A stretch of DNA of 64,000 nt from Perkinsela sp. CCAP 1560/9 (taxonomy: Eukaryota > Protista > Euglenozoa: Kinetoplastea). The stretch covers positions 496,001-560,000 of the forward strand of contig CBFFSA010000010.1 of the NCBI GenBank assembly GCA_965644495.1. The letters are read 5' to 3'. A model generated the notes under the pieces. It was given only the letters and a program-made list of their open reading frames with translations. It did not search any database and was not told the origin of the DNA. A program made the translations under genes and the position numbers. Below, piece after piece: positions 1 through 64,000 of this stretch. Every line of letters begins with the position of its first letter. The stretch's first letter is position 1.

Positions 1-140
1 GTGATAAGAGGGACTGACATTGTTTGTAAATCAAGGACGCATCACCCAACGAAAGTAATGATCTGGGGTGCTATTGCGGGCGACGAACACGTTTTTAACC
101 ATTTGTGTGATTTTTCTAAGTTCTACAAGGATGATACTTA
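1..140 (+). pseudogene. Tc1/mariner-family transposase fragment (continues beyond the window edge)
   Basis: Frame 1 reads ...SRTHHPTKVMIWGAIAGD, matching the Tc1/mariner 'HP.KVMVWG.I' motif; a stop follows soon after. Confidence 0.6.
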
Positions 141-185
141 GCGCGAATTGCCACCAGGGAAGAAGCGGTTAGAATTTCCACTGGA

Positions 186-319
186 GAGGGGATGCGGGCG
201 AGGCCCAGGACGAGATCATGCGTGATCACGCGAGATCTCTGTCTGGAGCGGATCCGGCTCGGGAGGGTGGTTGGATGACGTCAAAGCGAGATCACGCGAA
301 ATCATACCCGCAGCCCCAC
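186..319. mobile_element. Small MITE with GAGGGG(A/C)TGCGGG termini (Sola-like family)
   Basis: GAGGGGATGCGGG ... CCCGCAGCCCCAC, flanked by TGGA on both sides; same termini as 18347-19008. Confidence 0.6.
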
Positions 320-1543
320 TGGAAATAAAACTTGGATCGCTATTTTACCGTAAGGTGACATTGGAAAGCGATAAACGTGGCGCGGTACGTCAGTACAACT
401 CGAGTGTTGATGCCTAGCTGGCCAGTGAATATTAAAAGAACTAGGGTGGGTGCCATTCAGGATAATCTTTCGAATGTTCAGGAATTTCATATCTAGGGAC
501 ATAAGAAAATATGCTTCGGAATATTTTTTGGAATTAAAAAAGAAATTTGTTATTCTATTGCTCAATTTAGGTATACTTCCTCCGAAACATCTTATTGTAT
601 TTTTTGAAATGTCAGCTTACCTCCTTTATAACCCTTTACTTCCAAAACTCCTGAAACCAGCGGAAGGACGTACATGTATAAGGCCGCACTTGTATTATAT
701 TCTATAAGGCCGAAGTTGTATAAAGTGAGGGGTAACAATAAAACCTTTATGGCATACAGTTATGAAACGTCAATCTTTATGATGAATTGGACAAACTAAG
801 AAGACGAGTCTAATGTATTACACATATGACGTATCATTGAGTCCATCGGCTACCAATAACTGATTTCAAGGAAACAACGTGTACTTTCTTGTCCCTTTTA
901 AAATGGTAAACTTTGTAATTGTTTAAACACTTGTGCGTGCGAACAATTTACATTTTTCCGTATATTGTACAATAGGCGAAAAACTGTTCACATGTTTGAC
1001 ACACTTTTGTTGTTTGCTTCCATGTGGTCAGATACCGTACGCATTGAAGTACAGTGTAGTATATCCGAGTAGTTATATCATAGTATGCTTACTGTACCCC
1101 CCGTTTACAATAGCCTCGCTTTTGCCCAAATGAACCTATAAATGGGGGAGGGCGATTAAAAGTTGGCACAGAAATCGATCTACATTTGGGAGAGAGGAAC
1201 CAGGAATATCCAATCGCTAAGTGGGCACCGGCGCTCTGCCAAAGTAAAATCTCCAGCGCGACCCCTCGAAGAATGTGTGATAGCCCTCGAAGAACAATGT
1301 GAAAATAATATCATAATATTTAAGACGGTGCAAGAAAATTAAAAGAAATCTTCCTCGGTTTGCCAAAAAAGAAAAAAAAGGGGGGGTCGAGGCTATTATA
1401 AACAGCGGGGATACAGTAGTTGCAGACGTATAGTGTTGTACTTAAGCAATCAGTTTATGAACATCCTTAAGCAACAGTTTTGGTATACATAAATACAATA
1501 TGTATGGACATAGTAAAATATGTATGGGTACTACAGTATACAT

Positions 1544-1680
1544 GAGGGGCTGCGGGTGAAACCTCGCGAAACCCCGCTAAAATCTTTCAAGGACATGCTC
1601 AAGTGTTTGTCGTCCAGCAACTCATCAAATAAAATAGAAATACAGCAATAATGAGTGCTGGATAAATTCATTTTAACGTC
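1544..1680. repeat. Terminal fragment of the GAGGGGCTGCGG element family
   Basis: Reverse-complement match to the right end of the element at about 18865-19008. Confidence 0.7.
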
Positions 1681-2109
1681 TACCTTGTATTGTACAAACC
1701 ACATATTGATAAACTACACGTATTAGTAGACTGAGAAATTGTAAAACTAATTAGTACTACATCTATTTAATTAGCACTACAATAAATTTTATATTTTTTG
1801 TATTTCAACTTTCAGCCTTCGCAAGCTCTTCACACCTGTTTCACACGTTTTCAGTCTTTTTGGCCCCTTTTTGCGGTTTTTTAGTACTACAATCTACATA
1901 TTCAATGCATTCTTTGAGACATTCACGTCTTTCAAAAATTAACGTCTTTCAATCGGTCATAGATCTCCGTCATAGAGCTTCCCGCTCAATCGGCTTTACC
2001 ATAAAGTATGATCATGTGCAAGTGAAAAACAATGTGAACTGTTTTTCTTTTGAACTACAGCGCGTATTTGTAAATTATTACTCGTATACGAAATTTTACG
2101 TTTTCCTAA

Positions 2110-2718
2110 ATGGACACCCCGACGACCCGTCCCGCTAAGGTCAGAGGTGTCGCGCTTCCCCAAGAATACCAACTGACCCAATTCATTCAACATGTGCACC
2201 ATCCACATCCCAGTTGGAATTCGGAGACGGAAGTCTGTAAATGGGATGGCGTAAAGTGTCCGTGGAGAGCGGATGGTCCCGAAAGCGTGGTCCGTAGTAT
2301 TTATTGGGGACATCGTGAGTTACAGGGCACTTTGCGCTGGGAGTTCCTTCCTCAATCACTTGTGGAATTCAGCGTGGAGGACAATAAGCTTACTGGGGAG
2401 GTGGGCTGGCAGTTTCTCCCTGGCGGACTTCGATATTTTAATCTCGGGCGGAACGTTTTCTCAGGGACTCCCGATTTCACCAATCTGCCTTCTTCTTTAA
2501 GAGACATGTTTCTCAATAACAATAAATTCCACGGTTCAGTGAAGTTAAACACGCTACCAGCGAATATGCAATGGCTGCACCTCGACGAGAATGAGCATCT
2601 CACGGGGGATTTGGAGGTATGCTATTTACCCTTTGCACTCCGAGGTCGTAGAACTTTGGTCGCAGGGGGTACAAAGATCGAGGGGTATGCAGATTTACCT
2701 TGGACAGTCAAGCATTAG
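2110..2718 (+). CDS. Leucine-rich repeat protein (LPQEY family)
   Basis: KVRGVALPQEY, a WxxxxxxCxWxGVxC cap, and about 4 LPxxLxxLxLxxNxFxG repeats. Confidence 0.85.
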   Translation: MDTPTTRPAKVRGVALPQEYQLTQFIQHVHHPHPSWNSETEVCKWDGVKCPWRADGPESVVRSIYWGHRELQGTLRWEFLPQSLVEFSVEDNKLTGEVGWQFLPGGLRYFNLGRNVFSGTPDFTNLPSSLRDMFLNNNKFHGSVKLNTLPANMQWLHLDENEHLTGDLEVCYLPFALRGRRTLVAGGTKIEGYADLPWTVKH

Positions 2719-2980
2719 TGCACCCGCCCATCATCATACACCAACCAATTTGTTTTTGAGAAATTCAAAGTACTTTTCTACGATTGATTAGTGAATACAA
2801 TTCCTGTACGCATTCATTTCATAAATGGAGTCTGTGCAGTCAGCGCGTGACGTTTCGTGACGCTTCGTGACGTTTCGTGACAGCCAAGATCGAGGTTTAC
2901 TTGGTGCCTGGCTTGGTGCTTGTCAGTGCCGAGCGCCTCAATCATTCAAGATCCATTTCCCTGATTTGCGGTGATACAAC

Positions 2981-3080
2981 AACCCAGGATAAAGTGGACG
3001 AGGGAGATACCAATAGTGTAGGTGCGGCAGTTTCCCACAAGAAAAACGCCATCTCCACTTTTTTAGTCACCTGTCATGCC
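2981..3080. repeat. One arm plus loop of the GGGAGATAC hairpin module
   Basis: Reverse-complement match to 60718-60819. Confidence 0.8.
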
Positions 3081-3489
3081 TCGGAACCTATAAATCTGTC
3101 TCTGAAGGGTCTGGCTTGCCATCGGCGATGCGCAGCAGTCCCGAATGACTTGGATTCTCAGGATTTTGGTCTGGCTTGCCAGTGGCCGTCGTCCATGGTG
3201 ATGTACGTAATCCATGGTGATATCGGCTTCTGTACCATAATGCGCTACATTACAATACAATACATCGTATTAATCGAGCGCGCCTTGTGGGTCATCAAAT
3301 AAGGCACTCAGAAATCTACCGCTCTCTAGTAAGATGGGGCTCCCGGGAAAAAGCGAGATTTCCATCGCCTTCCGATGCATGCGTACTTCGATATCCAATC
3401 CCGCCTCTCGAATTGTTTGTTCATACTATTGCATAATAGCAGAGAGTTTTCAGGGTAAGGCCCTCATACAACGGGATAACCCTTTTTAT

Positions 3490-6400
3490 TTAGCAAGCAG
3501 AGCGGTTTTCCTCGTCCGTCCATTCAGCTTCGTTCCTCCGAGCCCAAATAATATAGCTGGCCCGACCAGCCATTAAACTCATGCTTTCTCTGCATGATCT
3601 GGCTCGTTTTCGTTCCCCATGGAACACGGCGTCAAGATAGCGACAGGATCCGCTAGGAAGTCCCCGTGCGCCGATCTCGAACGCTAGGGCATAGCAGTTC
3701 GGGTTCTCGATTCTGCGCTCGTGGAGAAGTGAGTTATACTTCTCTGACTTCCGCCGGTGTGCGTTTTCACAGTTCTCCTCCCACGGGACAGTTAGCTCAA
3801 TGATGAACTCGGTCCCGTTCCGTAGTTTGATCCAGCCATACGGGCGCAGTAAACTGTCGCTACTGGTGTACCACGGGAGTGGGTTCCGTTCACCCGTGAG
3901 GTCAAAGTAGCAAGCTTCGGTGGCAGGGGATTGGCGTACGTGTCGTGCGAACTCGCGGAGAACCATGTCGTGTCTGAGTGTGTACCTCCCTTGTTGTAAG
4001 GATGTGTTGCATGATGAAAGGACGTGTCTTGTTGTTTGTATCAGAGTGATAGTTGCGACCCCATTGTACAAGGGATACTCGGGAGGGCAGGGGGGTTAGA
4101 GTCATGACGGAGGACATGAATCGCGAGAGTTTCTCGTTTCGGATCCCATGGATGGCAGATGCAAATTCTTGTGCCATTTCTGGGTCTGACGGAAACTGCC
4201 ACCAGAGGGCAGCAACAGGAGCACGTTGTCGTAGACGTGTAATCATTTGTTCTTCGTGGGCATCACGGAGTATTTGTCGTGCGCGCTGTGGGTCGTTAAG
4301 ATGATCGGTTATTTGTGCAGCTAGGCGGATTTGACCTTTCGCACGCTTCCTTTGCTCTTCCTGGATGCGGAAGCGCAATGCCTTGAGCACGTTCGGGTCT
4401 CGTGATTGATGCATTTGGGTAAGTGACGTTCCGGTGCACTCGTACCAGAGTTGTGTCAGACTTTTGAGATTCCAGCCGCGGCAGGAGTATAGTACTTCTG
4501 TGCTACCGGCACGAGCCATGTTAATCCATCGTCGAATGTGTGCTGTGACTCGCTTCTGAAGCCGCAGAACTGAGCTGAAAGAGATGCAGGGGTGGATGGT
4601 AAACTGAAACCGAAGTCGGGAAATTATAGCGTGTCTGTAGATCCACAGCTTAGCCGAGAGATTATAGGCGCTGGCACTCGTGTTTTCGAGCCATCCCTTC
4701 AGCTTTGAGTTTAATTTCTTGAAAAGTTCGTTTAGCTGCTGAGATCCAGGGGCGAGGGTCATACCAAGAAATGAGCTTCCGGCGTCACAAATATGTGGAA
4801 TTTTTTCTCCGTATGTGGTTACTGTAGGTCTTCTCGTCATGTACCCCGGGTGCTCTTCGCCTTTCCGCGTGCTCATACATTGGACTCGACTTTTTGTGAC
4901 GTTGATTTTTAATCCGATTTTGGAGAACACCGTGGTTAGTGCGTTCAGCGAAGTTTGCATGTCACGGTTACTTTCGGTCAGAATGGTTAAATCATCGGCA
5001 TACGCTTTCAAGAAGTTGTTATCGCCGTTGGGAAGGCGCATGCCAAAGGTTGGACACGAGAACCGAACGTATCGTAATACGATTTCCATGACTACTAAGA
5101 ATATAGTGGTGGAGAGTGTATCGCCTTGTAAGACTCCCTTCTTTACATGTATGGGACGCGTTAGACCTTCGTAACATTTAACTCGTATATGTGCATCAGT
5201 GAGGCTGTCTTTGATGTAGTCGACAACGTTGCAGGGTATGCCTGCCCAACCTAGGGAAGCTAGTATAATGTTATGCGGGATCGAACCAAAGGCGTTAGTG
5301 AGGTCCAATTGGGCAAGACAGTACTGTCGTTTATGTCGCTGGTAGTGCTGGAGGAGGGTGCATAGAGTTTGGGTGTGCTCCAATGTCCCATTGATTTCGG
5401 GAAGAAACCCTTTCTGTATTTTCGGGTCAATCACATTGTGTCGAATAAGATGTTGGGTCAGGCGATGCGATATGATTGTGTGGAACGCTTTACCAAGGGC
5501 GCTCGTCAGTGAAATGGGGCGCCAATTTTTGGGGTTTTCCGGTGCTCCGTTCTTACATTGTATCACCGTTCTTGTATGTATCAGCCTAGTGATTGCAGTT
5601 TTCCATGATGGAGGGCAGGTCGAGAAAGTCATCAGATTATTGAATACCTTAGCAAATTGATCATGCATGAATGGACATTTCTTAAGAATCAGATTGGTGA
5701 TCGTGTCTGCACCGGGTGAGCTGGAGTTCCGTTTCATATTGATGGCTGCTGTGACATCGTCTCGCGTGATTGGGTCCCAATGCATGGGTTGGGCGGCTCC
5801 TGGTCCGAGTACATCTGGAGGAGGCAGTTGGAAGAGTTCTTCACTGGGTTTAAAGCTTGACTCGAAGTATGTCTCTATGGTGTTCCGGTCGCAGGTCGGG
5901 TAAGTTGTATTCTGTACTTCATTAGCGTCAGGTTTGTCGATCGTTTCTGAAGCTGCTGTCCACGGATTTCTGGAAAATCGCTCGGAGGCCCAGCGCTGAT
6001 CGATTTCTTCTCTTTGTTTCGTCGCTTCTTCCTCACGTATCCTGACTAGCTTCCGACATTCTTTGATTTGTGCTCGTAATTCGTCTCGTTCCGTCCTACT
6101 TCTCGTATAGCGTAGCGAAGTTTTCAAGGTTGTGAGATGGTGTTTCAGTTCTTGTGCGACTCTCTCCGTGGCGAGTGGTCGATACCATCGTCGGGCGTGT
6201 CCGGTGCTAGCTCTGATGAGGAAGCCCCTTGTCGGATTCGCTTCCGTCGCTATTTCGTAAGCAGATACGGCTAGGGCGGCGCTAAGAAGTTCTGCGTTAC
6301 GTATAGCTGTCTTCCTGTCCGTTGTATCGCTTAGAAGTTCGTTGCAACGTGCACTTGCTCTCGCTTCAACCTGTCGCCATTGCTCTTCGCTGAGTCGTAT

Positions 6401-8527
6401 GGTAACCTTCCCGCCAAGTATTGCATTGTGCTTTTGCAGGAGTTCTACTGCTTTTTGACTTTGAGAGGCGTCAGATTGCACTGTCGGCGTGGAGGGTTCA
6501 ACTTGGGAATGTATGTTACTGGGTACTGTTGTTGGGGATTCACAGCCGGTTTCGTTCCCTGGTGCATAGAGTGGCCCAAATACTTTGCAACATAGGTGTG
6601 CGCACTCAAGTTTGTTTCGACACGTGTGGCGGCATGGCTGTACAGTGCGCAGTGTCGGTGCACTACGGTTCTGTTGAATGCGATTCGGTGATGCTTCTCT
6701 GCGTGAGATACGTTCGTAACTGACTTCTTCCGCTTCCTCCAGTCTTCGATGTACTGTAATGCGTAGATGTCTGAGATGTGGTATATCCATTCCGTTAAGC
6801 GCCTTCATGACTGCGCGGCCTAGTGCTCCCGCTGTTGCATACTTCTCGTTGAGTTTAAGTGTATTATCTTGGAGAAGGGATGTCCAGCTGGCATGCCGAC
6901 TGATGTGTTGACTATTTTGTTCTTCGATATGTATGTAGTCGCATCCGCGGTGGTCCATGAGTTCTTCAGTTGTGGAAGGCTCGACAACCAAGTCATGAGA
7001 GTTGCTTTTACCAGACAACATTTTCGAGAGTGCCGCTTGTGCTGCTTGGAGAGAGGGTATTCTAGCCCGGACGAGAGGAGATTCGCTGGCATTTCGAATA
7101 TCTGGAAAGTATGTCCAGATCAGGTTTGCTACTGTTCGCACTTTCACGGGGCGGGCTCTGCTCTGGACAAAGTGAAGGTATTGCTTTTGCCGTGGTTCAT
7201 GGTTTGTGTCAGGTGGTGCGGATTCGTCCCGGTTCTGTGTCGCGCTGCTTTGAAATACCCAGCCAGGGACTTCATCGTTTTCTCCTTCCTGTTCCCTGGG
7301 ACAAGGCATGATTAATTCTTGCTTTTCCGTCAGCTTTTCCACCTCGTACATCTCATTGTGGTTAAGCGTGACTGTTGGGTTTGCTGGTAAATAGGGATTG
7401 CTTTCTTTCTCGACCGCAGTCGTGAATGGCTGGGATGATGTGCATAGTTTCGTGGGACTTGCGGTTGCGGGTTCTGGTTTTCCGTCATTTTGTGGCATAG
7501 TGTCTACTTGTATATAGAAAAACCTGATATACCAGAGAATTATTCGTTGTGCAAGTTTCATGATTTCAAGAGCGGTCATGCTCAGTGGTTGCTTTTTCAA
7601 CCGCGCGACGTTTGAACAAAATTTCTCGTGCATTATTCGTATCCGGGGCAGTAAAAGCAGAGGCGATGGGAAAATGTCATACGTTTTTCTGCAAGAAGAA
7701 GTAATGAACCTGATGGTACTACCTATGCACACATATACCATGTTCATACATTGGACAATGTGTAATGGGTTTGCTGCTTCAGAAAGCCAACCAGTTAATA
7801 GGGACAATAGGGTTTGAGTGTTCCTTGTGATGACTAGTAGTACGTGACCAAAGGGTCCATTGTTTGTTGGCACCACATTTATGACTTTCTTCTGGGAGTG
7901 TCGTATATGACGTTTGCAACAAGGGTGTTTGCAGGTGACTTTGTTCAGACAGATGTGCCTACACGGTTTTGTCGTGATACTTTGTGTGCCAACATTTCGA
8001 CGGAAAGGATTGAGGGCGTTGGGTGACGGGATTGCGCGGATGGGTGCTACTAGGAGGTGAACGGCGAGGCTAGATATCCATCTGAAGACGTTAGATATGA
8101 TGATGCCAATATTCCGCATGTTGTAGAGAGTTCTGAATACTAGTATAATTGATCGGGCCATGGCAAGCGGGGAGACTTCAAAATTCCTTCGTTTCTTTGA
8201 CATGACGGTATGTGATGTTACGGTGTCGCTATCCGTTATACTTTGCGCAGTTAAGTGACGCTTGCAGCACAAGTGTAAGCATTCACGTTTATTCAGACAC
8301 TTGTGCTTACAGGGTTCCGCTGGGGACGATGCGGTGGTATTCGCCGAATTGCCAGTCACATGCTCGGTTTGCGTGACGTTTAGCAGATTGTCGGGAGTAC
8401 TTCCGTTCTCGTTGGAAGAGGCGTCAGGATGGGTGGGAGTTGCGCTTTGCTTGCGAACGCCGCGTGGTCCTCGTGTAAGGTCCTGCAGCGCATTCGAGTG
8501 AGATCGTTGCGCGCGGTGTCGCGCCAT
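3490..8527 (-). pseudogene. Non-LTR retrotransposon polyprotein (RT + zinc knuckle + restriction-like endonuclease), HERO/NeSL-like, frameshifted
   Basis: WRPISL, QKGF..GTLEH, LDLTNAFGSIPH, GVLQGDTLS and YADD in the 3902-8527 ORF; HVLSSC..GRYTLRHD, ELTVPWEE, KY and EIGARG in the 3490-4071 ORF. A frameshift near 4040 removes the CxxC, and the catalytic RPD reads RPY. Confidence 0.92.
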
Positions 8528-8564
8528 GTAGATTTAAACGATAAAGAAATAAATCAACAAGGTA

Positions 8565-8599
8565 CAACAAGGTACAGAAACTGTATCTTTGCAGCAAGT
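8565..8599 (-). ncRNA. Spliced-leader-like exon fused to the retroelement 5' UTR
   Basis: The minus strand reads ACTTGCTGCAAAGATACAGTTTCTGTACCTTGTTG, containing the euglenozoan SL core ACAGTTTCTGTAC...TTG. Its last 10 nt are duplicated (8555-8564) and the ATG follows 27 nt later. Confidence 0.7.
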
Positions 8600-9467
8600 C
8601 GGAAGGGAAAGATTCCATAACCTGACTTTGCCCACATGAAAGGCACACTTCGGTACCTTGCAAAACGCCATCTTCAAGGCAGAGAACGCATTTGTCCTGC
8701 TCGTCAGGCGTCGGACACTATTTTACAATATACACGAAAGGCTAGAGGATTAAGGTGTACGATTGTGAAGGGAGTCAAGCTCTTGCAATTTCCGTGGCAC
8801 TGCTGCCGATGAACAGACGATTGCAGTCACATTGAAATGAGTACATGTAATCAAGTTTCCTTCCAAAACAATGTTAAGAAAGCTCGAAAAAGTAAGATAA
8901 TGTGGCTGCGCGTGACGTTCGTGACGGCCAAGACTTGCACAGACTCCAATGTTTAGCTATCAATAATCTGAAAACAATGTTCTTTTTAAACCATTTGATC
9001 AGAATTTTTTTCATTTATATTGTCACTCGTATCAATATTACCAGTACACTGTCGACACTACCCGCTGTACACTGTTGATACTTTCTATTGACAACTTTTG
9101 CATTTTACATATTGATAACTCAGAAGTGAGTATTCCTATTTCATCCGTCGTGTTTTCAAGTCATTATCCAAGGATTTCCACACCTTGCAACCTCCAGGAC
9201 TAAGAACATGCTACAAGTCCCATGGCATTAAAGTTTAATGAACAGAATGAGATTTAATAAACAGATGGAGAATTTTTAAAAGTCAGCTAGTTGTGCTCGT
9301 TCTCTAAAAAGAACGCACGATCAAAAACCCTTTTTCATAAGCTACAGTGCTAAGTCACAGTTCAGTGAAAACGCTGACCACTTGGAAAAGTCAGAGGTGC
9401 AGCAACACGAATTACAAAAGATTCTACATGCAACATTGCCAAGCCTGGTATCCGCCTTTGTGGACTA

Positions 9468-9932
9468 CAGTGCTCTTAAAAATTAGTATATTTTTGATCA
9501 GTGTTGGTCGAGAAAATAACGTTAATTAAAAATACACGAATTTTTACGACACTAATTTATATTACAAACAACTACTTGAATCCAAGAAAAAAAACGCATG
9601 GAAAACTAATAAATTGGTCCTTATAGTTTTTAAAAAAGCCATTCCCGTTGTTCAGTAGATATTTTTTCGCTGAGGATTTTCCGTCGTTTGAGCCACGGCC
9701 TCTATTCCCAGTGTCGCTCTTATGTCTTCGGGCATATTCGATTATTAAAACAGTGACACTAATTAAAAATGTACTAATTTTTACAACTCGATATTTTACG
9801 ACACCAATTTTCTATTCCCAGTGTCGCTCTTATGTCTTCGGGCATATTCGATTATTAAAACAATGACACTAATTAAAAATGTACTAATTTTTACAACTCG
9901 ATATTTTACGACACCAATTTTTACGAGCACTG
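9468..9932. mobile_element. Tc1/mariner-type MITE with an internal 110-bp tandem duplication
   Basis: TA|CAGTGCTCTTAAAAATT ... AATTTTTACGAGCACTG|TA; 9701-9810 is repeated at 9811-9920. Confidence 0.75.
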
Positions 9933-10294
9933 TAACACTCACTACATTTGACGCACTGAAGTGAAACATTGCGCTTCAGATGCACCTCAGTAGCCACTAG
10001 GAAACAATGGGTCACTGAAATTATATCACTTCTCTCGCTGTTCAAAATTACAATAGTGTTGCTTTCGCTCCTCTGGCTCCTAAGAGTTGCGAGTCATTCA
10101 CCCCTCTTTAACTTATCTTTCTTTAACTTATCCTTTCTTAACTCCTTTCTTTAACTGAGCTATTCTCTTTCCACGGAGTATGGGGGCTAAGTAACGGGAT
10201 CACAGTATACTTGTGAGCTCTATTCTACAGTTGTAGTTCCGTAGACCGACCAATTAATTCGGGATCTCTTTTCTTAAACGCTTTTCAATTTTCA

Positions 10295-10913
10295 ATGACT
10301 TACTCCTTTTTAATGATGCGTGCGCTACGTGCATCGGACGTACAATCTTCAACATATCACTGTGCAGCGAAAATAAGGTCTGTTTCCTTACCGCAAGAAT
10401 ACGATTTGGCAAGACTTGTTGAAAGCGCAAATAAAAAGCTTCCTAACTGGGACACCAACACACCTGCTTGTGAATGGAATGGCATTGAATGTTGTGAGAA
10501 GAAACGAGTTAAAGCAATCAGTTGGTACTTTATAGATTTAGTGACGTTAAATTGGAAATTTTTACCGTCGAGTTTAGTGTCTCTTTAAACGATAAATGCC
10601 CAGCTTCGTGGTGAACTTCCTCTAGAGACGTTTCCCTCGACTCTAACGGAAATATATTTATCTACCAATAGTTAACGGGTAATCTCAACCTTCTGCAGCT
10701 TCCGTCATTACTGATGATCTTGGACGTTCAAAGCAATGATTTTTTTGACACGATTTCTCATCGCTTCCGTCAACTTTAGCCGAGCTAAAGCTGTTTCGGG
10801 ACATTGGCCTTAAAGGTACCTTCAATGTGGGAATGCACAGTCGGAACTTAACTTACGACTTTCGGCATGCACACATTACGGTATCGAACGGAAATTTATT
10901 TCGAGCGCTCTAG
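10295..10913 (+). pseudogene. LRR (LPQEY family) pseudogene
   Basis: KIRSVSLPQEY and the Cys cap; in-frame TAA at 10586, further frameshifts, and a family-like C-terminus YDFR. Confidence 0.8.
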
Positions 10914-11028
10914 CGTTATGGTCTCGGACGGCCGTCTAGTTTCAGAGCTCTACGCCGATCAGGAGTATAGTCCGTAATTTTGGTTAAATTAAAGCAAAAT
11001 TCGCCTTTGAAATATATCATTTTCACGG

Positions 11029-11110
11029 CCTCCGTAAACACGCTCGTCACCGGTCCCAATCCCGGCACGTCGTACACGCAAGTGTACGATCAGTGTGAGG
11101 GAGGAGAAAC
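11029..11110 (+). ncRNA. Candidate structured RNA element
   Basis: Stems CTCC/GGAG, CACGCT/AGTGTG and CCGG/CCGG plus a perfect TCGTACAC-GCAA-GTGTACGA hairpin; homolog at 35188-35262. Confidence 0.4.
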
Positions 11111-11302
11111 ATTCATCATTAAGATATTCTTTTTACTATTCTAAAATACAATGTGACCTTGGTGCCTTGCTTGTCACCAGGTAGGAGGGGAAGGGTGTAT
11201 CAGGGTGCCTGGCACTCATCGAGTATCACTTCGCACTTCCGTAGCGTATGCTGATCCCGTGTGAGTATGGGCATTGACTCTAGCATCTCTAGCGTCCGTT
11301 GC

Positions 11303-11755
11303 ATGCAATCCTCACCGGTTGTCTGATGCACCACTGAGTGCTCACAGAGTGTCACTGAGTATCTCAGGAGCAAGTTTTTTACAGAACTGTATAGTGAAGA
11401 ATCTGTAGAGGGAGAGGTCTTCACCACGAAGGTATTGGTAACAGTACGGGACGTAAAACGCGTCCTAGGTATCATTATGTGGGATACGATGGTGCGTCAA
11501 GTTTCTTTTCCCAAAGTATATGGGGCTAGGATGATTGGTCGCGATATTTCGGTGCGCAGCGAGGATGAACCACATCACCTTCGCACCGCTCAATTGGAAC
11601 TACTGAGGCAACATTTAGCGGCAATTCAACAAAATTTCTTGTGCATTGAAGGCCCGCCAACTCCCGAATCAAGTTTTTTCATTGCATTGTCAGACGCTTC
11701 GTCGACTATATACTATATAACCTTCGATCAAACGAAATCCCAGCTGATGGGATAA
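11303..11755 (+). CDS. Possible SEN15-like tRNA-splicing endonuclease subunit (start uncertain; in-frame TGA at 11324)
   Basis: The C-terminal FFIALSDASSTIYYITF resembles the Sen15 'LAIV.SDST.VYY' motif; the frame is open from 11327. Confidence 0.3.
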
Positions 11756-12226
11756 GAAGATTAAGATAGATCTTGATGTGCCAGTTAAGGGGAGCGTAAT
11801 GTCCTCAATTTTTTTGAAGTTCATAAAAATATTGTGCAAAGAAATTTAAACTTTCTGCTTCTAGCTCTCAACTTAAAATGAATACAACGACAATGATCTT
11901 GTAGATACACGTTTATCACACACTGAAGAGATTGATTTCTCCGATGGCGGAAGTATGCAACTCTCAGTTTGTAATTTCACGTCATCGAATGCACTTCTGA
12001 ACTATTACGTATATAAATTTCGCTCCAAAAAAGGTACCGTTCATTTATCATCAATGTATTTTTACGAATCATTTATACTAGTCTTATTTTCAGAATTATG
12101 TGCGTTCTTATGGGCCTTATTTATTACACAGCAATAAGCATCCTAGCTAAGCATCCTATTTATATAGGAGAAACCAATGAGAGTTTACGATAAGTTAGTA
12201 TTATTCGTTAGTATTATTGTTATTTA

Positions 12227-13071
12227 GGGACGGTAGGGACAAATATTTGACGAAAAATTGATTTTTTTCGAAAATGTTTCAAAAGTCCTTTTAAATGTTT
12301 TTATGGCATTTGCAGGTTAATACACCCATTTTAAGCGTTTAAAAGAGACATCACCGCCCGCTCAGCTACCATCACCCATCCCAGCCACGATCCCCCATCC
12401 ATCCACCCGCTCAGCCCCTCGAACCAAATCTCGCTTACTGGGGCCCAATCTCTCTTACGGGACTTACGGTAATAGTGGGCGGTCTAACACTCCGAGAAAT
12501 ACGACCAGTCAGCTATCCACGAGGAAGAGCAATGCTTAGTGATCCACACAGCTGCTCCGAATCCACACAGACCCTCCGAATAGGTCTGAGGTCTGGGGGA
12601 CCGACTCGGACCCCCCCTCATGGAACCAACTCCCATACCCGATGTGGTCGTTAAACAACGTTAAACACGTCGGCAGAAACTGGTAGAGGCATTCGGACCT
12701 CGCACCCCCAAACGCCTGTGAAGGGCCTATTGTGTCACTCTTGAAGGAGGGTGGCAACTTCCCAAAGGGGGAACATCCTGAGGGAGCCAGCGGCCAGCCG
12801 GGGCGACCCGGTGCCCTTCATTGACTCAGAAACGCATTTGCCGTCCTGGGATAGTCATCTGCGTTTGTCAGGTAAGAAAATGTTGATTTCATGTGGATCA
12901 AAGCGTCGAACCTTCCTTCAGATCGCCGGGAAAAAGTTAATAAAATTATGCGCTCAGAGACGCTGAAAATGGCTGCATGAATACGAAAATGATTTGAAAA
13001 CGTTTAAACAATTATTGTAAGCAATTTCGAAAAAAATCAATATTTTGTCAAATATTTGTCCCTACCGCCCG
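12227..13071. mobile_element. PIF/Harbinger-type non-autonomous element carrying captured fragments
   Basis: ~50-bp TIR GGGACGGTAGGGACAAATATTTGAC..., TTA on both flanks; the interior includes a diverged copy of the 63.3-64 kb repeat. Confidence 0.75.
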
Positions 13072-13138
13072 TTACTTAGAAACAGTTTCTTTCTCTTAAA
13101 GAAGCGAAGCGGTCTTTTCATTCTTTCATCTTCACGCA

Positions 13139-13972
13139 ATGTCATCTCTAATCACAAAAACTGCGGATTCCTCCCGGACTCGAACACGTCTGGGTAAAGT
13201 ACGAGGAGCCATCCTCTCACAAGACATGCAAATGGCACAATTCATTGAAAATCTCGAGGAAACTGCAGTACTTACTAAGAATAAAACAGAAGCATGCTAT
13301 TGGACCGGTGTCGCTTGTAACTCCGTCCATGAGGTCGTATCCATCGAGTGGTCGTCCAAACAATTGAAGGGTAATCTCACCTGGGGTAGCCTACCTCACA
13401 CGGTGTACAGTGTTCGTATCGGAGATAATAAGCTGGATGGATATTTTCAGGTTCGTGCACTTCCCCCTAAACTCATTTACTTCAACATCCAAAATAACGC
13501 CATTCATGGAGCCTTTGATGCCGGATCCCTCCCCCATGCGTTTGAAGAACTCTGGTCGGCATCTACTAAGTTTTCCGGTGAGCTTGACTTGACGGCACTT
13601 CCCCCTTCTTTGAAAGTGTTTTCTTTGCCTCGGAACTGTTTTTCGGGAAGCATAAATTTAACTTTGTTGCCTGGAGCACTACTGAAGCTCTATCTTCAAG
13701 GAAATCAATTCGTAGGGAGCGTGGACTTAACAAGTCTTCCGAAGCAACTGGAAATTTTATACCTGTCACAGAATAAGCTCGATGGTGAGTTGGAGCTTCG
13801 AAATCTTCCGCGCGCATTACATACGCTCTCTCTTGGGGACAATGCCTTTACGGGGAAAGTATGGTTTGATGCATTGCCCTCAGGTATGTATGAGTTAGAT
13901 CTGAGTGGAAATAGATATAATTTGGATGTACAATCCTCGTCAATTCCAACAAATGTCAAAATAAGAAGTTGA
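13139..13972 (+). CDS. Leucine-rich repeat protein (LPQEY family)
   Basis: KVRGAILSQD, Cys cap, about 8 LRRs, intact ORF. Confidence 0.88.
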   Translation: MSSLITKTADSSRTRTRLGKVRGAILSQDMQMAQFIENLEETAVLTKNKTEACYWTGVACNSVHEVVSIEWSSKQLKGNLTWGSLPHTVYSVRIGDNKLDGYFQVRALPPKLIYFNIQNNAIHGAFDAGSLPHAFEELWSASTKFSGELDLTALPPSLKVFSLPRNCFSGSINLTLLPGALLKLYLQGNQFVGSVDLTSLPKQLEILYLSQNKLDGELELRNLPRALHTLSLGDNAFTGKVWFDALPSGMYELDLSGNRYNLDVQSSSIPTNVKIRS

Positions 13973-14297
13973 ATTGTAACCCTTTTGGGGGTACTCTGAT
14001 TTTATTCATTAACAAACAAGTTTAGTGGTGAAAATCGGCGGACTCTTAAGTAAAGGGGCAGTAGTATTTTTGAGGCTCACTTTCAGTTTACGAATACTGT
14101 GACCTCCCCTTTAATATGGACCCCGATGATCCCCCCCTTTAATACGGAATTCTTTGAATTTTTTTGGAAAGAAATTGGAATTTCTTTCGCTTCACATTTT
14201 TCATTTTTTCGATTTTCATTGTTCGAGAGCATACTCAAAGGGATGTTCGTCAGCCGAGTGATCGCTTTTGCCCCAAGTCAGTTCTCCGTTGCGATCT

Positions 14298-14575
14298 TTA
14301 GCCGGCTACAGAAGTGATACCGTATAAGACTTTAAAAACATGGTTTGCGGTGCGCCCATGTGCGGCCGTCAGAAGAGGTTCTAAAAAATTAATTTTACCG
14401 CGGCACTTTCTATCGGAGCATAACAAGTGATCTTCCTTAAGAGTACATACCCGTGGCTCACGACGTTTCGAACAAGCAACGGCCTCATACATAAGAGCAT
14501 GATTTTTTATCCGGAATATGATGCTGTCTTCCGTTGCCATACAAAGCAAAGTATAGGACCACTTATCAGTGCATG
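14298..14575 (-). pseudogene. Possible Merlin/ISXO2-like transposase N-terminal zinc-ribbon remnant
   Basis: The Cys pattern ...ACSK...LLCSDRKCRGKINF...VFKVLY loosely resembles the Merlin N-terminus. Confidence 0.3.
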
Positions 14576-15634
14576 AACAATAGGAGCAGCTCGAGCAACC
14601 CATTTAGGGTAAAAGTAGAACACTCGCTCCTGCGCAACCACCCTCACCCGCCCCAATCCCCCTCCCCCTTGATCCACCCTCTCGAGCCAAATCCTTGTTA
14701 CTGGGGGGTCTGTTACTGGTGGGTCTACGGTATCGTTACCCCCCCCTAGACATATCCTAGTACGCAACATACTCCTCTTCTCATTAATTTCTATAAATGC
14801 CATTCCTAATTTTTCAAAAAAAAATTATAGATTTTCAAAACAAAATTAGTTTTGAAGAAACAAACAGGAAAAGCTAGGATAGAGGGGAGAACACCGCAGA
14901 AAGATTTGACCCTCACTTCCGACAAGGGCCTTGGATCTCACGTTCCGCGATAGCTTATCGCAGAAAAATAGCGTTTTTCCATCAAGCAGGATCATTAATC
15001 AGGACTTTTTGCCTAACCATTCTCATTAATTTCTATAAATATTAATTTTCTTTTTTTGTTATAATTTATATTTATAGAAATTAATGAGAGGAGGAGTGTC
15101 CATTTTTCCCCGAAAATATGGGATATGTTACGTACTAGCTTTATATCCAATGTGAAAATTTTGTTCTCTATCTTTAAATCGTAGTGTAACGTCTTATCCA
15201 ACAATTATTCTCTCAAATTGGAATCAATTTGAATCAAATTGGAAACCCAACGTTTCCACCAGGCCCAACCCCTATCAAAATCAAGACCTTGTTTACCCAT
15301 CTGCAAGACAAAAATGTGTGTCGTTAGTGGGAAACAATTTGCGAAACCCAACTTTTCCACCATACCTAACCCCTAATGAAGCCAAGGATTGTTATACAAT
15401 GTAGATTATTGAATTCTAAGTATTTTTCTTCCCAAGTTAAGCAACATTCCAATTTTTTTCTCTACTTCTGCCAAAAAGGCATCCCCCCAAAAAAAAAGAA
15501 TTCCACCAAATTTGTCTATATTAAAGGGGGTGATGAGAGGGGGTCTCTATTAATTTAATAGTGCCTTCGCAAGAATCACAACATGAATTTTTGGAAACAC
15601 GTATTATGGCTTCGTCCGATCTATATAATTCAAT

Positions 15635-16090
15635 GTGCGAGACTCTGTGGCATTCCCCCGATCACGGTGTCCTGCGCCAACAATCTCTTTGATCCCAATC
15701 CGGACACTTTTCGTGCCTATCCTTACCTACGATGAGTGGCTAGAGTACGTGAACTGGGAAGATTATGAATATGACCCTGACCGACATGCAAACGAACATG
15801 AATGGTGGTTGGATGTAGGCCATCAGATATTTCCAAATGTTTACGAAGCAGCCCGACATTACATCTGGATTCCCCCGCTTGTGACGAAATGCGATAGTTA
15901 GTTGTCCATACTATGGTACATGTACAATTCTCGCCAGTCGCGCATCGCACCAACCGCTGTGGCCAACCGTATCTTTGTACGGGGTAATGAGGAGAAACTG
16001 GGTTACACCACGACGAAACCTGAAGGAGAAGACGATGAAGAAAGTGATGAAAGTATGTATTCTGAAAGTGATGATGATGCAACGCAATAA
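15635..16090 (+). pseudogene. hAT transposase C-terminal dimerisation domain remnant
   Basis: WW....IFPNVYEAARHYIWIP...CDS*LS...RQSRI...RIFVRGN across the TAG at 15899, followed by an acidic tail. Confidence 0.7.
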
Positions 16091-16885
16091 GATAATATGT
16101 GTATGTTTTAATACTAATAGTATGTTTAATACTTAATAGTATGTTTAATACTTAATAGTATGTTTAAGCCCCAACTGTTCGGCTCGAGGGCACGACCGTT
16201 CAGCAGAAAAAAAGACCCAAGAAGCGACTCTAAAGTGGGCGGTCGTTAATATAAAAAACAAAAACAAAACAAAAAAACAAAGACAAAAATAAAATCTCGT
16301 CTGAGTCAAATTAGTCATCAATACTTTACTGTAATTAGTAACAAGATTGCGTCGACAAGATTGTACTGCAAACGCATTTACACCCCGCATTCCATCCCTT
16401 ATCACATCCTACATCCTCCTCGACCAGAAATTGCTCGACCAGAAATTTCTTAACATAACGTCACTTGTTCCAAACTCTCTTGTATAGCGAGTACGTACTC
16501 GCTGGAAGCGAGTACGGTACTCCGAGTAATTACTCGCTGTACTTACTCGGGTGAGTACATGACTACCGTACTCGCTTCATGTATGATTAAAGGGGGGGTC
16601 ACAGTACTGTGGCACCTCCTTTAAAAGAGACAAAAGACGAAATTATGTCTACATTAGGGGGGGGTCACAGTACCTTTCCTGGCAGGACTCTACCCATCTT
16701 GCGACATCTTATCCCGATGAATCTGTTCTCTTTTCGTTCCCCCTCGAAGGTTTCAGACCAGGTATCTACAGTTCGTTGCGCTGTACGTAAAAATTAAATT
16801 TTATGTTTAACTTACCCTCAAAGAAAAACACTTCCTAATAACACTACATCGCAGTACCTCCTATTGTGTACTAAGTTATGATACA

Positions 16886-17485
16886 ATGGACACCCCGACG
16901 ACCCGTCCCGCTAAGGTCAGGGGTGCAGCGCTTCCCCAAGAATACCAACTGACGTAATTGATCCAGGATGTACGCAATCCACATCCCAGTTGGAATTCCG
17001 AGACAGCGGTCTACAACTGGATTGGCGTATCGTGTCCCTGGAGCGGTGACGTTGGCGAACGTGTCGCTGTTCGTGACATTCAGTGGGGACGTCGTCACTT
17101 AATGGGGGCCTTGCGTTGGGAATACTTCCCTCAGTCTCTTGTGGAGTTCAGTGTGGAGGACAATAAGCTCACCGGGGAGGTGGGCTGGAAATTTCTCCCC
17201 GACGGACTTCGATATTTTAATCTCGGGCGGAACGCGTTCTCCGGGACACCCGATTTCACCAACCTGCCTTCTTCTTTACGAGACGTGATCCTCAACAATA
17301 ATGACTTTCACGGTTCAGTGAAGTTAAATATGTTACCTGGTAATCTGGAATGGCTGCGTCTTGACCAGAATAAACTTCTCGCGTGTGATTTGAGGGCCTG
17401 TGATTTACCTCCTGCACTAAGATCACGTAGTGCATTTGCCGCAGGAGGTACAGGCATTCAGGGCTATGCAGAATTACCTTGGTGA
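16886..17485 (+). pseudogene. LRR paralog of 2110-2718 with a premature TAA
   Basis: Same MDTPTTRPAKVRG start; the paralog's CAA is TAA at 16955; the rest is in frame. Confidence 0.85.
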
Positions 17486-17759
17486 GCCGAGAGAAGCACC
17501 AATATGGGATGTCTTTTTATATTCATTGAGATGTCTCTACGTTCGCAATATACACAATGTACTGGGCGTTATCGTAATCTGGACAGTGGTATCTTTTCAT
17601 TTTATGTTTTCAGTAGCTTAATTCTTGTGAAATAATAAAAAGAATGACCAGACACACTAACACTCATCTAAAGTACTTCGTGTACTTGGCACAAATTTAC
17701 TTCGAGAAATGGTTCTTTTCTAATTTCTTAATTTTTTTGTGTAGGTATGATAACATGTA

Positions 17760-18135
17760 GGACGTACAGCGTGTTCCTAACTGGGACAGAATACCGTCCT
17801 CGTGGATGTCAAAGTAGTCAATCGACCGGCCCCATCCCCCGTGAACAGGGAGGCGGCTGAGCCGTCCCACACCCTAAGGATGGCGGAGGCCAACAAACGG
17901 CGCGCGTGATCATATGGCGCTCGTTAGGGGGGTGGAATTCTACCCCCTGGCCTTCACTACCTACGGCATCCCGGACCCAGAGACTGAACTTCCTCAATAA
18001 GGTGGCCGGTGCCCACGCGTGGGACAAAGTTGGGTGCCTGGGTTAATGGCACAGGGGTGGCCATTCAGAGGGACAATGCCCAGATCATTCAAGCGGCGGT
18101 GCAAGATTGGTACCGCCGCGGGGTACGATGGTAGG
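17760..18135 (+). pseudogene. CRE-clade non-LTR retroposon 3' endonuclease remnant
   Basis: Frameshifted pieces LVDVKVVN, GVEFYPLAFTTYG and VAIQRDNAQII; second copy at about 27062-27220. Confidence 0.6.
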
Positions 18136-18346
18136 GGAGCGGGTTAGGATTTACGGGGAAAAATATGATACATGTGTCCACGAGTGAAAAGGACCGGATT
18201 GGGTCGAAAAACGGTGGTATGCAAACAAAACCTGTAAAGGGGGTACATGTCGCTGTGCACTACTCTACATATTGAGACCAAATTTTTGAAAAATATATTT
18301 TTTCCTCCAGCGTTTCGTACATCCTACTTTTCGGTTTTCAAGAATT

Positions 18347-19008
18347 GAGGGGCTGCGGGTCGCGAGGTTTCACCGAGGTTTCGCATGCACAATAATTTTG
18401 TAGGGGTGATCACCGGAAAATATTGATTATCTATGCCATATTTTAGCGAAGTGCTTTTTTGATTTATGTACACGCATACTGTACCACCCCTAGTTATCAG
18501 TCACCCCTCCCCCTAGTTATCAGTCACCCCTCCCCCTAGTTATCTGTCCCTTTTTGGCACTTCGATTTTTTTTTCGTCGACCACCCTCCCTAGTTATCTG
18601 TCACATTTTAAAAATAGTAATTCTAATAATTAAAGTTAAATAGTATAGAGTAAAGCAATTGTAAGACAAAGAACTCTTTTTTCACGTCTTCTGACCCTTT
18701 TGAAAAATAAAAGATGCGGTGCAGATTGCATTGGTTCTCATGTATGGTTCATTGTGCGTGAATCCTCAGTATGAGTATGCCTCATACATTAATAGATCTC
18801 TTAAAAATTTCAATGAAGAGAACCAATGCTATCATGGTTGTGGCGTTGTTGAACTGATTTTTGAAAGGCGTTAAAATGAATTTATCTAGCACTGAGTATT
18901 GCTGTATTTCCATTTTATTTTATTTGCTGAGTTGTTGGACGACAAACACTTGAACATGGCTTTGAGGTATTTTGGCTGAGTTTCGCGAGGTTTCATCCGC
19001 AGCCCCTC
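18347..19008. mobile_element. Non-autonomous TIR element (Sola-like termini) with a nested repeat
   Basis: GAGGGGCTGCGG ... CCGCAGCCCCTC; flanks AATT/AATC. Confidence 0.65.
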
Positions 19009-19129
19009 AATCATTACCAGCTTGTCACTTCGACACGGTGTAATGACCTATGACATTATTGGCGTGAAGAAATTAGGAAAGACAAAACGTTTTAGTAAAA
19101 CGTAATTACTCAAAATTAGCCCTGTTTTT

Positions 19130-19996
19130 ATGATGTTGCTGTTCTCAAGTTCACAAGATACTTCCGGCACAACAGAACTTCGTACGACCACGATGTATCG
19201 AACGGCTCCGTCAAAGGTAGGAAGATTGGCATTACCTCAAGAGTACGACCTCGCCCGGTTTATTGCCAATGTTACGTTTGCTAAGAAATCCTCTGAATAT
19301 TCTCCTTTGAAGAATTGGAATACAACTACTCCAGCATGTGAATGGTATGGCGTGATATGTAGGGCGGAAAAGGAAGTGTGCACCCTGAATTGGCACGATC
19401 AAAAGTTGAGCGGATCTTTTCGTTGGGACTACTTGCCCCGCACCGTTAGCACGATGAATGCATATCGGAATGATCTGAATGGTCAGATTCCGCTTCAAAT
19501 ATTACCTTCACAATTGGATGTGATGCAGATAATGGTCAACCATTTTGATGGATTGTTAGACTTGTCACACCTTCCGGAAAATATACGTTACGTGAATTTG
19601 GGCACAAATCTTTTTTATGGTGAGATCGATCTCACAGCACTCCCCAAAAGCTTGTGTGAACTGCACCTATGCTCGAACAGATTGACTGGTGGCTTAAACT
19701 TCTATACACTGCCTCCTAGGCTACGGATGTTGTATCTGAGCGACAACAAGTTTACAAGGGCCCCTGATTTAGCGCACTTGCCTCTCAGTTTAGAATTCCT
19801 TCTATTAGACGGCAACCAACTTTATGGCGAGCTAGACTTGGATCACCTCCCTCAGAAGATGGACTCCTTGTACTTGAACGGCAACGAAGAACTCTGCGGT
19901 GTTTTTGACGAGTCGTTTTTACCAAAGCGTTTGACACGACCTTACGCGTTTCGTTATGCAAACACGAAAATTTCTCAGAAGAAGGCTTCCGAGTGA
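19130..19996 (+). CDS. Leucine-rich repeat protein (LPQEY family)
   Basis: KVGRLALPQEY, Cys cap, about 7 LRRs. Confidence 0.88.
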   Translation: MMLLFSSSQDTSGTTELRTTTMYRTAPSKVGRLALPQEYDLARFIANVTFAKKSSEYSPLKNWNTTTPACEWYGVICRAEKEVCTLNWHDQKLSGSFRWDYLPRTVSTMNAYRNDLNGQIPLQILPSQLDVMQIMVNHFDGLLDLSHLPENIRYVNLGTNLFYGEIDLTALPKSLCELHLCSNRLTGGLNFYTLPPRLRMLYLSDNKFTRAPDLAHLPLSLEFLLLDGNQLYGELDLDHLPQKMDSLYLNGNEELCGVFDESFLPKRLTRPYAFRYANTKISQKKASE

Positions 19997-20320
19997 ATGA
20001 CTATACATGACCTTACACAGAATGACCTTACGCAGCTTCATGTATAGTTCACAGCTTCATGTGTAGTTACGCAACTTCATACAGTAGGTTTTGAAGGTAT
20101 TGCATATACAGCCTGTATGTATATAACCTGTATGATACAGGCACATGTAAACTATTAGTTACATCTACTTAAAAAGAAGTCTATTTAAAAACATCTACTT
20201 AGAAAGAAGTTCTGGAAAATAATAACGCATTTGAGAGCTCTCGAAGAGTTTTGTTTTGAGATGCACCACACGGATGCACCCCCGTATTTATGTTTTCTTG
20301 TTACACAGTACAAATTACAG

Positions 20321-21020
20321 TTGCGGTGGTTGTATAACTACCGCTCTACCCTCGATTATCGAAAAAAAACGAATGAAAACAGTGAAAATATAAAGACGAA
20401 CACAGTAATAAAGTAAAACAATAACAATAAGGGAACAGAAAAAAGGGGCCCCGGTGGTCCAAAAATGAAACAAAAACCCAATGATGGAACAAAAATGGGT
20501 CCAGAACCATACTTCTAGTAAAAGAAATCGTGGCATATACGAATTACAGGACAAGTTTCCTGCGTCACGCTCTGCAAGCCATAAATATCGCTATTTCGAA
20601 AGGAACCGCCACGATACTCGCCTCTGCTGTAAAAAGGTGGAAGAAGCCGGGCACTTCCGCTATACATTTTTAATATCAATGTATTTTGGAACGGGGGTAT
20701 CACAATTTTTGCTCCTAAAACATTTTGAACAGAACATAAAGGGGGCTCCGGTGGTCTAAAAATAGGACAATAATTCAAAAAATGGGTCCAGAGGGCGAGG
20801 CATACGCGCTCTGTTTTTTTGTTGTTTTTCAAAAGGAAGTATTCGAGTATGCCGCGGCGATGATTTTCTACCCTCACACCTGGAGGTGACCCCTCTGGTA
20901 CACGCAGGAGGGGTCTGATAAATTCGAAATTTCCAAAAAAAAAAGGGGCTTACAGAAGAAAACATTTTTGGCCAAAAAACGTAAAAAACCTTAATTTTCC
21001 AAAATCGACTCCTAAAACGT
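20321..21020 (-). repeat. Copy of the abundant non-autonomous repeat ending ...TTATACAACCACCGCAA
   Basis: Matches segments at about 35670-36674, 45310-45640, 47560-48024 and 61040-61287. Confidence 0.75.
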
Positions 21021-21228
21021 ATTAAACCACTGCCCATAGTAGCGGAATTATTGATAATTTGGGCCTCTAATAATATTTATTGTAGACTTATTTTCGTCGT
21101 GTTATTTTTTCATACAAAGGCCTGCAGAGAGAGATGCCTGTCGTGCGACGGCCATTAGCACATTCAACGCCGGTCGCACGCAGGGATTCCTATGACGTAG
21201 CCTATGGCTCCGTCGCGTGGTCCTCAAG

Positions 21229-22686
21229 TTAACCCTTCCATGTTATGTTAGGGGAACGTAACACTTCGATGTTATGTACCATGAGAGCGCACGAAAAGGC
21301 GTAGTAAAGAAAATCTGGACTACGAGTCCACTGTTTAAAAGCGAGCCATTTGCCGCAGCACGAACGAGAAAAAATGTGTTCGACCCGCGCTCTAAAGTGA
21401 GCCAACTTCTCATTGAAGTACATTTTACTCTCTGCTTCTGAATCATGATGTTTTTGCGTAGACTTAGATTTTGTTCGCTTCGAACAACAAACTTTGGCTT
21501 TAGAATGGGGTACCATTAGTCTATATCGGTAAGACTGCCGTTAAATTCCCCATCAGCAAGAGCGCGAAGATGATTACGTCCCAGAAAATCTAAAATACCA
21601 CTACAGTTATTAATAACGGCGTCGGATGAGGCTCCACAGTGCAATGTGTCTGTTGTGAAGCAAACGTGTCCAGACATTGTACATGCTACAAGAGCTTTCA
21701 CAACATGTGTAGCATATTTTGGCTGATAGCAGTGAGGCAAGCTATCAACGTGCAGTGGCACTGTGTCCATCACCACGTTTATATCCTTATCCTAAAAGGA
21801 AGAACTGTGTTTGATTCATGGTGTAAAATATCAGAATCCAAAGCCATGTATCCTTCACATCGGAATGCAGGTTTTCAAGAAGCTCGGGTCTTTGTTGTTC
21901 TTGTCAGAACAAGAACATTGAGACCAACCGGTTCCAAATTTCAAGGACACGAGTTCTGATATAATGTCTTAGCTACCACCACTGCAAAAAATGAAAACTC
22001 GCAAAAATTTCTTCAAAGGGATAATGGAGTTTAAAAAAGGTGAGAGCGCGATGTCTTGAACCGCGTAAGGACAACTCGGAATATCCCTACTCGGACGTAG
22101 GGAGCATCAGGTGTATCGCGGGGTATATCTGGTTGTGCGTCACAGATTTCAGATGTTTTAAGGGGTGTGTCAGAGGTGTATTCCCGGGTTTCAATACGGC
22201 CAAGCTTCAGTATCAAGCAGAGGAAAGATTATGACGATTTTATTACAGGAAAGAAAGATATATTAAATAAATTCTTTGGTTTACGGAACTCTTAATTTTC
22301 ATAATTTTGCTTGTGCTTTCGAATCCCTTTTTGAGAATCCGCAGTTGAACAAGCTCATCCCGGATAGAAAGAAGTTCAGTAGGATCATTCTCCATTGAAT
22401 TACCAAGTTTGTCCATGATCTCACCCTGAACATGCTGAACAAACTTTTGATCAATTTCAAATATTGAGTCACCTAGAACCAACAAAAGCTTCCTACCAGC
22501 GCAGTCTTTGTGGTCTAGGGTGTTGGCCGAAAGTCGTTTTCCATCTTGAGGAGAATTGCACAACGGACAGTAGTTTGAACCTATGAGGACTGAAACCCTG
22601 TGACACTGAATACAAGGGTCCTTTACTGCGCATTCGATGGGGCACTGCGGCATACGGTAGCTGGGCAAAGGTTGGGTGGACAACAA
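21229..22686 (-). pseudogene. PIF/Harbinger-ISL2EU (DDE_Tnp_4-type) transposase remnant with an upstream Cys-rich ORF
   Basis: YQPKYATHVVKALVACTMSG...GASSD...ALADGEF and FNEKLAHFRARVEHIF in broken frames. Confidence 0.7.
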
Positions 22687-22821
22687 AAAGAAAAGGAGAA
22701 ATCGGTAGGGGGAAAGTCGGTAGAGAAAAGTCGGTAAAGGGAAAATAGGTGCGGGGAAAAGGGACTACCATATACCAAGCACGCAACGCACGTTATCATC
22801 ACTATTCTTTATTAAACGTCA

Positions 22822-23105
22822 ATGTCATCTCTAGAGCAGCTCATTACAAGAGCTGCTCTCGCTGATTCACCCAAGATTCGAACACGTCTGGGTAAAGTGC
22901 GGGAAGCCATCCTCTCATAAGACATACAAATGACACAATTTATTGAGCATCTCGAGAAAACGTTACCAAGAATGAAACACAGGCATGCTTGTGGGCCGGC
23001 GTCGTTTGTACTTCAGATGATGAAATCGTTACCATCGATTGGACGGCGAGGAAACTGAAAGGTAATTTCACCTGTCCTAGGCTACCCGAGACGGTATGCT
23101 CAACG
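22822..23105 (+). pseudogene. Truncated LRR paralog of 13139-13972
   Basis: The DNA matches the 13139 5' region; CAA>TAA at 22918, frameshifts, and truncation after the cap. Confidence 0.8.
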
Positions 23106-24529
23106 TTTTGTATTTTTCCAAGATCAAAGAGAGCGCTGGCATTCAGTATTTTCTTCGACAAGAGATCTTTTCCTCGCTGAATAATGGCTTCCTTTACATG
23201 TGCTTCATTGATTTTATGAATACTGATACTGTTTGAAGCGGGTCCCGGAGAATAGAAAAGGCGATTGATGTTGAAGAAAACAATAGACATACACGTCAGT
23301 CCGCTTTCGTGGCTTCAGGGATAATACGCGTGGTTAGTTGTAGTTATTGGGATTCCCGGGGACTTTTAGTTATTGGGATTCCCGGTGACTTTTTCCTCCC
23401 GCGTTAAGAGGAGTGAAACCATTCAGGTTCGGGGTCGGTTCGCCTCTGTTCGCCTGACGCAATCTATTCCCCTTCTACTACCTATTCTTTATATTTATTT
23501 ATTTGGGCTTAATTAAGTTTGAGTGTAAGTAAGTTTGAGCGTAACAAACGTTATGTTCGATAAACTGTTTTCTAAATCTTTTGAAAAAGAATCTTCCATT
23601 TTTTATAGATAACTTTACGATTCCGAAGGTAGTGCTTGATGAGTTTTCGTCAGAACAAAACACCATCTGAAAGTTAAGAAGAGATTGATGTCCAGGCGCT
23701 ACTTAATTTACTATTGGAATGAGAGGATTTTTCAGAAATCCTATAGATTTTTTCTAAAATTCTTTTTACCCACGTACCGTAGAAATTTCAATTAATGGTA
23801 ATTAAGGCAACATTAATTAAGGAAATAATTAATTTTTTGTCATTTTGGGGGAAAAATCGGAAAAAATTAATTTCATGATTCCGTCTCAGACTCCTTTCAA
23901 TGATCGTTTTAGCTTTTCTCTCACACGTTGAACTGGTTGAAGGTAAAGGTGGGCAAAACAGGCGAAGCTCGTTTCGCCGGTACCGTTTCACCGGTATTTT
24001 CCTCGATCCCCCTGCAGGGTGATGGCATCGGGGGGGATCGCCCGCAGCCTGACCAACCCATTTGGGCTTAATTAAGTTTGGGCGTAATTAAGTTGGGCGT
24101 AATTATGTACGGGCGTAATTATGTTCGGCACGGTACAACCAAGAGATTGTAACGGGGTGATACTATACTTGCTTGTTTATGTGGCTTATGGACTTACGAG
24201 TGGGTAGCCCGCGTCCACCCATTCGCTCGTTCTTCAGGCTCGCTCTTCAGTCGTACATGTTTTTGCGCTACTTTTACCCGGAATGCCTCGCGGCGCCGTG
24301 TTTACTCATAATACGACACGAATATAATCTAAACTGTAAACTACATGGTCAAGAGGGCGGGTGAGAACGGTGGGCGTGGACGTTAGACGAACAGGGCAGT
24401 ATGAATTTATGTAGATATAGCAATAAAGAGGTATACAACTATTCTTATTAGGTAAATAGAGATTATCATTTGACATACATCATTGGTAATGATGAATACT
24501 TCGCGCTCCTCGTATAAAAGCATTTAAAT

Positions 24530-25625
24530 GCGTTTTCATCATCACCAGCGGTGCAACTAAGGATGCAGTCGCGACCAGTAAAAGGTTGAGAGATGAGGGG
24601 GTTGCAGATGTTTCGCCCCAAACCATTCGGGTTTCCCTTCGGAAGCGTGGTTTGAAGGGGAAGAAGAAATTACGGAAACCCCACCTTACGAAGCGTCACA
24701 AAGCTCTACGTCTTGCCTTTGCAAAGAAGTATGAGCATTGGAAGAACGCCGACTGGAGCCGTGTGCTTTTCACTGATGAAAGTAAGATCTGCCGTTTCGA
24801 GTCGAATGGCAGCCGGTGGGCGTGGGTGAGCTTTGGGGAAGCACTTTCAGAGCGAAATACACACAGCACCGTGAAGTACGGTGGGGGATCCATCATGATA
24901 TGGGGGTGTATGATGGCTCACGGCGTGGGCTCCATTGCTCTGGTTCATGGCAACATGAATGCTGAACAGTACGTTCAAATACTTCAACAGAATTTGTCTC
25001 CTTCCCTCCACAAGTTGGAAGTCATGAAGGACCGGATCATCTTCCAACAAGATAATGATCCAAAGCACACGAGTAAGAAGGCCCGGGAATTCCTTCGTTT
25101 ACAAGAATTGTGTGCCCTAGACTGGCCCCCGCAATCTCCCGATTTAAATCCCATAGAGCACCTATGGGGCGAGCTCAAAAAGTCGACTGCGGATCATCCA
25201 GATCCTCCCGTAGGAACTTTGGGAACGCGCCCAAAAAGCGTGGGCAGGCCTTCCTCCGAGTGCATGTCTTCCTCTTGTCCGCAGCATGCCCCGTCGTTTA
25301 AGGGCAGTAATTAGGGCGAAGGGGGGACTTACGAAGTATTAAGTTTTGGTCATTTTGGTTTGGTAAGGGTGAAGTAAGGCAAAGTTTTGGTCAAAAAAAA
25401 ATAATCTCAAAAAAGTGAAAAAAGTGTTCAAGTGTTGGGATCGCATTATATCTTTCATAGTTTTTTATTGTAAGATCGTTGATGAAGTCTAAGTACGTGG
25501 GAATGTAAGCACTACTCCAGCCTACACTACTGTAATATACTACTGCATTATCCTCTGCATCTCTTTTGTAAAATATAAAAACATTAAAATTTGTGAAAAC
25601 ATTTGAACACTTTTGTTAGTTACTG
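24530..25625 (+). mobile_element. 5'-truncated Tc1 element with a frameshifted DD34E transposase
   Basis: FTDESK, IMIWGCM, QQDNDPKH and WPPQSPDLNPIE; the right end reads ...TTACTG|TA. Confidence 0.85.
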
Positions 25626-27328
25626 TAAGTACACATTCTTCAAAATTTCTTACATAAATTCGCATTATCAAAAAAAATCAAAAAAAATGGGGGTCTAGGG
25701 GGGGCATGGTCGAGCAAATTTTTTTGAAAAAAATATTTTTCCAAAAAAAAACCGCAAAAGGGGTAGCCGGGGTCTTGTCGCGCATTTTCCACCCCTCTAC
25801 CCGGGGGTGACCCTCCCGCGCATCCGCAGGAGGGGTCCGCCAAGTTCGGATGTTTTCGGGAAAAAAATGAAATCAATTTCATTTTGACGAAAAAAATACC
25901 AAAAAAAAATTTGGGTATTCTATGGTGAAAATGTACCCCAATTTTTTGAATTTTTCTCCGTTTTTCACATAAATTTCTAGAAACAAAAATGATCTTTCAT
26001 TGATCAAATTCGGTTATTCTATTGACTTTTCTCCCATTTTTGTCCACGTTTGGGCATCGATGAATTTTATTGCTACACCCCCATGCGAAAACAATGCAAC
26101 GTACTTTAATTTTGCGTCTGAAGTCCAATTCTGGTCGTATAAAAAGCAAAATGAGTGAACCCCTAGAGAGAACGTCGGAAAATTGCTTTAAACTCGTGAT
26201 TCTTAACTTTACCGAAAATATTAAAAATATAATCAATTTTTCTTAACCTTATCACTTTTTTTCGTTGAGCTCGATTTTTTTTATTTATCCTAACATGCCA
26301 TTTCGTGACATAATCCCAGTCACGCCTTCTCTTCTTGACTCCGAGTCCGATCACAGTCGGCCAACCTTTTCTGACGCTTCTTCTACTTCTTCTACCGATA
26401 CCGCTACGAACTCCGACCTGGCCCTTTCAGCCAGCGACGACCCAGACTGGGAACCTAGCGATGAAGAAAGTTCCTCTACTTGCGAGGATGAGTGGAGTGA
26501 AGAAGAGAGCATTTCCATTTATGCTTCTCTCAAGGGCGTTGAGCGCCATGCAGATGACAAAGACGAAGACTGCGGAGCGTTTTCGAGACGAGACGGAATT
26601 CGTTCCCGTTGAGGATTTCGAAAGCGCTGTCTGTTCGATGCGCAACTTCTGGAAGATGCTTTTGCCTTAAAAAAGATTATGGAACTTGGTATGGCTTCTT
26701 CTCCCGGGGTCATTAACTCGCCCGAATCTTCCTGTGAGGTAACCAATACGCTAGCGGTTGCCGAGCATTTTTCTATCATTCCCGACGCTTCTACGCTTCT
26801 GAGAGTCATTGAAGATAACAGATTCGCTCAGAAAAAGGAGCTTCGCACAGTTAAACGTAAGTATCGCAATCTTCTAAAACGATTTCACGATTCTGAAGAA
26901 GTATTTGTCTTACGACTTTCTGCAAACAAACATTACAGTCTCGAACGGATGTCGAACTCGATTTCTCTACTGTGATGTGGATGAAGATGACGTTGATGAG
27001 TATGAAGATGAGGACGTTGATGAGGATGAAGATGAAGAGGACATGCATGTACATGATGATTTGGACCCTAAATTTCCTTAACAAGGTGGCCAGGGCCCAC
27101 ACATCTGACAAGAACGGATGACTTTCCCACATCCTTATGACCATAGGGGTGGCCATACAGAAAGGCAACTCTCAAATCGTTCAGGCGGCGGTACAAGATT
27201 GGTACCGTCGCGGTGTTAGGGGGTAGGCTTCCGGTGGGCCTAGGGGGTTCACACCAAAAACAAAATACGTTGAGATACAAACCGCTCTCAAAGCTCAACA
27301 AAAAGAGCAACAAAAACTTCTTGTCACC

Positions 27329-27670
27329 ATGGCTGCACTGAGGAGACTGTGTATCACCAATACCGGCGGTGTTCCTTCTCCCCAGAAAAAGCGAGCCGAG
27401 CGTCCCATGAAGAAACGCAACAAAAAACGTCTTGGTTTGCCGATTGTTTGTACAGGTAGAGGGGGGTTAAGTGAAACAGGAGTTTTCACGTTAAAAATTT
27501 TACACAGTATCGGCACTTTCAATCAGGCCGATTTATGTTATATGTTCTCACTGCATCCGAGCACATGCAGTCGTATACTGCATCGAGGCGACGCGAATGC
27601 CACAATTGAATCAGTGCGTGACGCTCACGCTGCGTTGATTGAATGGAAACATTATTATTTTTTGAATTGA
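27329..27670 (+). pseudogene. Harbinger/ISL2EU-type HTH remnant
   Basis: FNQADLCYMFSLHPSTCSRIL resembles the HTH_Tnp_4 pattern. Confidence 0.4.
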
Positions 27671-27901
27671 AACATTATTTTTGGGTCGGAAGAATGGGGT
27701 GGTTTGAGTCGCATTCTATACCCATTACGTTCTGCAGCCTTGAATTCATGCGTACGAGTGATTTCCCACACGCAAATGTTGGATATAGTGCTCTGAGAGA
27801 AAAAAAATGCAAAAATGGTCCTATTTTTACCTAAAAATCGGCTATTTTTGGCTCAATTCCTTCCGTTTTCTTCAGCTTTCCAGACCATAATTTCTTTTTT
27901 A

Positions 27902-27996
27902 GGCTCTTCGTTAAACGCGGTGGTAGTTTTCAACGCGAAACGCGCAGCATGAGTGACTTCTATGTTAAAAACAACCACCGCGTTTAACGAAGAGCC
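27902..27996. repeat. ~95-bp terminal hairpin module (GGCTCTTCGTTAAACGCGGTGG...)
   Basis: Palindromic; copies at about 45212-45308, 46653-47247 (interrupted) and 62333-62385 (half). Confidence 0.8.
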
Positions 27997-28717
27997 TAAA
28001 AAAGATTAAATTACGATCTTCGAATTATCATCTCTATGTCTGAATATGCCCCAGACGATCGTGGGCCGATGAGCAAGTACATCATTCGACGCCCCCCTTT
28101 GCCAAGAACCGGGGCCTTTGCAAGTCGTATGAATTCTTTTCCAGTCTCAGCAACGGTGCCCCTTTCCACTGAAGGCAAACGAGGGAACTCTAGGATAGGG
28201 GGAGAGTAATATTAGGTATAAAGAGGAAGTGCAGAATCTGTATGGAGCTTTTTTGGCCATTCTCATTTTTGGTTCTCAAATGGAGTTGCACGTTGACATG
28301 GTCATTCCGAGACGCATTATCATTAAGGAAAATGAAAATGAGAAAATAAATTTTCCTTTTCTGGATTTTCATTTTCCTTTATTTTTGACCGGGGGAGTAA
28401 TCACTCAAATTGCAGGAAATATTGTTTTATAAATGCTGTTATTCATTAGTAACAAATTATTACTCAGAACCACTCAGGTTGAAGTTTGGTCGACTGCGGA
28501 ATGTTTTCAAAAAAGAGTTTTTCGGGTACCTTCTGAGTGCCGGTGAAACGCAAATTATTGGTGGAGCGTTTTGTTGGATACCGTTTTTGAAGCATAGAGT
28601 AACCATCCATCAGACTCTTCACGCACCAGGAAATACATCACGGTTCTATTACTAGTACATCTATCTAAATCTATCTAAATTCTATTTCTAGTATCTAAAT
28701 CTATTTATAGTACCTAA

Positions 28718-29470
28718 ATGTCCATATCACTCTTCTATTTCGTAGACTTGACTTCTTCTTTAAAGCACGCCACTGATTCTTCAGTTTTGAAGCCAAGCAA
28801 GGTGCGGGGCGCACCACTGCCTCAGGAGTATAGCCTCGCACATCTTATTCAAGACCTTAGAAATCCGTTGCCATCCTGGAATACGAATACCCCGGCTTGT
28901 CAATGGAGCTTCGTCTCTTGCGACTCGAACTCAAAAGTTGATGCTATGGACTGGGAATCAATAAATCTTCATGGGGAGCTTCATTTACAATACCTTCCAG
29001 ATTCCGTGATTGGCTTCCAGGTCGCCAAAAATGAGCTTTCCGGCAGCGTTTGTTTCGATATGCTTCCGTGCGTACTAAAGGTATTGAGTCTTTCTGATAA
29101 TGCTTTTACAGGGACCATTGATCTTACGGGTTTGCCCGAAGGCTTGGGTTCTTTGTACTTGGATGGGAATAAGTTTACAGGGGAAATTACCCTAAACCGT
29201 CTGCCTTTGGAACTGCGACGTCTTAATTTGACCGGAAACCAGTTTTCGGGTCACCTGGACTTACGTCATCTGCCTCCCCACCTTGAAAACCTACATCTTT
29301 CTCATAATTTTTTTGAAGGCGACGTAGTTTTTGATGCGTTACCTCTAAGTTTACGCATCTTATGGATGAATGGGAACAAGAAACTTCAAGGGGAAGTCAG
29401 AATGAAAAACCTGTCCCGAAGGTTGGCTTTAAAGGTTGACAACACGTTAATAGCCTTATTACACATGTAG
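28718..29470 (+). CDS. Leucine-rich repeat protein (LPQEY family)
   Basis: KVRGAPLPQEY, Cys cap, about 6 LRRs. Confidence 0.88.
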   Translation: MSISLFYFVDLTSSLKHATDSSVLKPSKVRGAPLPQEYSLAHLIQDLRNPLPSWNTNTPACQWSFVSCDSNSKVDAMDWESINLHGELHLQYLPDSVIGFQVAKNELSGSVCFDMLPCVLKVLSLSDNAFTGTIDLTGLPEGLGSLYLDGNKFTGEITLNRLPLELRRLNLTGNQFSGHLDLRHLPPHLENLHLSHNFFEGDVVFDALPLSLRILWMNGNKKLQGEVRMKNLSRRLALKVDNTLIALLHM

Positions 29471-29835
29471 GGGAAGTTAGAATGAGAAACTTTCCCGACG
29501 GTTGGCTTTAAAGGTTGGCAACCATAGCGGCAGTTAATAATTGTTATAAATAGAAATTATTTCTTTAATTTATTAATAGAAATTATCGTGGAAACATTAA
29601 TTAAGAGACACATTAAATAAGGGTACATCAATTAAGGGAACACTAATTAAGGGAATAATTATTTTTCGACAATTTTTGGCATTTTCAGGCAGTTTATAAT
29701 TAGCAATTATTTTTTCCTCCCATGGCCCAGGCCCCCCAACCCTTGCTGAGTCTCACTTTTGCGTCTCCCACACAGTAGTCGAAGCGGTAGAAGAGTACAA
29801 CAATAGAACCCAGGAGAGCAAGCGTCAGACTTGGA

Positions 29836-30778
29836 GTGCAGATGAGAGAAGCGAATTTTTCACATTACGCAACCATCATTCAATTGCAGATAGCATTCGG
29901 ATATGGAATCAATCACATCAAAAAAATGAGCAGAAGCAGCGCCTACCGCTTGCAAAATGAAAGCGATACACGAAAGCGAGGTAGGCAACACGCTTTAACG
30001 GCAGAAGAGACCCAAGATATTTTAGATGGAGTAAAGCTACAAAATGATGCAAGCAGACCTGTTGACGCTCAGCTTGTAGCAACTGTTGTTCGAGGGGTAA
30101 TGTCTCGCACCAGACCTGAAATTCTTTTTGAAAACGGGGGGCCATTTTCAATTTGCGACTCCTGCGCAAGAAATTTCTTACACAAGCACGGTTTTGCTGT
30201 GCGATCAGCAAGCTCTGATCGGCGTGTTTCTCCCCGTGAAATAAAATGTGCAGGAGAGCGTTTCTATGAGGACCTAGAACATTTCAGCGTTATTCGACCC
30301 GAGCTTGTCTTTAACATGGACGAGTTCTTTTGCAACCTCGATAACAATGATCGTTCTTGGACGTGGACAAAGCCGGCGAAAGGAATACCAATTCAAATTT
30401 CATCGCCTCGCATGGGTTTCACATGTACAATTCTAGTATCTTCAGATGGGTCCTTTCATAACGCGCATTTATTATGGAAGGGCTCTACTAGCGGCGTCCA
30501 TGTAAAAGTAAGCGAAGACTCCATTAATCCGCGCATTACACAAGACCATCGAGCTGGTTCTCATTTTCAAGATGCAGAAAGTTTTAAAAAATGGGTAACC
30601 CTTTTCCTTTCAGTGGTTAGCGACGTTCGAACGGCTCTTGGTGACGAAAATGCACCCGCCCTGCTATTGCTTGACCAGGCTACACAGCATAGCGAGGTAC
30701 AGAGCTTGTTGCAAGATGCAAACTGTTCCATTCTTTACGTTCCCGCAAAAATGACGCATATATACATGTATATATATA
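29836..30778 (+). pseudogene. pogo/Tigger-like (DDE_1) transposase truncated by a Tc1 insertion
   Basis: VFNMDE, LLLLDQ and YVPAKMTH; the ORF runs into the Tc1 TIR at 30779. Confidence 0.75.
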
Positions 30779-32317
30779 CAGGGGGGGTCACGAAAAGAGT
30801 GGGGGGTCTAAAATTTGTACCGTGCGAGCTTTTGACCTATTTCCTTCGGCATTCAACAGATCTCGAAATTTTAAGACTACGTGAGTTATAACTACTTAGG
30901 CATATAAGGTTGAGTGATAAATGGTGAGTCAGCAAAAAACAGGTTTTTTTGTTTTTTGCATATTTGGATTTTCTCACTATTTCATTATTGATCCCCCGTT
31001 TTTTTCTCGAAGAAGTGTGATTCGGGACGGGAAGTATTAGTATACGATGCTTTCATATCAGATAATAGATAATCAAGCGCTTTTGGAATTGCAGCTTGTA
31101 GTTCCTTACGGTTTGTGGGGCGGAGAGTAAATTTTATCTGGTGATCCATCATGCTCCACAAATTTTCAATTAAATTTAAATCCGGCGACTTGGCAGGCCA
31201 ATCAGGAATGCTGATACCCATGTCTCTGCCGACGCGGCGAGCGTGATTATGGCCCGGAGCGTTATCCATGATTACTGTTGCCGCTGGTTTACGCTTTAAC
31301 CAGTTGTAGAAACCATTTCGTTTTGTTATGGCAGAGAGAAACGTTTCATTCGTGACCGTCTCATTCTCCGCAAACTCATGAAAACAGTGAACCTTGGGAA
31401 CCCCCCATTCAAGGCTCACCGCCATCCAAATATGAACCCCCTTTCCTCCGAAATATTTCTCAACATCTTTTGGTACCTCAAGGGGTTCATCTGACCTTTT
31501 GCAAATGTACCAAATATTGCGTGAGTGGTACCCGCATTTAAAAATCTTTTCATCCGTCCACAGAATACGGGCGTACTGAAAAGGGGTGAACCTCTCCAAA
31601 CGATTTGCCCACTCCAGGCGGTCGAATTTCTGCTGAGGCGTGAGATGAGGAACTTTCCTCATTTTTCTGCTTATGTACCCGCTCCATTTCAGTGATCTTT
31701 TCACAGACGAAAGAGAGCATGGGTACTTGGTTTGATCGATCTGGCGGTGAACCCACCTCCAAGATGAACAGCCAATGGGACTACGTTGATTCTCTTCATC
31801 TACAATAGATTCTAACATTATTCGAAACTCTTCATTATCAATCGCATTCTTACGTATGTATTTTATACGTTCTAACCCTCCTGTCTACCGGTGGCGTTTA
31901 ACCCATCGAGAGACAGTTGCTTCACTGCATTTCATAAGAGCAGCAGTGTCTGTAATCGAACGTCCCTGGTTTTGTACCTCATGGACGCAAATTACACGTG
32001 TTTCATAAGTGATTTGTTGCGTCGAGAGGGTGCGCCTCTGGCGGCGAAGTGTTTTCGGCATAAAAGATGTGTTAGAAAGAGTTAAGTGGTATTTTATTCA
32101 TAGATTAATGGGCTAAAATGATAAAAAATGATAAAAATCCGATTTTTTACCTGAAAATTCAGTAAAATTTTATCATGACGTCATATCAGCTTCAGGGGCG
32201 GCAACAATGGTGCCAGTAGCCTTAAAATTTCGAGATCTGTTGAATGCCGAAGGAATTAGGTCAAAAGCTCGCACGGTACAAATTTTAGACCCCCCACCTT
32301 TTTCGTGACCCCCCCTG
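30779..32317 (-). mobile_element. Tc1/IS630-like element with ~100-bp TIRs and a damaged transposase (30985-31818)
   Basis: TA|CAGGGGGGGTCACGAAAA...TTTTCGTGACCCCCCCTG|TA; WTDE, MDNAPGH and SPDLNLIE (32 residues between the second D and the E). Confidence 0.9.
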
Positions 32318-32321
32318 TATA

Positions 32322-34287
32322 CAGGGGGGGTCACGAAAACTGACAAGGTCCGCATTTTAGCGTCCTGAGGCAGTTTGAGCTGATTTTTGTTGCAAACGAG
32401 AGATCTCGTTCTGAATATCGTGTCTACGCTATTTAAAATACAAAAACGTTCGCCGGAAAACATTTCCAATGAGTTACAAAAGTGAAATTTTAAAGATTTT
32501 GCAAATTGAAAAACGGGTCTAAAATTAGTAATTTTTACGTACCACGGCCCAAAAAGTACCCAGAAAGTAGGTCTTAATAGCCAGTATTCCCACCTCCACG
32601 CTCACGTAGTATAGCGAGGCGCATGGGAAGACTCTTTAGCGTATTCACATACGCCTCGTGACATTCGTTCAACAAATATTCCTTGGCCTTTGGAATAGCC
32701 GCTTGTAATTCTTTTAGATTCTGTGGACGGAGATGGCTGAGGATGTACTTATCCATCGTGCTCCACAAATTCTCAATCAAATTGAGATCAGGAGATTTCG
32801 AAGGCCAATCAATAATTTTGATATCTTCCAACTTACCTATTCTCCTGGCTTCCCCATGCCCTGGCGCGTTTTCAAGGACAATTGTAGCCCCGGGGCGGCG
32901 ATGCATCCAGTTGAAAAACCCATTTCGTTTTTTCATTGCATTCAAAAAGACCTCATTTGTAACAGTTTCATTTTGTGCGAACTCATGGAAACACGCATCA
33001 GGCACTTCCCAACGGAGACTGGTGGCCATGAATACATGAACTCCTTTCCCGCCGTACCACCTATCTAATTGTACTGGTGTTTCCTTGGGGGGGTCAGTCA
33101 TTTTTGCAAGGTACGTATTTTTTTTACCGAAATCCAGTTCGTGCTTTCACGTACATTAACAAAGAATATGAAAAGATATATTAAGAAGAAATATAACTGG
33201 AAATAGAACATAACGAAAATTCATTGAAATCGTCATACATGTAGATCAGTTTCTCAAAGAGTACAAGTCTCATCACATCAGCACAGTTTGAAACAATGTT
33301 CCGGAATTCCATAATCAAAGTAACTTGTGAACGGGAAGACCCATCCCCTCAGCTCGCAGCCAACCAACCGAAAACGAGTGAAGCTTTACCCAAATAGAAT
33401 AGTCACTAATACAGTCACATACGAATAAAATCAATTTCACGCGAAAATGCATACAGTTCATACACGTACATAATTATTAACAAACCCTATTAAAATATAA
33501 TCCCTCCTGAATTTCAATCCGTAAACTTTTAGTGTGATCCGCATCGAAAGATTTTTTCGTCGCACCACACAATACGAGACAGCTGATCTGGGCTGAATCC
33601 CTCAAAGTAATCAGCAAGTTGTAGTCTAGCAGCCTTGTGCTCAGCTGTTAAAAAAGGCTTGTGCGACATCGTCTTAATGACGTATCCCATCTTTTTCAAA
33701 CTCTGTTTCACGGTGTTTAGACTACATGGATACTTTATCCACTCTCTTATGTACCCATTTAAACCCCGGACACCCGAATTGTGTCTCAACAATAGCACAG
33801 AGGGCAGCATGGCTCGGATCTCCTCCGTATCAACGCCGTTATCGCGCGAGTAGGGTGCACGTGCCACGTCACCTGACTCATCGAAACGCGCTTTGTACCG
33901 AGAGACAGAGCTCTCTGAACAGTTCATCATACGTGCCGTATCCGGAATAGATGTCCCACGGTGTCTTTCGTGTGCGCAGACAATGCGCACAGGATATGAA
34001 CACTGTTCTGGTGATAGCTGGCGACGGTTTAGTCTATTCCGTTTGCCCATAGTAAGGTAAAAAGAAGAAAAAATAGCCTTTTTTACGTTTTTCGATACTT
34101 TTTGCAAAATATTTTGCCCAAAATTTCAATATTTTGTAAATATATTTTTTTATTGATTCGCAGAAACGGGCTCCAAATAGCGTAGACACGATATTCAGAA
34201 CCAGATCTCTCGTTTGCAACAAAAATCAGCTCAAACGGCCTCAGGACGCTAAAATGCGGACCTTGTCAGTTTTCGTGGCCCCCCCTG
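32322..34287 (-). mobile_element. Second Tc1/IS630-like element with ~110-bp TIRs and a transposase split by a ~400-bp insert
   Basis: TIR pair at 32322-32435 and 34175-34287; ORF halves at 33529-34050 and 32574-33128. Confidence 0.9.
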
Positions 34288-34920
34288 TATATGCCCGCGT
34301 GCAAATGGGACGGTACTACGTGTATTACTGATGAAAAAGTGACAGAAATACGGTGGGACAATCGAAGGCTCATAGGATCGTTCAAGTTCTCCCACATCCC
34401 GAGTTCCATTACGGAGTTAGATATTGAAGACAACTCAATTTCTGGGTCAATTCGACCTTAGTGATCTCTCCCTTCTCGTACACCTTACTGAATTGATCAT
34501 AAGTCTAAACAAATTTACGGGAAATCCAGACCTTACAGTTTTACCAAAAGGTATGATTTCCGCATGGATGGAACACAACGAACTATCAGGTGACATATGC
34601 CTTACTCAGCTGCCTCCTGAATTGCAAAGACTTGACCTCAGTAACAATTCGCTGACTGGGGCAATTGATCTGAGATTTCTTCCGGAGACCCTATACAGTT
34701 TATACATGAATATTTCAGTTTATACATGAATGATAATGAATTTGTTGGAAATGTCGATTTATCGTTTCTTCCTGAAAATCTTTCCAATTTTAACCTGGAA
34801 AATAACAGACTCTTAGAAGGTACTTTAACAGTGAGTAAACTTCCTCCTAATCTAAGAACGAGAGATGTTTTCGAACACCAGGTTGTGGTTAACACGAAGA
34901 TCATTGTGGTTTCTGAATAA
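34288..34920 (+). pseudogene. 5'-truncated, frameshifted LRR gene
   Basis: PACKWDGTTC begins directly after the Tc1 TA; LRRs continue in shifting frames. Confidence 0.8.
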
Positions 34921-35187
34921 AGGAAGCAGCAATAATTTGTAATTCCCTGAATGCTCGGGGCACTTTATATTCCACGTTGTGTTTCAAAAAGGTAGATTTC
35001 TATATTTCTGTTTCTGAGTTGACGATTGTCATGCCAATTAAAAGTTTTGTTGCAACGTATACAATGTATACGACGTATACGTTCTATGTATTACATAGAA
35101 ACCAAAGATAATATCTTCAAGATATTATTATTTGAAATTGAACAGGTAATGACTTTGTCCATGGATCAAAACATACATTATAGTTAG

Positions 35188-35262
35188 CCTTCGTTAGCAC
35201 GCTTGTTACCGGTTTACAATCCCGGTACAGCCATATTCGACAGAGTGTGAGGGTGAAGATTT
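35188..35262 (+). ncRNA. Second copy of the candidate structured RNA element
   Basis: Aligns with 11029-11110; stems CTTC/GAAG, CACGCT/AGTGTG and ACCGG/CCGGT. Confidence 0.35.
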
Positions 35263-35994
35263 CAATACATCTATAGTACGGTTACCCCCCCCTCACTAAC
35301 AACTAATTATAAACTACCCTATTCTCAGGATTTATAAATACTTCTTATTTATAAACAAAAATGAGTCTGCTCGAAAGAATGTAATTATGCCCCTCGGGGC
35401 AATGATAGCTTATAATGTACCCAAAAAAAACATTTTTTTCTATTTTTTAGTGTGTTGATTATGGAGCTTTCAATACTTATTTTCCTTGGTTTCTCTGACA
35501 TGTGCACTTGTTTTAACCTTCGCTGCGTCCTCAGATGGAAACATAATGTGGATATTCCGCAAGATTTTGTGTCCATAAAGAATCACGGAGTAGTGCTGGA
35601 TGAACTTTGCCCCAGTTATAAGACATCAGGTTCACCACATAAAAGAAATAAGTTGCTCGGCGGAGGTTCAAAACTCTCAAATTACGTTTTAGGAGTCGAT
35701 TTTGGAAAAATAATATTTTTACTTTTTTTTGTTTTGGTCATCTCAAAAATTTAGGAAATTTTGACCTTGTTGGACCCCTCCTGCGCGTGCCAGGGGGGTA
35801 CCCCCAGGTGGGTGGGGGGGGGGGGGGAATTATCGCCGCAGCCTACTCTACTACTTCCCTGCGCTCGATTTTGAAAAGCAAAAAAATCGAACAAAAAAAT
35901 CGCGACGTATGCCCCCCCCATGGACCCCCCATTTTTTTCAATTTTCTTTTCAGTTTTGGACCACCGGAGCCCCCTTTTATATTCTTTTCTTCTA

Positions 35995-36453
35995 AACGAG
36001 GGCACGGGATAACATGCCTATATCACGATAACATGCCCCCCGGCATGTTATCGTGAAATAGGGTCTTATAATATGCCCCCCCCGAGTCTTTTTTTATACA
36101 CTATGTTTTCCTCTTGTTTCTTTAATCTTAATTCCTTTTTTATACTGTGTACATTTTTCATTGTCGAATCAGGGTCATGCTCGTGAGGAATCCTGTGAAG
36201 AAGAGTTCTCTGAAGAAGAGGAGGGGGGTGAGGAAGAGGAAGACGAGCAGGAAGAAGAAGAAGAGGATGATGATGAGGAAGACGAAGCTGCTGATGAAGA
36301 TGTTGAGCTCCTGATAGTAGAGTTCTCCGACCTTTTTCATGAAGAATTTTTGTGTCGATTGCTTTCCTTATTTTTTCGAACGGAGGTTCAGAAATTTAAC
36401 ATGCCTGTAACACCATAAAATGCCCCCCCGGCATGTTATCCTGTAACGCCGTT
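35995..36453. mobile_element. TA-flanked non-autonomous element with AACG termini
   Basis: Imperfect TIR AACGAGGGCACGGGATAACATGCC / AACGGCGTTACAGGATAACATGCC. The empty site is visible in the host repeat near 47930, and a second copy lies at 48990-49627. Confidence 0.8.
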
Positions 36454-36790
36454 TATTATATTATTGTGTTCCTCTTTATATTTGAACTGTTTTTGTTGGC
36501 TTTTTGGCAATCGGGGTAGCCATCAAAAAGGGGAACGCCCGGATTCCCGGAATGCCGCGGTACAAAAATGGTAACGTAGGGGCGTGCGCTAATGGGTTCG
36601 GGGGATGACAAAAAAAATTGTTCACTTTTTTTTCAATAATCGAGGGTAGAGCAGTAGTTATACAACCACCGCAATTAAGATGTTATGAACGATGCCCTGA
36701 GCGTGAAAAATTAAGGTTCAATCTGACACAATAGAGAGTTTTTCATCTTATCCCTCTTTCCCTCTCCCTCTCCCACCCACCCTCCTCTAC

Positions 36791-37585
36791 ATGAACCCCA
36801 CCCCCACCCTCCCCCACAAACTCCACACCACCACCCTCCCCCAGGAATACCTCCTGGCCCGTCTCATCGCCCCCCTCCACGCCTCATCCCCACACGCCCT
36901 CCCCCCCACGTGGCACACCCACACCCCCGCCTGTGCCTGGGCCGGGGTCCGGTGTGACACGCACCAACACAGCGTCACCCAGCTGCTGTGGCAGCGCAGT
37001 AGCAGTGAACTCCAAGACTACGGCCCCCTGGGGCCCGGGGGCCTGGATTTCACCTCTCTCCCCCCCTCCTTGGTGAAACTCAACGCCTGGGACCACCAAC
37101 TCAGTGGGGGGATTCCCTTAGAGGTGTTCCCCCGGGGGCTGGAGGTTCTCCGGCTGCAGCACAACGCGTTGGGCGGGGGGGTGGAGCTGTTGCATCTCCC
37201 CCCCGCCGCGCGTGTGGTGAATTTAGGGGGGAATCGGTTGCAGGGGGGCGTGGGGCTCACGGGGCTTCCCGCCCCGGGGTTAACCCACCTGTCGTTGGAA
37301 CAGAACCAATTGGAGGGGGAGGTGGTGTTGGGGGGACTTCCCCAGGGGATGGAGTATTTGATCCTGGGGAGTAACCGGTTGGAGGGGGGAGTGGATTTAA
37401 GGAACCTCCCGACGTCGTTGTTGGCGTTGTGTTTGGAGGATCGTCTGCCACCTCAGTTGGAACATTTGTATTTGGATGGGAATGTGGAGCTGTGGGGGAT
37501 TGTGAAGGAGGAGCTTCTGCCGCCATCGCTTACTACGGGGCTTCATGTGGATGATACAAAAATAACGGATGGGACAGAAGAATAG
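36791..37585 (+). CDS. Leucine-rich repeat protein (LPQEY family), compositionally extreme
   Basis: LPQEY, PACAWAGVRC and about 6 LRRs; C-rich 5' part and G-rich 3' part. Confidence 0.8.
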   Translation: MNPTPTLPHKLHTTTLPQEYLLARLIAPLHASSPHALPPTWHTHTPACAWAGVRCDTHQHSVTQLLWQRSSSELQDYGPLGPGGLDFTSLPPSLVKLNAWDHQLSGGIPLEVFPRGLEVLRLQHNALGGGVELLHLPPAARVVNLGGNRLQGGVGLTGLPAPGLTHLSLEQNQLEGEVVLGGLPQGMEYLILGSNRLEGGVDLRNLPTSLLALCLEDRLPPQLEHLYLDGNVELWGIVKEELLPPSLTTGLHVDDTKITDGTEE

Positions 37586-37993
37586 AGGAGTGTGGAGAAC
37601 GTAATCCCCATACGAACCTTTTTTCAGTGAGTTTGTATCTTGTTTCTTGGACGTTGTATTAGCACTCCGAAATTGTGTTGAGTTCTATTCTTTAAACACC
37701 ACGGCACGGCAACGCACCTGATCTAAAATTCGTACCAAAAATCCATGTGATCTAATTCTTATTCTATTTCGCAGATCTCATTGAATAGACTCGGCGTTCA
37801 ATAATCTCGGCATTGAATTATCCGTGGCGTGGTACAGAGTTTACATAGTGTGAGTGTGCATTGTACGAGTAAGTGAGTACGGTACTCTAATACCACACTT
37901 GCCGTACTCACTTTCTTTCAGCTTCAGTTCATTCCCTTGTAGTAGTTGTTGTGTCCACTTTTTTTACTACTTTACAGCACGTCTTCAACCCCC

Positions 37994-38626
37994 ATGATCT
38001 GCTTCTCGGGTGTAGATCACAGTTCCAATTTACGTCGTGGTAAAGTGGCATCTATGTTACTACCGCAGTCGGAAATGATGGAGCAGTTCATTGCCAATCT
38101 GAGTGTGAAGCATCCATCGTGGCGTACCACGCAAAGGAAAATGCTTGTGACAATTAAAGAGGTGTCTGTGTGTACATGGGATGGCATCACATGCAATGGA
38201 CGTGAGGAAATCGTTCGGTTAACGTACAAAGGAGACAAATTGCGTCTTGTGGGAACTCTCCAATGGAAGTGCTTGCCACAAACCATCCTTACGTTACGTC
38301 TGGTGTCCAACGGAATTTCAGGAGAGGTAAAATGGGACAATTTACCGGTGCAAATGGTCTCATTAAATTTGGTGAATAATCAGTTTTCTGGTACTCTACA
38401 ATTGGAATGCCTTCCGCGCGATATCGTTTGCATTTTCCTTAGTGAAAATAGATTCAGCGGCGAACTCGCTTTTGAAAACCTTCCTAGTTCATTGCAACAG
38501 CTTTACTTGTGCGGAAACCAAGATCTTCATGGTGTTGTAGATATCAAAGCTTTACCTTCAACATTGGAAGCTTACGATTTTCGGAGAACTTTGATTGTGG
38601 TGTGCAATGGTGACTCGTTCCGTTGA
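37994..38626 (+). CDS. Leucine-rich repeat protein (LPQEY family)
   Basis: KVASMLLPQSE, CTWDGITC and about 4 LRRs; the first in-frame ATG was used as start. Confidence 0.85.
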   Translation: MICFSGVDHSSNLRRGKVASMLLPQSEMMEQFIANLSVKHPSWRTTQRKMLVTIKEVSVCTWDGITCNGREEIVRLTYKGDKLRLVGTLQWKCLPQTILTLRLVSNGISGEVKWDNLPVQMVSLNLVNNQFSGTLQLECLPRDIVCIFLSENRFSGELAFENLPSSLQQLYLCGNQDLHGVVDIKALPSTLEAYDFRRTLIVVCNGDSFR

Positions 38627-39024
38627 TTGTTTTCAGTACTGTTCTTTGTTCTCAGAACAATGAGAAAACATTTTATCATAAACGGAGGGGGGGGCGGTCA
38701 AAATATTTATTTCACATAAACGAAAACGAATAATAAATTTTTATATGTGTTTTAAATGGTGCCTTGTCATATTTTACGTGCATTGAAAGTGCTTTTCTGA
38801 CATTGTTTTGCATACAGCTGTACTTTTTCGTAGTGGGCAAGCAGCGCGAGATAATCGGCTGAAGTTCGCCGGATTCGTTTATTGTTAACCATCGATAAAC
38901 TTCGATTTTAATGAACTTCCTTCCTACGATGCAGTAAGTACGTGCAGTAAGTCTGTGCTTTGAAAGATTTCAGGGTTCGTGTAAACTTTAAAACTTTCAA
39001 GGAAGTACTTTAAACTTTAAAGTA

Positions 39025-39960
39025 CTGTACCCCCCTAATTATCTGTCGCTACTTTTCGAGAAAAGGTGACAGATAACTAGGGGAGTCAAAGTGCGATCGA
39101 TAACTAGTGGTGTCCCGGACGCCGTGTCAGTCCCCAAAAAAACGAGGGAACGAAATGGTACAGAAACGGTATCTTTATTGCCTAGGAAGATTCCTTTCCA
39201 CCCCCATGGGGTACAATCATATTACAATGTACTATAAGCTGAAGACATGCATCTACAGGTTAACTATCTTGAACGAAAATACCTCTGAAATGTGAAAGCT
39301 AAGTCAATGAGACGATTTTTTTTGGTTTACATAGTGCTTTGGCTACGGCTACATCGTCCGTGCCTGGTCTGCAACAGTGGCGAAAAATGTTTCGAGACCT
39401 GTTTTCTGTTGGGGGGCACAATAATAGCGGCCTTTTCCACTGATTGTGCCCCCCCGGCATAATAACTAACTATAGGCACATTAACCCGGAACAGGGTTAA
39501 TTCAATTTTTGGTGTGCAGTTAGTTCATTACAGTAGAAGTTTTAACTAACACAATGAGGATATCGGAGGGTTTCTCGTGCAGTGGAGTAATAAGAGGGCT
39601 CACTCGTGGAGCAGGCGGCCTTGCTTTAATCCAAGACGAAAGCGGGCCGATAGGTGGCTGAGAAAGGGTAGATAAAGGGGACGGCGAAGTGAAGGGGATG
39701 ATGAAGGGAATCATGAATGGGACGATGATGGAGACGATGAAGCTAACAATTTCCAACTCCTGCTTTCCAATTTGGTCCGTACAACACCACGCAAAGCCAT
39801 TCGCCCAAAAACAGAACAGAAAAAAAAATATAACTTTCGCTTATAACTTTTTAAATTTTTGAACTTTCTTTTTAAAAAGTGACAGATAACTAGGGTGGGT
39901 GGTGGACGAAAAAAATTATTCGAAGGGCCGAAAAGCGACAGATACCTAGGGGTGGTACAG
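39025..39960. mobile_element. pogo-like non-autonomous element
   Basis: TA|CTGTACCCCCCTA ... TAGGGGTGGTACAG|TA with repeated GTGACAGATAACTAG; related ends at about 18480, 48600-48910 and 61289. Confidence 0.7.
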
Positions 39961-39966
39961 TAACTT

Positions 39967-40079
39967 GGCTATGTCTCTACTTCGTTGACGGGTCAACCAA
40001 ATGGCAACCGCTTCGTTGACAGTCGGATTTACTGGCAACGAAGTGGTAGCCAATTGGTTGACCCGTCAACGAGACGTAC
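39967..40079. mobile_element. ~113-bp hairpin insertion with a 10-bp flanking duplication
   Basis: CGTTGACGGGTCAACCAA pairs with TTGGTTGACCCGTCAACG; ACAGTAACTT lies on both sides. Confidence 0.55.
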
Positions 40080-41198
40080 ACAGTAACTTTTGAAGTTGCT
40101 TTATGAAAGTGCTTGATTTTTTCGGAAAACTTTCAAAAAACTTTTTTTTCTTCGTGTACTTCAGAAGGCAGAAATTTCGTTCATGATTTTAATTCGTCTG
40201 TCCTCTATACAATACAAGATATTCTTGTAAGATATTCTTCTAAAAGCTTACTTGGGGCAGGTTTTGCGAATAATTCTTTATTCACGTAGCTAATGCACAG
40301 GGCGACAAGCAGATGGTGGAATGCCAATTGACAATTATTAGGGACAATACCCCCCCCTCTCATTACTCCCCCTTTCATAATTCTTTATAAGTTCGAGCCC
40401 AAAATGATTCTTGGTTTTATATAAATTTATATAAAACTTTGAAACGCCTGAAAAACGCTAAAAGATCAGGGTAAAAAACGGAGCTCGCGGCGCGCAGCGC
40501 CGCGGATTTCTCATTCTGATTCGCGTATCAAATGCATATTTTGAATTTTTTTAGACATTAAGCAGTCTAATAGTTTTAGAAACTTCTTTTTCGGTTCTTT
40601 GTATCGGTCCTCTTTTTTTATTAAAATTCATCAATGTGGTCAAATGCGTGTGACTTTACATACTCCCCCTGTCATTAATAATGATAATCTTAAAAACATT
40701 ATCATTCTATGTGGTGAAGACTCTTAAAGAATTATCAACTTATTTTCATGCACGCAGGATTTTCTTAAAAAAAAGGTTTTTTGAACTAAAAAACTACTGG
40801 TAAGGTTTCAAAAACGGCCCAAATTCGGGTTAAAATTTCGCATTTTTGGCCTGAAAATCATGTTTTTTTGGCGAAAATTACATGTACTATGTACTCCCCC
40901 TGCCATTAATAATGATAATGATAATATTAATCTCAAAAAAATTATCATTTTTGTGGATTATCATTATCATTATTAATGACAGGGGGAGTATCAAATTCGG
41001 TCACCTATTCATACAAACACCCTATGAAAGCGCATAAGAACTAGTAGAACTAATGATCATAATTTATATAAATATTTTTATAAGTAATTCCATCTCGGTA
41101 CCAAACACTTATAAAGCTTTATATAATATAAATATAAATCGCCGAAACACTTATAGTTTATATTTATAAAGAATTATGAAAGGGGGAGTAGTAATTAT

Positions 41199-41549
41199 CA
41201 GGCTAAAGTCGACGAGGGAGATACCAAAGGCACCTTTGGAAAACGACCACAAAACTGGAACACTATCTCCTGTTAGAAATTCCTTTGTCACATCAGAATG
41301 CTTTACAAACCGGGAGATACAGTTCCAGTTTTGTGGTCGTTTTCCAAAAGTACCTTTGGTATCTCCCTCGTCCACTTTTGCCTGGGTTACATAGCCATGA
41401 AAACATGCTCCCCAGAACTCATTACAGCTTCCCACGCGAGGAAGTCGTCGTCGCCGCGGCAAAAAGACAAAAGGCTCCGCCTTCTGCCTTTTGCCTTGCG
41501 CCTCCTCCTTCCTGTTCAGCCTCGCGTGTCACACACTTCAAGTTGAATG
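41199..41549. repeat. Element end: GGGAGATAC hairpin module plus unique arm
   Basis: Palindrome at 41199-41388; the arm is the reverse complement of 60483-60637. Confidence 0.8.
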
Positions 41550-42340
41550 TTGGTCTTTGTAAGTGTATTACCAGCACAGGGTGCAGACGTATCGGTCAAA
41601 GTGAAGCACTATTGCTCCTTTTTTGAAAAAAATAAACGAAGATATTTTTTTAGGTTTATGGACCGCTACTACTTATTTTTTTGATTTCGCTTCTAAAAAG
41701 CTGAGTCTGAACATTAATTAAAGATCCCAACGAGCGAGTCGCTCGCCAGCAATCAATGCTCGCTACGGTTCGCCTTCCAGCAGACAACTTAATTAATTGT
41801 GCTGTTGTGCGCAGTTCGTAGTGATCAACCGTGAAAAAAGGTTGTGTTTTTGATAATCTGACACACTCCAAAAGAAAACATATTTGTTTTAGACCAATAT
41901 TTGAAAAATGCAAAAAAAAAAAAAATTGGCGCAATAATACTTCACTTTCACCGACGTATCGAATGAAACCAAAGCGTATACAAGTATAACAGGTCCCAAA
42001 CTCTCAAAAAAATAATTCTTCTCCCCGGGGCCAACACCAATTTTCACCCAAGAATATCAGGTTTCCGTGCGTTTTGACCTAGGATTTTGAATTCTTTACC
42101 AGTAGGGGTTGTTTAGGTATCTCATCGAAAAAACGTCATATAATGGTATCTGGGCTTCCAAGCTCTCAGAATACGGTTTGGCAATCTACAGTCAGCAAAA
42201 GCTCTGCAATTTGTTTCTTTACGTAACGTGGTGTGGGCCTCATATAGAGTGCAAAATGTAACAGTATAAGATAAACAATGTAATAGTGTAAGATAAACTC
42301 TATAACCTAAAATTCTTCTTACCTAAAATTCTTATTTTCT

Positions 42341-43351
42341 ATGAGGCCCACACCACGTTACGTAAAGAAACAAATTGCAGAGCTCTACGACAGCGGTGTG
42401 TCTATGAGGTCCATCTCTGATACTGTAAATTTAAGTATCTCAACAATTTCTATGATATTAAAAAAAGAAAGGCCTGATACTCTCAGGATGCAGGGTGGAC
42501 ACCCTCGAAAGCTTTCCGAGCCGTGCACACGCCGTGTGCGACGACTTGTGTTCTCCGGAAATTCTGCGCGAGAGGTATCATCTCAGCTGCGCCGCGAGGG
42601 CGTTGCTGATGTTGTTCCTCAGTCTATCCGAGTTTCGATGCACCGCTTCGGACACAAAGGTAGAAAGCGTGTCCGCAAGCCCTACCTGTCCAAGCGCCAT
42701 CGCAAGCTTCGGATGGACTTTGCCACGGCCCATGAGCACTGGACAGTGCACGACTGGGCTCCAGTTGTATGGTCGGACGAGACGAAGATCTCGCGCTTTG
42801 AAACGGGGGGACGTCTTTGGACATGGGGGACCCCGGGGGAGGAACTGGGTGAAAAAGGGGTAATTCCCACGGTAAAGTACGGAGGGGGGCACATCATGAT
42901 TTGGGCGTGCATGTCCCGAAGCGGTGTGGGGCATGTGCGTCTAGTTCAAGGGAACCTGAACGCCACACAGTACGTCGAGATTCTTGAAGAGAATCTTGCC
43001 CCCTCCATCGAAACTATGGGTCTAGACCCCCCAATGGTCATCTTCCAACAAGATAATGACCCCAAGCACACAAGCCATTGTGCGCAACGGCACCTCCGGG
43101 GTACCGGGTTTGAAGTCATGCGGTGGCCCCCGCAGTCCCCTGACTTAAATCCAATCGAAAACGTTTGGGGGGAACTCAAGCGGCGCCTTGCAGCGCACGA
43201 TGATCCACCAAGCGGGGTCCGAGAGTTGTGGGAGAGGGTAAAAATGGAATGGGCGAACATACCACCCTCAGTATGTCGTGCCCAGCTGGACAGTATGCCT
43301 GCCCGTACGAAGGCAGTGCTGAAGGCTCGTGGGGGGAATACTAAATACTAA
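42341..43351 (+). CDS. Intact Tc1-family DD34E transposase (element about 42189-43634)
   Basis: HTH N-terminus, WSDE, QQDND and PIE with 34-residue spacing, ending GGNTKY; element ends TA|CAGTCAGCAAAA and TTTTGCTTACTG|TA. Confidence 0.93.
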   Translation: MRPTPRYVKKQIAELYDSGVSMRSISDTVNLSISTISMILKKERPDTLRMQGGHPRKLSEPCTRRVRRLVFSGNSAREVSSQLRREGVADVVPQSIRVSMHRFGHKGRKRVRKPYLSKRHRKLRMDFATAHEHWTVHDWAPVVWSDETKISRFETGGRLWTWGTPGEELGEKGVIPTVKYGGGHIMIWACMSRSGVGHVRLVQGNLNATQYVEILEENLAPSIETMGLDPPMVIFQQDNDPKHTSHCAQRHLRGTGFEVMRWPPQSPDLNPIENVWGELKRRLAAHDDPPSGVRELWERVKMEWANIPPSVCRAQLDSMPARTKAVLKARGGNTKY

Positions 43352-44179
43352 TTTTAGGGGCATAATCTCTCTTGGGCGATTACGTTTCATCTATTTTTTG
43401 GGACAAGATTTTCTCTATAATAGGTAGCAAAAAAACCTTTCGAATGCTAAACTTTTTTATATTCATTCTATTTCTTTGGTAGAACGAACTGAGGTGAACT
43501 ATCTATGGGTACTATTAGGTGACACTCATGCCTACACTACTAGCACACATTACCAGCGCAACGGTGATATTTAATCAATAGCTCTATACAAAAGAAAAAA
43601 AAACGAAACATTCGAACGGTTTTTTTGCTTACTGTATTTTGAAAAAATATTTTTTTTTACTTTCATTTCGGTCAAAAAAATATTTTTGCCCCCCCCGGCA
43701 AAATTGTTTGAAATTTTGTCGGACACCACCTGAGAGTACAGAGCAGAGTTATATTATCATCTCCGAGTCCTGTGCTACCACTTCCCCTAACTCGATTTTG
43801 AAAACAAGTATATTTGTTTTTCGGCAAAAAAAAGGGACTAGGTCCGGGCCAGGTCCGGGCCAAATTTCGGGAAAAAGTAAACAAAATCTTTGGCGACCAA
43901 TAAATATATGGGAGCGAGGGTGGGTTAAAAGTAATTTTATGGTAAGGTGTGAGGAGGGACCCCACCCTCCCTGGAAAGGGTAAAGTTGTTAAAGTTGGCC
44001 GATCCCGGGCCACGTGAGGGCAAAATTCGGGCAAAAAAACGGTGAAATTTCTGACAAACAATTAATATACGGTAGCGAGGGAGTAGTATCTCCCTCAATA
44101 ATTATAATCTACAAAATTTTTTACAGGTGGGGATGTATTTACGGCAGTCTACGTTACGGATAATATTCTTGTTCATTAT

Positions 44180-44503
44180 TGGATACGTTCAATAATCGAA
44201 CGCTGCTTTGCACACTTTGACAAATTCCGTTTTTTCCATGAAACAGATCACGACCGTGCATGGCTAAAGTCTGCTCTCAAGATTGTATCCGTGGCTGTTT
44301 ACGGGTTGCTAGCTGCAGAGCCACAGAGCCATGACTTCGATGGAGTAATAAATTCTGATTTAAAGGAGATAGATGAGTCTTCATTTTGTTGTTCCAAAGG
44401 TTGTGGGGCTGTTGATCCAAATTATTCTCGTCGAGAATGGCTTACAGAGCACATAGATCATGTAGGATATACTCCAAAACCGCCACTCAAAAACGCAAAG
44501 TAG
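44180..44503 (+). pseudogene. DDE_Tnp_4-type transposase C-terminal remnant
   Basis: RSIIERCFAHFDKFRFF in the frame leading into the 44291 ORF. Confidence 0.4.
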
Positions 44504-45734
44504 ATTATCTCGTTAAAACAACCCATACAACAACAATTTCGTAAAAGATTGCTTTGTAACAGTATTCTTTGTGACAGTATTCTTTGTAACAGTATCATTT
44601 TTTTGTGCTCAGTAGCAACATTTTTGCAGAAAAAAACAGTCTAAATATGCATGAAACTTTGGATCCATGTTCTACATCCGCTGTTGTCCTCCCCACCGCT
44701 TCTAAGCTTCTCATCCTTCACCTTGTCAGGTACTCTTAACCATACCGAAACCGTACCAAAACACCACCCGCAGCCCCTCATTTATTTGCGGATAATCTAT
44801 TTAAGGATAAAAACGTTTTTTCACTTTTTATATAAACGTTTATATTCCCCTGGTATTCAAAAACAAGTAGCTGCGGCGGCGGCAGAGCATATGAACTTAG
44901 ATTCCAAAACAAATTCATTTTTCTTCCGAGGAAATAGAAAGTGTTGCAGACCGCGCGTAGTTTTCTCCATCGCAACTACATTGGTGTATTCTCCCGTACA
45001 ATCCCGAAAACAATATCTTCGAGTTTGGGGTTCCTACAAAACTTGACAATCAGATTAAGTTACATGTAGGCAAGATGAAAAAAACTTATCTACAAGCGGA
45101 TTTATTTACGGATGATCTATGTAAGGATAAAATCGCCAACTTCTTATCCTTTATCCGCAAATAAATATTTCCGTAAATATATCTCCACTGTAGTTTATAT
45201 TTTTCTTTTTTAGTCGCTTCGTTAAAAGCGGTGGTTGCTTTCACCTTAGAAGTCACTTATACTGCGCGCTTCGCGTTGAAAACTACCTCCGCACTTAACG
45301 AAGCGACTAAAAATGAAAAATTCCCAAAAGATCATGAATAAAGTATTTTTCTGGGTGAAACTGCCCGATTTTGCCCCCTCCTGCGCATACCAGGGGGTCA
45401 CCCCAAATATGGGGGTGAAAAATCATCGCCGCGGCATGCTCTACCACTTCCCCGCGCTCGATTTCGGAAATCAAATTTTTGAAAATTTCAGAAAACGACG
45501 TATGCCCCCCCTGGACCCCCCCCTGGACCCCCCCCTGGACCCCCCCCTGGACCCCCCCCCTGGATCCCACCATGAACAGCCCCTTTTTTTGAATTCTTTT
45601 TTCAGTTTTTTGACCACCGGGGCCCCCTTTTATCTTTTTTAATAAAAGGTATTTGTCTGCTTACACACTTTACTCTGGTACTTCATATACAATCTCCTAT
45701 AGCGTGGTAAATTGATAATAGCACTCATACTTTC

Positions 45735-46580
45735 ATGACGCTTTTCGGAATTCCTTGCCTCTTATTTTGCGAAGGCACGGACTTCTCCTCATCCCCTGCT
45801 TCATGTGCGAGTAAGGTGAGAGGCACATTTCTCCCTCAGGAATATGAACTTGCCAAGTTTATCTGTGACATCGAAAACCCAGACCTTTCATGGAGTACTG
45901 AAACGTCTGCATGTGAATGGTATGGAGTGGAGTGTAATGGTGAGGGTGAAGTTATTCGCATTAGGTGGCATGATCGATCACTATGTGGAACACCACATTG
46001 GAAATATTTACCACAATCTCTGTTTTTCATAGACCTGATTAATAATATGCTGAGTGGCCCTGTGGATTTTTCAGCATTACCTCTTGGCTTAGGGTACATG
46101 TACATTCAAGTAAATTTGTTTAGTGGGGACTTACGTTTCGAAATTTTGCCTGCAGCATTGATCGAACTCAATCTGTCGAGATGCCGCTTTAGTGGTCACG
46201 TTGATCTCTCAAATCTTGTGGGTACGCCTCTCTACCAGACCGATTCATATCTTAATATACTAGGTAACCCCGAATTAACAGGATCAGTGCGCAACTTTGA
46301 CTACCCAAGAACGTGGCACATTCCTGATTCATTTTTGTCGTACTTTCAAGCTTTCCGTCGTTATTTGCATTTCATTGTCGTTCCCTTATGTAATTTTTAT
46401 TGTACTTTATTAGTTCTACACGCACCTACTATTACACCACTCCTAGTGAGTTTGGTCCATCTTATAAATGTGATCTATCAAATAAATTTACATGTACATT
46501 TTTATGTGCTGATGCCACTCCTAATTATATTTATCCTCTTTCTTGTACTTGTACCCTATTTTTCAGCTCCGATGCCATAG
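45735..46580 (+). CDS. LRR protein (LPQEY family) with an unrelated hydrophobic C-terminal extension
   Basis: KVRGTFLPQEY, Cys cap and about 4 LRRs up to about 46320, then an AT-rich non-family tail. Confidence 0.75.
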   Translation: MTLFGIPCLLFCEGTDFSSSPASCASKVRGTFLPQEYELAKFICDIENPDLSWSTETSACEWYGVECNGEGEVIRIRWHDRSLCGTPHWKYLPQSLFFIDLINNMLSGPVDFSALPLGLGYMYIQVNLFSGDLRFEILPAALIELNLSRCRFSGHVDLSNLVGTPLYQTDSYLNILGNPELTGSVRNFDYPRTWHIPDSFLSYFQAFRRYLHFIVVPLCNFYCTLLVLHAPTITPLLVSLVHLINVIYQINLHVHFYVLMPLLIIFILFLVLVPYFSAPMP

Positions 46581-46688
46581 TTTCTGACTGAGTAACGGGG
46601 TATGGTAAGTAACGTTCATGCTTGGGAATGTTTTGTGAGAAAATAATAATTAGGCTCCTCGTTAAACGCGGTGGTTGTTTTCAACTTA

Positions 46689-47185
46689 GAGGGTTGAAAC
46701 CTGTTAAGTTTTGCCGGGTTTTGCCAAGTTTTACCAGGACACCTACTTCGGCTTCAAGAAGGGATGTCTCGTGAAAACAATGGCGTAGAAAACTAGTATA
46801 GGTCCCAAACTCTCAAACTACTATAGGTGAAACGATTTTAAATTCTATTTTTTAAGCCATGTTGTTCGCCAAGTTGACTTGCTTTTCAATTTTCTTTTCA
46901 GAAAAACCCGAACTTGGCGGCCCCGTCCTGTTGATACCAGGGGGAGTCGTCCCCGAGTACGGGGGTGGAAAATGTGCGCCAAACCCTCGACTACCCTTTC
47001 TGTGGGTTTATTTTGAAAAGTATTTTTTTTTTTAATTTTATTTTTTCTGGCTCGAAAGTGTTTTGCAGCGCACGATGGGCACCAAGTACGTTCTTCACTA
47101 TTTTTGACAAAGTACTTTTCTTCTCCACGCCAATGAGGAATATGCGGGTTTTGCCAGGTTTTGCATTTCATAGGTTTCAACCCTC
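46689..47185. mobile_element. PIF/Harbinger-type MITE
   Basis: Perfect 14-bp TIR GAGGGTTGAAACCT with a TTA duplication, inserted in the loop of the ~95-bp hairpin module. Confidence 0.85.
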
Positions 47186-48929
47186 TTAGAAGTGACTCAT
47201 GCTGCGCGCTTCGCGTTGAAAACTACCACCGCGTTTAACGAAGTGCCTAAAAAAGAAAATTGACCTGGGACGCTGACGAAAAGGGAAGGATTTGAGACAA
47301 AAATAGCCGATGTTTAGGTAACAATGGGGTGATTTTTGCGTATTTTTTCTCTCAGAGCACTAAATTCGAGTGGGAAATCACTCGTACGCATGTATTCGAG
47401 GCTACAGAACGTATTGGATAGAGAATGCGACTCCATTCCATTTTTTTGTGGTGAAAAAGCCCAAATTTCAGGCGACGATTGTGAATGTTTACCCCAAATT
47501 CGGGACGTTTATGATGCCCTACCATAATGAGTAGGAGGCGCATCTGGCGAAAAAAACGTCGTATAATGGTAGCTGATGTTCCAAACTCTCAAAATACGTT
47601 TTAGGAGTCGATTTTAGAAAAACAGTAATCTTACTTTTTTTTTGGGTCTAATATTTTTTTTTGGTCATCTCAAAAATTTAGGAAATTTTGACCTTGTCGG
47701 ACCCCTCCCGCGCGTACAAGGGGGGGTACCCCCAGGTGGTGGGGATGGAAAATTATCGCCGCGGCATACTCTACCACTTCCCAGCGCTCGATTTTGAAAA
47801 GCAAAAGGTTCTAAAAAAATTCTCGACGTATACCCCACCCCCCATGGACCCTCCGATGGGCCCGCCATTTTTTTCAATTTTTTTTTCAGTTTTGGACCAC
47901 CGGAGCCCCCTTTTATATTTTTTTCTTCTATTATAGTACTGTGTTCCTCTTTATATTTTCACTGTTTTTGTTCACTTTTTTTTCAATAATCGAGGGTAGA
48001 GCGGCAGTTATACAACCACCGCAATAATTAGTTATCCTACCAAAGTAGTTATAACCCTCCCAACGAATACAGGAGTGAAACCTTCCATCTGGGGGGTATT
48101 TATAAAAATTGTCCAATTTTGGAAAATAATAGCGCATTGGAGAGCTCTCGCAGAGTTGTATGTCTTTGGCGTGTTCGGAACGCTCGACTTGAACGATTTA
48201 ATCCGGTGACAAAAAAGATAGTTTTTTTCTTGTGAAAATATGGCAAATTGAATTTTTCCCCCAGACTTCGAGAAAACACAGTTTTATTCCAGGACGTACC
48301 AAAGTGTTTGGGTCCACTAGGGAACTGTAAAACTCTGGGTGGAGCGATTCATCTTTTTTACGATAAACTTCAGGCAAAAGACAAAGATAAATTTGATAAT
48401 ACGTTAAAAAACTTTAGAAAAGGTTGTAGAATCATCGTAGAAAAGAAAAGTGCATATTGTGGATGCTTCACGGGTTTTAAAATAATGGTTTCTGAAAATA
48501 ACTGAGATTTTTACAAAGTTCAAAATTTTGAGATCTAGGCGTTCCCGCTGTTTTTAGTCCCTTGAAAATAAAAAGTTTTATGTTTTTATTTAAGTGATGT
48601 ACCCCCCCTAGTTCTCTCATACGTCATCCCCCTGCTAGTTAACTGTCACTTTTTTGTCATCTTTTTCATAAAGCAAACCGGAAATTTAATTTCCTTTCTT
48701 TTCTGTTTGAAAGTGAATGGTCGTGCGCAGGAAGAAAAGAAGGAAAACCTGGTGGACAGAAATCTTTTAGGGGTTAAATATGCCTCTTTTTGTAGCTCTT
48801 TGCTCTTTCTATTTTTTGGTGACAGCCCCCCCCCCCAGTTATCTGCCACACCCCTATCCGCCCCCTACTTATCTGCCACCTGTTCCCGAAAAGTAGCGAT
48901 AGATACTGTAACTAGGATGGGTACCGTAT

Positions 48930-50000
48930 TCGATCGCAGTCAGTGATTCTTCAGCAGACAGCAAGGAGTGTTCGCGGAGAAATTCTATAAACGAGGGCAC
49001 GGGTTAACATGCCTGTAGCACCGTAACATGCCCCCCGGCATGTTATAGTGAAACAGGGTCCTATAACATGCCCCCCACTCCGATTTGCTCGGCGAATCCG
49101 ACCTTTTTTTCTGGTACACTACGGTTTCCTCTTGTTCCCTTTATCTTTATTTGATTTAAGTCTCTCTTTAGGATAATACTGTGTTCCTTTTTCTGTGTCG
49201 GATCAGTGCCATAGCAGTGTAGTTCCTTTTATTCCATAGCAGTGTAGTTCCTTTTATTCGGAGCCAAGCAAACTGCCTTACTTCCTGAAACGGGCGCCTG
49301 CCAAACTACCCTGGAAAGCGCCACTGGAAGCGTGCCGTCGACATGTAGCGCTTAGGGTCTTTCTTCCGTTTCGGAGAAACGGATCATAAGCATACATACA
49401 GTATATCTGTTCTCGGTGCTGCATACTCTTTTGTTCCCCCTGAAGTCGCAACAGCCTGTGTGATTTCCCATGCGCAATTTTCGGATTTAGTGCTTTGAGA
49501 GCACACATACGTAAAATAATCTTTTTTGTGTCGATTGCTTTCTTTTTTTTCGAACGGAAACTCAAAAATTTAACATGCCTGTAACACCATAACATGACCC
49601 CCCGGCATGTTAATCTGTAACGCCGTTTATATAAATCAGTCGTTCCGACAGTGCTACCTAGAATTGAAAAATTCTCCCCGCTCGTATTCTGAGTGGCCTG
49701 TATGTTGTTGAAGCTTTCCAGGTATTTAGCGCATTCAGGATGAGTGATCGCCTCACATTTGTTCACGTTTAGGCAAATGCCCCACTGTGAGCTGACTTTT
49801 TCGATGATGTCCAAAGCTCATCTGACATCTTGAGCCTTTCCCCCCAGAATCCCATCGTTCAAATACCACGGTTTGCAAGTACAATGGAGAAATGTAATGT
49901 ATATCTGAAAACGGGAACCCATGGTCCACGTCAGGCTCTTGATCCCAATGAGCCTTCTATTCATTACTGTGTCATGCGGATCACGCCGCTGCGGTATACA
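48930..50000 (-). pseudogene. CRE/SLACS-clade RT remnant interrupted by the 48990-49627 element
   Basis: WYLNDGILGG (degenerate WYLDDG), GICLNVNKCE and ILGSTVGT; the frame resumes as IEFLREH beyond the insert. Confidence 0.65.
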
Positions 50001-50090
50001 TGGTTTCGATTTTATCTGTCTTTGGTTGACCTTTACAAGGCAGAACAGGTTGAATGAATACCTCTTTCCACTCTTTTTCACAATCTTCTT

Positions 50091-52053
50091 TTAGTTGGAC
50101 TGCTCCAAACGCTCGAATTCTTTTTCCAAAACTCCCTTTAGATCGGCGTGCAAGTCTTGTTGTGAGTAGGTAAACCGGTACCCGTTATCAATAAACATCA
50201 AGGATGCACTTTTGGTATTCGGTAAGTGATGGAGAACTGATGTACCAGCATGCGTAATCTTAACCGAACTCTTCCAACCCATTGGTAAAGTAGCCCAAGC
50301 ATAAGTTCGACCACAAACACGAATAGCGAAATAAGGCAACGCCGACAGTAGAAGGGAAAGCTGGTTGTACCAGCTTTTTTCGTCTGTCTCGCAAAAGAAA
50401 CTATTTTTCCGAACCATTGCTTCAATATCGGCTAGCCGCGGGAGATCCAAACGTCCTGGTACCATTTCCTGTACTTCATTCAAAGGAATCGCGTTCAGTA
50501 TTGCCCGCAAGGTTCGTTTGGGACGAGAAACGCCGGCATCCATATTTTTACTTTTCGACACGGGAAGGGTAAAATAATTTCACTTTGAGTAAGTCTTCTA
50601 AAAAATGGGCAAGAAATTTGGATTCGCCTCCATAAACCAGCGTGCCCCTAGTACACGCTAAGCCAATATACCATGAAGAACGTTTTTTATATTGCCGTTA
50701 ACTGTGGTTGTCTCAAAAATTGAATTACCTGTTCGTAGGACATAGGATTCGCCTTTATAACGGAAGTGGCTCTTCTCATCATAGCCGTTTTCAACGCCTC
50801 TATCTGATCCAAATCCAGCTCTACGCCCAAGAGAGAATACTCGTTCACCAAATGGCAGAGATATTGTACCACTGTTTGTCCTTTTACGCTCTCTTGATTG
50901 TGTAAATGGAGAGCAAACGCCGCGAGCATATTCTCTTCCTCTAGCACATATCTCTGGATGTGGACTCGTTCTGCGAAACTTGCGAATCTCTTCCACAGCC
51001 TTTTCATGATCTCCTGCGTTCCAGGAGAAGACTTCTCGTGGAAAATTTCTTCCGCTCGGTATACACAGCTCTCTTTTTTATGTACAGATGCAGACCCCCC
51101 GTTTAAGCGCACTTTTCACGGAAAACGAGGTGCGCTTAAACGGGAGGACAGTATACTGCGCCTCTCATAAATAATAATAATTATAACTTTCTTTGAATTT
51201 ATCTGAGATAGATAGTATTTGCGTTCCCAATTCATTAATGTTATCCAGCTCATCTGGAATCGCAGCAAAAGTGTTTTCTCCCTCAATATCAGAGGACTCC
51301 TCCTCCTCATCCACAAAATTATGATAATTGAAAAGCTCGTATCGCCGAGTCCATGCAGTTCGACCATTTTCTGTCTCAGCAAGAAAAGTGTGAGTAAAGC
51401 CAGTGTTCGTCCACGCAGCTCGATTTGCTTTTCGCTGTAAATCTGAATTCGTGTGCGAGTACACTTTCTCCAAAGAATCTAAGAGACACCCTTTTGAGAA
51501 ACGAGCACACAATGCCACGATAGAGCCAATTGCTTTACCAGAACTCCGTTGCTGGCGACAGTATTCATCGGTACCTCCTGGTTTCGTTTTACCAATTCGT
51601 CACAGCATTCCAGGTGACTCTGAATTGTGTCCAATGCATCTTTGAGTCCGATCGCATCCCCCGGCACCGCGGTCGGATCCGCTGAGTTTCCAAAAGTTTT
51701 CTCACCACCTGTTCGATGCGCTGAATGAGCTGTCGTCGCAAGTTGTCGGAGCAGTAGTGTTCAGGTTTCCAATTTTCCGGTTGTAAGACATGTTCTTGGG
51801 GCAGATCGTGAATGGAAAGGTCATACGAGGAATGAGAAACCGCGGATCGCGCTATCATTTGGAGCGCTTCCTTATTTTCAGTGTTTAACCTGTATAAATC
51901 GCCTTCCATTCTATCTAACCGGCCTATCTGCGATCGAAGGTGCAACATTTCCTCTTGCAGAGCTTGTATTTGTCCAGCATTTGCGTCAAAGTTCGAGGTC
52001 AACAGAGTCAGTTGGCGCATGACGTCCGAAGCGGAGGGCTGGTTGTTCGGCAT
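50091..52053 (-). mobile_element. Degenerate VIPER/TATE-like retroelement (gag-like, tyrosine recombinase N-terminus, RT)
   Basis: A coiled-coil ORF, then a recombinase core-binding-like region (...KRLWKRFASF...TVVQYL...KANPMSYEQV), then RT motifs D.KSWYNQ, LPMGW and FIDN. Confidence 0.7.
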
Positions 52054-53112
52054 ATATGGCGGAAATTGTCGCAGTTTCTTAAATATCTTTCAGAATAAGT
52101 ATGATTTTAGAATCAAGAATTTTAGAATCTAAGAAACTCCAACAGAAAATTTTGTTTCCGTATTTTGTATACATCTATAGCATTTTGTATACGTCCATAT
52201 TCTTTAATAAATAAGATATCTTTTTACATTTTCTACAGCGAACTTCAGCCGATTATCTAGCGCTTCTTCCCCACTGCCAAGCGTACCTCACGGCGAAAAA
52301 CTGCAGCTTTATGCAAAAAAATGTCAGAAAAACAATTTCAATGCACGGAAAAGATGATAGGCAACATTTAGAGCACATAAAAAGAAATTTTTTATGAGAA
52401 ATAATGCTTCACTTTCACCAAATCGTTTTCAGTCAGTCGGAAGAGTTGGTATAAAAGTATGCCCTTTTCACCGGTATTTTAAACCCCACGTTTGAAAGGC
52501 ATTTGTGGACCAGTCCTCCACAACGAGGATGGATACAGCCGAACCTGATCCTGGATGTCCTTTAGGCGCTTCTGCGCAGAGGAAAGTTCATGTTCGGGTT
52601 TTTCTTCCGTGGGTTCCTTCGTTTCCATGTTTTTAGAGTCTGCTTCAATCTCAGGTACGGCATCTCATAGAGCGACGTGCATCTCATCAGTTACGTTTCG
52701 TGAATTAAAGTAAGTAAATAATAAAGCTGCGGACGCAAGTTCTATTTTTAAATTTTTTACGCCTTCGGTAGTTTTTCCGTTTCTTGCCATAGAGGCAACT
52801 TTTTCAAAAATATCTTCATCGTTGACTACGCGTTTACCGTATTGGATAGCACCTGGTAAGCAACGTACCAGTATACTTCCGACATGTATGCCCTTGCGCT
52901 TCAGGGAACAGAGCTTCTTAAAAAAAGTGCACTGGTCCGTAGGAATTAACAATTTTGAGGTCATTTCGCAGTAATTGTCAGTAGCAAAAGATGTTGACCA
53001 CAAAGTATGCAGTGTTTCATAGATACGCCGATCTGCTTCACTGGGTATGTCCACACTAAGTATGGATACATACAAGTATTACTTGTACTGAGCACTTATA
53101 CATGTACATGTA

Positions 53113-53851
53113 AAGGGGTGTAAATTTGGATGTGGGGGGGGTCTAAAATTTGTAAAACTTGGCCAATTTGGAAAATAATAGCGCATTCGAGAGCCCTCGA
53201 ACCGGGCTCATGAACGTGCATGTACGGCATCTGCGTTAATTAGATTTTCAAGTGCACATAAAAAACTCATTTTTTTGGGAGACAAAATCTTGCATTTTTC
53301 ACAGGTTTTCTGATTTCTCCCCTGATTCATGCAACAAAGACGGAGTTGTGGGCGATCGCCCGAACACAAAGACTACGAAAGGGCTTATTCTTCGCCTGGG
53401 CACGTAAAAGCAAGCTGGTGCATGGTTCTTGTTGCCGATTACGAAACAACACAATCTTTTTCGCTCTAAAAATTTATTTTCCATAGTGCGCGACTTCAAA
53501 AATGGTTGAGCCCCTCGGAATCGCGCAGATTTGATCATTGCGATCGAAGCATCGTTTCAAGGCCCCTGAAAATGCCATGCAGAGCTTTCGAAAGCGATGC
53601 CGTATTGTAATTGAGATAAAACGACGATAATGGCAATTATTAATATATTTTTTTGATATTTGCTATTGCTTTAGAAAGTTGCAAATAGCATTTGGGGGTT
53701 CTTTGTCTAGGGGGTAATACCCCCTTCTGCCTAGTTCGGTCATGTTACGTTCATGAGCCCTGTTCGAGAGCTCTCGAATGCGCTATTATTTTCCGAAATT
53801 GGCCAATTTTTATAAATTTTAGACCCCCCCACGTCCAAATTTACACCCCTG
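53113..53851. mobile_element. Tc1-type MITE with ~105-bp TIRs
   Basis: TA|AAGGGGTGTAAATTTGGA ... TCCAAATTTACACCCCTG|TA. Confidence 0.85.
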
Positions 53852-53872
53852 TATGTGCATACTCGTATACTA

Positions 53873-54193
53873 CCTTATACCCCCCCCCAGTAAGAGAATG
53901 GGTTTTGGGTCGAAATGGCCAAATCTCTCTTACTGGGGGGGTATGCTTTTTTGGCCAGTTTCCTCTTTTCTCCCTACTTTTTTGACTATTTGTTTCTATT
54001 TTTTCTTCTGAAAACGTGTCAAAACGCTTATTTGGGTTACCCCCGAGGCCCCCAACATGCAGACACCCACCCCCTACCCCCTATACGCCCCCTGTGGGGC
54101 TCCCGAGCCAAATCTCTCTTACTGGGGATCAGCCCAAAAAGGGCCAAATCTCTCTTACTGGGGGGGTACCTTACTGGGGGGGGGGGTATACGG
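53873..54193. mobile_element. pogo-like MITE
   Basis: TA|CCTTATACCCCCCCCAGTAAG ... CTTACTGGGGGGGGGGTATACGG|TA with internal CCAAATCTCTCTTACTGGGG repeats. Confidence 0.75.
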
Positions 54194-55484
54194 TAGTAGT
54201 GGTAGTCATACCCTAACTAGTAATTACTATAGTAATTACTATGAGTTACTACTTTTGAGTCTTCCCATGAATGTTATTGCCATTTTAAAAACACAGTTAT
54301 TTTTGAAATTTTATTTCATTGTTTTATGGCGGATATGTTATTAGCTTTGGCGGTATCTGTAGTGTCTCTCATACTACTGTAGTAGTACTCGTATGCTATA
54401 CGTAGTTACTTGTACACGCTGGTATAATACAGTCATACTAACTTTTTGTTTGACCCAGATACGTACCAAACATATGGGGCCATGACGCCCCTTTGTGGGG
54501 ATGATACACTTGCAATGCTACAAACATAGCATGTCATGATGCCTCTTTGTGAGGATGACATTACACCGTTAGCAATCACCAAGATCGGGAATACAGAAAT
54601 GCCGGGTCATGACACCCCTCTGTGGGGATGACTTCGCGCGACAGCTTTCTGCATTGGTCTTATGCACGCGGTCCTCAGTAACAAAACGGTATTTGCCTTT
54701 TCTACTGTGGTTTACAGTTTTGGTCTAGGTATTCACTCAAGCCCCTGTAAGCTTTGAAACTCTTTTACTGTCCACAGTGTACTTCTTCCCTCTACGCTGT
54801 AAAGTTTCCTTCTTTTTATTTCTAATGCGTTTCCAGATAGTAGAAATGCGTTTTCTATCACTGCTGATTCCCGTCATAGTTGCCAAATTAGAAACAGCAT
54901 TTGTCGCCCTTCGTCCCTCATTATAGATTTCCGCGAAAAACTTAATTAATTAATAGTTAATTATTTAAAAAATGTACGCTTCATCAACGGCACGCTTTAG
55001 AAAGGCGTTTTCTTCATTTCGGTCCTTTACTACTACGTACTTTGCTACCACTTTCAAAAACTCTTTTTTCCACGTGACCGCAGAGTTTTGTTGATGCAGC
55101 ATTGGGAAGAAATGACTTGATTTTCAATTCGCTGACTAATTTTTATTACATATAGAAATTTCGAGGATGTATTCTTTTGATTGGTGGAAAGATTTAGGTC
55201 GTAATTTTGACACCTCCCCTTTGCGACGCGGCTCCAGCTTAGAGAATTTGTTCTGTGGGAATATTCGTTTCGCCAACTGAGGACGCAACTCAGGTCACGC
55301 CCCCTCCTCCATAATTGATGGATTTTGGATTCCTTTTCCGAGTTTGGAAACATAACTAGTATATATTATACACAATCTGTATAAAGATGGGGAATAAGTG
55401 ACTTTGCTTAAAGTCCCTTTCGACTTATTTTTGTACTCCAAAAAAATCTTTTTTTAGGTCTGTTGCCCCATCGATTCATTACCT

Positions 55485-58103
55485 ATGATAACTTCTTCGC
55501 AATACAAAAACGGGAAGCACTACAGTTCGGTGTTTACGAAACTCGTGGATCTTGAAAGAGAGTACTGCATGCGAGAAGAATCCGCGAAACGACTCCGCAA
55601 CCTCACCGTTAAATGTTACACAACGGAGGGAAAGCAGCACGGAACCTTTACGGTCAAAGATGAGTGCCTTCGTGGTCTCAATCTTGTCCCAGGCGACCGA
55701 GTCACATTTAAGCGAGAAACTTTCAAAGAAAATACGAATAAAAAACAACAGGGTGGGTCGATAGTCGCATCAGACGTCGACTGGTTGGAATCTGGATGCA
55801 TCTTTGGCGGAGACGGAAGCCTTGAGGTTACGAAAATTTTGCCACTGGAATTTGAAATGGGAACATCCACAGTTCACTGGATATACAGTCGTAACAACGT
55901 AGATTGCACTGTCAACACTGAGCGGAGGGTCAACAAGGTGGCGTGCGCAAAATTGTGGGATGACACGTGTTATGTGCGTATGAAACAGGCACTAGAGTCC
56001 TTTGCCGCGGGTCCCGATCCAGAGAAACTCTCATACGACCTCCACCTCATTTTCTTGGGCAAATGCAACGATATGGATTTATCATCCAAATTTTCTGACC
56101 TCTGCCGAATCAACGGCTCTTCATCGGAGGAAGATTCAAGTGCGTTGTCTGCGGATAAAGCGACCGAAAAGAGTTCTCAAGTCGAGTGCCCCTCAGATTC
56201 AACGGAAAGTTCAGCTGAACAAGTCCCAAGTGAGTCGTCTGAAGTAGACAATGCGGTATCTCATATCGATGAGGACTCTCCCATTTTGGAAAAGATTTCA
56301 TCGCGACTTGTTTCAAATGAATCACCTGAGCACGACACGATAGACGCCTTATCACGAGATGTGCCGTCTGGGAAAGAAGTAGTTGATCCAGTAACGCATG
56401 CTGAGGCTAGCAAATATCCGAACAAGAGTCCATCGGAACATGCTTTAGCTGAATCACCGGACCATGACGCTGTCGATGCATTATCTCCAACGGTCGATGG
56501 TCTCGAAATTAACCAAAATCAGCCGAGTACCGTACAAAAGGCAAGTCCAGACAACGAACTCAGCAACATTTCTGTGGAAACCAGCATCCCCTTTCTCGTG
56601 GCGCTCAACGAGAGTCAAAAGGAAGCCATTCAACACGCCCTACGAGGCCCACTCACGCTAATTCAGGGACCCCCGGGGACGGGAAAGACAACAACATGTA
56701 CGGCCATTGTGTATCATATGGAAAAATTGATGTGCTCCCGAATCCTAGTGGCCTCCCCAAGTAACGTGGCGGTGGATCACATTGCGGAGCGACTGGCAAA
56801 ATGTGGTCTTCATGTCGTTCGTGTCTACGCACAAAAGAAGGAGTCCTCCCCGCAGTGTCCAAAACACCCTTTTGCTCTACATGTTCTCGTGGATGAACGC
56901 CTTGCCGGGGATCCACGTTACCAAAAATGGAAAAGAAAAAGGAAAGCGCGAAAAGAAAGAAGTACTAAACGGCACAGAAGTACAAATCGCGAAACGCAAG
57001 ACGAACGGAATCACACGTGGCGAAACTTCCTCCTTGACTTCGACGACGACAGCGATAACGAAGGGGAAGAGCAAAAGATTCGTGAACTCATCCGAGAAAC
57101 AGAAAACTCCATTCTAGAAGCCGCGCGGGTGATTTGTACGACCTGTTCCGGAGCCGCCGACACCCGTCTCTCCTTGTTTTCGTTTTCCCATGTGCTGATC
57201 GACGAAGCCACGCAGGCGTGTGAGCCGGAGACGTTAATTCCCTTGGTCAAAGGCACGCAGTGTGCGGTACTCATTGGGGACCACAAACAACTCGGTCCCA
57301 CGGTGCTTTGTCGAGAGGCAGAGCAAAAAGGGCTCGGGGGGACGCTTTTTGAGCGTCTGCTCTCGAACGGGATGACTCCTCATATGCTACGGGTCCAATA
57401 CCGTATGCATCCTGCGATTGCCGCCTTTCCGGCACAACACTTTTATGCAGGAGAGCTGCACAGTAAAGAATGGCCGGAGACGTATTGCGCCAATCGCGAT
57501 CACTTTCCGTGGCCGAATACTCAAGCCCCAGTTGTGTTTGTTCACACTTTCGGACCGGAGGATGAAAAGCAAAGCGACATGTATCCAACCAACAAATCCA
57601 AAGAAGGACGAAAAAAATCAAAACTTCATCATTCTCACAAATCCCCTTCCAATCGTAAAGAGGCGGTTGTCGTACGGGAGTGCGTGATGCGACTCTTGAA
57701 AGGGGGCGTAGGGGGGGAGAAGATTGCCGTCATCACGCCCTACTCCGGACAACGAGGCTGTGTGTTGGGTGAGTTTCAATCCACCATGAGAAGAAGCCCT
57801 TTTATACAAGCAAAGGCGTTGCCGCTTGTCGAGGTGAACACGGTGGATGCGTTCCAGGGTCGGGAAAAGGAATATGTCGTGCTCAGCTGTGTAAGGAGTA
57901 GTCGCTCCGGGGGGATTGGGTTTCTGGCCGATCGTCGACGGATGAATGTGGCACTGACAAGAGCCCAGGAGGGGCTAATCATTATTGGAGATCAAGAAAC
58001 CTTGGGAAGAGACCGTTTGTGGAGTGAACTGTTGTCGTACTGTGATAAGCTATCGGTACTAGTGCAGGGCTCTCTGTCGAAGTTGGAAAAGGTACGAGAG
58101 TAG
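55485..58103 (+). CDS. UPF1-like superfamily 1B RNA helicase lacking the N-terminal CH domain
   Basis: QGPPGTGKT, SNVAVD, IDEATQ, GDHKQL, QYRMHP, TVDAFQGREKE and RRMNVALTRA; stalk-like YSSVFTKLVDLE at the N-terminus. Confidence 0.9.
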   Translation: MITSSQYKNGKHYSSVFTKLVDLEREYCMREESAKRLRNLTVKCYTTEGKQHGTFTVKDECLRGLNLVPGDRVTFKRETFKENTNKKQQGGSIVASDVDWLESGCIFGGDGSLEVTKILPLEFEMGTSTVHWIYSRNNVDCTVNTERRVNKVACAKLWDDTCYVRMKQALESFAAGPDPEKLSYDLHLIFLGKCNDMDLSSKFSDLCRINGSSSEEDSSALSADKATEKSSQVECPSDSTESSAEQVPSESSEVDNAVSHIDEDSPILEKISSRLVSNESPEHDTIDALSRDVPSGKEVVDPVTHAEASKYPNKSPSEHALAESPDHDAVDALSPTVDGLEINQNQPSTVQKASPDNELSNISVETSIPFLVALNESQKEAIQHALRGPLTLIQGPPGTGKTTTCTAIVYHMEKLMCSRILVASPSNVAVDHIAERLAKCGLHVVRVYAQKKESSPQCPKHPFALHVLVDERLAGDPRYQKWKRKRKARKERSTKRHRSTNRETQDERNHTWRNFLLDFDDDSDNEGEEQKIRELIRETENSILEAARVICTTCSGAADTRLSLFSFSHVLIDEATQACEPETLIPLVKGTQCAVLIGDHKQLGPTVLCREAEQKGLGGTLFERLLSNGMTPHMLRVQYRMHPAIAAFPAQHFYAGELHSKEWPETYCANRDHFPWPNTQAPVVFVHTFGPEDEKQSDMYPTNKSKEGRKKSKLHHSHKSPSNRKEAVVVRECVMRLLKGGVGGEKIAVITPYSGQRGCVLGEFQSTMRRSPFIQAKALPLVEVNTVDAFQGREKEYVVLSCVRSSRSGGIGFLADRRRMNVALTRAQEGLIIIGDQETLGRDRLWSELLSYCDKLSVLVQGSLSKLEKVRE

Positions 58104-58862
58104 GTCCTGGTTGCCGAAGGATTGGGCAAGGCGACGGTCGTTCATTCTCGAGGGGTGAATTTAGGAGTCTTTTTAGATGGAATCTAGGATTTTGTTTATA
58201 AATTTTAGAAATAAACATAGAGGTTAACCTTGCTTTTCTAATATTTTTTTGTATCGTACCAATGAAAGAAATCAATTTAGCTATATATCCACGCATATTC
58301 TGTTTCTTGTCTTTGCATATCCTGTTCAGTTCGCTATAATTCGTACGTTTATATTCTTCTTTTGATAGGACTTATATTTTTTTGATATGATTAATATTCT
58401 TTTTTGACTATACATTCTGTTTCTTCAAAAAAATCTTCAAAAAAAATATCTGTTTTAGTTATTCATAGTCTCATTTTCAGTGATTAATATTTTTACGCGA
58501 CTTTTCAATTTGTAATATTTCTTAGTTTTTTCAAGGTGAAAATAGAAATACATTCCCGTATTTCTTTTCTGTACTTTCGAATCCCTTTCCGTTTTCTTTA
58601 TCTCTTTAAAACGTTTGGGAATATTTTTTTTCGAAACAATCTCTTGCCCTCTATTATCAAAACTTGAACCAATAAAGTTATAATATAGAACTGGTGGAGC
58701 TTGCTTTTATAGTTTTAAATCGTTCCTTTAAAGTGCTTTTTCAATTTGAGTCTTTGATTTCATTTCATTGTTGCATCGAATCCTTCGTTTGGCTCTTTTA
58801 TCATTTGACTTTGTGAACGAACAAAAACTTAGTTTTCTTGTTTATTACTTGTGTATTCCTTT

Positions 58863-59726
58863 ATGACAAGTGACTGGATCTTCCCGCTACTCCTATATGC
58901 GGTTCCTTTTCAGCCTCACTATTGTGTAGCCCTAGCCGACCTGCCACAGCAACCTCCGCAGAAAAGGCGAAAATTCGGCAGCAAGGTCAGCTCAGTGACC
59001 CTGTCGGAGATCGATATGATGCGCCGTCTCGTGTTAAATGTGCTTTACACCCCTCCTTCGTGGAAGAAACGGGCCTCCGCTTGTTCTTGGAAAGGCGTAA
59101 AGTGTAACGCTGAGTCACAAGTCACACGCATCCGATGGTGTTTTTTCAAACTCTCCGGGAACCTCACATGGAGTTATTTGCCTCCAAACGTCACCTACTT
59201 CAATGCGGAAAACGATGTCATCGAAAGAACTTTGGCGGGAACCTTACGCTCCATCGATTTAATTGCCCCACTAGAAATCTTTAATGTTGCAGAACACAAG
59301 CATCGAGGCGTGTTTGATTTCACGACACTACCAGTACAGCTAAAAGAACTAACGCTACGGGTGAATGAGCTAGAAGGTCCTGTCGATCTCACTCAGTTAC
59401 CCCCAAAAATACGCACAATATTCGCTGAGAATAATCATTTTGTAGGGCCGATTAAACTTCACGCATTACCTCCTGGGATGTACGCCCTTGCCTTGAGTCA
59501 CAATAAGCTGACAGGGACGCTAGATCTTGATCATCTCCCGAAATCCATGGGCTTCCTTATTCTGGACAATAATCGTTTAGAGGGGACTCTTAACCTTTCT
59601 TCTCTTCCACGTTTAATAAATCTTGATGTCTCCATGAACCAGCTCACTGGAGTAACGTCAGGTATAGACAAGTACTGGCTTGATTACAAACCCCTGCGTG
59701 GCAACCTCTTTGACTTACCACTCTAA
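58863..59726 (+). CDS. Leucine-rich repeat protein (divergent LPQEY family)
   Basis: SKVSSVTLSE, ACSWKGVKC and about 7 LRRs; the first in-frame ATG was used as start. Confidence 0.85.
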   Translation: MTSDWIFPLLLYAVPFQPHYCVALADLPQQPPQKRRKFGSKVSSVTLSEIDMMRRLVLNVLYTPPSWKKRASACSWKGVKCNAESQVTRIRWCFFKLSGNLTWSYLPPNVTYFNAENDVIERTLAGTLRSIDLIAPLEIFNVAEHKHRGVFDFTTLPVQLKELTLRVNELEGPVDLTQLPPKIRTIFAENNHFVGPIKLHALPPGMYALALSHNKLTGTLDLDHLPKSMGFLILDNNRLEGTLNLSSLPRLINLDVSMNQLTGVTSGIDKYWLDYKPLRGNLFDLPL

Positions 59727-60482
59727 CCACGGGTTTGAATCCAATAAAGAAGGTCATGGCATGACCCATTTACTGTCGGTACATCCGACAAAAGAATCCG
59801 AGAAAAATTATTTTTGAAACCGAAACCCGCACAAGGGATAACCGGGGTCTCGACGCGCATTTTCCACCCCCCTACCCGGGGGTGACCCCCCCCCCCGGGA
59901 TATCCCCTTTGATATCAGTATTACCGTGCCCCTCCTTTAATATGGACGGGTATCCTCCCCCCCTTTATTATGTGTCAAGCTTCTGCCGCAATGTATTGAG
60001 CTTCGCAATTGACACATCACAAGAAATCAAAGGAGTTTCCTGAACGGAGGGCGCTTCAAAAATATGATTTGCCGAGTGGGCTATTGTATCTTCCGGAGGA
60101 GCAACCAGAGAGAAAGCAATACATGCCTCCTTGAGTTCTGAAGCAGGTTTGACCAATTCATGTTCAAAAGGCCAATCTTCCTGGATAGGTGTTTCTTTGG
60201 GAGAGTCTGCATGGGTAGAATTTGTATCCGTATTAGGCATTTCCGCGCAGGAGCACAGATTCGTACTGAACGGGGCCCTGGATAACGTACCTGCAACACG
60301 TTAACATATCGGGGGGGGGTATGTTATATTGAACAGGGGTTTCTGGAAAAAGTTTTTTTCGCAAAGAACGAAAGGCAACACATAAATAGATAGTTTAGGA
60401 AAGAAAAACGCACCTTTTGGACGACTCGGGACCCCCTTCTTCGGAAGCGATTTGCAAAGCCCGATTTGCCACGTATGCTTTT

Positions 60483-60819
60483 TTCAACTTGAAGTTTGGG
60501 ATACGCAAGACCGTAGAGGAAGGAGGAGGCGCAAGGCAAAAGCAGAAGGCGGAGCCTTCTGCCTTTTTCCCGCAGCGACGACGACTTCCTCGCGTGGGAA
60601 GCTGTAAGGAGTCCTAGGGAACATGTTTTTACCATGTAACCCAGGGTAAAGGGGACGAGGGAGATACCAACAGTGTAGGTGCGGCAGTTTCCACAGGAAA
60701 AACGGTATCTCCCTTATGGCATGAAGACAAGCGCCTAAAAATGTAGAGATGCCGTTTTTCCTGTGGAAACTGCCGCACCTACACTGTTGGTATCTCCCTC
60801 GTCCCCATTACCCTGGGTT
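60483..60819. repeat. Element end: unique arm plus GGGAGATAC hairpin module
   Basis: Palindrome at 60638-60819; the arm matches 41389-41549 inverted. Confidence 0.8.
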
Positions 60820-61866
60820 TTTTTTAATTGAGATTTTTTTACATGTGTACTGATCATTTTTTTTTGTCAACATGCCACTCAACATGCCACTCAAGAACTG
60901 AGTGGCATTCATGAAGAAATTCCTAGCGAGGTTGTTTCGTTGGAGGAGGATGAACAGGAAGACAAGGAGGGAGAAGAGGAGGAAGACATTGACAATTCAG
61001 GAGTATTTCCGAAGACGTAGTTGTCCTGAAATTGTGGGGTCAGTGGGGGGGGCATACGTCAAGAATATTTTTTCGAATTTTTTGCTTTTCGAAATCGAGC
61101 GCAGGGAAGTGGTAGAGTATGCCTCGGCGATAATTATCCACCCCCCCCCATGGGGGTACCCCCCTGGTACGCGCGGGAGGGGTCCGACAAGGTCAAAATT
61201 TCCGAAATTTTTGGGGTGACCAAAAAAAAAATTTGACCCAAAAAAAAAGCAAAAATCCTATTTTTCCAAAATCGACTCCTAAACCGCACTGTACCCCCCC
61301 TAGTTATCTGTCGCTACTTTTCGAGAAAAGGTGACAGATAACTAGGGGGGGTACAGTGCGGTTTAGGAGTCGATTTTGGAAAAATAGGATTTTTCGCGCT
61401 CTCCCCCTATCGGAAAGACCTGAGAAAACGCCATATTTTTCCATGGCATCATAAACCATTTCCTTAGTAATCAGACAATGTCTCTGTAATATAGAGCACA
61501 ATTCTTCGTGTACTTTTAATATGCTGTCTACTCTGTCGTGATTAAATTTCCGCATCCCTTACTTTTTCCACCTGCCTTCGTTATCATGGCCTGATAATGT
61601 GTTGCACCCTTTTCCTTGATGCGTTGCATTGTACGTGATGTTACCGAAAAGGATTCGCTAAGCTCCTTCAGTGTGCTCTGACATTATTGACCTAATTCCT
61701 TCGACATTCAACAGATCTCGAAAAAGTAGAGCGTTTCCCGCCGTTTGTTTGCCCATCAACCCCCCTGGGTTCTTGGTGGGTGTGATCAAAGATGGCAAAT
61801 TTCAAAAAAAAAAAAAAAGTTTTTGAAGTGGGAAAAAATGACAAAAAAGGTGTATGAATTCCTACA

Positions 61867-62316
61867 TTAATACCCACAATGGTCTCCTCGAACGCTCTGC
61901 ACTATTCGCAAGCGTTTAGGTACTGAATTTATGCAATTTAAGACTTGGCGTCGATAAGGATGACGCTTAAGCATCATGAAGGCTTTTTTTATTGCCTTCC
62001 GGAGCTGTGTTTCAGTCTCTGGCTTCAGAATTTCTTTCACAATTCGGTCCATTATTGACCAAACATTCTCGATCGGATTGAGGTCAGGAGAGAGTGCTGG
62101 CGACTCCAATCGAGTAATTCCTTTTTCTAAAAGGACACGCTTCGTTTTGTTATGCGTGGCCGCATTGTCCATTTGCACAATCGCTTGTTCTCTATTTTCA
62201 ACTAAATATTCAAGAATACCCCTTTTTGAAAAACACTCAACGAGAATCGCTTCACCCTTCACGGAACTTGCATCCCTAATTTTTTTACCTTGCGATTGGG
62301 ATGAAAACAAATGCAA
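61867..62316 (-). pseudogene. Tc1-like transposase C-terminal fragment
   Basis: QMDNAATH, SPDLNPIENVW and a C-terminal RGDHCGY. Confidence 0.8.
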
Positions 62317-62522
62317 AAAAGGGCCGTGTTTGGACTCATGCTGCGCGCCTCCCGTTGAAAACTACCCGCGTTTAACGAAGCCACTAAAAAAGAAAAATTG
62401 CGAAAAGACCATGAAAAATCTATTTGTTGGGTGAATTTGGGCCGTTTTTGATGCTCTACCAGTAGGGGTAACAGGCGAATCTGTTAGTCGGGGAACGAAA
62501 GGATGAACTAAGGAAAAATTAC

Positions 62523-62556
62523 CAACAAGTCACAGAAACTGTATCTTTTGAGTAGT
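62523..62556 (-). ncRNA. Spliced-leader-like exon followed by GT (possible SL RNA gene or relic)
   Basis: The minus strand reads ACTACTCAAAAGATACAGTTTCTGTGACTTGTTG|GTAATTTTT and shares AAAGATACAGTTTCTGT..CTTGTTG with 8565-8599. Confidence 0.6.
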
Positions 62557-63321
62557 AAAAACAGAGCGGTAATCGCGTACTGTTTTAACCGCGACACCAT
62601 TGCAACCTTGCAATGAGGATCATGGGCTGCGTACCGTCACCCCCCCTCACTTGTCCTCCTAGGTGACATATCCTCTTTTTACATTCGATGAGAGGATATG
62701 TCATCTAGTACCAAGATACGAAAGCGGGGACAAGTCAGGGGCAATGACGATACAAAGATATCACTGATATCACTTGTTGTTTGGTGAGAGTGCAGAGATT
62801 TGCCTCACATTTTCCTTACCCACATACGACGGGTGGATCACGTGAGGATTTGCCCTCGCTGGAGGAGAATGGGTGCAGAGAGCTGACGTCCCAGGTGCAG
62901 AGAGATCGGTTGTCATGTGCAGGTGCGGACAGTCGGATGGGTAATCCCCATATTACAGTTTCGGGGGCAACTCGGGTGCAGAGAGCTGCGAGAGAGCCGA
63001 GGTGCGGAGAGCTGGGTGACCGTCAGGTGCGGAGAGCCGTAAACGCAGGCAGCGAGGGACACGCCTAGTGGCCCTTAACGGAGGCCACCGTGACACCCAG
63101 CCCTCTCGGAGAGGCAAGGGTCGCGAGGAAAGAAGCCGAGAGGGGGAAGCACTCACTCCAGGGGAGCGAGCCGGGGAGGGGTGAAGGGATGAAGGCGCGC
63201 CCCCTGCTTTAGCGATAAAGGGGGACAGTTCCAGCCTTAGCGCCGGCCGGCAACGGGCATGAAAACACAGTAAGAGTATGCCCGTTGTACACAGTAAGAG
63301 TATGCTCCAAGTGGAGGTGGC

Positions 63322-64000
63322 GGAGTGGCAAGAATTCAAAGTTTGAAGCACGTGGTGCTCAGACGGCGAGTTCAAACCCGCTCATCGCATTATTCCTGGC
63401 AGCCTCACTCTAAGAGACTGGGCTGAGAACCGACTAGGCCCAGTACTCGGAGGACCGTCCCGGACCCTCCCCTCAGGGAACCAGCTCCCTTACCCGGCTT
63501 ACACTTCTTGGGTGGGCCGTGTCGACGTACAATTCGTCGACGCAGCGTGTTGATAACAGCATGTTTTTGCCGCCTTGGACAAGCGGAAACTGGTAGAAGA
63601 CGTCGGCCTCGGAACTTCCAAATCTGTCTGTGAAGGGTCTGGCTTGCCAGTGACCATCCGGAGCAATCCGGAATGATTTGGATTTTTTGGATTTGGAATT
63701 CTTATGAGTTTCCACGAGGAGTGGCAAGAATTCAAAGTTTGAAGCACATGGTGCTCAGACGGCGATTTCAAACCCGCTCATCGCATTATTACTGGCGGCC
63801 TCACTCTAAGAGGCTGGGCTGATAACCGACTAGGCCCAGTACTCGGAGGACCGCCCCGGACCCTCCACTCAGGGAACCAGCTCCCTTACCCGGCTTACAC
63901 CTCTTGGGTAAGCCGTGTTGACGTACAGTTCGTCGACGCAGCGTGTTGGCAACAGCACGTTGGTGCCGCCTTGGACAAGCGGAAACTGGTAGAGGACGTC
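63322..64000. repeat. 396-bp tandem repeat (at least 1.7 units, running off the window)
   Basis: GGAGTGGCAAGAATTC occurs at 63322 and 63718; related pieces lie at 3078-3185 and about 12590-12730. Confidence 0.9.

Follow-up and report, generated by a model that had tools for sequence, protein, structure and literature searches.

The locus at 2824-8950 of the window (the whole 64,000-nucleotide stretch of Perkinsela sp. CCAP 1560/9 DNA analysed here) very probably consists of two mobile elements that are unrelated to each other: an R2-like retrotransposon (LINE) of young age lies inside an older, gutted Harbinger-type DNA transposon, the shell. We have similarly little doubt that the arrangement is an ordinary nested insertion rather than a chimera and that the nest bears no sign of functioning as a unit. 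Without the LINE, the shell is a non-autonomous DNA transposon of 947 bp, and its family is unusual for a kinetoplastid. The features of the locus, including the terminal inverted repeats (TIRs) and target site duplications (TSDs), are as follows.

2824-2826, no strand: left TSD copy of the shell (AAT), matching 8948-8950
2827-2838, plus strand: shell TIR, 'A' end (GGAGTCTGTGCA), with its exact reverse complement at 8936-8947
2827-3412, minus strand: A-side half (586 bp) of the non-autonomous Harbinger-type shell, from homology to empty shells L035 and L036
2843-2889, plus strand: A-end subterminal array in which four CGTGAC units are spaced exactly 10 bp apart, with CCAAGA at its end
3413-8586, minus strand: R2-like non-LTR retrotransposon with reverse transcriptase and restriction-like endonuclease (RT+REL); 3' end ...GAACAAACAA at 3413, 5' junction within an AAAG microhomology at 8587-8590; from the limits of homology to L006 and L007 and Logan contig breaks at 3413 and about 8553-8562
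3490-4071, minus strand: remainder of the REL domain, displaced to a different frame, with 96% identity to aa 1500-1616 of L006
3902-8527, minus strand: LINE open frame of 1541 aa, RVT_1 at aa 998-1217, shortened by a frameshift
4034-4040, minus strand: deletion of 29 bp that L006 and L007 retain, with the REL zinc knuckle CxxC lost and the frame shifted
8555-8590, minus strand: spliced-leader relic (AAAG)ATACAGTTTCTGTACCTTGTTG, then a 10-nt duplicate TACCTTGTTG
8587-8947, minus strand: B-side half of the shell (361 bp), from homology to L035 and L036
8589-8826, minus strand: relic of the family's Cys-rich ORF1, split by the LINE; 72% aa identity to family-2 ORF1 aa 45-95 (E 8e-18)
8908-8933, plus strand: B-end subterminal array with two CGTGAC units and CCAAGA, sharing the strand of the A-end array
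8936-8947, minus strand: shell TIR, 'B' end
8948-8950, no strand: right TSD copy of the shell (AAT)

The shell and its family

The two TIR arms (2827-2838 and 8936-8947) were complementary at 12 of 12 positions, and TIR matches at ≤1 mismatch numbered 2 in the window versus 0.15 expected. Internal to both arms, the direct repeat GCGCGTGACGTT (2843-2854 and 8908-8919) was found on one strand, with extra 10-bp units in the left copy. The TIRs, the AAT pair, these direct repeats with their additional left units and the RT/REL content had all been reported in the preliminary description and were all present after small corrections of coordinates, the right arm and right AAT lying 1-2 nt to the left of the range given there. 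Chance nesting of TIR and direct repeat, which had also been considered, does not account for the arrangement, because the same TIR and array structure recurs on contigs C1 and C51. Three exact TIR 12-mers elsewhere (C1:293521, C1:2079194, which is near another LINE, and C11:487061) lacked arrays and were set aside; the chance expectation for such matches is ~2.5.

Uninterrupted shells were present on C1 (L035, 2626-3786, 1161 bp, TSD TAT/TAT) and on C51, both continuous through the LINE insertion point, which reads GCTGCAAAG-TC-TTCGAGAGG in the empty copies. The shell interior was a mosaic, in that a 355-bp block of the C1 and C51 copies was missing from the window copy and a 158-bp block was 91% identical to 12 dispersed copies. 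The window shell contained no transposase and is therefore non-autonomous; transposase relics adjoin family-1 arrays at C7:562158-562403 and at C15:185270-185722. For the shell itself, a search turned up no paralogous empty site.

Six complete elements, falling into three families, carried the TIR GGAG(T/A)CTGTGCA and 3-bp TSDs (AAT, TAT, CAT, ATT, AAG and ATG), with TIR, TSD length and architecture common to the shell family and its two sister families. The units of the subterminal motif lay on one strand at both ends in all six, none being reversed. Family 3 (L047) encodes DDE_Tnp_4 (PF13359, E 2.9e-13), family 2 retains a degraded piece of a transposase with homology to that of family 3 (E 1.7e-12 in L045 and 9e-30 in L051), and the ORF1 common to these two families was 49% identical in amino acid sequence. 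An open transposase frame was not observed anywhere in the TIR clade, the best copy (L047) having an in-frame stop and the others being relics. Intact DDE_Tnp_4 loci are present in the genome, for example at C2:1437523 and C1:1051045. A homologous-protein search with the transposase, limited by its word filter, returned only one fragment, nearly identical to the query. Assignment of the shell to the PIF/Harbinger type is supported by the 3-bp TSDs, the ORF1 relic and the DDE_Tnp_4 of a sister family. Since arrays were present in every family member, the CGTGAC direct repeats are a family trait and not a target duplication; as in other Harbinger elements, they are presumably bound by the element's accessory ORF1 protein.

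ORF1 was conserved, and its pairing with a transposase was seen in another assembly too. No Pfam domain was detected in it even at E 10, the AlphaFold model reached a mean pLDDT of only 61 (helical core at 65-225), and a Foldseek search of this low-confidence model against the PDB at E≤0.001 gave no match. An exhaustive profile search returned only 7 matches, five of them fragments probably from the same organism. On metagenome contig L054, an RT fragment beside a homologue of ORF1 was unrelated to the window LINE.

The retrotransposon and its point of entry

The RVT_1 match of the window LINE had an E value of 4.5e-28, the best solved relative was R2Bm (PDB 8gh6, E 1e-28), and the R2-type zinc knuckle and PD-(D/E)xK region of its sibling L006 aligned to R2Bm. 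The N-terminus contained three CX3CX6CXHXCC motifs. Homologous-protein searches with the LINE returned unnamed relatives and distant R2-named proteins, no SLACS or CZAR names being among the matches, and Rfam at the gathering threshold gave no match in the window.

Two close copies (~98% identical) were found on contig C9 in unrelated flanks and without a shell. One of these, L006, was 98.5% identical over 4532 bp, and both it and L007 matched the window only from 3413 to about 8567. The preliminary description had suggested comparing the flanks of other RT copies; these were unrelated and unshelled, and only one composite was found. The three LINE copies lie at three unrelated flanking sequences, and so no single target sequence is used. 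In the window, distances of 361 bp and 586 bp separate the LINE from the two shell ends, and it is inserted without a duplication and in the orientation of the ORF1 relic. A 1718-nt Logan contig crosses its 5' junction, although the Logan contigs collapse LINE copies and contain the 29 nt, and thus neither corroborate the loss of the 29 bp nor argue against an allele with an empty shell.

The empty site, GCTGCAAAG-TC-TTCGAGAGG, contained no spliced-leader sequence. The spliced-leader piece therefore arrived with the LINE RNA and was not part of the target, and the earlier portrayal of the retroelement as driven by the spliced leader was left without support.

Proposed order of events and rival readings

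Shells differed from one another by 7-16% versus 1.5% between the LINE and its sibling, and the shell is therefore taken to be the older element, an age argument that rests on the three shell copies known. As a first step, a PIF/Harbinger-type cut-and-paste element, or an internally deleted derivative moved in trans, would have entered AAT and duplicated it. The R2-like LINE would later have entered the ORF1 relic of the shell, presumably by target-primed reverse transcription, its RNA having been trans-spliced beforehand so that the host spliced leader was carried along. Its 5' end was joined through the 4-nt AAAG microhomology with the loss of 2-3 target bases and no duplication, and the copy would then have lost 29 bp in the endonuclease zinc knuckle. 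The nest is probably immobile at present.

The common orientation of LINE and ORF1 relic would suit a targeted entry into the Harbinger ORF1 region, whether by sequence preference or by use of transposon DNA as a safe haven. We regard this as very unlikely, however, as the three copies of the LINE family occupy three unrelated sequences and a preference cannot be read from a single event.

The preliminary description had also proposed that a DNA-transposon shell with PIF/Harbinger-like ends carries the retroelement as cargo. The Harbinger-like shell with a LINE inside it was borne out, the cargo role was not. Perfect TIRs, an intact TSD and arrays at both ends do make the 6.1-kb unit formally a substrate, but that shell and LINE move as one DNA transposon is hardly credible given a single composite, close LINE copies that are unshelled, other shells that are empty and a TIR clade with no open transposase frame.

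The converse proposal, that the LINE inserts specifically into a very small hairpin MITE with a target duplication of roughly 27 bp, can be dismissed with near certainty: removing everything between the direct repeats does leave a 56-bp palindrome-ended unit, but this unit is a product of arithmetic and was not found in the genome, where 95 sites lie within 1 mismatch of the TIR and no +/- pair of them is less than ~550 bp apart; the shell measures about 950-1160 bp, the true insertion point lies far from its ends in sequence continuous in empty shells, and the repeats are arrays of variable unit number found also in LINE-free elements.

Comparison with known systems

Nested insertion accommodates the locus with no essential difference from other such nests, in which the older element is split by a younger one and both have siblings of their own at other loci. 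The idea of a retroelement with acquired DNA-transposon ends was not upheld, and there is no new element class to count.

With R2 and other restriction-like-endonuclease LINEs, the window LINE has in common a single long ORF in which the RT is followed by a CCHC knuckle and PD-(D/E)xK nuclease (the knuckle being broken here by the 29-bp deletion) and insertion without a TSD and with few target bases lost. It differs in not being site specific (three copies, three sites), in its three N-terminal Cys-rich motifs and in its 5' relic of the host spliced leader. SLACS, CZAR and CRE are RT+REL LINEs of trypanosomatids with a fixed position inside spliced-leader RNA genes. The window LINE resembles them as a kinetoplastid RT+REL element physically tied to spliced-leader sequence, but its empty target lacks that sequence and the spliced-leader piece belongs to the copied RNA. 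The empty shell is thereby a clean proof of a spliced leader travelling with LINE RNA rather than marking the target.

Like PIF/Harbinger elements (Ping/Pong/mPing and Tourist-like MITEs), the TIR clade has short TIRs, a 3-bp TSD, an ORF1 followed by a DDE_Tnp_4 transposase, internally deleted non-autonomous copies and a short motif repeated subterminally; the ORF1 protein of Harbinger3_DR binds a 9-bp subterminal motif (PMC9710019, PMC2836001). Unlike them, its ORF1 is an orphan Cys-rich protein in which no Myb/SANT domain was detected, 0/6 of its TSDs are TAA or TTA (PIF/Harbinger consensus, TWA), its arrays keep an exact 10-bp phase and the same strand at both ends, giving distinct A and B ends, and it resides in a kinetoplastid. 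A survey published in 2021 reported Merlin as the first DNA transposon of kinetoplastids and their only one (PMC8101967), and the published surveys that could be searched report Merlin alone.

We tentatively propose, at somewhat less than even odds, that the elements with GGAG(T/A)CTGTGCA ends form a Harbinger lineage of their own, the first group of this type to be described from Kinetoplastea, in which an orphan zinc-ribbon-like ORF1 replaces the Myb-like partner and reads family-specific, one-directional, 10-bp-phased arrays, the two ends being built differently. With this nest, a kinetoplastid is on record as harbouring a Harbinger-type clade, and a clade with an unrecognised partner protein and one-directional arrays of helical phase at both ends would offer a simple system for the guidance of a transposase to its ends.

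The shell and its copies

The preliminary description had placed TIRs, an AAT duplication, direct repeats and an RT frame at this locus, and all of these were present, with coordinates slightly corrected. The window sequence, compared with itself and with other genomic copies, gave the following features, including an R2-like RT and REL retrotransposon (the LINE) nested in a non-autonomous PIF/Harbinger-type element (the shell, family 1; 947 bp minus the insert).

2827-2838 and 8936-8947, TIR GGAGTCTGTGCA and its exact complement, an inverted pair
2824-2826 and 8948-8950, AAT TSD copies flanking both TIRs
2843 and 8908, same strand, direct repeat GCGCGTGACGTT
3413-8586, minus strand, LINE
3490-4071, remainder of the LINE nuclease, in a separate frame after a 29-bp deletion

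At ≤1 mismatch, two TIR 12-mers were seen in the window, versus 0.15 expected by chance. The left copy of GCGCGTGACGTT was lengthened by CGTGACGYTT units at an exact spacing of 10 bp.

Both shell halves (361 bp from the LINE to the right TIR and 586 bp from the LINE to the left TIR) matched two other loci, a complete 1,161-bp shell on contig C1 (L035 2626-3786; TSD, TAT/TAT) and a partial copy on C51. These empty shells were continuous across the LINE insertion point (...GCTGCAAAG-TC-TTCGAGAGG...), and the window LINE was bounded by AAAG and TTCGAG, with the TC absent and no duplication. The LINE interrupted an ORF1 relic of the shell (8826-8589; 72% identity to family 2 over 53 aa; E = 8e-18), whose orientation it shares.

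A block of ~355 bp in the C1 shell (L035 2839-3193) and in the C51 shell (L036) was missing from the window at ~8784-8786 and was repeated at C11:489379, C1:3443619, C11:426105, and C4:282516; either it is an additional small nested element or it was deleted from the window shell. A 158-bp shell block (3229-3386), which starts 26 nt away from where the LINE inserted, had 12 dispersed copies (91% identical), many on small contigs (C102, C65, C56, C28, C22, C52, C34, C8, and others).

The LINE and its 5′ junction

RVT_1 (E = 4.5e-28) was detected in a 1,541-aa frame on the minus strand, and at least 30 related RT loci were found in the genome searched (21 Mb, 110 contigs). The close copies were L006 (C9:675947; 98.5% over 4,532 bp) and the 5′-truncated L007 (C9:366127). 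When their flanks were checked, as had been proposed, similarity to the window was confined to 3413-~8567; the flanks were unrelated to those of the window and to one another, and the shell was absent. The copies had a common 3′ end (...GAACAAACAA, window 3413). The C terminus of the L006 ORF (1,617 aa) could be aligned to Bombyx R2 over its zinc knuckle and PD-(D/E)xK nuclease, and R2Bm (8gh6; E = 1e-28) was the closest solved structure overall. The window LINE had lost 29 bp between ACAAA repeats (~4034-4040), with loss of the knuckle CxxC and a frameshift, and L006 lacked ~196 bp near the end of its ORF; with the truncation of L007, no copy among the three is thus complete. The N-terminal region (6585-8315, minus strand) carried three CX3CX6CXHXCC motifs (PCKHKCLNKRECLHLCC and similar), whereas C2H2/Myb motifs are usual at this position in R2-type elements.

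At its 5′ end the LINE carried a host spliced-leader fragment, (AAAG)ATACAGTTTCTGTACCTTGTTG. The leader 23-mer was counted 521 times in the genome and at other loci ran on to ATAAAGATACAG...; its ACAGTTTCTGTAC core and the presence of KMP-11 (E = 4e-43) jointly identify the host as a kinetoplastid. AAAG was common to target and leader, a 4-nt microhomology join. Since the empty site is without leader sequence, the leader piece arrived with the LINE RNA. An SL promoter at 8587-8670 is argued against by the finding that this segment is shell sequence.

At the 5′ junction of L006 (1400-1475), TACGAGTGGGATACAG stood twice in tandem, repeating target sequence plus leader fragment, which looks like template switching in 5′ joining. 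Several leader copies (loci L009, L013, L020, L029, and L042) were followed by GTAC(A/T)TTTT(C/G)C(T)TAG..., whose initial GT resembles a splice donor. Rather than relics of the leader on trans-spliced RNAs, such copies may be SL RNA genes dispersed in the genome, or the entire SL RNA in retro-copied form.

Sister elements, arrays and transposase

The TIR was common to the shell and two sister families, family 2 (a 1,350-bp element on C6, L045) and family 3 (L046, L047, and L048; 1.8 to 2.5 kb; TIR, GGAGACTGTGCA). Nine of 12 exact genomic TIR copies were element ends, and three were chance matches without arrays. All six complete elements had 3-bp TSDs, each different (AAT, TAT, CAT, ATT, AAG, and ATG); L046 (1,816 bp, ATT) contained a Cys-rich ORF. 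With elements oriented by ORF1, the B end (the right end of the shell) read TIR-A(G/A)(T/A)CTTGG-array and the A end (left) read array-spacer-TIR′. Motif units (GTCACG in family 1, TTCAC(G/A) in family 2, and TGGCA(T/C) in family 3) shared one strand across the two ends in 6/6 elements, with none reversed, and numbered 2 to 8 at B and 4 to 7 at A; spacing was 10 bp except for one 9-bp step at the window B end. This array accounts for the 27-bp direct repeat and its additional units, which are thus a family trait and not the target duplication of the earlier reading. The ORF1 protein of Harbinger3_DR binds a 9-bp subterminal motif (PMC9710019; PMC2836001). By analogy, the arrays are putative ORF1 binding sites, and their shared direction would make the two ends nonequivalent.

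ORF1 lay upstream of the transposase in families 2 and 3 (~240 to 270 aa, 49% identity, four CxxC pairs). It had no Pfam domain, no fold match with a structure model of moderate quality, and only seven matches among 1.84 billion representatives. An unrelated ENA contig (L055) carried a 25% identical homologue, and directly after it came a transposase relic with 53% identity to family 3, so the pair is not peculiar to this genome. Family 3 encoded a DDE_Tnp_4 transposase (PF13359; E = 2.9e-13), the best copy having one in-frame stop, and transposase relics adjoined family 1-type CGTGAC arrays at C7:562158-562403 and C15:185270-185722. At least 60 DDE_Tnp_4 loci were found in the genome, many with open frames of 340 to 430 aa; because no clade TIR was nearby, these belong to families with other ends.

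A decayed Harbinger-type relic with a stop (35 to 42% identity to the family 3 transposase) lay at 21256-21809 (minus strand). Outside the window, TIR-like 12-mers (GGAGCCTGTGCA and GGAGACTGTGCA) abutted the ends of truncated transposase matches at C10:709123 and C10:723934, where related transposase genes may have received insertions of clade elements. Tc1/mariner-type transposases are indicated too in this kinetoplastid genome, by open frames 3 kb from a family 2 end (L050 3439-6661; C1:3351438-3354660) that contain DDE_3 and HTH_Tnp_Tc3_2 domains.

Order of insertion and standing of the locus

Shell copies were 7 to 16% apart, versus 1.5% between the LINE and its sibling; on these few copies, we infer that the LINE was the later arrival. 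Of the reading of a Harbinger-like shell carrying an SL-driven retroelement as cargo, the shell part stands and the cargo part is unsupported, neither a second composite nor a shelled LINE sibling having been found in the genome. Insertion of the LINE into a hairpin MITE is refuted by the absence of the 56-bp empty unit from the genome. The TIR and array structure recurs on C1 and C51 and is not a chance match.

Logan contigs covered the region in four runs of one study, among which no RNA was found. A 1,718-nt contig spanned the LINE 5′ junction, contigs broke at the LINE limits (3413 and ~8553-8562), and none skipped the LINE. Those over the LINE body carried the 29 nt absent from the window copy; as they were collapsed from paralogues, they give no confirmation of the deletion.

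The composite ends are intact; no open transposase frame of the clade was seen, and we therefore think that the composite is immobile now. A survey published in 2021, covering 89 kinetoplastid genomes, presented Merlin as the group's first DNA transposon (PMC8101967), and within incomplete literature coverage our searches turned up nothing on Harbinger-type elements in these organisms. Two elements of known kinds are nested at this locus in an ordinary way, and the shell family is an unusual Harbinger variant.

Follow-up and report, generated by a model that had tools for sequence, protein, structure and literature searches.

The 64,000-nt window analyzed here, from Perkinsela sp. CCAP 1560/9, contains on its minus strand an ORF of 1541 aa (3902..8527) with a reverse transcriptase (RT) domain at aa 998-1217 (about 5536-4877), matched by the Pfam family RVT_1 at 4.5e-28. 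Among solved structures the best match of the RT is R2Bm (8gh6; 5.9e-25), ahead of L1 ORF2p, and three Cys-rich motifs lie within the N-terminal 650 aa of the ORF. The Pfam search of the ORF returned no AP endonuclease (Exo_endo_phos) match. Relative to a sister copy (L053), a 29-bp deletion at ~4035 disrupts the frame close to its end, and the coding sequence continues as a frameshifted tail of 193 aa (3490..4071, minus strand) that carries the remnant of a CCHC knuckle and a restriction-like endonuclease (REL) motif. In this tail the CPIC part of the CCHC is deleted and RPD has become RPY, followed by IIELT and K..EKY. The sister copy has CPIC...H....C, RPD, IIELT, and K..EKY, and these C-terminal motifs align with an R2-labelled protein (E 2e-6) and with a nematode RT (E 2e-7). 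Querying the PDB by sequence with just the C-terminal domain turned up no endonuclease. Among the 120 matches listed, the nearest outside proteins are unnamed, nematode, or R2-labelled arthropod proteins with 24-35% identity, and CRE, NeSL, R4, and HERO labels do not occur. Judged by its predicted protein, with an RT, a C-terminal CCHC/REL region, and no AP endonuclease, the element belongs to the R2-type non-LTR retrotransposons, those with a restriction-like endonuclease. The copy in the window, with its frameshifting 29-bp deletion, lost knuckle, and RPY, is defective.

Directly upstream of the ORF, a preliminary description of this DNA had noticed a 35-mer resembling a spliced leader (SL), a 10-nt duplication of its end, a 27-nt UTR, and the RT start codon, without an SL intron. 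The true SL, identified from SL RNA genes near a 5S rRNA gene, is a 38-nt exon followed by a canonical intron, GTATGAGAAGC. Its gene is present in eight copies, among them a 297-bp tandem pair that adjoins the 5S rRNA gene. At this locus Rfam recognized the 5S rRNA only, with no match to an SL RNA family, and ARAGORN found no tRNA, part of the repeat being tRNA-like by eye; a literature search by the SL sequence itself gave no match. The stretch ahead of the RT proved to be the organism's actual SL, although only 26 nt, not 35, match it: positions 8565..8590 (minus strand) are identical to nt 13-38 of the exon of the SL RNA gene. The remaining elements of the description hold as they were given. 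Read on the minus strand, the relic is followed by an exact copy of the SL 3' end, TACCTTGTTG (8555..8564), which comes after TG, not AG, and then by a pyrimidine-rich 5' UTR of 27 nt devoid of AG (8528..8554) and the ATG (8527-8525) that opens the 1541-aa ORF; no GT intron follows the SL sequence at 8590-8565. As a candidate SL RNA gene the site at 8590 was rejected, nt 1-12 and an intron both being absent. Lacking SL nt 1-12, the relic has no capacity to encode the leader's cap-proximal portion.

The limits of the inserted DNA are set by two paralogous empty sites (L015 and L017), which place them at 8587/8586 and 3413/3412 and so define an R2-type LINE copy of 5174 nt (3413..8586, minus strand); the 3' limit is set by the sister copy as well. 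The insertion starts inside the SL. The first four nucleotides of the relic, AAAG (8590-8587), occur in the empty target site as well and constitute a microhomology at the 5' joint, and the same joint is seen in one sequencing contig. The empty sites read ...GCAAAG-TC-TTCGAG..., from which it follows that 2 nt of the target, TC, were lost and that no target site was duplicated. Both empty sites continue straight through the DNA upstream of the joint, which is therefore older than the insertion. At its other end the unit terminates in a 3' UTR (3413..3489, minus strand) that ends in ...TGAACAAACAA and has no poly(A) tail, the 3' end ...ACAAACAA being common to two close copies. The variable 5' truncation within the SL, the fixed 3' end, the absence of LTRs, and the loss of 2 nt of target are the marks of target-primed reverse transcription. 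The DNA that received the LINE is itself a repeat (2826..8948, no strand assigned) with 13-nt inverted ends at 2826-2838 and 8936-8948. LINE-free copies of this host repeat lie on two other contigs, and no long ORF was found spanning its empty site.

The window has a further SL-like site, at 62489..62548 (minus strand), where an SL relic with two mismatches (62548-62523) is joined to the first ~35 nt of a SINE-like family that is dispersed, SL-headed, and devoid of homology to the intron of the true SL. The SL-like copy that had been reported at 62523 heads a SINE-like repeat of dispersed distribution and is not an SL gene. The site at 62548 was likewise rejected as a candidate SL RNA gene, with nt 1-12 absent and the sequence continuing as a SINE-like body that bears no relation to the intron.

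Genome-wide, a 23-mer SL pattern has 561 occurrences, against 0 for the reversed control, far above chance. The next 8 nt after 224 SL copies are AATTATTT, of which the start of the window's UTR, ATTTATTTC, is a variant, and the ORF families behind these copies differ. The form in which the SL is followed by its own last 10 nt occurs at no fewer than 32 genomic places (at least 32), ahead of unrelated UTRs. It is missing from the sister copy, which is 98.5% identical to the element in the window, retains SL nt 16-38, and lies between unrelated flanks. When 15 other full-length relatives were chosen by protein match alone, an SL relic was found in 15/15, positioned 20-60 nt before the ATG and just 5' of the UTR; the SL sequence retained ranges from 16 to 32 nt, and the flanks all differ. 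These data bear out the view that the SL belongs to the element. Families with only 46-53% protein identity have relics identical to the host SL, and the relics of older copies are decayed. The Pfam search of ten other SL-headed ORFs was mostly blank, with one RNase H match and one weak LsmAD match. The hundreds of SL-headed copies in this genome together indicate that its retroelement RNAs would bear the host leader and that reverse transcription extends deep into this leader.

The junction between SL and UTR varies between near-identical copies and inside subfamilies, and it can be ragged, with extra TTG units, SL tails of 8, 10, or 12 nt, and one triple repeat. Some relics are layered and cut exactly after an AG internal to the SL: at nine places the SL is followed by a 16-nt relict (after ACAG) and at two by a 22-nt relict (after AAAG). 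The layered AG-cut relics (9 + 2) point to re-trans-splicing followed by retrocopying in this genome. Layered copies are, however, vastly fewer than single-SL copies, and most copies are therefore not descended from re-spliced SL-headed parents. Moreover, because AG is absent at the SL/UTR junction, an SL-headed copy cannot remake that junction by canonical trans-splicing. Masters in which the common UTR start is preceded by AG were sought among 24 AGAATTATTTYC sites, and none of the 12 inspected is convincingly element-like; AG before the 10-nt tail was found at nine sites, against three for the control, with an element-like 5' end only at L054.

Collectively, these observations favor, with a probability of about 0.85, a model in which the relic is a 5'-truncated SL copied from an SL-bearing RNA of the R2-type LINE, most likely one that had acquired its leader by trans-splicing, and in which the upstream sequence is target DNA. 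The mRNAs of kinetoplastid-type organisms are expected to undergo SL trans-splicing. A transcript of the element matured by this ordinary route would have the SL at its very 5' end, target-primed reverse transcription would proceed into the SL, and the 5' end would then be joined to the target at the 4-nt microhomology AAAG. The inserted DNA would begin with a truncated SL because the RNA that was reverse transcribed had the SL at its 5' end. As the source of that SL, trans-splicing rather than another route is what we infer. Among the sequencing runs searched, the single candidate RNA run yielded no match to this stretch.

The preliminary description had instead proposed that the element owns or has hijacked the promoter of an SL RNA gene, represented by the motif TTGCAAGGT, together with an SL exon, and could thereby produce an SL-led mRNA without trans-splicing. 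The motif is indeed found at similar distances upstream of both SL-like sites of the window (8655-8663 and 62605-62613); it occurs four times in the window against 0.71 expected, and a 9-mer common to two random flanks at near-equal offset should arise, by a rough estimate, about 1 time in 100. However, it lies 50-80 nt upstream of just 2 of the 561 genomic SL copies, both of them in the window, and the DNA upstream of the two true SL RNA genes read lacks it, the best matches there having two mismatches and being placed elsewhere. Apart from it the upstream flanks of the two window sites have nothing in common, and upstream of these sites no similarity to the upstream region of the genuine SL genes was detected. 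At the RT gene the motif resides in a 99-nt insert (8636..8734, minus strand) that the host repeat has in this copy only and that both paralogues lack; the empty sites show that the upstream sequence is pre-existing target DNA, the flank of the sister copy is different, and the relic is without SL nt 1-12. The shared motif therefore stands, its role as an SL promoter does not, and this explanation has hardly any chance of being correct. What accompanies the element is the SL, in 16/16 full-length copies, and not the DNA upstream, which differs among copies, an outcome that the description had itself set against its proposal. TTGCAAGGT and the rest of the upstream sequence are target DNA; they do not constitute a promoter and are not carried along by the element. 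A comparably negligible likelihood attaches to site-specific integration within an SL RNA gene, of the SLACS/CZAR/CRE or NeSL kind, which would make the relic a remnant of the target gene. REL-endonuclease LINEs that target SL genes are known from trypanosomatids and nematodes, and an SL fragment does adjoin the element; but the empty sites harbor no SL gene and no SL sequence other than AAAG, the element has no SL intron on its 3' side, SL nt 1-12 and an SL gene upstream region are both absent on the 5' side, and the other copies lie in unrelated sequence.

Several features count against the trans-splicing explanation, namely the lack of AG at the SL/UTR junction, the 10-nt repeat that does not follow AG, the absence of convincing AG-preceded masters among the sites inspected, and the vast excess of single-SL over layered copies. 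If the relic were instead inherited, full-length SL-headed masters being transcribed from their own first nucleotides by an internal promoter such as Pr77 of L1Tc and fresh trans-splicing being dispensable, a junction without AG, the predominance of single-SL copies, the same next 8 nt (AATTATTT) after 224 SL copies with different ORF families, and the failure to find AG-preceded masters (12/24 AGAATTATTTYC sites inspected) would all fit. We nevertheless consider inheritance improbable, since relics match the host SL across families that are 46-53% identical in protein and decay in a neutral-like manner after insertion, and the differences in junction between near-identical copies and within subfamilies point to junctions made anew. 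Alternatively, the SL could be captured during reverse transcription, with the R2-type RT reaching the 5' end of its template, the element RNA, and jumping onto an acceptor 3' end, that of a free SL exon or of another RNA ending in the SL. The RT of R2 is known for end-to-end template jumping, which does not require AG and could account for the ragged junctions, with their TTG units, their tails of 8, 10, and 12 nt, and the triple repeat. It is, however, a more complicated route than trans-splicing, which is already expected for the mRNAs of this organism, and the AG-cut relics point to splicing at least sometimes, so that we rate capture by the RT as quite unlikely. A broader proposal, tentative and on the unlikely side although deserving of some weight, is that the relic and the AATTATTT-type UTR start, far from being a passive scar, together serve an entire superfamily of R2-type LINEs and their SINE-like partners as a functional 5' end. 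This would come about either through an internal initiator, with the DNA-encoded leader transcribed again and inherited, or through jumping of the RT onto free SL exon. If this is true, then these elements would have found an undescribed solution to the "no promoter" problem of kinetoplastid-type genomes.

With the trans-splicing model as the preferred reading, the locus provides a well-delimited case of an R2-type LINE unit that starts inside the host SL, with both junctions fixed by empty sites, and the attractive but wrong idea of a retrotransposon that owns an SL promoter is removed. It also raises a puzzle: if SL-headed copies have no AG at the junction, how do further single-SL copies arise? 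Several known systems can be compared. SLACS, CZAR, and CRE1-2 of trypanosomatids and NeSL-1 of nematodes are REL-endonuclease LINEs that insert into SL RNA genes. The element described here resembles them in its single RT ORF, its C-terminal CCHC and restriction-like endonuclease, and its physical association with the SL, a likeness at the level of broad class. In those elements, however, the SL is that of the target, whereas here the inserted DNA itself includes it, and the target sequences are unrelated. With R2 the element shares the lack of target duplication, a small target deletion, and the absence of poly(A), and its C..C..H....C, RPD, I-I-D/E-x-T, and K..EKY motifs align; unlike R2, it lies outside rDNA, has three N-terminal Cys-rich motifs with no C2H2/Myb detected, and displays no site specificity visible between two close copies. 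Within the kinetoplastids, the Pr77 internal promoter of the trypanosomatid LINEs L1Tc/ingi reportedly gives unspliced transcripts, in work attributed to Heras and colleagues in 2007. The problem is the same, namely how a LINE is expressed under polycistronic transcription, but the 5' end here is the host SL itself.

The closest parallel comes from dinoflagellates, where retrogenes with DNA-encoded relicts of DinoSL are known (Slamovits and Keeling 2008, reviewed in PMC6050394). As these relicts are outlined there, both systems have a DNA copy of the host SL that abuts the 5' UTR without an SL intron, the mark of an RNA copied back into DNA, and both show stacking cut at an AG internal to the leader, which is seen here at 11 places genome-wide. 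In contrast to the host genes of the dinoflagellate account, the relicts here are carried by autonomous LINEs of the R2 type and by their SINE-like partners, in a genome of the kinetoplastid type, and, again unlike the relicts outlined there, stacking here most often takes the 10-nt form, which is not AG-cut. Our literature search found nothing relevant on SL relicts or retroposition of this kind in kinetoplastids, and the leader-headed retrocopies that it did find had been reported only for dinoflagellate genes, with none described for mobile elements of the kinetoplastid type. The SL relic provides a built-in tag with which retrotransposition events can be dated and counted, a use that DinoSL has in dinoflagellates.

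The core of the spliced leader (SL), GATACAGTTTCTGTnnCTTGTTG, has 561 matches in the 21-Mb genome versus 0 for the reversed control, and at 8 genomic sites it runs into GTATGAGAAGC, with which the introns of kinetoplastid SL RNA genes typically begin. The assembly contains just 8 SL genes, mostly dispersed; two true SL RNA genes form 297-bp tandem units (L024, G000:C1:659819-662841), each with a 38-nt exon beginning AACTTTAACG and a GTATGAGAAGC intron, and a 5S rRNA gene lies ~400 bp from the pair on the opposite strand. The stretch at the head of the minus-strand, RT-bearing LINE (AAAGATACAGTTTCTGTACCTTGTTG, 8590-8565) is this true SL, but covers its positions 13-38 only. The preliminary description thus overstated the length of the SL match but gave the layout correctly: reading along the minus strand, target DNA lies 5′ of 8590, and the SL stretch is followed by an exact duplicate of its last 10 nt (8564-8555), a pyrimidine-rich UTR of 27 nt (8554-8528), and, at 8527, the ATG that opens a called ORF of 1541 aa. 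Many near-full-length SL relics elsewhere start (A/G/C)TCTTTAACG (L030, L032, L033, L035, L040, L042, L051, L052), leader position 2 recurrently differing from the AACTTTAACG start of the two SL genes read, perhaps because SL genes vary or because copying errs close to the modified cap.

Whether the SL travels with every copy of the RT had been set as a check, and it does so among the relatives located. A genome protein search scored 30 relatives out of 486 candidates, many with open frames of 1500-1860 aa. Fifteen other full-length copies were chosen by protein match only, and their predicted 5′ ends were then located from SL position lists, SL-centred loci, or small sequence fetches. All 15 carry an SL relic 20-60 nt ahead of the ATG (1 decayed), 16-32 nt of the SL being kept, and all flanks differ. 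Relics are identical to the host SL even between families with only 46-53% protein identity, and are mutated in old copies and at the 62548 site. This distribution places the relic inside the mobile unit, and because its 5′ limit always falls within the SL, the template RNA of the element would have begun with the SL. Directly after 224 of the ~561 genomic SL copies (e.g., L030, L045, L065) stand the 8 nt AATTATTT (≤1 mismatch), even though the ORFs that follow come from different families. In two subfamilies, some members have and others lack a 12-nt block with AATTATTT at its start.

LINE-free copies of the surrounding repeat on two other contigs (L015, L017) read ...GCTGCAAAG-TC-TTCGAGAGG..., which sets the insertion limits at 8586-3413 (5174 nt). 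The 5′ joint shows AAAG microhomology, TC was lost from the target with no target duplication, and the 3′ end is ...TGAACAAACAA, without poly(A); the same joint is present in one contig from a public sequencing run. The host repeat, with a non-coding body of ~850 bp, flanks the LINE at 2826-3412 and 8587-8948 and is bounded by 13-nt inverted ends of the GGAGTCTGTGCA type (2826-2838 and 8936-8948). The sister copy L053, located on a different contig, shares 98.5% identity from within the SL through the 3′ end; its SL begins 3 nt later, the 10-nt repeat is missing, and its flanks on both sides are unrelated to those in the window. At its 5′ joint (L053:880-925) the flank has TGGGATACAGT and, 5 nt on, the same 11 nt recur at the relic start, as a duplication or microhomology. 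The suggestion that the element owns or has hijacked an SL promoter is refuted by these comparisons: the DNA upstream reads as target in the empty sites and differs in L053, and such a difference between copies had been named beforehand as counting against the idea. The TTGCAAGGT motif does lie upstream of both SL-like stretches in the window, as described, and genome-wide these are the only two sites with it 50-80 nt before an SL core. At 8655-8663, however, it falls inside a 99-nt insert (8636-8734) private to this copy of the host repeat and missing from both paralogues; the two window flanks share no similarity besides TTGCAAGGT, and at the two true SL genes read the best matches have 2 mismatches and are positioned elsewhere. 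A short duplication (cctttcgtgt / cctttcatgt) flanks the insert.

Trans-splicing is expected for mRNAs in organisms of this kind, and the simplest reading is that element RNA would gain the SL in this way and that target-primed reverse transcription would then run on into the leader, leaving SL in element DNA. Layered relics directly support a link between splicing and retrocopying in this genome: a full SL is followed by the 16 nt that follow the SL-internal ACAG at 9 places, and by the 22 nt after AAAG at 2. Two rivals persist, however, because, with TTG at the end of the SL and no AG in the LINE UTR, canonical splicing cannot give an SL-headed copy the same junction again; because single-SL copies are far more numerous than layered ones; because different ORF families share the AATTATTT that follows their SL; and because a search for AG-preceded master copies yielded none that convinces. 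All four points favor inheritance of the relic with transcription from an internal start, yet the SL/UTR junction varies between near-identical copies and inside subfamilies, which speaks against inheritance in pure form. The same problems keep alive capture of the SL through RT template jumping.

The 10-nt repeat is a wider phenomenon: SL plus TACCTTGTTG occurs at no fewer than 32 genomic places ahead of unrelated UTRs, once as a triple, with 8-nt, 12-nt, and extra-TTG variants, and in 0 of the 8 SL genes. In the SL the unit stands between direct repeats (TG...TG), so the reverse transcriptase could have slipped there; a variant SL RNA absent from the assembly is another possibility, and there is only weak support for splicing at an AG that arose beside a truncated relic.

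Other units carry the leader as well. The second SL-like stretch (62548-62523, minus strand, then GTAATTTTTCC) heads a SINE-like family of ~500 nt that is non-coding and whose members conserve a hairpin, CCCGGCAACGGGCAT...ATGCCCGTTGCCGG (L010, L023, L027, L029, L040, L044, L046-L048, and window 62489-62548). The motif CCCGTYGTATGMGGG near the family's end recurs in the LINE 3′ UTR (~3470-3450), suggesting that the two may share a 3′ recognition signal. Elsewhere, units arranged head to tail (L016, L018, L030, L032, L035, and the periodic SL matches at C1:2477645-2492945, with ~5093-bp spacing, and C30:274-11697, with ~2283-bp spacing) look like concatenated cDNA copies: a poly(A) run leads directly into a full-length SL, short UTR, and ORF, one ORF having an RNase H domain.

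The window is transposon-rich, with three Tc1/mariner-type DDE transposase ORFs (24496-25311, plus; 30988-31884, minus; 42311-43348, plus), an SF1 (AAA_11/AAA_12) helicase ORF (55458-58100, plus), and plus-strand LRR/LRRNT_2 gene fragments (13100-13969, 19106-19993, 36707-37582), to which the LINE is antisense. A 110-bp tandem duplication of 99% identity (9701-9921) lies just upstream of the host repeat. On Pfam the RT ORF matches RVT_1 only, its best solved-structure match is the R2 protein of Bombyx, no AP endonuclease domain was found in the element protein, and the L053 C-terminus has a CCHC knuckle plus RPD, IIELT, and K..EKY motifs that can be aligned to a nematode RT and to a protein labelled R2; together these identify it, at group level, as an R2-group (restriction-like endonuclease) LINE. 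The window copy is defective, a 29-bp deletion removing part of the knuckle and shifting the frame, with RPY in place of RPD; L053 carries a separate deletion, of 192 bp, where the endonuclease region ends. A Cys/His-rich motif, C.H.C.NK..C.H.CCK, without a Pfam match, is found three times in the N-terminal ORF part (8311-8255, aa 73-91; 7963-7907, aa 189-207; 6634-6584, aa 632-648); in the corresponding region R2 has zinc-finger and Myb domains. SLACS, CZAR, CRE, and NeSL have SL genes as their targets, whereas the empty sites of the window element contain no SL gene; with no SL intron downstream of the element, and other copies in unrelated DNA, SL-gene insertion is ruled out. The layered relics of this genome match the relict SL pattern described for dinoflagellates (PMC6050394).
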